From: Guillardia theta CCMP2712
Taxonomy: Eukaryota; Protista; Cryptophyta
DNA: 64,000 bases
Direction: 5' to 3'
Assembly: GCF_000315625.1 (NCBI RefSeq)
Contig: NW_005434647.1
Location: 522,544 to 586,543 of the forward strand
This document shows positions 1-64,000 of this stretch, piece after piece (positions within the stretch are counted from its first letter, which is position 1; each line of letters begins with the position of its first letter). The notes below the pieces were generated by a model. It searched no databases, was not told where the DNA came from, and saw nothing but the letters and a program-made list of their open reading frames with translations. A program made the translations under genes and the position numbers.

Positions 1-877
1 TGCGGCCTGGTGCTGATGCGCCTAAACCCCAGCATTATGCAGTCGCTGCACCTTTCCGCAGCGAGCCCGCGCCGGGGAAGTGCTATGCGTACATAAGTGG
101 CAGGTGAGGGCTGGAGGAGGGAGGGGAAGGAGGAATGGGGCTGCGAGACAACTTGCGACTGGCGTCGATAGTATGGAAGGAGTTCTGGGGTTATGGGCAG
201 AAGGTGAGACGACAATGGGAGAGAGCATGCGCGGCTGAATGATCCATGCAGGAGTATGAAGCTCTCAAGCTGAAGAATGAACAGATGAGGTCACCTCTTG
301 TTGCATGTAAGCATGTAACGCTGCGGGGATTGAGATGTCGGTGCAGACAGAGGCTGAAAGAAATCCAAGAGATGCACAAGAATTTAGACATGTGGATACT
401 TTCTTTCTTTTGATGTTCATCTTGCTAACATCTCAATGTCAATAGCGAAATCGAGCAGAGGCGTGCTCAGATGCTTCAGATGGCGGCTAGCTCTCTCAAG
501 GTAAAACCTCCTTGTTTGCTCGCCCTCAACTCAGAGCCTGTGCAAGGATCTTGATGCAAAGATGAACAAAGATCAGCAGGGTGAGATGTTGTGGCGCAGT
601 CAGCGTATACTAGACAACTGATGATGTTTCTTCGTCAGAAATTTCTCAAACAATGTCCAAAGACCTGGACGACCTGATGTCGAAATTAGAGAAGCATTCT
701 GCAACGTCCGAGGCTGAGCTTCTTCAGCAGATACAGAGTATGGAAATTGAGGTTCCGAGGAGAGGAGAGAAGAGAGACGCTGCTCCGAGTCCAAGTGGTT
801 CAGGGTATCAAGGTGTGAACAAGAAAACCAACTCCCCCAAACAGCCTAACAAAGGGAAGAATGAACTGGCCTCTTGA
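1..877 (+). CDS. 3' part of a multi-exon gene, coiled-coil hypothetical protein (5' end outside window)
   Basis: Short GT-AG introns join EYEALKLKNEQMR / LKEIQEMHKNLD / EIEQRRAQMLQMAASSLK / DLDAKMNKDQQ / EISQTMSKDLDDLMSKLEK...ELAS*, with TGA ending at 877. Confidence 0.55.
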
Positions 878-1984
878 ACGGTGAACTCAATACATTCGTT
901 AAGCGAGTTTCCGTCCCTTGCTACCTCACTCGAGTCGATCTTTTGGCATCTTTCTGGCCTCGTCTCTACCTTGCAAAGTTCTCATCATCCCTTCAAAGAT
1001 TGCTTGCCAGCTGCCTCTTGAGGAGCCATGCTCACAAGCTGCTGCTATCATGAGGATGGCTATGACTGTGCATTCCCAGGAGATGAGCGAACAACACTAG
1101 AGGAGGGTATGGGACAATTTTGCCAAGTCTCAGAGGGTCCGCCCAGGAGAGGGATAGAGCGACGTGGGATGGTAGTGAAAGGACGAGCATCGGGGTAGAG
1201 AAAGACAAGTCAAGTAAGATGAGAGAAGACCACAGTCTGATATCTTGCTGGAGAGATGAAACAAGACTGGAACACTGACAGTCTGATCTTGTTTTGAGTG
1301 CAGTCAGAGCGATCGAGATTGTAGAATCTCAAGCGGCGGAAGCTTCTATCAGCCAGACTGAAAATTGAGGGGTGGGGGGTGGGTAGAAGACTAAATGACA
1401 TGGTGGGTGATCCAGACTTTCTCTCAAAGGTCGCGCCATATTGACCTTTGTACCCACCCAATGAGCATATAAATACACCGGTGTCGCTTGGTTAAATGGG
1501 TCCATTCTAGGGGTAGAAGAAGAAGGGGTGGGGTAGGTCCTCATGGGGTTGTTCCATTTTGATCATCTTCACGTGCGACATGCCAATGTAGCGATGCCGA
1601 TTCATGCAATGCCAAGGACGAAGACATGAGGAGGAGAGGACGAGAGGAGTAGAGGAGTGGAGGAAGAGGTCATACGAGACCAGGCTTGACAAGCAAATGA
1701 ATAGGAAGGCAAGTAGGTTTTAGGAGAGGAGGGAACCTGACAGGACGAGAGAAAGAGAGGGGGATAAGAAAATCGAAGAGATCAGAAGCACAGAAGATGA
1801 CGATGAGAAAATTTTACCATGCACAAGCACAGATTATTGTAGGAGTTTCTCGAAGCATGATTATGAGAGTGAATACTGGGCCAGGATTGACAGGACAGGC
1901 ACACGACCTCTAATCTATACAGACTTGTAACATGTTGCAACTTCTCCATCATTTCTGATCTTCCATTGATCTTATTTTTACAGA

Positions 1985-4183
1985 TGAAGAACCCAATACC
2001 CAGCCAAGAAAAAACAAAAAAGATTGCAGCAGAACAACCCGAGACAACAGGAAAAGAAGAGAAAATCAAACAGAAGAAGCGAAAAAATGAAGAAAATCAA
2101 GGTGAGCCTACCAAGAAGCAGAAGGGGGATGGAACGAAGCTGGTTGTTCTGGACGACAAGGTACAGTACCTCCTGCATGCGCCTCTTCTTGTGACCTCCA
2201 AGTGTATCAGTCCGAAGAGAATCAAGCTGTCGACGGCATCCTGACAGCCCGCAAGTTTGAGGAGCTGAACATCTGCGAGGAGAGCAAGAAGGGGGTAGCC
2301 GATCAAGGCTTCACGTGCATGACGGAGATTCAAGCCAAGACCATTGCTCCCTTGCTCAGTGGCCGTGAGTTGCCTGCAGCTCCCGCGCTCTCCTGCTCCT
2401 TTGACGATCTTGCTGCAGGAGATGTGCTCGCTCAAGCTAAGACTGGCTCCGGCAAAACCCTTGCCTTCCTCCTCCCCTGCATCGAGTTGCTGTAAGCCCG
2501 TCAGCTTGTTTGGCTCCTCTGACCCTCTGCCAGTCATAAGGGTCATTTTGCGCAAAGGAACGGAACTGGAGCAATCGTGCTCGCCCCCACGCGAGAGCTG
2601 GCCCTGCAAACTTACGCTGTGAGCTTTCCCTCCCTCCCTCCCTCCCTCCCTCCCTCCCTCCCTCACTCACTCACTCACTGATTGTTGGGATTGTTGATTG
2701 ACACGAGGCGCTGATGATGCCGTGGGGAGCAGGTTGCGCGCGAAACGATGAAGTATCACAATCACACGCACGGAGTGGTCATGGGAGGAGCGAACAGACG
2801 AGCGGAGGCAGAGAAGCTGGTCAAGGGCGTCAACCTCCTCATCGCTACTCCTGGGTCGAAGGTGCTGCTGCCCGAGGCCTCCTGACGCTCCTGCAGGCGA
2901 CTTCTGGACCACTTGCAGAACACCAAAGGGTTCATATACAAGAACTTGCAAGTGAGAGAAGAAGCAATGGAGAGGAAGGGAGTGAGGGAGAGGAAGGGAG
3001 CGAGGGAGGGGAATGGAGCTAGGGAACTGGTGGAAAGAGGGAAGAAAGAAGGGGGAAAGGAGAAAGAGAGGGAAAGAAGGAACAGGAAGGATGGTGACGC
3101 GTCACGAACGCAGGTTCTTATCATCGATGAAGCGGATCGCATCCTGGAGCAGGGGTTTGAGGACGAGATGAGAGAAATCTTGAAGCTCCTCCCGTCAAAT
3201 CGACAGAGCATGCTCTTCTCAGCCACCCAGACCTCTAAAGTTGAAGACCTGGCCAGGTTGTCTTTGAGAGGAAAGCCAGGTCAGTAGAGGAGGAGGAGGA
3301 GGAGGAGGAGGAGGAGGAGGAGGAGGAGGAGGAGGAGGAGGAGGAGATGTTGAGACTATACATAGTGATCGTGGGATTGGATGAGTCGAAGAGCAGTCAG
3401 CAGCATTCCAACACAGTCCTGTCAAGCACGCAGCAGGGCTACGTGGTTGTCTCGTCAGAGCTGAGGTTCCGATTGCTCTACACCTTCCTAAAGAAGAACT
3501 TGAATAAGAAGGTCAGAAGCAGCTGCCGCAAGATCCTCTCATGCTGCTGCTGCCCGACAAGCTCTGACGGCCCGCAGGTGCTGGTTTTCTTCTCCTCCTG
3601 CAATGCCGTCAAGTTCTACGCGGAGCTTCTCAACTTCGTCGACATTCCAGTGCTTGACCTGCACGGCAAGCAGAAGCAGCAGAAGCGAACCACCACCTTC
3701 TTCGAGTTCTGCAACGCTGAAAAGGGGATCCTCCTCTGTACCGATGTTGCTGCTCGAGGACTCGACATCCCAACGGTCACCCTTCCCCCAGCTCCCTCCC
3801 TTCCTCTCCCTCCTCCTCCTACTCCTCCTCTTCCTCCTCCTCCTCCTCCACTCTCTTCTCTCTTCTCTCTCACCGAATTCTTTCCTTTCCTTTTCCTTCA
3901 CATTTTCCTCCACATGTCTGTCTCGTCTCAAACCTCCGGCAGGTGGACTGGGTCATCCAATTTGACCCCCCAGACGAGCCCAAGGAATACATCCACCGTG
4001 TCGGCAGAACAGCTAGAGGAATCAACACACAAGTACGTCCACCACCACCACCACCTCCTCCTCCTCCTCCTCCTCCTGCTCCTCTTCCTCCTCCTGCTCC
4101 TCCTGCTCCTGCTCCTCCTCCTGGTCCTCCTCCTCCTCCTCCTCCTCCTCCTTCTATTCCACCACCACCACCACATCATCATC

Positions 4184-4229
<46 letters not shown>

Positions 4230-5057
4230 TCTCCTGCTCGTCCTCCTTCTGCTGCTGGTCCTCCTCCCCCTCCTCCTCCTGTAAAGTTTTCCACAGGGAA
4301 GGGCTCTCTTGATGCTACTTCCTCAAGAGCTGCAATTTCTGAAATATCTTCGCCATGCAAATGTGAGTCGTCGATATGTTGTCTTGTGTTAGAAGTCAGA
4401 CTTCCACTCTCAACTTTTCTACTCCCCCATATCCCTCTGATAACCTTCCTCTATCTTAACCTCCCTCCCTTCATCCCTTCTCCTCCCTCTCTTGGTTTCT
4501 GCTTTTCATACTTCGAATTCACATCTCTCTATGATGCTGGCCGCCTGTTTCCTTATCTCTTCACGCAGGTGCAACTGACGGAGTTTGAGTTTCCTCCCCA
4601 CAAGATTGCAAACATCCAGCAGCAACTCGAGAGCTTGATCGCCAAGAACTACTACCTCAATCGCAGCGCCAAGGATGCCTACCGCTCCTACATCTTAGCC
4701 TACGCCTCTCACGGGTGAGCAACGGAGGGCCCGTGCAGGAGCTCACGAGTGCTCAGGCTCAAGAACATCTACGACGTGAAGTCGCTCGACATGCTCGCCG
4801 TCGCCAAGTCCTTCGGCTTCAGCAACCCGCCAAACGTGAGAGAGCAGAGAGCGAGAGAGCAACGTGACGTCTGCATGCAGGTCATGCTCAACTTCGGAGT
4901 CAAGCCATCCGATAGCGTGAGGAAGCGAGGAGGAGGGGGAGGATTTGGCACGGGATACAAGAAAGCCGTCACCAAGAAGAAGACAGGACATGGATTCAGC
5001 GCTGATAACCCTTACGGCATGAGACAACAGAATGACAAGCGACAGTTTGCAAAGTGA
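1985..5057 (+). CDS. HAS1: DEAD-box RNA helicase HAS1/DDX18 (ribosome biogenesis), multi-exon
   Basis: Q motif [94 protein letters not shown] and C-terminal [22 protein letters not shown], which is typical of HAS1. An extra upstream exon cannot be excluded. Confidence 0.95.
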
Positions 5058-5158
5058 ATAAAATGAAACTTGTAAGTGAAGATTCATGTAACACTAAAAC
5101 ACTTTCATACACTTTTATCGCTTTTATTCTCTCAAAACCTCACAAAAATAATATCGCA

Positions 5159-6064
5159 TTAGAAAGGAGGCTGCGAAGTGCCCTGTTCCCTCCTGTTCTC
5201 CTGCTGCTGGGTGGTGTAGGTGTAGGCGGGGTTGGCAGTGTAAGATCCATAAGGGTAGGCGTAGGAGTATCCGTACTGCGGCACAGCAGGGGTAGCAGCG
5301 GTGACTCCAGTCTGGTAGGCGGTGGTTCCAGGGAGGTAGTAGGAGTTGGTGATGGTGGGCTGGTACTCAACCACCTTGTTCACCGTCTGGACCGTGTTAA
5401 CAGTCTGGGTGACGGGGACCTGAACCTGAACGGGCTCCTGGACGGTCTGGTTGGTGTAGGTGGTGACGTTCTGGGTCTCGTAGTCGACCTTGGGGACCTG
5501 GTAGTTCTGGGTCTTGGTCTCGTAGACGGGAACGCGGTAGGGCACAGAGACGTCCTCGTAGACGGTCTTGGGGACCTTGTAGGTCTGGTAGCGAGTCTCG
5601 TAGACCTGCTTGGGGATCTGGATGGTCCTGGTCTCGTACTCAATCTTGGGGACCTGGTACGGCTGCTGGTAGGTCTCCATGACCTGAAACAACAACATAC
5701 ATCAGCGCCCATATCAAGGGGTGTGATGACGTCATAAATAGAGGTTGGCAAAGTTTTCTTCATAGATCATGTATAGAAACAATCATTCTGGACACAACAC
5801 ACAGCTATGCATCCAGGACAAGGAGAATTATCAAAAGAACAAGTTGCAAGACATTTGACTCACCGTCTTGGGAACGCGGACCTGGGAAACCTGAGGAACA
5901 GACACAACCTTGTTGACATAGGTGGTCTGGGGAACCATCACAGTCTGCTGAACAGGGACAGTGTAGGTCTCAGGGATGATGGCGCTCTGGGTGGGGAGGC
6001 CAGCAGTAATGCCAGGGGCAAGGGTCTGGGTTGGGTAGCCGTAGGAAGCGTAGGGCGTTGCCAT
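5159..6064 (-). CDS. Articulin/epiplastin-like V/P/Y/T/Q-rich membrane-skeleton protein (exons 6064-5864 and 5683-5159)
   Basis: MATPYASYGYP...VPQVSQVRVPKT | VMETYQQPYQVPKIEYETRTIQIPKQVYETRYQTYKVPKTVYEDVSVPYRVPVYETK. Roughly 12-aa periodic VPK/VPV-YET repeats with Tyr-rich ends and a canonical GT-AG intron. Confidence 0.7.
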
Positions 6065-8489
6065 GCTGCTGCGATGCTCTTCCGCTCCGCACGAGCCTCT
6101 CTTATACCCACGGGGCACAACACCCCCACCCCCAATCTGTCAGCCCACCCCTTGTTCCTCCGTTTTTTATTCGTACCCCCACCCTCCGAGCATAACGGTT
6201 CCACGGGAAGACCCGAAAGTACTTCTACACCCCTATTATCATTGAAGAAATAAGGGGTGGGCGATCATCTACTGAGCTAAAAGGACCCTCTCACCGTGAA
6301 TACCCCTAAGGTAGCAGTACCATTATTAATTTACCCCTACAAAACTACCCTCGCCCCTCCTCTGCCCTCCTCTTTCCTACCAGGATCTTACGCCTCGACA
6401 ACCTACCCCATCTCGAATGCCGAAGACACTACCCCATCTATTGTACACCCCATTTTTCTGGTACTGTGGAGTACCCTTCTACCCCCTGGTACTCCCTTGA
6501 CAGTAAGGCTCTACCACCCCTTTCAATCAGCCGTTACCGTCTTGGTAATGATCCCCAATAACCCCCACCCCTATTTTCCTAATACGACTCATGGGTCCTC
6601 CTCTCCTCCATGATCCTGCGGATCTTCGTGTTCTCGAAGGACCCCACTACGACCCCTACAGGCATCCCTGGATTCACCACCCCCACCCCCTCTGACAATT
6701 CCAAGAGATGGTAACTTTCAGTGAGACGCACCGGTAATGACCAGACATTTACCGGCTACTAGAGGGGGACTACCCACCCCCTTTTCACGAATCATTTACC
6801 GCTAAATTCACACCCGTAGTGACGTCGGTTACCCGGGGGTAACAATCGTCCGTGTACCCCACCCTCTAATATGACGACGGTCCCTGGGTGGCGCCCCCTT
6901 CCCGTTTGGGGCACCGGGCAGTTACTAAGTCTGATGAGCGGGTGCAGGTTACTGACAGTGAAATCATTGTACTGACCCCCACCCCCATGAGATGACCGTC
7001 TGACCCCGTGGCCCTCCCTATGGGCAACCTCCTTCCAGTACGGCGCCGTACTTTTATCATTCGAGAAGTGGTCCCCTGCCACTCGCAAGGACCCATAGTA
7101 TCTGGATACGGCTTGCCCTAAGAGTAGTACCCACCCCTCAGTCCCGTCCCCTGGTCAGAAGTTTCCCGCCGGGAGCTGCAAGTTGCCGCGAGTTGGTCAG
7201 AGGGGCTGAGAACAGCGCGGCGCCGGGGCCGGCTAGCCTGCACTGATTTGGGGGAAACTAGGGGAATAGTTCCATCGAAAGTTAAAGGCACCGGTACTTT
7301 ACCCTACAATGATACCAGGACCCCTGGGCCTACTAGGCTCACATTCCCGGCCACTGGACTGAGGAGTCCCGCCGGCCCTACTGAGAGTCGCCTACTCCGT
7401 GTAAGTTACAGAACGGCAGCACCGGGTACCCCCCCCATCCGGGGCTCAGGCTGGGGCCCGGAATAGTTCCCTGGCAGCGAAAGTTAAAGGCACCGGTACT
7501 ACCCTACAAAGATACCAGCACCGTGACCCCTCCTAGGCTAGGCCGCTAATTCCCCGCCCGGCGCCCCCCCCGCCCCCCCATCCTCTGGGGGTTCGTCGGC
7601 CCAGCCTCGGCTCCCGCAGGACTTCGGTACCGTGCCGGTTGTCGGCCCTCGGGAGCCGCTGGTGGCACGGCCGGGGGGAAACCTTATCATGCCGTCGCTG
7701 ATCGGATGATTTACAGGCTGAACTCAAGTTTTTCCGCCGTGCCAGGCAGTCACGCCAGGAGGCACGATGGTCAGCAGTGACCGGGTTGAACTACCCCTCC
7801 GAGGCTCCGGGCGACCGTAGGCTGCCAGGCACCGCCGGGCCCGGCCGCCGGGCCGCGCACTGGCGCAGTGCACGCGGCTTGAAGAAGAGAGCCGACCCCC
7901 ACTGAACTTCGGAACTGGAAAGCTTGTTTCCGGTCGCCGCGGCGGCGGACTCAGCCTCCGGGTGCGGCTGACGCCGGGCCTAGTGCTCAGCACGTCCCCC
8001 CAAAGGCCGCCTTTCAGGCTTCCCATCATCGCCCGGCCCGGCACTGCCATGATGGACTCTTGCCCGGACCGTACCGTACTCCGCGGCCGCCCGCCGATGC
8101 GTACGGTCACGTTGCGCTTTCTGTGCCCGGGCCACGCCGGTGACGGTGGCTGGCCGCGGATCCGCGCTCGGTATGCGTCTCATCATTCGGCGGCCGGGCC
8201 GGCCGGCCCGGCCACCGTCGGGACTCGGCTCGGACCTTCGGCGGCGGCCACAGCGCTATAGCGGCTCAGCGCCTGGCATGGCGCGGGGGATCTTCAAGTC
8301 TGAGTCTCGCCGTTCAACGTTTGGCCAGTGCTTGAGTAAAGGCCTGACGGTCCGACAGGGTACGGTCCCGGATCAACTTCCGCCGGGCCGGGCGCCGAGC
8401 ACTCAGCCTCCGGCATCGGAGTCGCCGCACCAGGCCGGGCCGCATCCAAAGCTTGTAACGGATGCGTAACGGTTGTTGGCTCTTCGGCC

Positions 8490-10652
8490 ATGGCTGGCGA
8501 TTACGGCAGTGCAACGGGGGAGGCGATGCATCGATCGCAAGAGAGGGGGGAAGAAAGCCGCCATGCTTGGTCGCGTGAGCTCTCCTCTCCCTCATCCACC
8601 TGCCTCTACAGTCGTGAAGGTCGTTATCTTCTGTTGGTGACCAACCTGGTGCTCGTCGCCGCTGTGCTACTGTCCGTTCCAGCTGTCAGCAGATCCATGT
8701 TGGCCTCATCACCCGCTGCCGTTGACGTCTCGCAGTTGGAGCAAGAGGCGAGCAAGGGCCTCCCGGAGGATCTTGCAAGGACACAAGAGCTGAGTGAGAT
8801 TGCAGAGGGCGGAGGGGGCAGAGGCAGGGTGCAGGAACTGTATGAAACGCCTACGATACATGTAGGAGGTCAAGGTTTCATTTCTAGCGTCGCCCCCGCG
8901 CATGGATGCGGTCCATCAGGATGTACCTCCATGTTTTCTTCTTCAGCTCCCTACACCCATGGCGTCGATCCCTACCCGGCCTCGGCTGCTCGTGCTGCTG
9001 TGGACCAGGAGTTGCCAGCAATCCGAGAGCTGATTCGCAAGGCTTCTGATGACGAGAGCTACAGCGTCGAAGAGGAAGAGAAAGAGATCGATACAGTTGC
9101 AAGCGCTTCCCGTGCAGTGGATAGACAGGTTCGACTAGCAGGCTTGTCAGTCGCTCTGTTCTTGATCTCCATTTTTCTAGATCTCCTCGTTCGACGACGA
9201 CATGCATGATGCAGCGAAGCGAACGAGAGAGCTTGTACCTGACTGACATATTACCGTTCCACCGTTGAATCCCTCCCGACAGGTGCACGAGCTCGAGAGG
9301 GTGAGGAGCATTGGATTGACCGCAGGACCCCCTGGACGGAGAGGCCCCCCTGGTCCACGAGGACAGCCAGGCCCTCAGGGGGTAGGGATACCAGGACCAC
9401 AAGGAGCGATCGGTAGCGCTGACCTTCTACTCGAGTCGAAGATCTTGTAAGCTGCTCCATGCAGGGAACCCCGGGCTTGAGGGGCCACCAGGCCCTGACG
9501 GACCAGAAGGGCTGCAAGGAGCAGGTTGCGCGAGAGGCGTCGCCTCGAAATCAGCTGAGCTGTGTGTAGATGGCCTCGTTGGACTCCCAGGACGGACTGG
9601 ACCACGTGGCAGGAGGGGACGAGCGGGTCTGCCCGGGCGAATGGGCAAGAGAGGACCTCCTGGCAAGCCTGGTTATCCTGGGCCGCAAGGATTGATGGTG
9701 TGTTGTCACCTCGCGAACATCTGTTGTAGCTCATCAGTGAGCAGGGCCCTGCTGGTGTCCCTGGACTGAACGGCAAGCATGGGCCCATGGGACTTCCTGG
9801 TGCTCCCGGCACGCCAGGGCAGGTGAGAGCTGATCCTCCGCCGGGTCGGTTGCGCTCTGATGCCCCCCGACTCACTCCTCGTGTTAGTCCGGTCCGGTGG
9901 GCCCGCGGGGATTCGCCGGCCCTCCAGGCGTCCAAGGGCCCGTGGGCTTGCCTGGTCAGACTCGCTGCCATGGATTCTGAAACTGATTTTGGTTGAAGGC
10001 GCCATCGGACCTGCTGGCATCCCTGGAGTGTGGGGGAGACCTGGGGAGCAGGGAACTGACGGACAAGAAGGGAACGCCGGTAGAGGAGGCCTTGGAGCAA
10101 GGAGATGGGCTAACAACATTGAGCAGGTGCCCCTGGACCTGCAGGATTGTCTGGCAAAGGAGGGCAACGTATGCCTTGAGTTCTTCTTAGAGTCTCGCTG
10201 ACGAACGAATTTCTTGCTGCTCAGCTGGAGTGCCTGGAGTCCCGGGCATGATGGGAGCAATGGGTCCAGCTGGAAACGACGGTGTCAAAGGTGGCCAACA
10301 GCAGCAGCATTCCTTGCATGGCCTTTCTCATGTTCTGCCCACCTCTCAGGTGCGAAGGGCCCTCAGGGTCTTGGACTAGTTGGAGCCACAGGATCGCCGG
10401 GTGTCGCCGGAGTCCCCGGCCGACAAGGAGTGCCCGGCGTACCGGGCAGGAACGGAGTTATGGGAGTGCCTGGAGTGCCGGGCTCTAACGGTAGGAACTT
10501 GGCAAGGTGGAGGGTGAGTGGTCGCCTGACCAGCTGTAGGTATCAACGGATCGCCCGGAGCTGCCGGAGCGCCTGGAGTACCTGGAAGGAACGGACACTC
10601 AGCAGGCTGTAACTATGCTTGCTTGCGTCGCTATGGGCACTGCCACTGCTAG
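8490..10652 (+). CDS. Collagen-like (Gly-X-Y) type II membrane/secreted protein with Cys-rich C-terminal tail, multi-exon
   Basis: N-terminal hydrophobic anchor (YLLLVTNLVLVAAVLLSV) and a helical neck, then about ten short exons that splice into near-continuous G-X-Y (GPPGRRGPPGPRGQPGPQG...GVPGVPGSNGINGSPGAAGAPGVPGRNG). Ends HSAGCNYACLRRYGHCHC* with TAG at 10650-10652. Confidence 0.85.
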
Positions 10653-10807
10653 AGCAGAGAGCGACTTGATGTATCATAAGCGTCTAGAGGCGGGGGAGAA
10701 TGAACAGGATCAGAAACTCGACCATTCATCGTTGAGTGAGGTTTTCTTAACATAAGAGACGAAGGGGAAGTGTTGAAGCCTGAACATGAAGGGCCGGGAA
10801 GAAGAGT

Positions 10808-10890
10808 AGAGATAGATGAAGGTATCAGAGAGAGAGATAGATGAAGGTATCAGAGAGAGAGATAGATGAAGGTATCAGAGATTAGAGATA
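10808..10890. repeat. Minisatellite, about 3 copies of GAGATAGATGAAGGTATCAGAGAGA
   Basis: Direct tandem copies between two convergent stop codons. Confidence 0.85.
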
Positions 10891-10929
10891 GACAGGTTTG
10901 CAGGGGGTCACGGAACGAGGGAGGGAGGG

Positions 10930-13900
10930 TTACTTCTTAATCGATGGCTTGCTCAAGTCATGACGGTACGGAATGATCTTGTCGCTGTTGATCGGGGTGA
11001 GTCTGTTCCGATCAACAGCAACCCTTCTTTGAGCAAGGGGCTCGGGGAGGGCGAGGACGTGCTGCCAGGCAAGTCAGTTGGGCTCAGAGCATGACGGCAG
11101 ACTCACCTCCTCAGGAGAAGACAAGATCTCCTCGATCTCCTCGCTCTTGTGCGCCAACAGCCCTTGGGTCTCGCTGGGGTTCTCCGGGCTCTCCTCAGAT
11201 TCGTACTCCCTCTCGCTGCCTACTGGGGTCCCTTGCAGCTCCTCGGGCCTCTGGTCCTTGTCGCTGCTGCTGTCGGCGAAGGGCCAGAGAGAGACGTCGA
11301 GCTTCGTCGCTTTCCTGCTGCCGTCCTTGAGAGGTGAAACCTCGCTCGCCCTCCCCTTGGCCCTGCTCGACGAGGCCGGCCTGTTCTCACTCTGCCCGAA
11401 GTTCTTGCGCGTCGCAGGAGAGCGGGATGGAGAGCGGAACCTATTCGATCCTCTCCCGCCCTCCAGGTTGCTCTCCACCCCTGCAGCCTCAACCGTTTGC
11501 GGCCTTTGGCTTGCACTCTGCGACTCAGGTCGGTTCCTGGTGGGCGTTCGGTTTGTCCGAGCAGCGTTGGAGCTCGTTAGGTTCATCATGGAGCTCGCGT
11601 CCTGGGACCGCAGCATGTCTGAGGCGGGCGAGGGCCTCCGCTGGTTTGCGCGGAGCTTGGGAGGACGGGAGAACTGCCCTACGTACCTCACCTGCCTCTG
11701 GTCTGTCAGAAAGTCCTCGATCTGTCTCAAGGCATCTAGGATCTTGTCCCAGGACGGCCGTTTGTTGGGGACGCTATCCCAGCAGCTCTTGATGAGATTC
11801 TTGAGCTGCTTGGGGATGTTGTCGGGCAAGGACGGTCTTTGTCCCTGATAGACCGTCGCGAATGCGATCTGCATCTGGTTGAGCCCCGCGTAAGGCTTCT
11901 CTCCCGTCACCATCTCGCTCAGCACAACCCCGTAAGAGTACATGTCCACCTTTTCCGTGTACTTGTCCTGCTTGTAGATCTCTGGAGCAGACCAACCGGG
12001 AGTGCCGAGCATGCCGCTGATCTTGGTGACGCTTTCATCCTTGATCCGAGAGAGCCCGAAGTCAGAGATCTTGCAAACCTTCAAGGAGTCCACGAGGAGA
12101 TTGCTGCTCTTGAGGTCCCTGTGGATGATCATCGGCCTCAACGAGTGAAGGTACTTCACCCCCTTTGCCACGTCTCGTGCAAACCCAAGGACTTGTTCCA
12201 TCTTGAGCTTCAGATTCTGCTTGTAGAGGAGGTCCGACATGGAGCATTCCAGCAATTCGGTCAGGACGCACAAGTCGGGCGACTGCAGCGACGCTCCCAT
12301 ATAGCGAACGATGTTGCGATGGCGCAGGTTGCTCAGCAGCTGAACTTCCTTTCGGAACTCATCAGCATGCTTGTCTCCACCATCCGCGTATTGAATCTTG
12401 AGCTTCTTGACAGCAACCGACATGCCCTTCCAAGTCCCCTTGTGAACCACACTGAACCCTCCTTCCCCTATCACCTCCCCGAGCTCGATGTCCGAGAACT
12501 CGATGTTGGAGTTGTTGTCATAGCTGACGATGTCTATGAATGAGATTTCGCTCCAGGCTGACTCGCCCATGGCATTGACAGCTTTCAGCCGCAGCAGCAT
12601 CCTCTTGTTGCTCGACAGCCCTTCCACGTTGCACATCAAGTCCGGCCCCCTGTAGACTTCCACAGAACTGCCGAAGGAGTTGGAGCTAGAAGAACGTGTC
12701 ACTGGGGCACAGGTATCGACCACAGCACAGCTCACCTTGACTTGAGGTCCGTCTCTGACATCTCTAGCACGTACTCCTCCACAGGCAGGCCGTTGCCATC
12801 CGCCGCTTCCCATTCCGCACAGATATGGCCAGCATGCGCGCTAGAGAGCTCCAGCGAGCCCCGAATGGCGGGAGGGCCACACTCAGGAACGTAGCTCAGC
12901 TCGTCACTCCACTCTCCCGGCCCTGCTTACCTCGTCAAACAGACAAGTCAACGTCAAACCTCCTGACCTGCTTCATTCACGGCTCGCACACGGAACCTGT
13001 ACTCCATGCCCACGTTGATATCCCCAATCGTGCAGATTCTTGTTGAGGGATCGGAAACCACAAACTCTTGATGCTGCATCCTCCCTTCACTCGTGGAGCT
13101 GCCGTCTCCCATGTACATCCCCGACGCCTGATCGAGCGCACCGCTTCCCACATCGGGCCCAGGAGGTGGCCTCTTGATGGAGGCGAGCATGGGGGACGTT
13201 CCTTGGAAAGGAGAGGTGCTCCTTCCTTTCAGGCCTCGAGACTCGTCGAAGAGAGATCGTTTACAGCCCACCGAGTTGACAGCAGCACCTTCTCCATTGG
13301 TGCCCGGCTGCATGTTATCGTCACGGTTGCTAGCATCTTCTACAGGAGAAACTTTCATTTGCACAATGTAAGATCTGATTTTGCTCCCCCTGTCGTCAGG
13401 ATATTGCCAAGACAAGTCGACCGAAGTCGCAAGGCAGTTCAACAGACTCGGCAGAGGAGGAGCACCTGGAGCAAGGGCCGTAATCATGAAAACCCGTTCC
13501 TCACCCCATGGCCCGATCCCGACGGAGTTCCTCGCGCACACCCGGAACCTGTACGTGCCTCCAATGCTCTGAAAGGTGACGATGCACGAGTTCTCTGGGC
13601 CATCATACACCTCTCTCCACGTCTCGTCCGACACTGAGTTGGAGATGTTGAGGGACCCTACCGCCCTCTGACTTGATTTCTCCACAGACACCTCCGCAGC
13701 TTGCACAAGGTAACCCTCAACCACCGAGCCGTTGTCCACGGCTTCGTCCCACCTCAGCTCCACCTCACCCGGGCCCCTGCACCGCAAACATGATCAGATC
13801 ACATCGTCAGTCAGGTTCGGAGGTACCTCAAGTCGATCCTCAGCCCAGTACAAGGATCAGGAGCCGTCACAGGGGTGACAAACATGGTGCCGGGGCTCCA

Positions 13901-15175
13901 GTTTGTGAATATCCAGGATTCGGGATTCTTGGGAGACGTCGAAGTGTTGGAGGCCTGGAGAGAAAACTTCGCTCGTACCTTGAAGGTGAAGGAACAGCCG
14001 GGTGAGAGGCCGGACACAGCACAGCACAAGGCCTTCCCCTCATAGACAATGCTCTGATCCCTCGTGTGTGTCTTTCGTCTTTCCATCTCCACCACATAGG
14101 TGACATGATGGTCGAGGATGCCTTCTGCCTTCTGAAACTCGGACACGGACACCTGCTCCCAAGTGATCTGAACTTGATTCGGGTGCAAGTACATCAGTTC
14201 GGGAGCTTTCAGGTTCACATTCTTGAGGTTCTCTATGGCCGCATCGCCTTCATTCTCACTCTGAAAGTTCGCCTGGTTGCTCTCGTTCTCAGGGTTCTGG
14301 TTCATCTTGTCAACTCCCTCGCAGCACAACTCCAAATCAGTCTGTGAAGACTGCGGCGACAGAGACGCCATAGACAAGAGCACCGCGTCAGTTTGGCAGT
14401 TGGGGTTGCAAAACTGAGAGAACAAAACAACGGCGCTCCAATCACTCCACGGGCTGCAGCCCATCTTGTTGCTGGCCTGAACCCTGAACCTTGCATGAAC
14501 TTTGTCGAAATCCCCACAGGACTTCAAGTCCTGAACTTGCAACTTGTACTGGTTGCTGCTGCCGTGGTAAACGATCCTGGTGTTGCTGTGATTTATGGCA
14601 GATGTGTGTAAGATGTGATCTTTCCCTAGATTGTCTTCATCTGTTTCAATCAGAAGCATTTGCACATCATAATTCTCAATTTCCATTCCACCATCCGTCC
14701 CAGAGTTCCAAGAAATCATAACCGTTGACTCTTTCGAGTTTGCCTCTGCACTTGGCGGATCTGGACGAGGAGGAACTGTAGCATGAGAAACGAAACTGAC
14801 CAGGTTACTCCAGTTTCTCTCTTTGCCGTGTTCATCGATGACAGCAACACGGAGACAGAGCGAGCATCCTGGTTTCACATCAATGTCGAAGCTCGAAGAC
14901 TCTCCTCTGTATATTTCACTGAATCCCTCATTCACGTCCTTCTCCATCTCCAGACAATAGATCTCATGACGAGCAGGAGCGTCCGCATGCGACCTCTCCT
15001 TGCCGTTGGTTTTGCTCGGTGAGCTCCACATTGCACGGGCATGGCAGGGCCCCAGCGTTTGAACTCGAAGATACGGGGCGGCCTTGGCTTTGACAAGTTT
15101 GGGAGAGGAATAGCTTCTTGTGATGTCTGCATTTGTTTCTGCGACATGAGCGCTCGTCGATGCCCCGCAACCCAT
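10930..15175 (-). CDS. N-acylated TKL (Raf/MLK-like) protein kinase with about six fibronectin type III domains, multi-exon
   Basis: MGCGAS start. FN3 signatures (W..P.D.G..I..Y, YRFRV.A.N..G.G.WS) in ORFs 13811-15193 and 12954-13787 plus a small exon. Kinase motifs GEGGFSVV, VAVK, HRDLKSSN, DFG, GTPGWSAPE, CW...P..RPS. Last exon HVLALPEP...SIKK* with TAA ending at 10930. Confidence 0.9.
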
Positions 15176-16726
15176 TCCTTCAACCTCGGGCAAGTATATG
15201 CAAGCGAGTTGAAGCTATTTCATCTTGTGAGCATAATCATTTGAGCTGCTTGTCAACGAGCCATCCTTTCTATCTCCAATCTGACATATATCATGCTCTA
15301 CATGCTGCTTGTTGCGCCTGCGTTTAGGTCGGTCGGTCAACCACAGTACGATGTAAGCTCAATGGACGATGTGTCTCCCTATAATCAAAACTGAATGATC
15401 CACCAAACTTGTACCCGCCAACCCCGACAAATGCCGATGATCAGCTCCTCTTACTTTTGCTGTCCTCTGCTTGCGTCTATCTCTTCTCTCCTCCCCTCCT
15501 TGACTAAGACCTCCTGTCTTGCTTCGGCTTTACCATGCTCAACCCAACGCAAGTTGGCATTTCAACCCGCTCGAAAAACCCCGACCCCAAAAATACTCTA
15601 CCCCACCCTCATCATTTCCAGGATATACCCTACCCCACCCCTTGACAGTCCTACAGCAGCAATCACTACTACCTCCTCCAAGACCATTTGAACCTCCTCT
15701 ATACCACCGGTTAACATCCTCGTGTCCCTATAACCCCACCCATTTCCATCGCTTTGACCCCCTTTGAGCCCACTACGACCTTTCCATCCCCACACCCTCC
15801 TACGAGTACCCACCCCCATCTCGTCACGACTTCCAAAGATCTTTTCATAACCCCCCACCAGTTAATTTACACTACCCACCCACCCCCAATAATGAACTCG
15901 CTAAACCCTTTGTAAAACAGGACTCCCCATGTTGAAACTGTCCCCCTATCCCCCATACCCACCCCCACCCCCACCCCCCCACCACCCGAATAATTTCACT
16001 ACCCCTGGGACAACGATCCTTGGAAAGGCCTGATGAGCCTCGGAGAGCCAGTGAGCGGCCCGGCCGGCCGCGGGGCCGGTGGCCCAGTTTGGGTTGGCCC
16101 GGGCCGGGCGGCCCGAGGACTCCGACTCAGGCTCTGAGCCGGCGGGCGGGCGGCCCTTCCGAAGTTCGTTGCCCTGGCCCACTGTTAGTATCGCGGCGGG
16201 TGCTTTCGGGCCAGTATGCCGGCGGCGTCTCCGAAGTTTGAACTGGGCTTCGGCCACATCATGTGCTGCGCCCGGTTGGCCCACTGGCATGGCGCCGGGC
16301 CGCGGGCGCGGCCCGGCCCGGCGGGCCTGCTCACGCCACTGGGCCTCCCGAGTCACTGTAGAGTCACTGCCGTATCCGATCTCTCAGGCCCTTGAGTCGC
16401 AGTGCGGCGACAGGGTCCCGGCCCGATACTGTCATTTTTGACGGACTCTTAACAGGCTTTGCCAGGTAAGAACTGAGACCATTCCATGCGCCCGGGGCCG
16501 GTGCCGGGGCTTCTTTCAGGCTCAAGTAAATCAGTCCGATCACTACCCTGACCCTAGTCACGGTACGGTACGTACGGTATCAGGCAAGTTTCTACTCCGT
16601 AGGTCACTGTGGGCCCCCCGGACCGTACGGTACCGTGGCAGCAGTTCAGTGGCCGCAGGACAGGCTCCGGGGAGGCCCGGGGCCGCCCGGGACTTCCCGG
16701 AAGTCCGTGACTGCTCGAGTCCCGAA

Positions 16727-16840
16727 GTTTTCTCTTCTCGCCGTTAGGTTTGGCCTGTGCGACAGCCTGAAAGCCTCCTCGACTCTCCTGATTGTCCTCG
16801 TACTGATTTTTAACCATCTGAGTACCGTACTGATCAAGCC
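16727..16840. repeat. Dispersed repeat, copy A
   Basis: TTTTCTCTTCT.GCCGT...TGGCCTGTGCGAC.GC and AAGCCTCCTC.ACTCTCCTGATTGTCCTCGTACTGATTTTTAAC recur at 37366-37600. Confidence 0.8.
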
Positions 16841-17134
16841 TCCGCTCATTGGAATTGAACTTTCAAGATGATCATATAGAGGGCCGGGCGGGCCTGTGTG
16901 GGGAAGTGGACCGCACGGCTCAGACCTTCGCTTCGCGATGTGCTAAATCGGGCAGTAGTGCCGTATGACTATTCCTTTCCGATGGGGGGTAGGTCAACAT
17001 ATACTTTTAATAAAGGATTGAAAGTTTCATCTTACTTTTCATAGCTATTTGAAAATATAACAGTAAATAGATCAGCCTTTGGTTGAAATTTCTGCCTGTG
17101 TCTGCTTGCCGCGAAACTCCTCAGTCACACCGCA

Positions 17135-18580
17135 ATGCAAGCAGGGGAGGAAAGGGGATGGCGATCGAGCGCCCTGCTGATGGTGTCAGCATGTCTGGCC
17201 GTCATGGCACTTGCTTACAGCATGGTAAGGATTATGGATTTCGATTGTTGATGTTGTTGTTGTTGTTGTGGTGGTGGTAGTGGTAGTGGTAGCGATGAGG
17301 AAGACGGATCATGAGGGTGATTTGAGGAGTAGTAGTGGTAGTGGCACTTGGAGGAGGAGGAGGAGGAGGAGGAGGAATGAGAATTGAAGAAGATGTCAGT
17401 GGAGTACAAGGTTGAATCATGTGGATGAGGATGGGAATGTTGGTGTTGGTGTTGGTGTTGGTGCTGATACGAATGATTTTTGGATGATTTGGTTATGATA
17501 TCGACCGTGAAGACATATATGATATTGATGATAGTCAAAGTACCTGTGCTTTACACAATTATTCTAATCTTGCCTCTATCTGTACAGAAAGGATTCACTT
17601 CTGCAGATTCGCTCCTCCAGACATTCCAGTATCCGACTGCTGTTGCTCAAGCCTCTCTCGCGCAAGCTAGCAGCTATCCTGTACAAGGGCAACCGATCTT
17701 GGCACAGCCTGTGATGGCTCAGGTATGCCCTTGATCTTGCAGGGTTACTCGCAGTTTGATGCTTGATGTGTTAGGCGATTCCCTACAACAACTATGCAAG
17801 AGCCATCCCTCAGCGTACGCCATGGTTGTTGACTTGATCTTGGCTAACTTTTTCACAGTTCGCGCTGCTCAGCAGATTCTGCAGGCGGTGAGGATAGATC
17901 TCACTGCATAGACGTGTGGTCTTACTTTGATGTTCAATCAGGCGAACGCCTCAGCAATAGCCCCAGCAGCAGCAGCAGGTGGGGGAAATCCTCTTGCCAA
18001 CGCCATGGCTGCAGGAGGGAGCGCAGCAGCTGGGTCAGGGATTCAGACTCCTCCAGCAACGCCTCCGCCCATATGCCCCGTGGGTGAGATGCAGTGCAAG
18101 GTGAGAAGAAGCTGCTTCTATGCCAGAAGTTGCTGACGTCGGTTGTCATAGAACGTCAAGTGCATGGGCGACATTGGCTGCATCAACGAGTTGCCCGATG
18201 GCTCGTTGAGGTGCGATTGCCCTCCTCCCCCTCCCCCTCCCCCTCCTCCCGTCTTGGGCAGCAAGGAGTGGCTGGGACAGCAGAATAACCAGATGGAGGA
18301 CGTGGGTGAGGCAGCCGGAGCAGCCGGAGCAAACTTGGCCATGTACGAGTCAGGCCCTGTGGCAGTTGCGTTGGCGAACTACTTGAAACAAGAAGGAAAG
18401 TTGGCTGAGACGTCGGCCAAGATGCATGAGCTCCTCCTCAAGGACTTGGAGGCCGTCCAGGAGCAAGAGTCCTCCACCACCACCTCCTCTTCGTCCTCCA
18501 CATCATCAGGCTCCGGAGCAGGAGGTGCGCCGGCAACGTCTTGGCTACCTGATAATATCTTTGGCATCAAGTTGGGGTAG
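17135..18580 (+). CDS. Signal-anchored hypothetical protein with a 6-Cys minidomain flanked by poly-Pro, multi-exon
   Basis: MQAGEERGWRSSALLMVSACLAVMALAYSM | KGFTSADSLLQ... | ...PPPICPVGEMQCK | [33 protein letters not shown]...IKLG*, joined by GT-AG introns. Confidence 0.65.
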
Positions 18581-18631
18581 GCAACAAGACTGAAGTGCTG
18601 TAGTTTGAAGACATTTACAATACAACATAGT

Positions 18632-21392
18632 TTACAAGGCGCATGTGTTGGCAAGAAAATCTTGAGTTGCTTCTTCCATAACCTGCATATGGAGTGAGGG
18701 CGAGGGGAAAGATTGAGCGGAGGGACCTGATGGAACCGAAGAGCCTTCGAGAACAAACCGAACAGAAAGCTTGTTCTGATCCTGTCCTCTCCGTCTCCTT
18801 CCTTCACATCGCTGGGCTCGTCCTTGTCTTCCTCAACTTGAGTCGCCGCACACGCCTTGCTGTCTTCCTGCAAGTCTGCAGGGAGCGGGAAGGAGGAAGG
18901 GAGGGTCCCGTTTGCCTCGGGGATGTGATACTTGATCTCCCCGTTGGGGTCGAAGCGGATGGAAGGAAGAGAGGCGCTGCTCATAAAGTCGACAACCTCC
19001 TTGCACAGGGAGCGAGCAGGCAGCGTCTGCTCGAGGAAGCCCAGGAGCTCTTCTCGTCGGCCTCGGTCCATGCTCTCATACCTGCCTCCTGCATGAGACA
19101 TGCACGATGGGGACGGGGGGAGAGAGGAGGAGGACGAGGAGGAGGACGAGGAGGAGTAGAAGGAGGAGGAGTAGAACGAAGTAGGAAGAGTAGGAGAACA
19201 ATGAGGAGGACAAGGCGGAGGACAAGGAGGAGGACAAGGAGGAGGACGAGGAGGACAAGCAGCTACCGGTTGATCACGATCACGTTCTTTTCACCCAGGA
19301 GCTCTTCATTGTCATCCCACAGGTAGGACTGCAGCACCTTGAGCGCCTCCCTTCCTCCCCCCTGCCGCTCACCTTGTCCGGGTCCAGCCCGAGAGCTCTG
19401 GCGGTGGGGAGAAGCTTCTTGGGTGCCGCAGTGACGACGACGGGAGGAGGATGTTCAAGGCCGAGAGCCTCCTTGATGGCATCGCGAGCAGCAAGCAGCC
19501 TTTCCAAGCTCATAAAGATGTCGAGGCGTTCCTGCTCCCTCCTCAGCCTCTTCTCCCTCCTACGGCTTCCTCTGCCTCCTCCTCATCTCACCTTAGCCAT
19601 GAGCCGAATCTTGCCGGAGAAAGTCGCCATGATTTCATGCGCGTGGTTGAGCTTGGAAGGAAAGACAACTTGGGTGTCACTGCCGCAGCTTCAGCGTCGC
19701 TTCCCTTCCCTCCACTTGTAAAACCTGTGATGCCAAGCTGGGTTCCAGCTGAGCTTGATGTGCTTGTCTCTCAAGAAGGAGATGTAGCGGAGCAGGTGAG
19801 CTCTACGGGTGTACAGGACGACCTGAGGTGAGAAATTCCTGCCCACCTGCCAAGACACGTCACGTGCTGGGGGAGATCAGAGCACTCACTGACCAGCTCG
19901 CGGTAAAGTTTGATACAGCTGGGGTTGATCAGCAGAGAGTAAAGCTTGTTCCTGCATGTGCAATGAGACCCGGCGAGGGATGAAGAGAGGGAGGAGAAGC
20001 AGCAGGAGGAGAAGCTTACAAGTGCTGCGGGGTGACTTTCATGAGCTGGAAAGCGACGGCCAGGTCGTTGCCGTCCTGGAGAAGAAGAGGTGAACATGAG
20101 GAAGGAGTTGGAGAGAAGAGCTAACCTGACCGAAGATGGCGCTATGATCAAGGTCAAGAAACAGCGTGACATTTTGTCTGATCCCGTCCTCCCCTCCCTC
20201 AACTCCTACATCCCCATCTTCCTCCCCGGGGCACGGACCAGCCTCCACTCCTCCCTCCGTCTCTCCCGTCGATCGGTTCTTCTGCCCCGGCGTGTCCTCT
20301 GCTCCATCCGCCGTCCTGCAGCTCCTTGCATCGCCCTCAGAGGTGTTGAGAGGTGACAGCAGTTTGACATCAGTGCCGTTGGTGCTTGACACGTTGTCTT
20401 CCTTCTCGCGCAGAGTCGGTGGGCTGCTTGCCAACAGCCCTCGGAAGAAGGAGGAGAAGCCGGAGGTTGTGTTCACCAGATTGCCGACGACTGAGTACAG
20501 TGACAAGTTGAGGTTCTGACTCTTAACGTCCTCGCCTCCTAGATACTTCGAGCTCGATTCTGCCTCAACCCTCTCCCTCCTCCCCTCTTCCTCCATCGCC
20601 TTCGTTTCCCGCCCTTGTGATCCCTTCTTGTCCGCCTGCTTCATCCCTGCCTTGACCTCTGCCTCCTCCCTCCCCGTCACTCTTGTCGTCATGTGTTGTT
20701 CCGCCTCTCTAGTTGCAGGGGATCCAAGGAGGCTGTTAGCCGACTCGCTCTGCTCCTTTCGCAGCCTCGCTTGCCCCAGCTCCTCCTGCTGCTTCATCGC
20801 ATCCTTCCTCGTTTCTTCCTTGACATGCTCCCCTTCGGACTTGTCTTGCTTCATCTTCATCTCCTTCCTCTCCACCTCTGCCTCTTTTGCTGCCATCGTC
20901 TCCTCTTTTTCCCTCTTCTCCCTCCTCCCCTCTTCCTCCATCGCCTTCGTTTCCCGCCCCGTTGCCCCCTTCTTCTCCACCTCCTCCATCGCCTTCATCC
21001 CAGACTTGACCTCTGCCTCCTCCCTCCCCGTCACGCTTGTCGTCATGTGTTGTTCCCCCTCTCTAGTTGCAGGGGATCCAAGGAGGCTGTTAGCCGACTC
21101 GCTCTGCTCCTCTTGCTGCTTCATCGCTTCCCTCCGAACGATCTCGCTCTCCTCCTTGAGGCTCTTCAAGTCTTCCGCCTGCTTGTCTCCTGGTGAAGCT
21201 ACAGCTCCTTCCCTCTGACTCGCTCTCACCAGACCTCTTTCAGTCTCGCGGGAGTTTTCAGAGGCTCTGCTGCTCTCGACTCGCACAAGCTCCTGCTCCA
21301 CAGTCTGCTGGCCTTGTCCTTGAAGGAGATCTTGTTGTTGTTGCTGCTGCTGCTGCTGCTGCTGTTGCTGCTGCTGTTGCTGCTCACTGTGC

Positions 21393-21426
<34 letters not shown>

Positions 21427-21434
21427 CACTGTGC

Positions 21435-21468
<34 letters not shown>

Positions 21469-24400
21469 CACTGTGCTGCTGCTGCTCCATCTGTTTCAGC
21501 TCCTCTGCTGAGGATTGAGCTCCAAGACCAGACGAGGATTGATCTTGCTGCTCTTTCAATCTCACATCCTCCTCCTTGACTCCCGTCAAATTATCTTTTC
21601 TCCCTCCCCAGGGCCACTCGTAAGTGGGGAGGAGGGAGAAGGCAGGAGGGCGCTTGAGCTGCTGCCTGCGCGACTGACCTTGGGGGTGAGAGGAGGAGGC
21701 GCGAGAACGGAGAAGAAGCGAACGAGCAGGGAGACGAGAGAGCGGGAAGAGCGAGAAGGAGAAGAAACTCCTCTTGCTCTCTTGAGCATCCTCCGCCTCT
21801 ACTTTCTCTTCCTCCTCTCCTTTCTCCCTCAGCTCACCCGTCCTGCCTTCCACATGTGTTCCCTTCCTTTCCACAACATCCTTCATCGCTTGCTCCTCGC
21901 TCCCTCTCCTCTCCTCCACAGTCTCTGCTTGTCTTTGTTTGCCTGCAATCTTCGTGTCTTCCACACTCTCCCTAGTCCTACCCTCTTTGCCTCCCTCCCC
22001 CTCCTCTTCCTCCTCCTTCACCATCGCCATCTCCTCCCCTCTTTCTCCCCTCCTGCCCTCCCTTGCCTGCTGCCCCTCCATTCCCCTTGGCTTCTCCTTC
22101 TCGACTCCCGTGTTGTCCTCCTTCCTGCCGTTCTTCTCCTTCAACACGACAGGCTCCGTACATCTCGCCTTCCCCTCCTGTTCGAGCGATCAGTTGCAAC
22201 AAGGCATGGAAAAAGTTACCTGGGGAGGAATCCTTATTCTTGCATCCTTCACCTCCTCCTCCTTTATCAGCATCTTGCTATGTGCGCTTCTTTCCCCTCC
22301 ATCCTTCCTCTCCCCCAGCTCCTCCGTTACAGCGTCCCTTCTTCCCATCCTCTCCTCCACTCCCGCCTCCTCCATTCGCCGCAGCATCTCCACGGCAGCT
22401 TCTCCAACCTCTCTCTCCCTCTCTCCTTGCTTCTGGACCTCCATCGCCCTTCCCAGCGTCATCTCTTTGAGAGGTCGGAGCACCTGACTCCGCTGCAGGG
22501 AGGAGGAAGACAGTTGGCGAGCAGGGGAGGGGCAGGGGCTCGCGTGGACGAAGGGGATCGAGACTTTGTACTCGCGGAAGAAGGAGCTCTGCCTCCTGAT
22601 GAGCTGCTCCCCTCCCTCCCCTCTCCAGCTGCCCTTCTCCTCCTCCACCTCCTGCCTCCTTGCTTTAATCTCTCCGTGTTCCCCTGCCCTGCCTCCGGTC
22701 TCTTGTTCCCTGCTGGCTTCAAACCTTTCACAACCCACCGCACTGTACCTGCCAGCCTCGCACTCCTCCTCTTCCTCCTCCTCCTTGCCCGGGTCCTCAT
22801 CCTCGTCCCCCTCTCGCCTGCGCCTCTCAAAGTCTTTCAGTTCCTCCTGGTCTGCCTCCAGTTGCTTCGCAACAGGGACCAACAGCTCTGAGGTCTTTCC
22901 TCCTGCAAGCTCCTCCGCCTCTTCCCTCCCACTGCACAAGTTCTCCTCCTCCTCCTCATCGTCATCATCAGCTTCCCACAGCGAAAGTTTCCTTCCCTCC
23001 GCAGTCCACTTCCTCCCTTGTGTTTCCAGGCTGATCCCACCCCCTGCTGCTGCTGCTGCTGCTGCTGCAACCGTCGATTCCCCACCATCAATCAACCAGC
23101 GGACCAGCTTCTCTCGAATTTTTTCCTTGCTCTTGGCCTTTTCCTCCTCCGCTCGAAATCCTTTAACCCTGTCGGCAAACAAGATGGACTTGGAGCTGTT
23201 ATCCTCCGCCTCCCCTCCCCTCCCCTCCCCTCCCCTCCCCTCCTCGTTCCCTTCCCTCGACTTCGTCTCCGAGCCATGTTCCTCCGGCTCGCTCCTCCGC
23301 TCCTCTCCTTCATCATGCATCAATTCTCTCACTTGGATCGTCGTTCCCAGACAAGCCTCCTCCTCCTCCACCACCTGCTGCACCTGCTGCACCTGCTGCT
23401 GCTGCTGCTGCACCTCCTCCTCCTCCTCCTCCTCCTCCTCCTCCTCCTCTAGATCATATCCTTCCAGCACTTGATCATTTCCTCCAGCATTTTCTTTTGC
23501 CTCCCTCGTCGCCTCCTGTTCTCTCCCTTTCACCTCTTGCAAACTCGCAGATCCCTTTGCTGCGCTCCTGTGAGCTGCTACCCTTCCGTCATAACTTACA
23601 GCTCCAGCTCCAGCTCCAGCTCCAACTCCATCTTCCATCTTTTCTGAGTTTGGCGCGCCAGGAAGAGGAGCAGAGGGCAGGCCCAGTTGTTCTTCGAGCA
23701 GCAGTGCGTTGTCGATGAGCCGGCACCAGGACTCATAGAGCTGTTGGAACTCCTTCCTTGACGCGTGCAGCCTCGACATCTCTTGCGATGAACCTCTCAG
23801 AACTTCATCGCCATCCCCCGCAACCTCCGCTTGGCGGCAGCGGACCTCTGAATCAGCAGGGCACATTGAGCCTGAAACGTCGTCCCCTCCATCCTCCTGG
23901 TCCTCAGGGCCACAGGGTGACACCGGTGCTGCCTGCTCGTGGCAGAAGTTGTTTTCCGATGGCTGAACCACAGAAGACTCGACCTGTCCTCTACATGTCC
24001 CCGTTGTCCTCGCACAAGCCTCAACAACCCCCTGAGGCTCCTCCTCTCTCAACAACATAACAGCCTCTGCTGTATGTTGTGTCAGGTTCAAACCCAGCTT
24101 ACCGAACATGTCCTCGTAGAATCTTGTCTCGTCGTCTTGTAGCCTCAGAAGCAAGCTGTCTGTTGTCTCCTTCGCTCTCTGGTGACTCTCGATCACCTCC
24201 TCCAACTCATCATGTAGCCCTGCATGCCTCCTGGAGGACACAGCGCTTCGGGTAGTGACGCGCCCCTCCTGCTTGTCTACAAAGCTGAAACTTGCGACTT
24301 GAGTGGCATCATGGTCTTCCTTCTGGATCTTCAAGCTGTACCTCAACAACTTCAACGACTGCGGGATCTTCATTTCGTCCAGATCCCTCAGGTATTGTTT

Positions 24401-24535
24401 CGTTGCTGTCAGATCAGGCGAACTTGGAGTGGCGAAGACAGTCAGGAGGAGGAGACAAAACAAGGTCGTCGAGAACCGCCATGAAGACCAAGAGAGAGCG
24501 CATGCTTTACCCTTCGCATCGCTACCTCGGCTCAT
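18632..24535 (-). CDS. Very long Glu/Gln-rich protein with signal peptide and C-terminal HAD-superfamily (DxDx[T/S]) phosphatase-like domain
   Basis: ORFs 22190-24586 and 20039-22147 join through a short intron (RIPPQ|EGKARC). Downstream exons give HAD motif I LFLDLDHS, motif II VVLYT, motif III APKK and motif IV YLWDDN. The N-terminal FCLLLLTVFA stretch is hydrophobic. The 3' end is approximate. Confidence 0.7.
20570..21130 (-). repeat. Internal coding duplication (AMKQQEE...QSESANSLLGSPATRE.EQHMTT.VTGREEAEVK.GMK...RETKAMEEEGRRE, two copies)
   Basis: Two near-identical DNA blocks at about 20570-20800 and 20920-21130. Confidence 0.85.
21333..21486 (-). repeat. Coding polyQ array with repeated QQQHSE units
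   Basis: (CAG/CAA)n interrupted three times by CACAGTGAG on the coding strand. Confidence 0.9.
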
Positions 24536-25766
24536 GTTGCCGCGAGATGCACCCAAGTCGCCTGATAGCACGCCGATCCGATCCAAACTGCTCGCGATTG
24601 ACGATGAGAAGAACGATGGAGGTGGTAAGAAGAGAAAGCAGAACGGTCAGAAAAGATGCATCTGAGAGGTTCAACAGGAAGCTAGAACCCACGATCCGTT
24701 GCCAGTATGCGCAATTATGGGGCGGGTTCGGGTCTGATCCCTGAGCTGTGAACAAGAAGCGAATCACTCGAACATCTGTAACAGCTGTCTGATGATGTTC
24801 CAATCACTTGGTCTTGTTCCTCTCCTCATTCCGCCTCCTCCGCCTCCTCTTCCTCCTCGTTTCTTCTCCCATGCAAGGTACCAACATAGCGCATGGCGAC
24901 GATGAGGCCTGTTATAAAGAAAGAAAATCTGAAATCTTTTTATAAAATTTGAAAATTACAACCAACTTTTCTGTAATATCCCTTGGTTTCAACATTGTAG
25001 CCAAACAACCATGCAGACTGGATTGTCGAAATATTTTTATCAAAATTTCAATATTGCCTATAATATTTCAAAGGTAATCCAAGAATAACAAAGGTGTCGC
25101 CGAATCCTGACCAGGCCATCCTCAGAGCTTTGGGGGCCACCGGCGGCCCGGGCCGGGCCCGCCTGGCGCGGCAAGCGAAGTGCTCCGAGGCTGCCGCCGA
25201 GTCACTGGCAAGCCAGCTGTGCTGACTCCCGCCGGCATGATAAGCCGACAGGCCTGGCTCGGTTCCAAAGTGGCCGGTTGAACTGAGGAAGCCTTAAAGT
25301 TTGACCCGTCGGTCCGTTATTACTAAGCCCCGTACTAGCACTGTGAGCCCCGCGCGACCGGGCCGTGAACTGTCTGATCGGATCAGTGGAGGAGTACGAT
25401 CCGACGGACCGTACGGCACGGTACCGGGACCGTACGGTCGGTGTACCGTACGGTACGGCCGCCGGGGTACGGTACTGTACGGTCAGTGTCCGATCCGGGG
25501 TACTACGGCGGTCGAGTTACGGTTACATATCCGTTAGGATCAAACTACTGCTACACCAGCCTGACGGTGGATGGGCGCAACGAGACCAGGCGGAGGTCCT
25601 TGGAAAGTACGAGGGTGGGTGGGGTCCTCAAAATGACCAGGGGTGGTAACCTCAGGAGCCTAGTTTTGTACTGAGAAACTTAAAAGCCGAGGGGTCAGGT
25701 GTCTGGGGTAACCCATGTAAAAATCATTGGGGGTAGGGGTAGTTGACCATCGGACCACAAACCAAC

Positions 25767-28700
25767 ATGGAGGTATGGAGAGCGGAGGGCTTCGAGGCGA
25801 AGATGGAGGCGGCGATGAAGAAGATGAAGACGATGCTGAAGGAAGGAAGAGACGCCTGCCTTCCTGCAGATGTTCCACACACCTATGAAGACAAGTGAGT
25901 TGAAACCTTGTTGTGAGCCATGCACTCAGCTACCGCACATTGTGGACTGTGATCTTTTTGGTGGCGTTTGATGTCGACGACGAGTGTAGGGTTGTTTGTG
26001 GACTGCGCCTTGTCTTGTTTCTCAATCGTATCCGTATAAGAATCGTTTTGAATATGAGGGTTTCAAACGCGATGATGCGTTGGTGATCTCTTGTGGCAGG
26101 TACGACCTTGTCGAGAATGTCACCAACTCAGCGTTGGCTTGTCTCCTGGGATCACTCGAGCTTTTCGGGCTCTCAAAGGACACGATCGACGCTAACAAGG
26201 CACATAAAGACGGACAGCCCGTCTTGCTCTGCTTCAAGAGCACGGAGAAGTGTGCGTTCGACTGCAAGAAGACCAGGGAGGAAGCACATCCTCGAAAGGT
26301 AGAGGCAGATACGAGGGTCACCAACACGCACGAGAACGATCAGGGAGACTTCTCAAAGACCACAAAGACAAAGACAACATCGTACAAGGTATCCACACTC
26401 ATCGACGAGTTCTTCTGGAACTTTGAAGTGGAGTACAAGTTCTTCCTGGAGGTAGGGAGGGAGCCGCGGCAGGTGGAGCTTGTGAGCAACAAGATGGTCT
26501 GCAAGCTCAAGACGGCGACGGATGCTCCTCCTAGACCTGAGCTGACCTGCCATCCGAGCATGCAAGCAGACATCACTTGGCTCTTGAGCGCCGTCGATGA
26601 GCAGTCGGTGTTTCACTTCAAGGTCGACAGGAACAAGGGTTGCCGCACTCCCCGCAGGAACGTTCAAGTAGAGGCCCTGCTCGCCTCTGCTGCTGACTTC
26701 CGCTCCTGGTGTCAGAGTGTTGGCAACTACTTCTCTTCACTCGCAGTCGTGGCAGGGCAGCTGCCCTCGTCCTCGGAGCAGGTGGGGGAGCTGCTGGAGA
26801 GGCATCAGAGTTTTATTCCTGTCTATCCTTTCTTCTTCGTCAAACAGGGAGACGATGAGGGCCGCTCGGAGGCTCCTCAGCATCTGTTCCCCCTCGACGA
26901 TCTTAACAGCATGATCCAGCGGCACAAGCAAGATCTCTCGTCTTCCCTCACTTCGGCCGAGCAGGAGCTGATCGCACGGAAAGGCTTCCTCGGGCCTCAG
27001 GAGGGCAGAGTCCTCTGCCTCCTCTTCCACCTCCTGCGCATCGTCGAGGACCATCACCGCAGTGTAAACCATGTGGAGGACGGAATGAGAGAGCAGCTGA
27101 TCTCCGCCATCGGCAAGGAGATTCTTCCCTCCGACTTCCTGAACTACATGTGCTTCCACTACCGAAGGTTCTTCCTTCCGTCCTTCGCTCCCTCCCCCTT
27201 CTCCTTTGCCATCCGTCGACCCGATCACTTTCCCGACGGGGCCTTGACCATGGAGTGCAAGATGAGCAGCAGCGATCAGTACGAGCCTGTGCTCACCTTC
27301 CGCAAGGAGACAACAATCCCGCCCTCCTCCCCGATGAGGATGAAGATCAACTCAGGCACTCAAGTTTCTTTCTGCGGCCAGCAGCATCTCCACGGTTGGA
27401 TCTCTTTCGACTTCGCGGGTAAGATGCTGGTGGACTTGACATCCTAATTGTCAGATCACTGACTCTTTCTCTCCCTCTTTCTCCCTTCATTCCTCCCTTT
27501 CCCCATGACCCTCGTTTCTCCCTCCCTCCCTCCCTCCCTCCCTCCCTCCCTTCCTTTTCCCCGAACGGTTATCTGTCTCCCTTCCCGTCTTCTCTCCCTC
27601 TTCCTTGTCCAGAGGAGGAGCAGATCCAGCTGAAGCTCTGTGCTCGTGCGCGTCAGTTCAGCTCCTTCCTCGTCCTCATTGGCACGGTCGTTTCCAAGGA
27701 GGAGTTCGAGGCGAAACATGCGTCCATCCTTCAGAACAAGGACGAGCTCGAGGTTCCCCTCCGGCTCTCCAGCATCTCCTCTCCTAAGGAGTTCCGGGAT
27801 GCCATTGAGTCGCTCTCCCCCGAGCAGCAGGCGTTCGCCCGCAGCTACCGCAAGATGCAGCTCGGCTCTACCGTCTTTGCCGTCCTCGTCATCGAGATCA
27901 AGCCGCAGCTGGAGAAGCTGCTGAGCCTCGCGCCCGACAGCCTCAAGAAGGAGGTGAAGCTCACGCAGGACCTGATGGAGCTCTTCCTCAAGTACCAGAT
28001 CCCCAGCGACCTCCTCACCTTCGACGGCGACCTCTCGACTCCAGCAGGGCAGAGGGTGGAGCAGATCAAGGAGCACGTCAACAAGGTCAAGAGTGTCATC
28101 AGCGAGACGCAGGAGGAGCAGCTCAAGTTGTCGGCCTTGGAGGCTGACATGGCGATGGAGGAGCTGACGGTCAAGGAGTGTTACAGCACCGCATGCTACG
28201 CCATGCCCCCACCTGCTCCTCCTCCTTGCGTGCGGAGGATGTGTGCACCTGGAGCTGCGGGAGCCGCCGCGCCCGCCATGGAAAGGATGATGAGCATGGA
28301 GAAGATGCCGACCAAGAAGATGAAGAGCGGCAATGCACTGCCGAAGCCGACGCCGACGCCGACGCCAGCTGAGACAGGAAGCAGCGGCAAGCAGCAGCAA
28401 TCAACGCAGGAGAGCAGCATGAAACGAGAAGAAGCGGCCGAGGGAGGACGGGAGGGAGAGCTAGACATCACCAATATCCCGGTCGCCCTGGACAAGCGCA
28501 TGGAGGAGGTGGACGAAGAAGGCGCGATGCGAGCATGCGTGCTTAAGCCTGACAAGACGTGGAAGAAACGAACCCAGAAGAATCTGCTCGCAGCCCCAGA
28601 GACGCTAACGTTGCAGGAGGAGGAGCAGAGGAGGGAAAAGGATAAAGCCTTTGACCTCCTCGATGCGCTCTCTCGCTCCGGCAACCTTCTCATCGACGCC

Positions 28701-29033
28701 TGCTCCCTGCACGTCGTGTTTCCTGCCTCCCATCGCTTCGATAAGTCGCTCATCGAGACGGTCACTTCATCCTCCTCACCCCCCGCTTTCACCCTTCACC
28801 TCTGATCCCCTCGCAATCTCCTCCTGCTGTTCTCCAGCTTACGCCTGCTACAGGTCATTGCTGACAACGTCAACCCCATCGAAAGGGTCGAGAGATCTTC
28901 TCTCATCCTTTCCTCCATCCTCCAGCAGGAGGACGCGAACCAGCTCGTCGCTCCTCCACACAGGGAGCGCATCCGCGAGCTCTGCCCGTCCCTCTGCTCC
29001 TCCCTGCCTCGTCTGGCTTCTCACTGTGACTGA
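25767..29033 (+). CDS. Conserved-looking hypothetical protein, multi-exon (uncharacterised protist family)
   Basis: MEVWRAEGFEAK...HTYEDK | YDLVENVTN... long exon | ...RARQFSSFLVLIG...QNKDELEVPL...KEFRDAIESLSPEQQAFA...IKPQLEKLL...YQIPSDLL...AFDLLDALSRSG... | VIADNVNPIERVERSSLI...HCD*. Coding-like codon usage and canonical splice sites. Confidence 0.8.
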
Positions 29034-29050
29034 GCTTTTAATGTTGCGAG

Positions 29051-31250
29051 CTACAAGAGCATAACATGCTCCTCCCATAACCGAAACGTCGCCGCCCTGC
29101 TCAGCTCCAGCTGCCCGTGCAGCATCTCTGCCACCATCCAGAAGGGAGACGCGAAGATCTTGAGAGTTACGATGGTCGCCTTGAGGAAGGAGATCACTAT
29201 CCCCACCGGCGCCTCCTCCTCTCCCATCGCCAGAAATCGCAGCAAGTCCTTCTTCGCAGAAGTCATCCCGGCCCTCCCTTGTCCTTCTCCTGCTCGTCCT
29301 GCTGCTTCAGCATCCCCACTGCTTCCTCCTAGCGAGCCTAGCGACGACACCATCCTCGAGGCCTGCCGGCCAGCCCCGACGAGCATGTTGAGGCTGGCTC
29401 GCTGCAGCTGTTGGCTCTCGGGGCTCAGGTGGAGGAAGCGAAGCAAGGAGGTCGCGGCACCCGTGATGCTCTCGGCCGTTCCTGCCCCTACTGCCGCCTT
29501 GAGCGCCTCCTGCACCTTTCCTCCTGCAGCCTCCGCCCACAAGCAGGCAGTCGGCTTGTTCGAGGAGGAAGAGGCGAGGGAGTCGCGCAGGTGCCGGAGC
29601 TTGTTGGCGTGGATAGGCTTCATCTTCAGCTTCTGAATCCTCTCCTCGCTCAGCTCCACCAGGTCTGCCACGTACCGCAGCTCCTCTTCCCCCAGCGCCT
29701 CCTCGTACTGAAGGAGCCCATGCTCCTTCAGCAGCAGCCCCAGCCCTCCTGATGTCTCCCTGCTACTCTCATGCGGCCAGTGACCGCAGGACAATCGTGA
29801 AGCCAGGAGCCAAACGACGGGGAGGAGAAGGAGAGGGAGAAGGAGGAGGAGGCTGATTCGCAGGCAGCTGCTCCTCCCCTTCTGCTGCCTGCTCCTCGTA
29901 ACAGGAGCTACGACCTTGGGTTGCTGCTCCTCCTTGCTGGAGGGTATAGCTCTTTTCCTCAGGGCAGACTCCTGCGCCTTCAGCGAGTCATCTGAGGGCT
30001 GCGGCGGGACGGCATCTTGAACTGCGGGCGGTGGATGGCTGGAGGCGGTAGAGGATGCTTCTCTTCTGGTCCTGCTCAGGAGTCAAGAGGAAGGAGGAGA
30101 CGACGAGGAAAGAACCTGATCAGCCCCACAAGCCACGAGCAGAGAGCATGGAAGTCGATCGGCCCATGAAACTTCTCGCTGACGGTCAGGAGCCTCGGCT
30201 CGAGCAGAAGCATGCTGGGCAGCTGCTCAACCTTGTAGGCTGCTTGAAGGCGCCTGGAGGAGCGTGAGAGGACTTGAGAGATGGGAATGCAGGGAGAGAG
30301 GAGAGGCAGGACGAAAGACAGAGAAGAGGAGGAAGAGGAAGGCATGGAAGAAGAGACCTGCTGGATGGACTGATGACGTACAGGGCGATCTCGGTGGAGA
30401 AGGCGGCAGAGAGCAGGGAGAAGAGCTGCGAGCGAGTGAGGGTGGGGGGGGAGACAAGAGCTGCTGACCTCCTGGTGCTGACCCTCATGCTCGACGAAGC
30501 AGAAGAGGAGCGGGCAGGGCTGCTGCTCGGCTGCTCCCACCGAGTCATCGCGAATGATCGTCGGCTGAACGTCCTGCACGACCCTTTAAGGGAAGAGGAT
30601 GCGGCACAAAATCGCTAGATGCGGGGAGAGAGTGACGGGCTGAACTGAGGAGGCAAGCATGAAGGATGGAAGGAATGGATGGAGGGAGGGAGGGATGGAG
30701 GGAGGGAGGGAGGGAGTATAGAAGAGTAGGAGGGGTCTGAGAGACTCAGCAGGAGAACCAAGAGGAAAGCAGAATGAAGAGAAATGGAGGAGGAAAACGC
30801 CGCGAGTTCCGCGGGCATGTCACCTTTCTGGACGTCATAGCGCTTGTGGAGCGAGCAACGAAGGCAACGACCTGGAGGAGGAGGAGGAGGAGGAGCGTCA
30901 GGGCAGGAGCAGGGAAGCAGCAGTGGGACCTCTTCAAGGCTGATCACTCCACTAGAGGAGGAGAAAGTCTCGACTCTTTCCTGCAGCGCAGCAGGAGCAT
31001 GCACAGTCATGCAGGGATATTGCCTGCGAGTAGGTTATCGCAGCTCCTCATGGATCTAAGTCACCTCGAGGGGAGGGCGCCTGCTTGTCCCTGCATGAGC
31101 AACACGGCGCACGGGTATCGATGGTTGAACATTTTAGAGACCTGCAAGTCCATGTCAACAACGCCAGGTCAGCGACGAAAGGGAGGAAGGGTGAGCGTGG
31201 GGCAACCGAGCATGTCATGGCGAGCACACAATGGTCAGAGATGAAGTTTC
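29051..31250 (-). CDS. Membrane protein with thioredoxin-like segment, TM helix and SAM domain (probably the 3' part of the upstream SRA1-domain gene)
   Basis: Exon RLQAAYKVEQLPSMLLL...EKFHGPIDFHALCSWL resembles a Trx-fold C-terminus. TM is ISLLLLPLLLLPVVWLLA. SAM-like LLKEHGLLQYEEALGEEELRYVADLVELSEERIQKLKMKPIHANKL. The 5' boundary is uncertain. Confidence 0.6.
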
Positions 31251-31629
31251 GACCTGCTCAAACAGGACGGGCACTGAGTTCGTGTCGACGTACAGCACGA
31301 TGTGAGGAAAATGAGGCTTGAGGAGCTTCATCTCCTACCCGCTGATATCAGATCCCAACAAGTCCGAGACAATCCCTCCATCACCTTCAAGTCTCTTTCC
31401 CATTCCAACCATCTCCACATCTCCTGCTGGCAGCGCTGCGTGCTCGGTCCCCACATGGCGGCCACTCCTCCAGCCCCCCCGAATGCTCTACAGCACTCGT
31501 CACGCACACGCACCGAACAGCTGCTCCCCTCCTGCCATCCCATTCTCTCCCGCCCCTGACTAATTTCTTGTCTCCTTCATTCTCCTTTCCTTTTCCTTTC
31601 ACTCCCTCCCTCTCTCCTCACCTCTCCTC

Positions 31630-32888
31630 CTCACCTCTCAGGCTCCTTCCTCACTTCCTCCATGCGCGGTTGAAATGTTTCCTCCCTTGCCATCTCGCCA
31701 TGCACGGCTAGCGACCCCGACGGAGCCTCTTGAAACGCTGAGGGAGATGGAGAGGTCACGGAGGGAGAAGCTGCTGTTGTTGCTGTTGCTGTTGCTGCTG
31801 TAGAAGGCTTTGATGACACGTTTCCTGCAAGCACATCAGTGAATGGGCAGGGTCGTCGTTATCAAGAGACCGAGGAGAAGGACGAGGCGGCTGGTCCCCT
31901 GGATCCAAGGCGGGACGCCTTCGTTGGAGTCGAAGAAGTCGTTTGCAAGCTCCCGCTGGCAGGTCTCAGCCTTGGCTCTGTCCTGGTTCGCTAGACCCTC
32001 AAGGAGGGAGGATAGCTTCGTCATGATGGACTCCCTCAGCGCCCCTGCTGTGACGCTGCTCTCCAACATCCGCAGCTTCTTCTCAGTGTCCTGCATCTGG
32101 CGCGCAGGAAGCTTGTGGCAGAGGGGGAAGGCAACCTCCTCCAACGCTCGCTTGATCGATGAGCTGTCGGCACTCACCGTCATGTGCCGTTGCTCAGTGC
32201 TCGAGTTTGCGCTGCTAGTTCGCCCTGAGCTCCCTGGAGAGCTCAAGGGGGGAGCAGGAGCAGATTGGATGGGCTGCTGAACAATCTGCTGCTTCTGGCT
32301 CGGCGGCAGAGAGGACGGGGGTTGCGCCATTGGCGTCTGCTGGTAACCTGCAGGAATCCCTGGGCTCAGAGGAAGCGACGAGTATGAGGGGGGGAGGGAA
32401 GGGGGCGGTGCGGGCTTGAATGGCGCCTGCTGTGACAAACTTGGCGGGACACCAGGAGGAGGTTGAGGAGCAGGAGAGGACGAAAACCCTGGCAGGTACA
32501 AGTCAAAGGCCAAGAGCTCGTTCTCATGAACTCACCGCTGGGGAGGCCTCCCTGGCGCGCGTTTGGAAGTACTTGCGGGGACGACGCGTGAGGACCTCGG
32601 ACCACTTGAGCAGTGGGAGGCGGAGGACCGGGAGGAGGCACTTGATCGGTAAGATTCAGCTCGGTAACATGAGATCTCAACGGTTCATCACCTGGATGAA
32701 CCATCCGTTGCTGCTGCTGCTGCTGCTGCTCTTCCTGCAACCCATGGGTCAGGCATCAGTTGTCTTACGGCTCAAAACTATTCGACACGTCCAAGCCTCA
32801 CAGTACCCGCAACTTGGCAAGGATTTGCACTTACCGCTCCTCCTCCTCCTCCCCCTCCTCCCCCTCCTGCCGCCGGTGCTGGCTCCAT
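31630..32888 (-). CDS. Proline-rich protein segment with SRA1/Sec31 C-terminal-like helical domain
   Basis: Pro/Ser/Gln-rich region, then RQMQDTEKKLRMLESSV...LSSLLEGLANQDRAKAETCQRELA...WIQGTSRLV. It splices onward into exon GNVSSKPST... without a stop. The 5' exon structure is unresolved. Confidence 0.6.
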
Positions 32889-33654
32889 GTCACGAAATTG
32901 CACGTGTTTTCAGTCAACTGCTGATGATCGGACTGTACTGATCGAAAGGTCCGAGGCACCGGATGATCTCAGTGATCGGACGGTGCCGCGCGGTGCCGGC
33001 CGGGCCCGGGCTTGAGTCCTTACCGTACGCCGGGTACGGTACGGTACTGACCGTCGGACTTCTTTTCTCAAAGTTAAAACGGCGGAATTCCCCGGGGGCC
33101 GGGCCAGCCGCCGATAGCGGCGGACTCCGGCGGGCGGCCGGGCCACGGCCGCCGGTGATGGGTTACGGTCAGGGTTCAAACGGTTCAATCATGGCATGAA
33201 CTTCGGGATGTCAGGCTCACTGGCACAGTTGACGCAGTTGAACTTCGAAGGATATCAAAATTGAGCAACGTCATGGTATTACGGTATCACTGGACGGTGA
33301 CCGTACGCATCCGATGATCACTGTTACCACTGGGCCATGCCAGACTCCGAGGCTCGGACGGACTACCGTGGGCGGCGGCCCTCAGGCTTGCGGCCGGCCG
33401 GCCCCGGCCCGGCGGACACTGACCGCGGCATCACCGTCACGGAATCAACTTCATGATTACCCTCACTACCAAGATCATCATGTGCAGCTGGACTCAGTAC
33501 AGCTCTCGTCAAGATGACTTTTCATTGAATATCTCAGGTTTCAAATAAACAATAACGTGCCAGTGCTTCTGACCGACCCGGCAAAATGGTCGAGCTCTAC
33601 CGTACTCCGAGAACGAATTTCGAGTACGAAATTCTACGCGAGTAGGCTTTCCAC

Positions 33655-34781
33655 TCAATTGTCAACGTCAACGGCGTCCGACGAGTGCTTGAAGCGGTCA
33701 AACATGTCACGGTCGTCGATCTCGTTCATGATCCTGGCCTGTTCAGGTGACACCAGCCAGGACAGGTCAAAGCTCTGATCATCTTCTTCGACTGCATCCA
33801 CTGCCCCAAGAGTCTTCAAGTCCTGCAACCAAGGGTCAGAAGAGCACTAGACTTGCTTCACAAGGCTTCAGTCACCTTAGCATCAGGTATCTTTGGAGTG
33901 TCGCTCTGTTGACTTGAGATTCCCAGCAGCCTTTCCAGCGGATCGCAGTGATCCATGACGTTGGCTCTTGACTGCTGGAAGCCTCCCAGCAAGCGCCAGT
34001 CGATCTCCGACTCCTCGATCATTGGAAACTGATCAGCAGCAACAGGCCTCTGCGCTACTGGTTGCGGCAAAGGGCGAGCAGGAATGCTCGGCTTTTCGAT
34101 CTTCAAGCCTGAAGCGCGGGCTGAGAGGTGGGTTGGTATTGGCTTGATGATAGATGGCCCAGCAAGTGGGCTGGCAACGGAAGATGGTTGCTGAGAAGGA
34201 ATAGCAGGTGTATCGGCCGGAACGTCTTTGTCATTCTTCTTCGGAGGAGCAAGCCCTTGCTTCCTCAGGATGATCTTGTTGCCTTTGAAAGGCCACTTCT
34301 CAATCCCGAGTTGTCGACAAACTTTCTTGATCACGGTTGCACAGATGCCCTGCCACTTCATCAGGACATGAATCTACTCTCGTCACAGAAAGCTCACCAG
34401 CTTCTTACAAACTTGTTGCTGCGGCATGTTGAAATGACTCTCTAGCACCTGTCTCGTGATGACTATGGGTGGCCGATTGCTTCCTAACTTGTCCTGTCCT
34501 GCCTTCCTCCTGGGGAAGATCGTGACATCATCGCAGTTGGGCAGCAGCCTCGTCCTCTTTCTTGATTTCTTCGACGCAGTCGAGGATGAAGATGATGACG
34601 CTGAGTTTGGAGAGCTGGTCTGTGACATGCTGAAGTCTGTGCTCATGCTTTCCACAAGCGATCGATGCAGACTTGGATCAGGGCGAGGATAAGAAGCTTC
34701 AGGCAACAGGGTGTTCCTCCAAAGATTGTGATATCGCATTTGATTTCCAATCATCATGTGCGGCTCCTGTCTTCCCAGCAT
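33655..34781 (-). CDS. RWP-RK domain transcription factor (3 exons)
   Basis: VTIFPRRKAGQ...ITRQVLESHFNMPQQQVCKKL | GICATVIKKVCRQLGIEKWPFK. Last exon DLKTLG...FDLSWLV...DVDN* ends at 33655. Confidence 0.9.
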
Positions 34782-35600
34782 TCACAAAATTCCCACAAAA
34801 TTGATTTAGCTTGAGACCGAAAAGACACTGCCACGCTGCAACAACAGTCAATGAAATTGTCTAGATCTTGAATGGACTTCGAATTCAATTTGCTGGGCAT
34901 CTCACAAAGACATCTTCACATAGGAAAGCAGCTACGAAAAAACGAACGGGACGTTTGCAACACAACAGGACTGACAATCAATCATCATCAATGACGCAGT
35001 TCAAAGTTAAGAGTACAGGTGAGTAACAATGAAATTTGTGATGGTGAAAGATGTGCGGGAAAGACCAATGCACAGTGAAGGTTTGATGTTCAATTCTGTC
35101 GAGTGGACGGAGCGCTGAAGACAAAAACTTTGTGCAACACAACACCTAGGACGCAAAGGGCAAAGGACATAGCTTGGTGAAGGGAGGGGCGGGGGAGGGG
35201 GGATGAGGAGAGAAAACTGCAGTGATACAGCAGTGTCCTGCAAAGAAGCAGAGAGGGTGATGGAAGCAGAGAAGCGTTGAAGCAGGAGCAACACAACGCT
35301 TCTCAGCCGCAACATAGGCATGGAGGGTATGAGTTGGTCTGCAGGGGGGCTAGAGTGACCTTGAGAAAGCCTGTCGGGAGGCGTCAGAAATGAGAGAGAG
35401 AAAGGAATAATGGAGGGTAGGGTGATAAAATAACAGGGTAGGGAAAACGTTTTTTCCTCAGTACCGGTTATTTCTAAGGACTAATCAATGGTATAGTAGG
35501 GGTGTTCAAGCGGCAACCCTTTTTTGGAAATGGTGGGTGGTTGAAATGAGTGGGTAGGGGTATCAGGAAATCTCCATCTGATCTGGTACAATCTCGACTC

Positions 35601-35720
35601 TATAAGTAATTTAAGATGCTATCTCGTTACATATACAAACATATGTAAATGGAATAATGTGAAATCGTAACGATTCAATTCCCTTCGATTGATCGCGCGA
35701 GCATTAAATTTGTACTTATA
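35601..35720. mobile_element. Possible small AT-rich MITE/foldback element
   Basis: Ends TATAAGTAATTTAAGATGCT and AGCATTAAATTTGTACTTATA are imperfect inverted repeats. Internal TCGTTAC/GTAACGA and TACATAT/ATATGTA also pair. Confidence 0.4.
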
Positions 35721-37365
35721 AACATGGGGGCAAAATGAAGGACCACCCCACCCTCAGTGGTCCTGAGGAGTTCTGCCTGTGGGTTGACAGTCAGCACGAT
35801 ACCACCCCGTTCAATAACACCCACAACTCTCCTCATTGACCCCTTTGAAAGAAGTAATTCGTACCCCACCCACCAAAGTACCCCTCCAAGTTAACCCACC
35901 CCACCTGCACCAGCCCCAATCCCAATCGCCCCCCTCCATCTGCCGACCCTTGAGTGTCGGTATTTTGGCCCCTTTCTTGGAAAAGTAGTTTTTAATTCAC
36001 TCCTACGTACCCTTCAGGTTTGTAGATGCTCGAATTTGTGGTACAAATATTTGCTCAAACTTATTTCTTTAGAAAGGATTATGCCTTAGAAGTATTGTAT
36101 CAATCTTGATTGGCTTCCTACGTTTCAATTGAAATAAAAATTATACTGGTACCATCTTAAAAAAGCATGTACTACCTGCCTCGCTTTGACCCTACCTAAC
36201 ATCGCCCCCCAACTGTTCCCAGGAAAGTACCCCTCCAATAGAATAATACATGGTATTGGTGACTCATATCTAGAAATCCTGGTTTGGCCCCCCTCCTCGT
36301 ACTAATCTCGTTAGATCTCCCGACCCTAGGAAAAATCATACTTTTATCGTCCCACCCCTGTCATCCATAACCCCAGATTTTCATAGATTCAGGGGTCATC
36401 AAGTATGGTACACCGAAGCGTCCCATTTTCTATTACAGTGCCGGGGGTCCCAGTACGTCCCGTTGATGACAACAGGCGACCCCCTAAGTTTTAAGACTTT
36501 GTAACGGTTTCCGGATTCCGATCAACTGCCATCCAGTGCCCCGTCCCCATTTGCCCCTGATCCTTACCAACATCCCTGCCAACATCCCCTTGCAGATCCC
36601 CATTCTGGTCACCCTGTCCCCCAGCCTGTCTCCACCACGATCCTGCCAGGAACCCCATCCTTGTCTCCTTGCCTGCCCATACCCCAGCCACAGCCCGCCC
36701 GCGAGCCAGGTCGCGGCCTACAACATCCGCATGTTACGACGAGGATCTTCAACCAGCTATTAGCAGATATTCTTTTGTTTTCTGATTTTGTTTGTTGAAA
36801 GTGAAACAAGGCTACTATTCTAACTGTCTTCATGTTACGTGACATCACCCCAATACAAACTAAAGGAAAGGAATTTAGAACCCGAATGAGTCTCATCACT
36901 GAAGCAGCCTCGGAGTCAAGGAGACCCTATTGAGCATGTGTGCTGGTGATTTCGTCAACCCACGCTGCCACTCTGGGTTAGTTCAGTGAAGAAGAGGAGA
37001 ATTTGAGAGCTCTTGTAATGCTTGACACGAAGCCTTCGAGAATAAGATACTTCACAAGCACAGGAACAATGAGGAGTTTCTTTTACTAGAACACAAGCAG
37101 GGCAGACGCTAGGATATGAAGCGCTTTGCCTGCCACGAACACTTTATGCCTACGGCATGAGCCTGCATTTGGTGTTCACAGATGTATTTCTTGACTCAAA
37201 TAATGAGTCATGATGGGATGGTCGGAACTTGTATCAGTGATGCCACTTGACAGTGAGCCTGCGGCCGCTTGAAAGCCTTGATTCGGACTCCCGGACCGTA
37301 CGGTAGTGACGAGCCTCGGAGAGCAGACGGCAGGATGCCAGGCACGGTTGTTTCTCGCTGCTGTC

Positions 37366-37600
37366 TTTTCTCTTCTTGCCGTCATAGTCCCAGTGATGGC
37401 CTGTGCGACTGCTTTACTCAAGGTTAAATAAAAAATCAGTACTACGGTACGAGGACAATCAGGAGAGTAGAGGAGGCTTGACCCTGACCCTGACGCAAGC
37501 TTCCACTTGTAGAGTCAAGCCTCCTCTACTCTGAGAGTCTCAGCCTGATTGTCCGGGAGTCCCGGCGTACTGATTTTTAACTAAACTTTGAGTCAAGGCG
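37366..37600. repeat. Dispersed repeat, copy B, containing a long imperfect inverted repeat
   Basis: Left arm ACTCAAGGTTAAA..AAAATCAGTAC..GAGGACAATCAGGAGAGTAGAGGAGGCTTGAC pairs with right arm GTCAAGCCTCCTCTACTCT..CCTGATTGTCC..CGTACTGATTTTTAAC..TTTGAGT. Confidence 0.85.
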
Positions 37601-38283
37601 AGTACTACTACATGATCGGATTCTTCTTTCTTTCTTTTTTTTGGTCCCCCGGTGCCTCATCCGGCGAGTCGGTTGGATCCGATGACGGCCGCCCGGCTCC
37701 GGAATCACTCAAACTGGCTTGAAACCATTGAGAGTCGGGGGCTTTGACCCTCACCTTGCAACTTCTCCCGTCAGCCCCCCCGCCACGTAACCAGTAAAGA
37801 TGACGGCCGCTTGTCACCCGGAGTCGAACTGCCTCATGATAACACTCTATTTCCCCGTCAGCGGGAGAAAGACATGAGCGAGAAACGCAACGGTTGAGGA
37901 TGGGGGCACAACTGCAGGAGCATAAGTGATGATATCTTTTTAGGGGGCAAGATGTACCTCCAAGTAGAGGTAGGGGTAGTAACATAGGAAAGGAAGGGGG
38001 TGGGTGGTTATTCACTTTACTCGAGGCGCCAGCGGCAGTCACTCCTTTCTCCCCCGCTCCTCCTCCCCAACTTACCCCCTTCCAGCCGCTCTTCTCTTTA
38101 CACCCGCCCCCTCCTTCTCCTTCTCCATCTCCTCCATCGCTCTTACTCCCCTACCTGCACACTTCTCTTCCTGCTCTTTGCACCTCTGTTGTATTTCCCG
38201 TCTTCACCGTCCCTTCTTACATCCCGCATTTGCCACCCTCTACCACGTGCTCTTCGAGTGTACTTCCCCGTCTCCCAACAACC

Positions 38284-38859
38284 ATGAGCATCCTGACAAC
38301 AGCTTCGCCTCCTGCAGACTCAGATTGGCTCTCTCTCTTCCTCCGGGACATCGACACGGCCTTTCCCCCTTCAGCTCAGGATCTTCTTTTCCTCATGGAC
38401 CCTAACGCAGATCCTTTCTTCACCGATCCCGACTCCCTTCCGTCACCTAGGCAGCACGACATCTCAGACGAAACCAGCAGCTTGCTCTCTCTGCCCCCGT
38501 CGCCAAGTCAGCTCCAGTTTGCCTCCCCTTCCCCTCAGCCAACGTCCCAGCAAGTCACTGGTGTCCGGTCGCCAAGCAAGGACTCAGACTCAGAGCAGGG
38601 CATCCTAAGAAGAGTCTGGAGCAGCGAGGAGCAAGCGAAGTTCATCGAACTTCTGTCCAGGTACTGCCCAGCAGACTCTAGGCCGGTCCATGCCGGGGGG
38701 GTGTTGTTTGGTGGGCTTGGACCAGGGGTTGCCAAACGGATCGCACAGGCTCTTGGAACGCGGTCGCCGGCGCAGGTTCGGTCGCATGCGCAGAAGCACT
38801 TCCAGTCGATGAGCAGGAGGATGGCGAGAGAGCCGGGAGCAAGGCTCCTTCACATCTGA
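38284..38859 (+). CDS. Single-repeat MYB-related (SHAQKYF-class) transcription factor, intronless
   Basis: RRVWSSEEQAKFIELLSRY...GLGPGVAKRIAQALGTRSPAQVRSHAQKHF. Confidence 0.9.
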   Translation: MSILTTASPPADSDWLSLFLRDIDTAFPPSAQDLLFLMDPNADPFFTDPDSLPSPRQHDISDETSSLLSLPPSPSQLQFASPSPQPTSQQVTGVRSPSKDSDSEQGILRRVWSSEEQAKFIELLSRYCPADSRPVHAGGVLFGGLGPGVAKRIAQALGTRSPAQVRSHAQKHFQSMSRRMAREPGARLLHI

Positions 38860-39109
38860 AGTGGAGGTACCTGTGAAGAGAAGGGAGGGACCATGAGTGT
38901 AGATAACAGGGAGTTAAGAAGCGTCAAGATAAAATCAGATAGTCCTTCCTCGTCAGCAGTTGCGTGTCTTAGGTAATAAAGCCACTTGTTTTCCATGCAT
39001 GCTCAAAACTTTGTACACCCTCCTCCTGCTCCCCCTCGTCTTCTATGGCTTAGAGTTGGTGGGCGGCAGGAGGAGGCGTTAGTAGTCATGGCGGCAGCGA
39101 TTGGAAACA

Positions 39110-39239
39110 TCAGCATGCGATATGAACATGATGGTTCAGCATGCGATATGAACATGATGGTTCAGCATGCGATATGAACATGATGGTTCAGCATGCGATA
39201 TGAACATGATGGTTCAGCATGCGATATGAACATGATAGT
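39110..39239. repeat. 26-bp minisatellite, 5 copies (TCAGCATGCGATATGAACATGATGGT)
   Basis: Near-perfect head-to-tail copies with no spacers. The last copy is degenerate at its end. Confidence 0.95.
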
Positions 39240-39318
39240 ATGGAGACGTGAGATAATTGCTTCCTTGTTGGCATACACGAGCGTGCAATTGACCAAAATC
39301 TGATTAAAAAATTGAGTC

Positions 39319-41614
39319 ATGGGGGAGGGGGGTGGGAAGGGTCGCATCTCCATGGCCATGGCTGCGGCTCTGCTGCTCATGGGCTCGTGCGATGGCAGCA
39401 TGGCGCATGCTGCTCGTCGGCCGACGGGCTTCCTCCTTATGCCATGGCATCGTCAGGGATGGAAGGTGCAAGCTATGAGACGGACCGTCTGCTGCTCCTC
39501 CATCAGACCTGCCGTGCCCCTATGCGATTGGCTCGAGACCAACGGCGCGAATGGCATCGGCGACCTGGTAACCATCGCCAGGACGTCGGACGGGCAGCTC
39601 GGCATGTTCGCTCTGCAAGAGCTCCACAAGGATCAGCGCGTGCTCTCCCTGCCCGCTAGCATCTGCTTCTCCGAGGAACGTGAGCTGGAGGAGGAGGAGG
39701 AGGAGGAGATGACTGGAGCTCTCGGAGCTCTAAGCGACTTGTACGGCTTCAGCGAGGAGTCTCCTGTCGGAGAGCCAAGTATCGTCCTGCAGCTCTTGCG
39801 GGAGTTGAGCAAAGGTCAGCAGTCCCGCTGGTTTGGGTACTTGCAAGCTCTTCCAGCACAGGACAGGTTGGATGCCCTGTGGCTGGATGAGGGTGTTTGC
39901 TTGCTCGACGATCAGTGCGACTTGTTGAGGCAGAGCTGTAAGATATCAAGAGCAGTCGATCGAGAGTTCAAGCACCTTGACGAAGCGATCTTCGCACATG
40001 ACGTGTCAAGGTACCCTAGGGGAACATACAACCTGCAGACTTACAGGCAAAGCTGCGTCTGATCTCATTGCTTGTCAAGGCTGACATGTTCTGTTCTCTT
40101 GCACGTGAAGATGGGCCAAGAGTTTGGTGCTCTCTCGAGCATACGCTGTGGATGAGTTTGGCGGCCTCATGATGCTTCTGCCTGGTGACCTCTAAAGTTC
40201 CCCTCCTCCATTCGTCCTCCCTCCTTCCTCCCTCCTTCCTCCCTCCTTCCTCCCTTCATCCTTCCTTCATTCTCTCCTCCCTCCCATGTTCCCCGACACC
40301 TTCTCCGACTTGTCCTGTCTTCGTCTCCCGCTCGTCAGTGTACCAGCGTTGACTTGTAGCTCGTCACCAGGGATTGACTTTGCGAATCACAACCCGCACG
40401 TAAGCAGCGTGAGGGCTGGTGGGGCTGTTGAAGTCTCGCAGGTTTCGTACAACGTGAGAGGTGAAGATGATCTCGATGATGCGGGGAGAGTTTCCTTGTT
40501 CGTTGACCGAGCATACCAGAAGGGCGAGCAAGTGCATGCCATTCATCTGCATCTCCTCTCTTTCTCCGCTTGACGATTACCATGTCTCCAAGGTGTGGAG
40601 CAGTTACGGCAACCTTGACGACGAGCAACTTGCGCTCATGTTCGGTTTCACGTGTGCGGCAGACGGAGGAGGAGGAGAGGAGAAGAGAGGAGTGAACGTG
40701 GATTTCTCAGCCCTTGTGGATGTGAGTACGTGGAATCAGTCCCTCCCTCCTTGCCTCCCTTCCTCTACCCCCCCCCCCTCTCCCTGCTTCCCCCCCAACC
40801 TGGTACAGAGAAAGGGGGGGAGGGGGGGATGACAGACAGACAGAGACAGAGACAGAGACAGAGGAGGGGGGGAAGGGGGGGGAAGAGCCCTTTCACCCTG
40901 ATCCTGATATTCTCCTCGTTGCATCCTTTCCGAATGATCTCCGAAATGTCGTACGCTGACCTTCTCCCCAGACTTTTCCAGGGCCTGAAAGATCAGAAAT
41001 TCTCAATCGTCTGAGAGCTGCGAACCTCAATGGAAGGAGCATATTAAGATTGAGCACAAAAGTCATCCGGGTGAGAAGAATGGGTTTCCGACTCCCCTCT
41101 CATTCTTGTGATCCTTCTTTCCTTCAACCCTCACGTACTCCTACTCCTCTTGCTCCCCCTGCCCCTCCTGCCCCTCCTTGTTCTGCTCCTCCATCATCTG
41201 CCTAAAGGCTCTTTCTCTCATTTCAGCATCACTGTTCTTTGTCATCACTGATCCTCCCCTTCAGCGCATACAGGATATTCCCCCGCACATCTTCCTCCTT
41301 CATCCTCTCGGCAAGTTCGCTCCTCGTCTCCTCCTGCCATGACCCTGAGCAGGAGCAGACGAGAACGACCAACAGCGGGCGTGTTTGAATAGCCTGACTC
41401 GTTTCCTTGAGGTCTTCTCCTCTCTCTTTCTGCTCTCGTCGTGACCGATCCGCAGGAGGAGCAGGAGAGGGTGCGCGCGAATCTGCGGCAGGCAGGGGAG
41501 AGGGAGGAGACGAGGAGCAAGCTGCTGGAACAAGTGCTGGAGCAGAGGCTGGCGGAGACAGAGAAGCTGGTTGAACATTTACATGGGCTGATAGCAGATG
41601 ACATGAAACGATGA
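39319..41614 (+). CDS. SET-domain protein-lysine methyltransferase (Rubisco LSMT-like), possibly plastid-targeted, multi-exon
   Basis: LCDWLETNG...GMFALQELHKDQRVLSLP, SRWFGYLQALP, YR|WAKSLVLSRAY, LLP|GIDFANHNP, YQKGEQ|VWSSYGNLDDEQLALMFGF. N-terminal hydrophobic stretch, with an alternative start at 39352. Confidence 0.85.
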
Positions 41615-41699
41615 TGATGAAAATGATGATGATGATGATATGAGGAGGAGGAGGAGGAGGAGGAGGAGGAGGAATGTAACTGTCTCCTCTGCTCCTTTG

Positions 41700-44302
41700 T
41701 CACTCTTTCTTCTCCTTGAAGTCAGCAGGCGTGAAGCCGCTGTGACGATCCTGTAGAAGCAAGTCAGAGCCCAGCACAAGAGTCAAGATGCCCCAGCACC
41801 TCTGGCGGCACAAACTCGAGATCTGACAACCGAAATGTCAATGGGACGAGCACGACCAGAGTCTTGAGGGAGAAGAACGTGAAGGGAGTAGAGAAATACG
41901 TAGAGGATGAGGGGCAGGGGCATCACAAGGAGGGACGACAAAATTGTTAGAGGTGGAGGAAGTGGAAGAGGAAGGGGGGGGGGGGGGGTGGTTGGGACGA
42001 GGAGGAGGAGGAGGAGGAGGAAGGTACTCACGGAGGATGTCGAACACGTCCTTCTCTCGGGTGCATTTAAAGGGGAGGGAGAAATTCTCCTCCTCCTCCC
42101 CTCCGCGGGTGACTCGGTAGATGCCATGGTCAGAGAGGGAGAGGCCCTTCTTCTTGGCTAGGAGGCGCATGGAGCGGTTGAAGTGGTCGGATCCCGTCAT
42201 GTGCAGTAGGGCAAAAGGGACCTGCGGAAGAAGGGTGAGCGAGAGAGGAGAGAGCAAGGAAGGAGAGGGGAGGAGTAGAGAGGAGAGAAAGGTAGAGGAG
42301 GAGGTAGGAGGAAGGCAGCTAGCAGAGTGAAAGGAAAAGGAAGGCGCTGAGAAACGAGCAGGAGCAGCGAACAGCACAGACAGGACAGGAGTGAGCAGGG
42401 AGGAGGAGAGAACCTGGTCTATGGGGTACGATTTGACGTCAAACCGTCTCCACCTCCCCTCCGTCCCCTTCCTCCGCAGGATACCCATCCAGTTGCAGCA
42501 TCCGTCGTGGTTCGCGCTCCTCGAGGGGAGGGAGAGCGTCTTCACGTCGAACTCGCTCTGAAGCTCCTCCATCAGCTTCTCCACGACCTCAACGCCGCAC
42601 CCTCCGTCCTTGCGCGTGAGCAGACAGTCGATGTCTCCACTCTCCTGCTTCCCCCTCCTGTAGCTCCCGCACGCGATCACCTCCACCGTCGCTCCCCCCA
42701 CTCGCTGTGCATGCTGGCGGATCGCCTGCTCCAGCGCCGCCACCTCCCTCCTTGGCATCTTCGTGTTGATGTCCTCGTTGTGCTCTACCCCGATCCTCAC
42801 GTGGGTCGGCAGGTGCACCTGCCTCGCCCCCTCCCCGACCGTTGTCTTCCCCTTCAGCTCCTCCACGCTGCGGATCCCGGCAGCGATGAGCCGACGGGCT
42901 AACGTGTCCCCGACCCCCCACACGTTTTTCAGCTCCTGGAGGATCTTGAGGTTCGGGTTGCTTTTCATGGTCTCCAACTTGGCTATCCTCCCCGTGTCGA
43001 AGAGCTCCTGGATCTTCTCTCCTATCCTGCTCCCTATCGCTGCCTTCCCTGCCAGCTCCGCCCTCCAGTTCTCGCTCGTCAGCTCGACCTCTACCTTGGA
43101 AATTGCTGCGATCGCCTTGCGGTAAGCCATCTCCCTCCACTTTTCTCCCTTCGCCGCGTACGTCTCCTCCATCTCCTTCAGTGCCATCGTCAGCTCCTTG
43201 TTCCGTATCGTCCCATCCTCCATCGCCTCCTTGTGAGAAAGCTCCACTCCCTTCCCCCTGCTCCTCCCGCACAGGTACGACTGACGGTAGAGGTCCTGCC
43301 GGTCCGGCGGCAACAAGCTTGATGCATCCTCCTGCAGGACCAGTCAGTCCATGAGCCTAAGGCGGAAACCGACAGGGCAACGCATCTTCTCACTTGCTCC
43401 TCCTCCTTCCCCTTCCCCTCCTGCTTGTACTCGTTCATCTACTCTCCACCCTCATTCTCTTCCATCCCCTCTCTTGTCACCTCCTGCTCTTCGTCTTCCC
43501 CGTCGGAGGGGACCAGTGCTCGTTGGATCACTGTCTCGAAGCGGTCAGAGCGTTCGTTGGAAATTGCTATCCCCGCGTGCTCTCTCTCTATCTTGTTGGC
43601 AGCCTGCTTGCTCATGCTCTCTCGCTCACACCTGCTCTTGTGCCCAAACTCTGTCTCGCATCTCCGCAGCTTGCAAGGACGGAGAGCAGTCGTCACTTTT
43701 ACGTCGCTGGGAGGGGAGGGGAGGGAAACGGGAGAGTCTTGATCTCCGCGCTCCCTTCCTCTCCTCGCTGGTTTCCAGAGAGTCATGACTTGCTGAGGGT
43801 GCGGGCTGGCTGCCTCTCGCGGTCTCTCCTTCTCCTTCCAGGTGTGCTCTTCATCATGCAGCAGCCTTCCTTGTACGATGCATTCGTCGATCCAGCTGAA
43901 TCGCTTGCAGTGGGAGGAGAAGGAGTGCAGAGGCGCCTCAAGGTGTTGTTGAGCTTGAGAAAGGCTCGTCTCGTCATGGATGATGACAAACGTGTCATCC
44001 TCCTGTAAGAACTCGAGCAGGGTGTTCTTCTTGCGCTGGATGGCGCTCCTTTCATAGACTGTCCCCCCCTGCTCCTCAACCTTGTGTTTCGTTTCTACGC
44101 ATTCACGGCAATCGCAGAAGCCTTCTTGATGGATCACAACCATGTTGCAGAACTGGAACACGTCCTGTGCTTCTCTTGCTTCGCATGCCTGCACTCCTTC
44201 CTTTCCTTCAGGCTCGTTCCCTTCAGATGCCTTCCACTTGCTTGTTTGGAGTCTCGATTTTTGACGGAAGAACATGTCTATGCAAGCTTGTTGGGCTGAC
44301 AT
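41700..44302 (-). CDS. X-family DNA polymerase (Pol lambda-like) with N-terminal BRCT domain, multi-exon
   Basis: BRCT-like (VEEQGGTV...SWIDECI), lyase domain (AYRKAIAAI, IGSRIGEKIQE), HhH VWGVG, KMPRRE, GSYRRGKQESGDIDCL, RRFDVK, FALLHMTGSDHFNRSMR, EKDVFDIL|HLEFVPPE|DR...KE*. The start codon is uncertain because the frame is open to 44422. Confidence 0.92.
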
Positions 44303-44589
44303 GAAGCTTGAAGACGATGAAGTTCTTCTATCCTCGCGTCTCTCTCCTTCCTCCTCCTCCTCCGCCGCCGCCGTCTCCGCTAACTCCAAACATGGCAACG
44401 GTCTCCACGAACCTAGGGTCACTGTGCTGCCCTTTTCATTCGGGTAGAAAAGCTAATTCAAAGTTTCTGTCTTTTATGAAATCGATCAAAAGTAAGCGAG
44501 GTGAGCTTGCTTTCTCTGATGCAAACTCACCGGGCCCGGGGCCCACGCGGCGGCCCCGGCGGGCCTCGAGCGGACATGAGGGGGGTGAG

Positions 44590-45108
44590 GCAAGCTCAGA
44601 AGGGCATGTAGAGACACATGTAGAGGCGCTGAGATACTTGGAGTCGGACCGGAGCTGCTGGAACAGGCAGATGTAAATGGTCAGACCTGTGCGCCGCTTG
44701 GGCAAGCGCTGCGAAAAGGGGCCGGGGCATTTTGAGGTCACGGTGCTCAAGTATCTCGTGGAAGTTGGGAGAAAGGATCTCCTGGTGCAGAAGGACGAGG
44801 ATGGATCTACATGCGTCCATGCTGCAAGCTCGGGAGGGTATGTGGATGTGCTACGATACCTGGTTGAGCAAGAGGGTCCAGAGCTACTTGGATGTAGGCA
44901 AATCATTCGACGGGTCGACCGGCGCTCATGTGGCAAGTTCAGAAGGCCATATGGAGGTGCTAAGGTACCTCGGAGAAGTTGGGGGGCGCGAGTTGCTGGC
45001 GCAGGCGGACGAGGCAGGAAGGACATGCGCGCACTACGCCAGCAAGGGAGAGCATGTTGAGGTTCTCAAGTACCTCGAGGAAGTATGTGGACTCGAAATC
45101 CCTGATTG
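44590..45108 (+). pseudogene. Frameshifted ankyrin-repeat gene relic
   Basis: About five units of TCAH.AS..GH.EVL.YL.E..G.ELL...D..G spread over several reading frames, with no intact start and several small insertions. Confidence 0.8.
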
Positions 45109-45635
45109 ATGTTTGTATGACGCTCGAATGATTTCTCGCAGCACTGAAACTATCTTGATGTTCAGATAGATGACTCGGACAGTTTCAGTAAAATCGACCG
45201 CAAACTGCTTCCACAAATCGCCTTCGACTTGGTCCTTGCTAGATGATTTTGACTGAGTCAGTGATAATGTTCTTACTCGGCCGCAGGGGGGACCGCCCGA
45301 TCGGTCCCCGCCCCCCCCCGAGTGATCGAGCCGTCCCAGAGACAGCAGCTCGATCAAAGTCGGACTGTGAGGCCGTCGAACATGAAGTGGAAAGGGGTGA
45401 CTGAAGTTACCATGATCCAATTTGAGTATGTAGTTGATCAGTAAATTACATCATTAAGGTGAGCTTTCTTTCCATTCCTAAAGCTCAGGCAGAGACGACG
45501 GAAAATTGTAAGATATCATTTCAGTCGTCTGAAAGCATCTGAGACATGCGAGGAAGCGTGACAAGTGAGAGTGTGATGGAAGGTTTGCGATCATTTTCTT
45601 TATTCACAAGCAACACACAGCTATCTAAATTATCT

Positions 45636-47519
45636 TCACACTAAAAACATCTTCTCGTCCATCTTGTCGAGCGCGGCTCGCACAGGAGCGAGTCCTTCCT
45701 CCTCGAGCACATTCACCAGCATGTCCCTAGCGGACTGCTTTCTGGTGGACTCGAACAGCTCTTGCTGCAGCTCACCGGAGAGCACGAACTTGAGCATGGC
45801 AGGAGAGAAGCCGCTCAGCATCGTGATGCCGGGAGCGTCAGGAGGAGCATGGAAACCATTGCATGCATCCTTGACGTTCCAGAAGATGATCTGAGGGAGA
45901 TCGAGGGGCTTCCCATACAGCTTCTCTCCTGCCTGAGCGAACAACTTGGTCAGGTTCTCGTAGAGAGTGCTCGGTTCGGCATCGCTCGCACTGTTGAACT
46001 GCATGTCCGAGATGATGAGGAGGTTCGGCACGTCCTCCGAGCTCAGCTTCTTCTCCTCAACGAGGGACAGCACGAGCTCCATGGCCTTGTAGATGTCGGT
46101 GCTGCAGCCCCAGTCCGACTCCCTCACGTGCTGCACCTTGTCCACAAAGTCCCGGCAGTCCCCGAGAAGCCTCCATGAGGGCTCGGACGAGAAGGAGAGG
46201 ACGCGGTCCTTGTAGGCCGGGTGCGACAGCTCGGAGCACAGGATCCCAAGGGCGATCGACACGAACATGGGCACACCGCTCATGGACCCGGAAACATCGC
46301 ACATGGCGATGGTCTTGCCGAGGTCGACAGGCCTCGATGAGCCGGAGGCGATCGCCTTGTCTTGCAGGGCATCTTGGACGATCGAGAGCACCTGCGAGAC
46401 TTTACCGGTGCTCTCGTTCGCCTCCTTGGCCGCAAGAGCGTCCTCAAGGTCCTGCGCGTTCTTTCGCAGCTCCTCCTTTCTCTTTGCTATCATCTCCTCC
46501 ACCCCCTCTCTGACCTTGGCCCACAGGCACTGGTACAGCTCGCGGCTGGCCTCGGAGATGCCTCCCCTCTTATCGCTCTCTTCCCAGACCTCCTTCACAA
46601 GGTCGTGCGGGAACAGCTGCTTCCCTTGCAGCTTCTTTGAGCGCATAGCGTCCAGGAAAGCTTCCCGGCATGCGAGCCTCGCAGCATCCTTGGAGCGCTC
46701 CTGGGGAGGATTTCCGCGCTCGTTGAGGAAGGCTTTGCTGTAGCGCTTCACAGCCAGCGAGGGCACCTTGTTGAAATCGATGCTGTCCCACTCATGGGCG
46801 CACATCTTTGTCTCGCAGACATTGAGCGCTCTTCGCAGCTCGGCAAGAAGCTTGCGGTACTTGCCCTTAGCATACCGTGCTGCTTTTTCTGGCTGCTTGG
46901 TACCGCTCAAGATGTCTTTGTACATCTTTTCGCAGATGCAGCGCACAGCGTGCAGCTGACGGTCAAAGGCATGGCCTTCAGAAGGAGCATACTTTGCGCA
47001 GAGAGAAAGTTTCGGCTCTCGCGCCTCCTTCTTTGCAAGGACCAACTCCTCATGGTCTGCTTGCAATTGGTCTGCGAACAGGGACCAAACCTTGCCCGCC
47101 AGTCTTTCATAACCGATCTGCTTGCTTGCTGCTTTGCAACGCTCAAGCAGAAACAGCAGATCTTTCCAGTAGCCAAAGGAAGGCACAAGCTCAAGAAGCT
47201 CGACAACAACGTCTGGAAACTTCTCGTGGAGGATCCTCATCATGGCGAGAAACAGGGCTCTTTCACCCTTTCCTCCCCGGCACCACCGAGTCTGAAAGGT
47301 CAAGACGAAGAGGGATTTGATCGCCTCTACATCCTTGGCCTCCTTTGACTCTGACACCGCTTGCTCAATCAGCGAGCGAATGCCTTCCTCCGGAAACCCC
47401 CGCACCAGGCCCCCCAGCAACTGCAGAAGAGGATCCCCATAGGACAGGGACTCCATCTCCCAATGCCCATTCTCTCCTCGGGAGAGAGGATAACTGGGAA
47501 AGGTTGCGGCTGATGCCAT
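45636..47519 (-). CDS. DUF2828 family protein (TROVE-like helical region plus vWA), intronless, 627 aa
   Basis: GENG, FQTR..RGGKGER, GYWKDL, SLCAKYAPSE, YRK, ETKMC..EW..IDFNKVPS, LFPHDLV, MIDAS DVSGSM, WG.STD, ISDMQF, IIFWNV, SGFS. Confidence 0.9.
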   Translation of the reverse strand: MASAATFPSYPLSRGENGHWEMESLSYGDPLLQLLGGLVRGFPEEGIRSLIEQAVSESKEAKDVEAIKSLFVLTFQTRWCRGGKGERALFLAMMRILHEKFPDVVVELLELVPSFGYWKDLLFLLERCKAASKQIGYERLAGKVWSLFADQLQADHEELVLAKKEAREPKLSLCAKYAPSEGHAFDRQLHAVRCICEKMYKDILSGTKQPEKAARYAKGKYRKLLAELRRALNVCETKMCAHEWDSIDFNKVPSLAVKRYSKAFLNERGNPPQERSKDAARLACREAFLDAMRSKKLQGKQLFPHDLVKEVWEESDKRGGISEASRELYQCLWAKVREGVEEMIAKRKEELRKNAQDLEDALAAKEANESTGKVSQVLSIVQDALQDKAIASGSSRPVDLGKTIAMCDVSGSMSGVPMFVSIALGILCSELSHPAYKDRVLSFSSEPSWRLLGDCRDFVDKVQHVRESDWGCSTDIYKAMELVLSLVEEKKLSSEDVPNLLIISDMQFNSASDAEPSTLYENLTKLFAQAGEKLYGKPLDLPQIIFWNVKDACNGFHAPPDAPGITMLSGFSPAMLKFVLSGELQQELFESTRKQSARDMLVNVLEEEGLAPVRAALDKMDEKMFLV

Positions 47520-48247
47520 GGCAGGTACAGGGATCGAAGGAAGACTGGGTTTGCTTGGTAGGAGGAGGGGAGGGGAACGGCTGTGGCAACGGGAGGAGGG
47601 GGAGGAAGAGATTACTGGATGGGACGGGAGGGAACCTTTTGATAATCAGGTTCCCTACCCTACCCCTAATACCCTCCAGTACCCTTACCCCCTTAATTCC
47701 CATTAAGTACCCCCTGTTATCTCACCACCTCAACACCAATTTAACCAGGAATTTTTTCTTACCACCCCTTTTCGTGACAACCGACTATGAACATACCAGT
47801 AGTAGGGGTACTCCAAGTTTAGGCGGTCTGCAGCAGAGAAGGAAGGGGTTCAGCGACAGTAGAAAGTAGGGGTGTACGTTGAAAAGGTGATACAGTCACA
47901 GGGGTGGGGTGGAGCTGAGCTCGGGTGGTTCAGGTAAGTTTGTGGGAATCAAGACCAGTGATGTTGGCAGACCAGAACTTCAGACTTGTGACAGCCTGTC
48001 CTCGAGTCCAGCTGGCAGCTCAGCTGAAGGCCTCATGGCACCGTGACCAGGTGACCGTGCCTGACTGTCAGTGACTCCGGGCGGCCGGCCCGGGAGGGGA
48101 CGGGCCCCGGCCCGCGGGCATGATCCGGTCCGGCGGCGATGCCATGATGCACGAGTGCCCCGGCCCGGCTCCGAGTCAGTGCTAGTGTGTGTGTATCATA
48201 GTAGGTAGTTGCGTGATTCACTGCTCTCGTCTGCAGCAGGAGAAGCT

Positions 48248-51200
48248 CTAGTTGCCTCCGGCGAATCGCCCGCCAGCCTTCTGCCCGTTGATGGCGAGGA
48301 GGTCGACGTCGAAGACAAGCTAGAGTTGCGATCAGAGTGAGGAGGGAGTGGAGGGAGGGAAAGAGATGGTTGAGGGAGGGCGGGAGGCCCCGGAGGAAGG
48401 GCAGGAGATAGATAAGAGGGATGGGAGGAGGGGAAGAAGAGGAGGAGAAGGGAGGAGGAGAAGAGAGCATTACCTCAGCGTTGGGGGGGATGGGGCCCTG
48501 GCCAGTGGCGCCGTAACCGTACTCAGGGGAGATAACGAGCTGAGACTTCTCGCCGAGGGACATCTGAGGCCGGAGGTGAGGGGAGGGAGAGACAAAAGAC
48601 GAGCGGGGAGAGGGAGGAGGAGGAGGAGAACGAACAACAGGGGGAGGGGAGGGAGATCAAGGAAGGAAGGGTTGAGATGACAGGGAGAGGAGGAGGTTGA
48701 CCTGAAGGACTCCCTCATCCCACCCACGGATAACCTGAAAGAGCGAGCACAAGAGTCAGGCGTTCGGGAGGAAAAAGATGGAAGCAGAGGAGAGGAAGAA
48801 ATTAGAGAGGCGAAGAAAGCGAGGGAGGAGGAGCGGAGCACGGCAGGAGAATCTTTTCACCTGTCCGGTTCCCACTTGGAAGGTGAAGGGGGGACCGCGC
48901 TTGATGCTGGAATCGAACACCTGCTGGGGTTCAGCTAGGAATGGTGGGGCCTTCCTCCTTACCTGCTTGGTGGCCCTCAACTTGCCGACGTAGTGGACGG
49001 TGCAGACATCGCCGGGCTGGAGGAGGAGGTGAGAAAGAGAAGAGGAGGAGCAAGGAGGACAGAGGACGAACTGGTACGAGGATAGGAGGAGGTGCAGACT
49101 GAGGGGAGACACAGAGGGAGAGGGGAAATATTAGAGGAGCAGGGATGCAGGGAACATGTGGAGATGAAGGAGGGAGGAAGCAGCAAAGGAGGCGTGAACA
49201 ACACGAAGAGGATAGGAGGAGGAAGGGAGAACACCTGAGGGTAGTTGATACCGTCACCGCGGCGAATCTGAGTGACCTTGACGCCGCTGCCAGCGCAGTA
49301 AGGAAAGAGCAGAGCAGGAGAGAGGGAGGAGGAAGGGGGAGGTTGTCATGGTCAGAGAAAGCGCAAAGGAGGGAAGGAAGGCAGCGTTACGCACGAGACA
49401 GGAGCAGCAGCACGTGGCTGAGCGGCAGGTTTGGGGGGAGCCCTGGAGGGCACTGCGGACTTTCCGCCAGCAAGAGAATATCCCTACAGAGCATGCAAGA
49501 GTCAGGTACAAGCCGAAAATATGCTGTGCCAGTAGAGGATGAAGGAGGAGGGAGAACGAGAACACGACAGGTGGTAGAAGGAACGAGAAGAGGGAGGGGG
49601 GGGGGGGGAGCGAATGAGCAACGGGTAAGTAATGGAGGGGAGGAGAGAAGAGGAGAGGAAGCAATGATTGACCTTGATCTCGTCACGCTGGGACTTCATC
49701 ATGAGCTGACGAAGCTCCTTTTCGTCCACCTCAACCTGACAGGAGCTCTCACTTGAGGTTTGTGATAGGAGAAAGCCGATAACGAGGAAACTTGACAAGG
49801 ATCATGGAAAGCAACATCCCAGAAGGGCAAGGAGCAGGAAGTAAAGAGGAGGAGGAGCAGGACGAGGACGAGGACGAGCAGGAGGAGGAGAAGGAGGAGC
49901 AGGAGGAGGAGTTACTTCGTTGCTGGTGGCCTTGGCTGCTGGCTTGGCAGCAGGAGCGCTAGGAGCGCCAAACCCTCCAAATCCTCCAAAGAGGCCTGAA
50001 AATCAACTAAGGATCAGGACAGAGACAAGGAGGGTGGGGAGGAGGAAGTGCAGGAGGAGGAGGAGCGAAGAAAGGGCTGAGAGCGCGGAAGAGGCAGCGA
50101 AGTAGAGGCAGGAGACCTCCAAAGGGGTTGGCAGGCGCTGCTTTCTTGGCGGCCTGCTCGGCTTCGATCCTGTCACACTGTAAGCCAATAAGCGCGCATG
50201 GTCACTTCCAGTCCTCCACCTCGCTGCCTCTGCTGCTGCTGCCTCGGCGGCGGCGGCGGCGGCGGCGGCCTCAGCCTCGAGCCTTCTGGCCTCAGCCTGC
50301 ATGACAGTGAGGAAGAGAGATGGGTGGAGCCAAAGCGGGCGCAGAAGGAGGAAGAGAGGAGGAAAAGGAGGAAGGAGGGATAAAGATCAGAACCTCAAAA
50401 TCTTGCTGCTGAACATTCTTGGCGGGAGCTCCAAATCCACCGAAGAGACCAGCGAAGGGGCTACGCGCACTCCCGTCATGCATGCTCGTCATCACAACTC
50501 TCTCTCACTTGGCAGGAGCAGCAGGAGCCGCTCGTGGTGGAGCTGCAGCCTTGGGAGGGGAAGGAGGGGCAGGAGGGGCAGCGGCAGCCTTAGGAACAGC
50601 AGCCCTTGGCACAGCACGAGGGGCAGCCTGACCGGCGATTAGAACGCAAAATCCTTGCACTTTGTGATCTTGCCTTGGGTACAGGGGCAGGAGGAGGAGT
50701 AGGAGGAGGCGCTACGTCTTCAGCCTCGAAGACCTAGAGGGCATCCAGTCATAACAAGCTCCTCCTCCACGTTGGCTGTCACCTCCTGTTTTGGCGCCTG
50801 CTGCGCTCCTCCGAACCTGCAAGTTGTCGTCAGCCCAACGCGTCTACTGCTGCTGGTCCCACAGGTTGCCGAAGGCGGCGAAGGGGTTGGCGGGGGCGGC
50901 GGGGGCGGCAGGTTTGGCCTTGGGGGGCCTTAGGATAAAGTCAGACGAGATGAGAGGGTAGGAAAGGAGAGGAGAGGGGGAGGAGAGGAGAGGGGCAGGA
51001 GAGGGGCAGGAGAATGAAACGATGGAGAAGAGATGGAAATAGAGGCGGAGGAGACGATTCGGCTCACATCTTTCCAGCAGCGCGCAGAAGCTCCTCGTAC
51101 TCCTCCTGACTGATCTCCTCATACTGCTGCATCTTCAAGGAGCAAACAGGCTTGGGGCTGGCCTGGACAGCAGGAGGAGGGTCATCGAATATGCTCATCA

Positions 51201-51429
51201 GCATCAAATTCTGACCCTCGAGAACGACGGAAGTGCATTCTGACGAACAGCCAGAGAGTTTGTGGGGGCATTTACATACGCCGACGCCGCGGGGATGGCG
51301 CAAAGGACTGCGGACGAAAACAACTGCAGGGTGTTCAGCTCAAACCTACCACAGATCGTTTCTAGTGTGAAGAACAGAAAGGTGTTGGTAAGATAGGTGC
51401 AAGCTGACCAGCAGGGATTTCATCCTCAT
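48248..51429 (-). CDS. Plastid-targeted FKBP-type peptidyl-prolyl isomerase with long Ala/Pro-rich repeat arm, many exons
   Basis: MRMKSLL|LFSSAVLCAIPAASA-YVNAP...SFSR|ASPKPVCSLKM is a bipartite presequence. FKBP exons are GVKVTQIRRGDG, PGDVCTVHYVGKL, VFDSS..RG.PFTFQVG.GQ, VIRGWDEGV, MSLGEK..L.ISPEYGYG..G..PIPPNAE and LVFDVDLL. Confidence 0.9.
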
Positions 51430-52376
51430 TTCACACGAGGAGGAAAGGGAGTGTACAACGGATTCAAGGAAATTTGGGAAAGAGAGCAGGAGAACTGAGG
51501 AAAAGACACAACATGCTTTCGTCAATACAATTATTGTCCTTTTGGTGCATTGCGATCTCTTCCTCCTCCCTCCCCCCCTCCTCCTCTTCCTCTTCTTACC
51601 GCTACTTTCGCCATTAGAAAGGCGTCACGCTCAAAGCGGCCACCCCACCCCACCCTCATACTGAACAGACACCACCCTCTCTCTCGTTTTTCGATCTCCA
51701 CCTACAATTAGGACCAACTGCACACTGACTACCCTGAATTGCTTTACACCACCCCTTAATTCACTACATATTACCCCACCCTATGTTATCTCACCAGCTC
51801 CAGGTGTTGCCTGCACCCCTTGGTCTCCAGCCCCCACCTACCCTTTCTCACCCCCTACCCCAGCAATAAATTACAACTGCCTCCTTACGACTACCCCCTT
51901 TTGGAATTGAGGACCCTTGAAACTACCCCACCCTTCTGTAAACTTCACCCCCTGACCCACTACCCCCCTGTTTAGCCCTCAACAGCTCGCCTCCTTTATA
52001 TGACTCACCCCACCCCAAGGTCCACCCCAGTCTCCTCATGAGAGCTACGCCGCCGCCCTGGCCCGGGCCGCCGGTCGGCCGGGCCCTCTCACTGCAGCCC
52101 CGGGGCCGGCCTCTTGAGTGAGGCCGGTGGTCCGGGGGCCTGATCAGACCGTGCGGTCAAATTTTTGACTTTGGTCAAAACAGAGGTCAAATTTGACCCC
52201 AGTCAGTGTTCAAACTGCTTGTTTGTACGGGGGCACGTGCATTCAGTACTGTTTAAATTACTTTTAAGAATATAATATTTTGAAGAACGTGATCAACCCC
52301 CATTTAAGTGTCACCACCCCTGGATCCTAAAATCCTGAGGGGATGGTACTCCTTCAATATGTGAGACACCCCCTCA

Positions 52377-52880
<504 letters not shown>

Positions 52881-52972
52881 TTAGAATACTGCTGCATTTC
52901 AAGTTCATGGAACGATCTAATACGTTGCTCAGTCGTTGCGTATCAACACCTCGAGTTTTCTTCATATCCATC

Positions 52973-54101
52973 ATGGGCAAGGTACTAATCGTGTTGTTCT
53001 TCCTTGTGTATCATGACCCAGTGTTCCAGGAAGACTTCGGCAACATCTACGTGGAAAACTCACCGCAGGCATACGTACAGCGGCTCGTCCCTGTTGATTA
53101 CGGGCATTACCATGACCGGTACTGTGAAATGATCAACGAGGAGCTTGAGAAGTTCGCTCCCAAGGACAGAGGAATGTCCGCAGTCGAGCTCGGGTCCTCT
53201 TACGGCAACACAACCCTTGCCTACAAGTTCGGGCTGAACTGGGAGAAGGCGGTGGAATCTTGGATGCACGACGATCAGCCTCTGAAAAAGAAGTGGGACT
53301 TCAACGTTGTTGCTGTGGACATCTCGGAGCAAGCTCTCTGTACCTCCCTGCTCGCGCCTGTTCTGTCGTGCTCACATGTGCGCAGCGTACGGGAGTCGCC
53401 GCGGCATCTTCGACTCCAGCATCGTCCACGATTTCTCCAACCCCCCGTCGCACGAGCTCGCCATGGCGATTGAGAACGCTGACTTCATGACGAGCATAAT
53501 GACGCTCTTCTACATCCCGACGGAGAGATGGCTGGAGGCCTGCTACAAGTTCATCGCGAACAGTGAGTTTCGCCCCCCTCATCGTCACCGCCTCTCCCTT
53601 TTCTTGCGAGAGACAGAGAGCAAGAGAGAGAAAGGGAGCGAGGGAGCAGGGGGAGGGAGAGGGGGAGGTGCGGGCGTGAGGGGCTGTGTGGTGACGTCGG
53701 GGGGTCCGGGAGCCTGGTTGAAGGAGATCACCTATGACGTCGCTGCTGCAGGAAGCAAGCCGAAGCTGCTGGTCTATAATGTCATGATGGCGTTTGACAA
53801 CCGAAACCTGACGCCTGAGCTGCTGTTTGCTGGAGTCAAGGTGAAAGCCCTGTCATTGCTCTTGCTGCTCTTGCTCGCTGTTGTTGCTCTGCTGTGTTGT
53901 TTCTATTCCTTCTCTTTCTCCCCTTCATCCTTCTCCTCATTCTTCTCATCCTTAGTTTCTTCCTCCTCCTCCTCCTTGTCGTCGTCAGTTTGTTCCTCCT
54001 CCACCACCACCACCACCACCTCCTCCTCCTCCTCCTCCTCCTCTGCTCATGCCTTTTCCTCATGTTGCTTCTTTTTAGGGCTGGACCTGCCGCTCGAGCT
54101 T
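52973..54101 (+). CDS. Class I SAM-dependent methyltransferase-like protein, truncated by the assembly gap
   Basis: MGK|EDFGNIYVENSPQAYVQRLVPVDY...AVELGSSYG (motif I)...VVAVDISEQAL|AYGSRRG (motif II)...HDF. The last visible exon GWTCRSS runs into Ns. Confidence 0.75.
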
Positions 54102-54201
54102 NNNNNNNNNNNNNNNNNNNNNNNNNNNNNNNNNNNNNNNNNNNNNNNNNNNNNNNNNNNNNNNNNNNNNNNNNNNNNNNNNNNNNNNNNNNNNNNNNNN
54201 N
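54102..54201. other. Assembly gap (100 N)
   Basis: Run of N. Adjacency across it is not guaranteed. Confidence 1.
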
Positions 54202-54213
54202 GATAGAAAAATC

Positions 54214-60973
<6,760 letters not shown>

Positions 60974-61742
60974 GCCTTCAAGATCGTCAGCGACAGAGCT
61001 CGGCCAATCAAAAAAAAAGAGCTTCGCTGTGATAACGCAACGATCTTACTAGAGCACCAGCTAAGGAATCCCTCTCTTCTCTCCTACTGCCACTATCATA
61101 TCCCTCACTGGTTTATCTCACATCCCCCGTTTGATGTTCCCGTCTCCTTCTCTCCAAGACATCTACATCCTTGTCCTCCTCCTCCTCCTCCTCCTCCTCC
61201 TCCTCCTCCTCCTCCTCCTCCTCCTTCCCCCCCCTCCCATCGTGAATTCTTTATACCTCCCCCCAGACCTCCCCCCAGACCTCCCGCAATGACCCAGATG
61301 GTCAGTGCGGGGAGGAGGGCACATTTTTGGCATTTCAAACTTGTGAATGCTTTTTAGATGAGAGAGGGAGGGGGCGGGGTGCGAGAAAGAGACAGAGCAG
61401 GAGCAAGTGGGAAGCGAAGGGGGGGGGGGATAACAGGGGAGAAGAGATGAGGAAGAAGGTGTGAAGACTCTAGGCAAAGAGCATTGAAATCTACTCTGCC
61501 CGAGACTCGAATGTTTGTTCGTGTTGAGAATTTCAGTTCTTGTTGACAGTGGAAGATTTTCTTCCGGTGAAGAGAGAAGGTTTATGACGATATGAAAGGG
61601 AGTGCTAACTTCAGCATGAAATTTCTTGTAATGGCGCGAAATATTGGCGCGCAATTTCAAAATTATCGGAAGAGAATCTCACTGTTGATGTGCTAGAAGC
61701 CTTTCAAAGCACTCTCCATGGACAACATATGAGGCTGATTTG

Positions 61743-62434
61743 ATGAGCAGGAGGAGACAACATGCGAAATGCAACGATGTCCAAGGAGGTAACGTGGGTT
61801 TTGAGCTCATCCGATACCTCGGAGAGAACTGAAGGATGGAAAATTCAGCGACCCTTGGTGATTGCAGCAGGGGTTGCAGTAGCTGCATTCTTCCTCTGGC
61901 CGACTGTTTCTCCGTACCTCTATTCCTTAAGTAGTGCGCCTTCCAACAAGAAACGAAGAAACGAGGGGGGCGCCAAGAGTGCGCAGGGTGAGTACGACAT
62001 CAAAGTACTCCTGAAACTCGACTCCCTCGAAGCCGGCAATGTGAGTCTCGGGCATCGACGAAGGTTCTGTCACTCACATGTGCTGCCTCAGGGCTGTGAG
62101 AAGCAGGTCTCCTTCAACGCCACCGTAGGATCCGAGCTTGTCCAGCGAACAGCAACTCTAAACATCCCAGCAGGGGTAATTGATGGGTATGAAATTCCAC
62201 CTGAACCTGTCAAGTTGGACTGCGAAACTAAGAGATTCTGGCAGGCACGTCATCACGCTGAAAGGATGGGGAGGCTGCCACAAGCAGGGAGGAAACTGTG
62301 GCGACCTGTTGATTGAAATCTTGGTAGAGGGCGATGACGATTATGAGAAAGTATGATTCAATTATCTTAATAAGTTTTAGATTAGTGCGTTAGATTCACT
62401 TGAAAATTCACGCAATTTTCCACAGACAGCGTAG
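61743..62434 (+). CDS. Small membrane-anchored protein with a DnaJ C-terminal (peptide-binding) subdomain and no J domain
   Basis: MSRRRQHAK...G|WKIQRPLVIAAGVAVAAFFLWP (TM)...DIKVLLKLDSLEAGN|GCEKQVSF...TLNIPAGVIDG|HVITLKGWG...GDLLIEILVE...K|TA*. Confidence 0.65.
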
Positions 62435-62451
62435 AGTGGCACGATGTTACT

Positions 62452-63761
62452 TCAGACAATCTTGGTTTTGCTGCAATGTCCACGTCACGCCCTACAGTTC
62501 CACAACTTGATCAACCACCTTCTTGTCTTCCTGGGACTGACAGACTTCTTCTTCGACTTGGACGTCTCGCTGGAACTTGAGGCCAACGACTGCTGGAAAA
62601 GTCAAGAAGCCTCGGCTACGGCATGGAATGATACCTGTCGTGATCGGGAAACGCTTCGCCGTGTGTTGGAGGGGGTGTTCTCCTTCTGGTCGGAAGCAGA
62701 CTGTGGGAAGGTATTAGGAATGCACAATTTTTTCTAGCAGAATCTCACCTCCTGCCCCCGCGACGTGCTGCGTCCTCGGGATTTCTTCTCTGACTCAGGC
62801 TCCTACGGAATGGGAGCGATAAGAAAGGGTAGAACTTTAGTCTATTCGAACTTTACCTTCTTGACGTCAGCGCTCTTGGATTTGGAGGCAGGGCTCTATA
62901 AAAACACTTTGAGCAGGATCATGCAAAGTCCAAGTCATTGCCTTGAGGGAAGGCTCCTGCTCGTCATCTGTGCTGCTCCTTGACTTCCTTGAGGCAGTAG
63001 AAACTCTGCTCTTCCTGGCTCTGTTCACGTCCTCCGTCACCTTGCGGTCAGAAAGACTAAACTTCTCACTTCTCCGCCTTCGGCTTTGTTGGCGTCACCT
63101 GTGCCGGCATAGCCTCGAACTGATCCACGAGCTCCTGATGTTTCGAGCAGCACAGTTAGAAAGAAACAGGTCAAACCTCTTCCAATCTTACCTGGTCCAA
63201 CTTTTCTGACAGGACCCAGGTATTCTCAGTGTGAGGATATCCCTTCATCAACTATCAGAGCTTGAACAACTTGATTAATCATCCATCATGCCTTCCACTT
63301 CACGAGGTAGAGCACTCTTCCATTCATGACATCTTTCTTCATGATGCCCTCGACCACGTACTTGAGAAAGGGTTAGGTGAGGCAAAGAGTTGAGCAACTC
63401 AGCTCTCTTGAGCTGCAGACCACCTGCTCTGTTTTAGGTGCAATGAATTCAGATTCGCGATATCGAGCCGGAATCCTGGTAACTCGTTTTGTGTGTGCAG
63501 GGAGGATGTTGTCGTGCTTCACTGCAAAGATTCTCACGACAACAACTGCATATCAATCATTTGTGTTACCTTCGGACAGTGCGTTTGCCGAGGACTTGGA
63601 CGATTGTTTTTCGTTGCCATCATCTTGAAGGTACAGGAAGAGACAAAAATGGAGTAATACGAAAGTAGGAATGGCAAAGGTGGCAGGAATTGAACGAAGA
63701 ACGCCCATGTGCTAAGTAAAATGGCAAGAAATGTGGCGCTCAGTGTGAGGAGGCTCGTCAT
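62452..63761 (-). CDS. Chromodomain protein with Lys/Ser/Arg-rich tail, multi-exon
   Basis: EQ|YVVEGIMKKDVMNGRVLYLVKWK|GYPHTENTWVLSEKLDQ|ELVDQFE, with aromatic-cage residues Y/W/Y present. The start codon is uncertain. Confidence 0.8.
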
Positions 63762-64000
63762 TGTGGGAAAGGACAGAGGGGTTGAGGAGAAGGGAGGAGG
63801 CGACGTGAGAGGCTCAGCTTGTCCTGCTCGACAACTCCGCGGACAGGAGGGCGAGGGGAGCACAGGAGGCCCAACGGACCAAAAATCAAAACGGCGTGTG
63901 AATTCAAAAAAAACTGACTACTGCCCGCCGGGCCGACTCTTGGCAGAGTACAGTGATCGGACCGTCGCCGGCGCCGGGGGGCCCGGGGGGGGGGGGGGGG

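What the first reader, a model, noticed from the sequence alone, without database searches (positions are those of the whole stretch)
6100..8480. Recurring tripartite intergenic blocks: ACCCC/GGGGT flank plus a palindrome-mosaic core
Seen: similar non-coding architecture recurs at about 6100-8480, 15400-17000, 25100-25750, 32930-33500, 35400-38000, 47600-48200, 51600-52480 and 63920-64000. Cores are mosaics of short palindromes and restriction-like words (CCGG, GGCC, GGGCCC, GTAC/CGGTACCG, GATC, GAGTC/GACTC, CTNAG, GTGAC/GTCAC), with stutters such as CGGTACGGTACGTACGGT near 16561 and GTACCGTACGGTACGG near 25443. Flanks are ACCCC/TACCC-rich, usually G-rich on the sense strand of the adjacent gene. 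The blocks are not alignable copies of each other. They lie upstream of or between gene starts and are absent from the tight tail-to-tail junctions. Inference: a site-directed mutational system repeatedly rewrites these spacers, for example staggered cuts or transposon excision followed by fill-in or hairpin repair, and may build promoter/boundary chromatin. This is the best candidate here for an undescribed system.
Basis: partly seen in the sequence, partly recalled or inferred. Interest (0 to 1): 0.8.

Follow-up and report, generated by a model that had tools for sequence, protein, structure and literature searches.

The report
Palindrome-packed promoter islands in Guillardia
The non-transcribed DNA in front of most genes in this stretch of the alga Guillardia theta has two unusual parts: one-stranded swarms of ACCCC motifs, and GC-rich islands packed with tiny perfect palindromes that nearly always have a C or G in the middle, which suggests a local DNA copying or repair error keeps adding them.

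Summary
The window is Guillardia theta CCMP2712 nuclear DNA (scaffold JH992991.1, 100% identical).

They have two modules:
- **A-tracts:** strand-oriented swarms of YACCCC/GGGGTR motifs, 0.13-1 kb long. ACCCC occurs 90 times against 5 on the other strand.
- **B-cores:** GC-rich islands with all dinucleotides near expectation. CpG o/e is 0.94, against 0.67 in coding and other non-coding DNA.

Cores lie upstream of at least one gene start (nine of nine on my partly inferred gene map). None lies at a convergent junction. Block 6100-8480 sits between two divergent, expressed genes and shows essentially no RNA.

It is an excess of odd palindromes with a C/G centre:
- 5-mers XY-S-Y'X': 595 seen against 222-350 expected, and all 16 arm types are enriched.
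- A/T-centred odd palindromes show no excess.
- Density is 48 per kb in cores and 7.6 per kb outside.

Copies of one dispersed 200-bp element differ by 11-nt inserts; I decomposed one into inverted copies of its flanks.

Best reading: these are promoter islands remodelled by short-range template switching or fold-back repair. A site-specific cutting system is not supported. The mechanism is inferred, and nothing outside this window was tested.

The parts
6085..7150 (-). A-tract of block 1. A swarm of YACCCC motifs on the + strand, so GGGGTR on the sense strand of the minus gene whose transcript ends at about 6080.
   Evidence: 51 C3+ runs against 12 G3+ runs. Motif counts. No RNA over it.
7151..8480 (.). 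B-core of block 1. A GC-rich island with undepleted CpG that abuts the start of the plus (collagen-like) transcript at about 8475. It contains two ~100-bp direct repeats, 7273-7322 and 7475-7522.
   Evidence: 69 C/G-centred odd palindromes with arm >=3, or 52 per kb. Repeats. RNA depth about 0 over 6182-8348. Independent contigs of run X2 match 7770-8332 exactly; across 7424-7644 they match apart from a 2-nt homopolymer change and one substitution.
15390..16000 (-). A-tract of block 2, upstream of the minus fn3/kinase gene.
   Evidence: 34 C3+ runs against 0 G3+ runs. Sequence.
16001..16960 (.). B-core of block 2. It holds element X at 16617-16814 and the stutter ACGGTACGGTACG at 16560.
   Evidence: 48 C/G-centred odd palindromes per kb.
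25090..25560 (.). B-core of block 3, with GTAC-rich pentamer repeats at 25428-25480.
   Evidence: 47 per kb.
25561..25760 (+). A-tract of block 3, G-rich on the + strand, directly upstream of the plus gene I place at an ATG at 25768.
32930..33440 (.). B-core of block 4, with no A-tract. It lies upstream of a minus gene that I infer from sequence (ATG at 32888, first exon followed by gtaag) and downstream of the 3' end of the RWP-RK gene.
   Evidence: for the sequence. 62 per kb over the wider 32880-33520 span.
35720..36700 (-). A-tract, C-rich on the + strand, left of core 5. No annotated gene abuts it.
   Evidence: 43 C3+ runs against 4 G3+ runs. Sequence.
35300..35560 (+). Short G-rich A-tract whose orientation does not fit the nearest known gene start (RWP-RK, minus strand, 34781).
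37230..37830 (.). B-core of block 5. It holds element X at 37290-37581, an inverted partial duplication at about 37410-37516, and two 11-nt inserts at 37533-37543 and 37555-37565.
37880..38010 (+). A-tract, G-rich on the + strand, upstream of the plus Myb gene (38284).
44528..44572 (.). Mini-core (CCGGGCCCGGGGCCC...) between the start of the minus polymerase lambda gene (about 44422, inferred from a BRCT ORF) and the plus ankyrin ORF (44801).
47640..47930 (.). Two back-to-back A-tracts. 47640-47770 is C-rich on the + strand and fits the DUF2828 gene (start 47519). 47790-47930 is G-rich and its orientation is unexplained.
47990..48260 (.). B-core of block 6. It sits at a tandem junction, upstream of DUF2828 and downstream of the 3' end of FKBP.
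   Evidence: 70 per kb..
51640..52470 (.). Block 7. C-rich A-tract at 51640-52030, core at 52040-52140, AT-rich GGTCAAA palindromes, then a second C-rich A-tract at 52290-52470 in the 'wrong' orientation for the plus gene I place at an ORF ATG at 52907.
63920..64000 (.). Start of a further core, cut by the window end.
1000..1750 (+). Weaker G-rich A-tract upstream of the plus DEAD-box helicase gene (1984).

Best explanation
These are the non-transcribed 5' intergenic (promoter-side) regions of the Guillardia theta nuclear genome. They are built from two modules.

(A) Next to many transcript starts lies a strand-oriented swarm of YACCCC motifs. The G-rich strand is usually the sense strand and runs away from the core. 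Inferred: this is an array of sites for a general DNA-binding factor, or a nucleosome-excluding tract.

(B) Further out, or abutting the other gene of a divergent pair, lies a GC-rich island with undepleted CpG. Shown: it is saturated with short perfect odd palindromes that have a C/G centre, and with 2-3-unit pentamer repeats (GGCCC, GGTAC).

Inferred: this texture comes from a local but ordinary kind of replication or repair error. That would be short-range template switching, or fold-back (snap-back) synthesis at nicks or breaks. It inserts inverted copies of the adjacent few bases, pivoting on a G:C pair. Repeated events make nested palindromes and pentamer stutters, and keep the island looking young (all dinucleotides near expectation). 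The process is not aimed at specific words. The 'restriction-like' words are simply what C/G-centred palindromes of all kinds look like.
For: Identity and context:
- The window is 100% identical to GCA_000315625.1 scaffold JH992991.1.
- In block 1, transcript contigs end at about 6080 (minus gene) and begin at about 8475 (plus gene). RNA depth between them is about 0 in three RNA data sets.
- Cores lie only at promoter-side junctions.

The palindrome signal in cores:
- XY-S-Y'X' 5-mers: 595 seen against 222 (dinucleotide model), 350 (trinucleotide) and 345 (maximal order). All 16 arm families are enriched. Arms containing A/T: 312 against 150.
- A/T-centred odd palindromes: 133 against 116-132.
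- Arm >=5: 34 with a C/G centre against 2 with an A/T centre (p = 2e-5).
- With arm >=4, a 1-nt spacer gives 100 against 42 expected (z = 9.7). Spacers of 7 nt or more show no excess.
- Density is 47.9 per kb in cores and 7.6 per kb outside. 33% of core bases lie inside such a palindrome, against 5.7% outside. The statistic alone re-finds the strong cores and weakly flags the two small ones.
- There is no such signal in A-tracts, in coding DNA, or in an unrelated eukaryotic locus, L004.

Direct events:
- Element X at 37495-37610 differs from two other copies by the inserts GAGAGTCTCAG and GGGAGTCCCGG.
- The first insert reads G + revcomp(ACTCT) + C + revcomp(CTGA), so it is copied from both flanks in inverted orientation.
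- A third copy carries the stutter CGTAC[CGTAGTAC]TG.

Composition: all dinucleotide o/e values in cores lie between 0.88 and 1.13. Elsewhere CpG is 0.67 and TpA 0.3-0.5.

Literature: template switching is a described source of perfect inverted repeats, including near yeast promoters (PMC7954356 and PMC13100816, abstracts seen).
Against: - Only 64 kb was analysed. I could not fetch other G. theta loci, so the genome-wide claim rests on unchecked first-stage notes.
- Only about three insertion events were seen directly, and they have no outgroup to set their direction.
- No strain comparison was possible. Run X2 may be the same strain.
- Known template-switch events usually leave spacers of several nucleotides. 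I have no tested reason for the 1-nt spacer or for the C/G centre.
- 14 of the 36 long odd palindromes have the form 4-nt palindrome + S + the same 4-nt palindrome. For these, tandem pentamer slippage explains the pattern as well as inverted copying.
- Mirror repeats are also somewhat enriched, which shows some low complexity.
- The orientation rule for A-tracts is only 7 of 9.
- About five promoters lack cores.
- The function of either module is untested.
Confidence: 0.5

Rival explanations
1. This is purely a regulatory vocabulary. Cores and tracts are dense arrays of transcription-factor sites held by selection: GTAC-core, GGNCC-type, and bZIP/STAT-like odd palindromes such as TGASTCA and TTCCSGGAA. 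No special mutational process is involved.
For: - The blocks lie strictly on the promoter side of genes.
- A few words recur in most cores: GCCGGGCC in 7 of 9 and ACCGTACG in 5 of 9.
- Many dimeric factors bind odd palindromes with a C/G centre (established knowledge).
- The A-tract motif is strongly oriented.
Against: - The excess covers all 16 arm dinucleotides, and 88 of the 128 possible 7-mers occur, so no small set of factors explains it.
- Arm lengths run on to 8-11 nt.
- Copies of one element differ by inserts templated from their own flanks.
- The cores are not alignable with each other.
Confidence: 0.22
2. A hairpin-forming or staggered-cutting nuclease, a domesticated transposase, or repeated transposon insertion and excision is targeted to these spacers and rewrites them.
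For: - From my recollection of hAT (Hermes) chemistry, a hairpin made with a 1-nt offset would give an odd palindrome whose centre is one original base pair. This matches the form flank + pivot + inverted flank of the insert at 37533-37543.
- The signal is sharply confined to the cores.
- The strong bias to a C/G centre hints at a chemical preference.
Against: - No recognition word stands out.
- I saw no target-site duplication, terminal inverted repeat or transposase gene in the window.
- Simple fill-in cannot make odd palindromes (my reasoning).
- There is no polymorphism evidence.
Confidence: 0.12
3. These are decayed or fragmented copies of short mobile elements (MITE-like, or GC-cluster-like palindromic elements) that prefer promoter DNA.
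For: - A ~200-bp element is shared colinearly by blocks 2 and 5, with an inverted partial copy.
- 13-18-nt modules are shared between several cores.
- Mobile palindromic GC clusters are known in yeast mitochondrial DNA and in Volvox organelles (recalled knowledge).
Against: - Self-BLAST finds only two alignable pieces among all the blocks.
- Decay would destroy perfect palindromes rather than keep them.
- No terminal repeats or target duplications were seen.
- A scan of metagenome contigs for the element found nothing.
Confidence: 0.1
4. This is an assembly or sequencing artefact in GC-rich DNA.
For: One run gives fragmented coverage of the core.
Against: Independent contigs from a 2011 run match 7770-8332 and 6687-6903 exactly. 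Across 7424-7644 they differ only by a 2-nt homopolymer change and one base.
Confidence: 0.02

Closest known systems
CpG-island and bidirectional promoters of vertebrates
   Same: GC-rich islands with undepleted CpG (o/e 0.94 against 0.67 around them). They sit at 5' ends, often between divergent genes, and are not part of the mature transcripts.
   Different: These islands are built from C/G-centred odd palindromes and pentamer micro-repeats. TpA is also undepleted. They come with oriented ACCCC swarms up to 1 kb long. Methylation state is unknown, and about a third of promoters lack them.
Short-range template-switch mutation (quasi-palindrome correction; PMC7954356, PMC13100816)
   Same: It creates or perfects short inverted repeats from local sequence, is reported near promoters, and gives multinucleotide inserts templated in inverted orientation.
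   Different: Here the density is extreme: a third of core bases lie inside such a palindrome. The favoured spacer is exactly 1 nt, its base is C/G in 34 of 36 long cases, and the signal is confined to discrete islands.
Polymerase-theta end joining with snap-back templated inserts, and P-nucleotide additions at opened hairpins (V(D)J joints, hAT excision footprints)
   Same: Inserts of about 10 nt made of inverted copies of the bases next to the junction. By my recollection of the chemistry, a hairpin with a 1-nt offset predicts an odd palindrome.
   Different: No target-site duplications, recombination signals or element ends were seen. The enzymology was not tested.
Mobile palindromic GC clusters of yeast mitochondrial DNA and palindromic repeats of Volvox organelle DNA
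   Same: Short GC-rich palindromic units that pile up in intergenic spacers.
   Different: These are nuclear and promoter-associated, there are no alignable unit families, and the palindrome arms are of nearly every sequence.
General regulatory factor sites: yeast Reb1 (TTACCCG), Rap1 and Tbf1, and the plant telo-box (AAACCCTA) with site II (TGGGCY)
   Same: C-rich, oriented motifs just upstream of transcript starts that co-occur with GGGCC-type words.
   Different: The motif is YACCCC. It comes in swarms of tens of copies over up to 1 kb. The cryptomonad telomere word CCCTAAA is not enriched. No binding factor is known.

Membership tests
Transposon or MITE family (decayed copies) | Copies align to a common consensus over most of their length | tested here: not met
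   Self-BLAST among the blocks gives two hits only. Short modules of 13-47 nt and one ~200-bp element are shared by two blocks.
Transposon or MITE family (decayed copies) | Terminal inverted repeats and target-site duplications at the copy ends | tested here: inconclusive
   None were seen around element X or the two 11-nt inserts. With only 2-3 copies the ends cannot be defined.
CpG-island promoter | GC above the surroundings and CpG o/e above 0.6 over more than 200 bp | tested here: met
   Cores have GC 0.64 and CpG o/e 0.94, against 0.67 in coding and other non-coding DNA. Most cores are 260-1330 bp long; two listed ones are shorter (a 45-bp mini-core and one cut by the window end).
CpG-island promoter | Located at gene 5' ends | tested here: met
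   On my partly inferred gene map all nine cores lie upstream of at least one gene start, and none lies at a convergent junction.
CpG-island promoter | Unmethylated in a methylated genome | not testable with these tools
   No methylation data were available. CpG depletion outside the cores is only indirect evidence.
Site-specific restriction-like or nuclease-targeted words | One or a few recognition words stand out from words of like composition | tested here: not met
   All 16 XY-S-Y'X' families are enriched 1.1- to 3.2-fold over maximal-order expectation. Even palindromes show no excess over that model.
Template-switch or fold-back mutational footprint | Inserted bases are inverted copies of adjacent sequence | tested here: met
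   Insert 37533-37543 reads G + revcomp(ACTCT) + C + revcomp(CTGA). Insert 37555-37565 appears to mix direct and inverted flank bits, traced only partly. Only about three events were seen.
Template-switch or fold-back mutational footprint | Polarised excess of such events against an outgroup or in mutation-accumulation lines | not testable with these tools
Structured RNA gene or element | Transcribed, with folding more stable than shuffled sequence or a match to a known family | tested here: not met
   RNA depth is about 0. Rfam gives nothing, even at E <= 1. Folding z-scores run from -1.7 to +0.1, like coding controls.
G-quadruplex promoter tract | Four G3+ runs with loops of 7 nt or less | tested here: not met
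   Only about 5 canonical motifs fall within 4.8 kb of A-tracts, no more than elsewhere.
Telomere-like or telo-box repeats | The organism's telomere unit (TTTAGGG in cryptomonads, PMC3622300) is present in the tracts | tested here: not met
   CCCTAAA/TTTAGGG occurs 3 times in the window, with only one copy at the edge of an A-tract.

The most novel reading that the evidence does not exclude
Guillardia theta, and perhaps cryptophytes in general, may have a promoter-localised process that generates palindromes. Candidates are a hairpin-forming nuclease or domesticated transposase, or nicking at C/G (for example during base excision or demethylation) followed by strand-switch synthesis. Such a process would build and renew CpG-island-like promoter cores de novo, so that promoter sequence is written by a mutational machine rather than inherited base by base.
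Probability: 0.2. Interest if true: 0.85.

Novelty: new variant of a known kind. Interest (0 to 1): 0.6.

Why it matters
I found no published description of cryptophyte nuclear promoters. Seven literature searches found none, but the 2012 genome paper is not in the held library.

If the pattern holds genome-wide, G. theta offers three things:
- A simple sequence statistic, the density of C/G-centred odd palindromes, that marks promoter islands.
- A natural case where a template-switch-like process has shaped a whole class of regulatory DNA. This bears on how CpG-island-like promoters and dimeric factor sites can arise.
- An oriented ACCCC swarm that may be a lineage-specific promoter or boundary code, useful for building expression tools in cryptophytes.

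Tried and rejected
- **Fungal or nematode origin.** Rejected: the window is G. theta CCMP2712.
- **tRNA, Rfam or spliced-leader genes in the blocks.** None found. The leader CTCGGCGGCTGGTCAAG (PMC5619915) is absent.
- **Bacterial-type promoter and terminator scan.** At chance level.
- **Palindromes as a class against high-order Markov models.** Even palindromes show no excess once trinucleotides are modelled. This is what led me to the odd palindromes.
- **Stable single-strand structure.** Not unusual.
- **G-quadruplex and telomere-word readings of the A-tracts.** Not met.
- **Outron or spliced-leader reading of the A-tracts.** Transcript contigs show no extra 5' letters, so there is no support for it, but it is not excluded.
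- **Gene calls by exact-ORF look-ups.** Three failed. Two look-ups through homologues worked.
- **Independent G. theta loci through paralogues.** The third homologue search returned no G. theta protein.
- **Metagenome scan for element X.** No hits.
- **Metagenome relative L003 (67% identical kinase).** It is much more GC-rich, and its odd-palindrome excess is weak (z about 2), so it is inconclusive.
- **L004.** An unrelated eukaryote, used only as a negative control.
- **Two scripts timed out** and were rewritten.
Full report
**Identity and gene context**

The window has about 55% GC, long ORFs and very short GT..AG introns of 44-65 nt. A polymerase lambda ORF and a kinase ORF found Guillardia theta CCMP2712 proteins as their best hits. 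The loci fetched for those proteins are 100% identical to the window. It is scaffold JH992991.1 of GCA_000315625.1, and window position equals record position minus 522543.

I built a working gene map from four sources: the record's gene calls, Pfam hits on ORFs, a codon-usage scan and laid RNA.

| Gene | Strand | Position |
|---|---|---|
| DEAD-box helicase | + | 1984-5057 |
| small gene | - | 5110-6080 |
| collagen-like gene | + | 8475-10840 |
| fn3/kinase | - | 10930 to about 15200 |
| unnamed | + | 17204-18580 |
| large low-complexity gene | - | 18632-24586 |
| unnamed | + | 25768-27447 |
| unnamed | + | 27855-28805 |
| SAM-domain gene | - | 29051-29989 |
| unnamed (ATG at 32888, inferred from sequence) | - | leftwards from 32888 |
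| RWP-RK | - | about 33658-34781 |
| Myb | + | 38284-38859 |
| unnamed | + | 39319-41614 |
| polymerase lambda | - | 42015-44422 |
| ankyrin ORF | + | 44801-45109 |
| DUF2828/DUF7788 | - | 45636-47519 |
| FKBP | - | 48248-49702 |
| unnamed | + | from 52907 |
| oxoprolinase | - | 54265-60973 |

**The main block is a silent divergent spacer**

I laid four runs on 5000-10900.
- RNA contigs of the minus gene end at 6075-6080. Its ATG is at 6064, it has an intron at 5682-5861, and its poly(A) site is near 5108.
- RNA contigs of the plus gene begin at 8475, with the ATG at 8490.
- Between 6182 and 8348 the two RNA contig sets have zero depth and the raw RNA reads about 0.1.
- A separate DNA run (X2) matches its laid pieces exactly apart from a 1-nt and a 2-nt change in C-runs (6123, 7571) and one substitution. 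It may be the same strain, so it says nothing about turnover. It does rule out an assembly artefact for those pieces.

**There are two modules, not one**

A 250-bp table of word counts separates two kinds of DNA.

A-tracts are swarms of a strand-specific motif. ACCCC occurs 90 times on one strand and 5 on the other. TACCC occurs 55 against 3. 8-mers such as ACCCCACC (14 in tracts, 1 elsewhere) and TACCCCTA (8 against 0) are nearly confined to the tracts. The logo around C4 runs is YYA-CCCC, with A at position -1 in 79% of cases. Runs are 4-30 nt apart with unique sequence between them. The tracts are not the cryptomonad telomere word (TTTAGGG; PMC3622300) and hold few canonical G-quadruplex motifs.

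B-cores are GC-rich (0.64). GCCGGGCC and CCGGGCCG occur 21 and 19 times in 7 of 9 cores and never in the other 53.8 kb. ACCGTACG and GTACCGTA occur 13 and 10 times in 5 of 9 cores and never elsewhere. All dinucleotide o/e values in cores lie between 0.88 and 1.13. CpG is 0.94 and TpA 0.95. In coding and other non-coding DNA, CpG is 0.67 and TpA 0.3-0.5.

**Position**

Cores lie at 7151-8480, 16001-16960, 25090-25560, 32930-33440, 37230-37830, 44528-44572, 47990-48260, 52000-52260 and from 63920. On this partly inferred map every one is upstream of at least one gene start, at a divergent or tandem junction. The convergent junctions (5057|5110, 10840|10930, 18580|18632, 28805|29051, 41614|42015, 45109|45636) are short and carry neither module.

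Several caveats apply.
- About five promoter-side junctions have no core, for example those upstream of the oxoprolinase gene and of 39319.
- The G-rich strand of a tract is the sense strand of the nearest gene in 7 of 9 scorable cases (p = 0.09).
- It points away from the core in 8 of 10 cases.
- Only block 35720-38010 has a tract on both sides of its core, so 'tripartite' is an idealisation.

**What the palindrome mosaic really is**

Against a dinucleotide model, palindromes of 4-10 nt are 1.3-3.3 times enriched in cores. Against third-order or maximal-order models, even palindromes show no excess.

The signal that survives is a different one: odd palindromes with a C or G in the middle.

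| Measure (in cores) | Observed | Expected or comparison |
|---|---|---|
| 5-mers XY-S-Y'X' | 595 | 222 (dinucleotide), 350 (trinucleotide), 345 (maximal order); z = 11-21 |
| same, arms containing A/T | 312 | 150 |
| same, arms all G/C | 283 | 195 |
| 5-mers XY-W-Y'X' | 133 | 116-132 |
| arm >=3, C/G centre | 240 | 104 |
| arm >=5 | 34 C/G-centred, 2 A/T-centred | binomial p = 2e-5 |
| arm >=4, spacer exactly 1 nt | 100 | 42 (z = 9.7) |

- All 16 arm dinucleotides are enriched.
- With arm >=4, spacers of 0 and 2-6 nt give 1.2-1.8-fold and spacers of 7 nt or more give nothing.
- Already at the trimer level, Y-S-Y' is 1.4-2.0 times the dinucleotide expectation, and Y-W-Y' is 0.8-1.1 times.
- The density of arm >=3, C/G-centred palindromes is 47.9 per kb in cores (27-70 per kb in each core) and 7.6 per kb outside.
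- A 500-bp sliding count of this one statistic re-finds the strong cores and only weakly flags the two small ones. GC-matched coding windows score like background.
- One third of core bases lie inside such a palindrome, against 5.7% elsewhere.
- A-tracts, coding DNA and an unrelated eukaryotic locus (L004) show no such signal.
- 88 of the 128 possible 7-mers of this kind occur.

Part of the signal is pentamer stutter. Of 24 tandem duplications of 5 nt in cores, 19 are GGCCC-type or GGTAC-type. 14 of the 36 longest odd palindromes have the form 4-nt palindrome + S + the same palindrome, so for these tandem and inverted duplication cannot be told apart. Mirror repeats are mildly enriched too. 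The other 22 long palindromes have arms that are not themselves palindromic, so they are true inverted repeats.

**Direct view of events**

Blocks 2 and 5 share a colinear element of about 200 bp, at 16617-16814 and 37290-37581. Block 5 also has an inverted partial copy at about 37410-37516.

Compared with the other two copies, the copy at 37495-37610 has two inserts.
- GAGAGTCTCAG at 37533-37543. I read this as G + revcomp(ACTCT) + C + revcomp(CTGA). It is therefore an inverted copy of both flanks around single-base pivots, and it creates three overlapping odd palindromes (ACTCT-G-AGAGT, CTGAGA-G-TCTCAG, TCAG-C-CTGA).
- GGGAGTCCCGG at 37555-37565, replacing one T. I traced it only partly; it appears to mix direct and inverted copies of flank bases.

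The inverted copy carries the stutter CGTAC[CGTAGTAC]TG. Between two conserved modules, the block-2 copy holds about 35 more bases than the block-5 copy. These are GC-rich palindromes such as GGACTTCC-C-GGAAGTCC.

These are few events and they lack an outgroup. They do show that palindromic micro-insertion happens in the cores.

**Interpretation**

That the blocks are promoter-side, non-transcribed regulatory spacers is well supported. What each module does is inferred.

For the cores, four properties fit a mutational footprint better than a vocabulary of factor sites: independence from arm sequence, growth of the excess with arm length, the sharp preference for a 1-nt centre, and the flank-templated inserts.

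The known processes that copy adjacent bases in inverted orientation are these:
- Short-range template switching, also called quasi-palindrome correction (PMC7954356). It has been proposed as a driver of promoter evolution in yeast (PMC13100816). I read only the abstracts of both.
- Snap-back synthesis in polymerase-theta end joining (recalled knowledge).
- Opening of hairpin ends (recalled knowledge).

Working through hAT-type chemistry from memory, a hairpin made with a 1-nt offset would give an odd palindrome. This is reasoning only, not a test.

I found no sign of site specificity and no transposon ends or target duplications. By my reasoning, simple fill-in of staggered cuts cannot make odd palindromes. 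So the 'site-directed system' is not supported, while 'a local process that writes palindromes' is.

Why the centre is C/G remains unexplained. Two ideas are priming stabilised by a G:C pair, and nicks at C or G made during base excision.

The neutral dinucleotide composition of the cores fits either young DNA with fast turnover or islands protected from methylation.

**Limits**

- The analysis covers one 64-kb window.
- Other first-stage notes report the same architecture elsewhere in this genome. They are unchecked, and I use them only as leads.

Noticed in passing
window 8475-10840: The collagen-like gene has at least 12 introns of only 44-65 nt (GT..AG) and is highly expressed. The public annotation holds only a 97-aa fragment of it, at 10251-10652.
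   Followed up: partly
window 45636-47519: A single 627-aa ORF (DUF2828 + DUF7788/VWA) is split into two gene models in the public annotation, at 45636-46493 and 46719-47456.
   Followed up: partly
window 12954-15193 and 43439-44422: Coding ORFs upstream of annotated models appear to be missing 5' parts of those genes: fn3 repeats before the kinase gene, and a weak BRCT match (E = 0.007, below the Pfam cut-off) before polymerase lambda.
   Followed up: partly
window 52555-52665: A perfect (AGCAG)n microsatellite of about 20 units lies in the purine-rich leader upstream of the plus gene I place at 52907.
   Followed up: no
window 52140-52200: An AT-rich run of GGTCAAA words, including the 14-nt even palindrome GGTCAAA|TTTGACC, sits right after core 7. 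It differs in kind from the C/G-centred palindromes.
   Followed up: no
window 37195-37215: A TGACTCA and TGAGTCA pair (bZIP/AP-1-type odd palindromes) lies 9 nt apart, just left of core 5.
   Followed up: no
window 5326-5990: The DNA run and both RNA contig sets contain a contig that leaves the window sequence at 5326 and 5990, and a joint that skips 5348-5966 with GT..TA ends. This may be a paralogue or an odd isoform of the small minus gene.
   Followed up: no
window 54102-54201: An assembly gap of 100 N lies at the junction between the plus gene ending near 53894 and the 3' end of the oxoprolinase gene.
   Followed up: no
L003 520-700 and 900-960: A metagenome contig encodes a 67%-identical kinase from a much more GC-rich relative. 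Its non-coding stretch has a similar vocabulary (CCCCGTACTAA twice, GAGTC/GACTC-centred inverted repeats, a CCCTAC-rich C-tract). Its odd-palindrome excess is only z about 2.
   Followed up: partly
window 48000-51000: Strong purine excess on the + strand (GC skew +0.2 to +0.4, AT skew up to +0.44), although the annotated FKBP gene there is on the minus strand. The gene content of 49700-51500 is unclear.
   Followed up: no

Follow-up and report, generated by a model that had tools for sequence, protein, structure and literature searches.

A Guillardia theta FKBP12-type prolyl isomerase with a predicted plastid leader and an arm of short Gly/Phe motifs

The window analyzed here, a stretch of 64,000 nt from contig NW_005434647.1 of Guillardia theta CCMP2712, carries on its minus strand (51429..48248) a gene of 19 exons and 18 introns (42 to 218 nt), every intron being GT-AG, with a predicted product of 420 amino acids (420 codons plus stop). 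The protein starts with a signal peptide and a transit-like stretch, followed by an acidic helix (H1), three AAPANPF..LFGG motifs (the stickers R1 to R3), a second helix (H2), an FKBP12-type prolyl isomerase (PPIase) domain and a GGRFAGGN tail. The two arm helices read YEEISQEEYEELLR and VEVDEKELRQLMMK. The exons and features are as follows.

51429-51409, 51323-51216, 51162-51068, 50928-50863, 50816-50783, minus strand: exons 1-5
50733-50683, 50627-50509, 50460-50415, 50296-50220, 50169-50117, minus strand: exons 6-10
49995-49916, 49735-49673, 49483-49395, 49286-49235, 49016-48963, minus strand: exons 11-15
48920-48861, 48734-48702, 48563-48474, 48319-48248, minus strand: exons 16-19
51279..51429, minus strand: signal peptide, residues 1-22, across intron 1, A-S-A then Tyr
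51130..51278, minus strand: transit-peptide-like stretch, residues 23-54, across intron 2
51070..51129, minus strand: acidic helix H1 (EEISQEEYEELLRAAG)
50804..50900, minus strand: sticker R1, AAPANPFAAFGNLFGGA, residues 85-101, interrupted by intron 4 (46 nt)
50716..50788, minus strand: acidic motif VFEAED, across intron 5, aligning to LFDDEDY..LPPVS of the orthologues
50517..50715, minus strand: Ala/Pro/Lys/Arg-rich spacer, residues 115-162, across intron 6
50418..50516, minus strand: sticker R2, PANPFAGLFGGFGAP, residues 163-179, Asn codon cut by intron 7 (48 nt)
50142..50296, minus strand: poly-Ala/Glu helical spacer, residues 181-215, across intron 9
49958..50141, minus strand: sticker R3, AAPANPFGGLFGGFGGFGAP, residues 216-236, interrupted by intron 10 (121 nt)
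49673..49918, minus strand: helix H2 (VDEKELRQLMMK..EIK), across intron 11
49286..49483, minus strand: GYSL plus Pro/Ala spacer, residues 272-301, across intron 13
48290..49285, minus strand: FKBP12-type PPIase domain, residues 302-407, exons 14-19
48251..48289, minus strand: C-terminal tail NGQKAGGRFAGGN, sticker-like, kept in 4 of 5 orthologues

Residues 262 to 420 of our model, encoded by exons 12 to 19, match the NCBI protein XP_005834170.1 (159 amino acids) exactly. The NCBI model begins at MM in exon 12, within H2, and the public annotation therefore lacks the arm. For 17 of the 18 introns, retention would introduce a stop or a frameshift, and the 420-residue model is collinear with the uninterrupted open reading frames of relatives; in-frame alternative donors exist for exons 6 and 8, affecting spacer residues only. 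The three AAPANPF copies differ from one another at 3 to 4 of 7 codons, always synonymously and with zero replacements. On this sequence evidence, namely copies that diverge only synonymously, introns that break the frame, agreement with NCBI and collinear relatives, the spliced pattern is beyond chance. Searching with H1 (length range 247 to 786 amino acids) returned matches of the same family only, among which there was neither the full-length G. theta protein nor any longer G. theta model.

The original prediction had described elements that become visible after splicing, and all of them are present on the minus strand with canonical GT-AG sites. It had also stated that each repeat is split by an intron, and indeed the codons cut are one for Leu (intron 4), the one for the Asn of NPF (intron 7) and one for Gly (intron 10). 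Two points of the original prediction need correcting: exon 1 is 51429-51409, and, because the gene reaches 48248, the FKBP domain (49285..48290) lies outside the proposed span of 49380-51429.

The domain itself is complete, as had been claimed. Pfam FKBP_C (PF00254) is matched by exons 15-16 with 28.4 bits and by exon 18 with 27.7 bits (cut-off 21.1), the orthologues score 104 to 110 bits, and the segment spanning model residues 262-420 (P0155) has PDB matches among FKBP12 and plant FKBPs with E values from 1e-33 to 1e-46, its residues 40 to 146 being aligned over a full-length FKBP12-type domain. Alignment to wheat FK1 places the HY, FDSS, VIRGW, YGYG, IPPNA and LVFDV blocks in the protein, which we take, on a presumed residue-by-residue numbering, to line the FK506/proline pocket.

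The presequence has the bipartite build that had been proposed for it. Residues 6 to 20 form a hydrophobic core, ASA occupies positions -3 to -1 of an AxA site, and the transit-like stretch that follows starts with an aromatic +1 residue (Y), contains zero acidic residues and ends in SLKM. An ASAFAP-type motif with an aromatic +1 residue is a recognized cryptophyte plastid signal (PMC4329603), and the hydrophobic N-terminal signal, small-x-small site and aromatic +1 found here would qualify the leader as one of this bipartite type. The orthologues carry textbook leaders of 16 to 22 residues ending A|F or G|F, compared to A|Y in G. theta, with F at +1 in all five (P0156, P0251, P0252, P0255, and P0260), and the [KR]M terminus of the transit-like part is kept in all of them. 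F is the usual residue at +1, and the Y of G. theta counts against the plastid reading. An RR-plus-hydrophobic lumen signal is absent from the G. theta presequence. By its leader pattern the G. theta FKBP is thus predicted to be plastid addressed, with the stroma as its probable location.

The arm consists of 30% Ala and 16% Pro, with no Trp in G. theta, and its sticker starts lie 76 and 55 residues apart. Repeated aromatic motifs in a spacer arm ahead of the FKBP had been predicted, and the three motifs are there, in an arm that is probably largely disordered. An AlphaFold2 (AF2) model of the orthologue P0156, of low confidence (mean pLDDT of 47), contains helices only at H1, at a poly-Ala segment and at H2; the segment equivalent to the poly-Ala spacer is predicted as a helix with pLDDT values of 73 to 84. 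H1 is well conserved, with 12 to 16 of its 17 residues identical to those of the orthologues, and when the 87-Mb genome was scanned with an arm profile it was the sole match (E of 0.0015). In P0255, H1 and H2 are akin to one another (9 of 17 residues identical, E of 6e-5).

Orthologous open reading frames with the same ordered elements were obtained five times. P0255 comes from Teleaulax amphioxeia (EukProt), the other orthologues include MMETSP/IMG transcripts, and P0260 is a single intronless reading frame in genomic DNA, present on two metagenomic scaffolds (Tara). Since the arm and the FKBP domain follow one another in the same order in these five uninterrupted frames, the proposal that both belong to a single gene holds. 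A protein search with exon 18 returned mostly generic FKBPs plus the first orthologues (P0049 and P0021), and a word search with the P0156 arm gave P0251 as its sole match. The arm profile confirmed nothing in a metagenome scan, in which the full-length profile found 80 ordinary FKBP loci matching in the domain only, and the ESM Atlas held no usable match to the arm. Sub-threshold matches of the orthologues to DUF2076 were judged compositional.

Conservation of the motif in relatives, on which the original prediction depended, extends to the core [LMF]FGG.FGG and not to the NPF prefix, which occurs in two lineages and is missing from the Teleaulax-type orthologues. Three sticker copies are found in G. 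theta and P0156, and two in the Teleaulax-type proteins. Four of the orthologues (P0251, P0252, P0255, and P0260) contain a WW domain (Pfam, 34 to 43 bits) that lies either ahead of H1 or past sticker 1, depending on the protein; G. theta has none (zero Trp in the arm and no Pfam match on the scanned exons of at least 20 residues), and neither has P0156. Taken together, these sequences seem to represent a family of FKBP12-type isomerases in cryptophytes, sharing an arm in which short linear motifs are conserved. In the literature searched, we found no paper on such a family.

Our preferred explanation, to which we give a probability of about 55%, is that this single nuclear gene encodes a plastid-imported FKBP12-type PPIase carried on a disordered, multivalent tether arm whose partners bear stickers themselves. 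The 22-residue signal peptide would direct the protein to the ER-continuous outer plastid membrane, and the aromatic +1 residue and transit-like stretch would take it on to the stroma, with a cut probably after KM. The mature protein of ∼37 kDa would then present a putatively catalytic FKBP on a mostly disordered arm of ∼250 residues, in which [LMF]FGG.FGG stickers, two or three in number, are combined with a pair of related acidic helices and a single (F/Y)-E/D-rich acidic motif. Such an arm could act as a multivalent low-affinity tether that concentrates the isomerase near its partner or partners, so that the tethered FKBP may act locally on Pro-rich clients.

The likeliest partners would be other sticker-bearing plastid proteins, an example being encoded by another G. 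theta gene, on the minus strand of contig C59 (∼424.2-431.5 kb). Its product has a plastid-type leader (IHA|F), at least nine GLFG- or NPF-type motifs, PPPKAAV spacers, long charged helices and four small predicted beta-barrel repeats. The AF2 model of one repeat is of low confidence (pLDDT of 46), with Tudor/SH3-like barrels as the top Foldseek rows at E values of 0.23 or more, and all ESM Atlas matches to the repeat were below 0.9. If the partners are of this kind, the FKBP would be a client of a sticker assembly and not its scaffold.

A bolder version of this explanation makes the Gly/Phe motifs a plastid sticker code, in which the giant C59 protein is a scaffold that builds an FG-like phase or meshwork and the FKBP is its resident isomerase, held by the same stickers. 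The motifs of the C59 gene hint at such a shared code, and we regard the full proposal as doubtful. The likeness is at the motif level only, as tblastn of the arm against the C59 gene gave 21 bits and shuffled arms gave up to 22 bits. Genome-wide, the LFGGFG pattern had 8 matches versus 6 in the control, NPF..FGG had 4 versus 6 and FGGxFGG had 4 versus 1. ER-type, lectin-like and nucleoporin genes likewise contain short GLFGG motifs, and the motif alone is therefore not plastid specific. GLFG-type FG nucleoporins have a G-L-F-G-G core of the same form as that of the arm, likewise in disordered surroundings, and our pattern search did match a genuine G. theta FG nucleoporin (L100). FG nucleoporins, however, lack an ER or plastid leader and have their repeats, tens in number, set in Ser/Thr/Gln/Asn spacers, whereas the G. 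theta protein begins with a signal peptide and has three motifs, in Ala/Pro/Lys spacers. In the sticker-code proposal, the C59 meshwork might correspond to the matrix of the pyrenoid or to some other body in the stroma.

An unlikely alternative to tethering by sticker-bearing partners is that the Gly/Phe motifs anchor the isomerase at the membrane interface of the thylakoid or envelope, as a fusion peptide or the TSP9 tail might; TSP9 is peripheral to the thylakoid and binds cytochrome b6f (PMC9839326). Hydrophobic Gly-rich motifs do alternate with basic or Pro-rich spacers, P0251 has a sub-threshold match to Pfam TSP9 (PF11493; 20.5 bits versus a cut-off of 25), and in both proteins an acidic aromatic motif is followed ∼50 residues on by GG-F-GG-LF and basic residues. 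The TSP9 match is nevertheless seen in only 1 of 4 orthologues and not at the G. theta locus, no TSP9 match was obtained in the PDB at E values up to 10, and the stickers are predicted as coil and not as amphipathic helices (in the low-confidence AF2 model of P0156). As for TSP9 membership, we rejected it: P0251 is below the gathering score, and the best G. theta match, of 17 bits, is at an unrelated poly-Gly locus.

We also consider it quite unlikely that the arm is an inert low-complexity spacer or extended leader whose motifs arose from composition bias and slippage and not from selection. Its extreme share of Ala, Pro and Gly would fit this, as would copy numbers and spacers that differ among species, and BLAST with composition correction detected no arm homology upstream of H2. 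Yet H1, the stickers, the acidic motif and H2 follow in the same order in six sequences, H1 is close to invariant, and the AAPANPF copies have diverged at synonymous sites only.

A comparably improbable role for the arm is that of a module binding Rubisco and forming, or targeting the protein to, the pyrenoid, with G/F or NPF stickers docking form ID Rubisco and bringing the isomerase into the matrix. The disordered sticker-and-spacer layout, the predicted plastid targeting and a motif kept among cryptophytes are all consistent with it, and a cryptophyte linker is undescribed in reviews up to 2026. However, where a linker of this kind would repeat one Rubisco-binding motif many times at even intervals, in a disordered protein free of any enzyme, the stickers here number only two or three, are unevenly spaced and are followed by a catalytic domain. 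The Teleaulax-type orthologues lack NPF, APANPF occurs in no G. theta gene other than that of the FKBP, and the arm shows no similarity to the motifs of EPYC1 or PYCO1. Known pyrenoid linkers are strongly basic, a character that we take to be defining when conserved; the arm has a pI of 9.07 in G. theta versus 4.05 to 5.33 in the five orthologues, and charge is thus not conserved. Neither rbcS nor rbcL was found in the G. theta nuclear assembly. Judged by these comparisons, a Rubisco-linker or thylakoid reading appears to fit known linkers poorly.

That the arm and FKBP exons form separate transcripts, with the 159-residue cytosolic FKBP as the true product, is scarcely credible: the NCBI/JGI model does begin at a Met inside exon 12, but this start would cut through a conserved helix, the gap between exons 11 and 12 is a GT-AG intron of just 180 nt, a swarm of ACCCC promoter-type elements lies upstream of exon 1 and not within the gene, and all orthologues have the arm and FKBP in one reading frame.

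Our model amends the public one from 159 to 420 residues and from an apparently cytosolic protein to one predicted to be plastid addressed, and it illustrates that motifs split by introns can hide functional low-complexity regions from annotation based on open reading frames. Should the stickers be a shared plastid code, they would offer an experimental route to the organization of stromal bodies in red-lineage complex plastids; if the arm merely tethers the enzyme to one partner, the protein would be a tractable natural case of an enzyme recruited by a disordered multivalent arm.

Several known systems share some of these traits. EPYC1, PYCO1 and CsLinker are plastid proteins with a disordered sticker-and-spacer grammar, as in the arm, but are enzyme free, with more even repeats and no motif in common with G. 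theta. Proteins of the Pin1 type carry a WW domain and a prolyl isomerase in the same polypeptide, as the Teleaulax-type orthologues do, although the isomerase of Pin1 is a parvulin while the cryptophyte proteins carry an FKBP, and G. theta and P0156 lack the WW domain. The FKBPs of plant and green algal chloroplasts (FKBP13, FKBP16 and FKBP20-2 types) are lumenal, with twin-arginine signals and no sticker arm; like the predicted G. theta protein they are nucleus-encoded plastid isomerases of the FKBP type, whereas the G. theta domain belongs to the cytosolic FKBP12 type and is accompanied by a sticker arm and no lumen signal. Over its full length the catalytic domain resembles FKBP12 (FKBP1A) and FK1 of plant FKBP62/73. 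Whereas FKBP12 consists of the domain alone and is cytosolic, the G. theta protein adds a bipartite leader, a motif arm of ∼250 residues and a GGRFxGGN tail, and it is in this sense a sticker-arm version of an already known enzyme family.

The spliced G. theta FKBP gene runs on the minus strand from 51429 to 48248 in 19 exons, whose borders we checked by script, and has an open reading frame (ORF) of 420 codons. Every element of the original prediction (leader, acidic helix H1, three motifs, spacers, second helix H2, FKBP domain and intron-split repeats) was present after splicing. Two details of the proposed interval, 49380-51429, needed correction: the FKBP domain falls outside it, and exon 1 ends at 51409. 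The protein is laid out as follows:

Residues 1-22: signal peptide, ending ASA
32 residues from Tyr at +1: transit-like stretch enriched in hydroxylated and basic residues and lacking acidic ones, ending SLKM
After the transit-like stretch: acidic helix H1, sticker R1 and a short acidic motif
48 residues between the acidic motif and sticker R2: Ala/Pro/Lys/Arg spacer
35 residues between stickers R2 and R3: Ala/Glu helix
After sticker R3: helix H2, then GYSL with a Pro/Ala spacer, then the FKBP domain
49285..48290, minus strand: FKBP domain
Directly after the FKBP domain: C-terminal tail, NGQKAGGRFAGGN

All 18 introns are GT-AG, with lengths of 42-218 nt, and retention of any of 17 of them introduces a stop or a frameshift, the sole exception being the 42-nt intron 15, which is removed in the public model too. 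Pyrimidines make up 72.5% of the coding strand in introns versus 53.5% in exons. The introns (48320-51408, minus strand) are packed with CCT/CTC tracts, which produce long purine-rich pseudo-ORFs on the plus strand. Alternative in-frame donors exist for exon 6 (GC, 9 nt downstream) and exon 8 (GT, 21 nt downstream), and their use would alter spacer residues alone. The annotated FKBP-type peptidyl-prolyl cis-trans isomerase of G. theta CCMP2712, XP_005834170.1 (159 amino acids; 48248-49711, minus strand), is an exact substring of our model at residues 262-420, which confirms seven junctions. Its initial Met falls midway through H2, and it is an N-terminally truncated annotation that misses 261 residues, plastid leader included. 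Taken together, the public model, the ORFs of relatives, conservation and the position of the promoter-type motifs give the splice model strong, albeit indirect, support.

The same elements were found, in the same order, in uninterrupted ORFs of relatives aligned with the G. theta model:

P0156: 411 amino acids, from an IMG transcript contig
P0251: 449 amino acids, from MMETSP
P0252 and P0255: two further orthologues, the latter including P0254, the EukProt Teleaulax amphioxeia protein
P0260: 459 amino acids, encoded without introns in one ORF on each of two metagenomic scaffolds, of which one comes from Tara Oceans

Since P0260 is intronless on genomic scaffolds, arm and enzyme form one gene in a relative's genome. 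Separate transcripts for the arm and FKBP exons, which would have undone the original prediction, thus appear extremely improbable, as relatives carry both in one ORF. Immediately upstream of exon 1 lies a one-stranded swarm of ACCCC-type motifs (18 ACCCC versus 0 GGGGT, 51530-52400); this putative promoter-type swarm is absent from the gap of just 180 nt that separates exon 11 from exon 12. The orthologue ORFs on two Tara/ENA scaffolds (L015:1774-3153 and L014:2541-3920) are intronless, versus 18 introns in G. theta. Their neighbours on both scaffolds are two ORFs with ammonium-transporter Pfam matches and one gene for a ribosomal 60S acidic protein.

By sequence, the C-terminal domain is an FKBP12-type peptidyl-prolyl isomerase of the FKBP family. 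Pfam FKBP_C scored above cut-off on the G. theta exon pieces and at 104-110 bits in the orthologues, while P0155 (residues 262-420 of our model) matched the structures of FKBP12 and plant FKBP FK1 domains over the whole domain with E values of 1e-33 to 1e-46 and contains the conserved pocket blocks. The N-terminus fits a bipartite presequence of complex red plastids. Cryptophyte plastid proteins are marked by an ASAFAP motif with an aromatic residue at +1 (PMC4329603); the predicted cleavage sites read AMA/FAP, ADA/FAP and AYG/FAA in the orthologues and ASA/Y in G. theta, and the transit-like parts all close with [KR]M immediately ahead of H1. The G. theta transit-like stretch is not followed by a twin-arginine lumen signal, which points to the stroma as the likeliest destination. 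The predicted plastid FKBP on a multivalent arm is therefore recovered as one gene: as read from sequence, its product joins a leader of plastid type to an FKBP12-type domain through an arm that is conserved, under selection and mostly of low complexity, with 2-3 G/F motifs and two helices.

The alignment (n=6 sequences) keeps helices H1 and H2, an acidic (L/V)(F/Y)-E/D-rich motif and Gly/Phe stickers that share [LMF]FGG.FGG as their core. A GGRFxGGN C-terminal tail is found in five of the six, P0156 being the exception. The motif foreseen originally was conserved in this core, but its NPF prefix is confined to G. theta and P0156, as is the poly-Ala helix. Sticker number also varies (3 versus 2), and so does the pI of the arm, 9.07 in G. 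theta versus 4.05-5.33 in orthologues. H1 shares 12-16 of 17 identical residues between G. theta and its relatives, and the H1 exon was the only arm-profile match (E 0.0015) in the G. theta assembly (87.1 Mb, 669 contigs). Searches throughout used single exons, with database orthologues as proxies for the joined protein. Within P0255, H1 and H2 (52-82 versus 278-312) are identical at 9 of 17 positions (E 6e-5), identifying the two helices as an internal duplication within the arm. In G. theta, H2 is more diverged than H1. In this species AAPANPF opens all three stickers, each interrupted at its own site by an intron, and pairwise 3-4 of its 7 codons differ, synonymously every time, the mark of an ancient duplication whose peptide has been maintained by selection. 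A poor AlphaFold2 model of P0156 (mean pLDDT 47), built from an 8-row alignment, restricted helices to H1, the poly-Ala segment and H2, with coil elsewhere.

A WW domain (Pfam, 34-43 bits) is present in the Teleaulax-type proteins (loci L016, L014 and L015 in this comparison). It lies between the transit peptide, which it directly follows, and H1 in P0252 and P0260, and after the first sticker in P0251 and P0255; Trp is absent from the G. theta arm. The two positions may reflect module shuffling in a disordered region. That part of the family has gained a WW domain suggests an arm that serves as a protein-protein platform for Pro-rich partners, contacts that would suit a prolyl isomerase.

Sticker-like motifs were found in a second, long G. 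theta gene:

Contig C59, about 424,190-431,461 (locus L105, about 9962 to 2690; upstream locus L109), minus strand: C59 gene

It starts with a hydrophobic leader ending IHA/F and a transit-like stretch, in an open frame that also takes in the first repeat of a series of four, each ~75 residues long (GDLV..RSDGS.RF … LPWQNA.EV), and continues with three ~157-residue Glu/Arg/Lys/Ala/Gln helical repeats and PPPKAAV-type spacers. Stickers number at least nine (GGLFGRIGSGG twice, FAGLFGGK, GGFFGGLFGGS, GFFASLFGGK, GGLFGIGAG) and include two NPF(G/A)G(L/F)LSFLEP. Pfam gave no match in this gene. A weak AlphaFold2 model of the ~75-residue repeat (pLDDT 46) had four strands, and its top Foldseek rows, Tudor/SH3-like barrels, were non-significant. 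An ACCCC swarm similar to that of the FKBP gene lies upstream (L109:501-1500). Because tblastn of the FKBP arm against this gene scored no better than shuffled controls, the link is one of motif grammar and not of demonstrable homology, and we take it as a lead. The C59 product is a candidate plastid scaffold.

Genome-wide, APANPF as DNA gave 2 matches, both in the FKBP gene (intact R1 and R3), versus 2 in the control; LFGGFG gave 8 versus 6, NPF..FGG 4 versus 6 and FGGxFGG 4 versus 1. Most remaining matches were judged to be unrelated genes, among them:

L100, contig C148, ~139.6 kb: typical FG nucleoporin with a GLFGG-type motif
L107, contig C32, ~134.1-135.2 kb, plus strand: ER-type protein with a signal peptide, whose C-terminus is a G/F motif plus KDDL (ER-retention-like)
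L108, contig C1, ~904.6 kb, minus strand: ricin-lectin-like gene with a GLFGG-type motif
L101: isolated exon

The short motifs in L107, L108 and L100 imply that a single motif is not compartment-specific.

We propose that multivalent, low-affinity tethering by the arm would determine the site of isomerase action within the plastid, and give recruitment in some form a probability of about 0.5-0.6. In a tentative version of recruitment, the arm would bind further plastid proteins that bear stickers, making the FKBP a client of a sticker-based assembly. Membrane anchoring by the arm is unlikely, as its resemblance to TSP9 was sub-threshold and not reproduced across orthologues, and we rejected that identity. 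An inert spacer is likewise unlikely, as is Rubisco or the pyrenoid as target.

No described FKBP class with this architecture was found in the literature, and we know of none. The likeness of the arm motifs to GLFG nucleoporins is formal only. The pyrenoid linkers named in reviews to 2026 are EPYC1, PYCO1, CsLinker and one candidate from a chlorarachniophyte, with none from cryptophytes. On present evidence the arm is unlikely to be such a linker, given that linkers are enzyme-free chains with many regular motifs and conserved basic charge, whereas the arm has neither that motif number and regularity nor that charge, and carries an enzyme domain.
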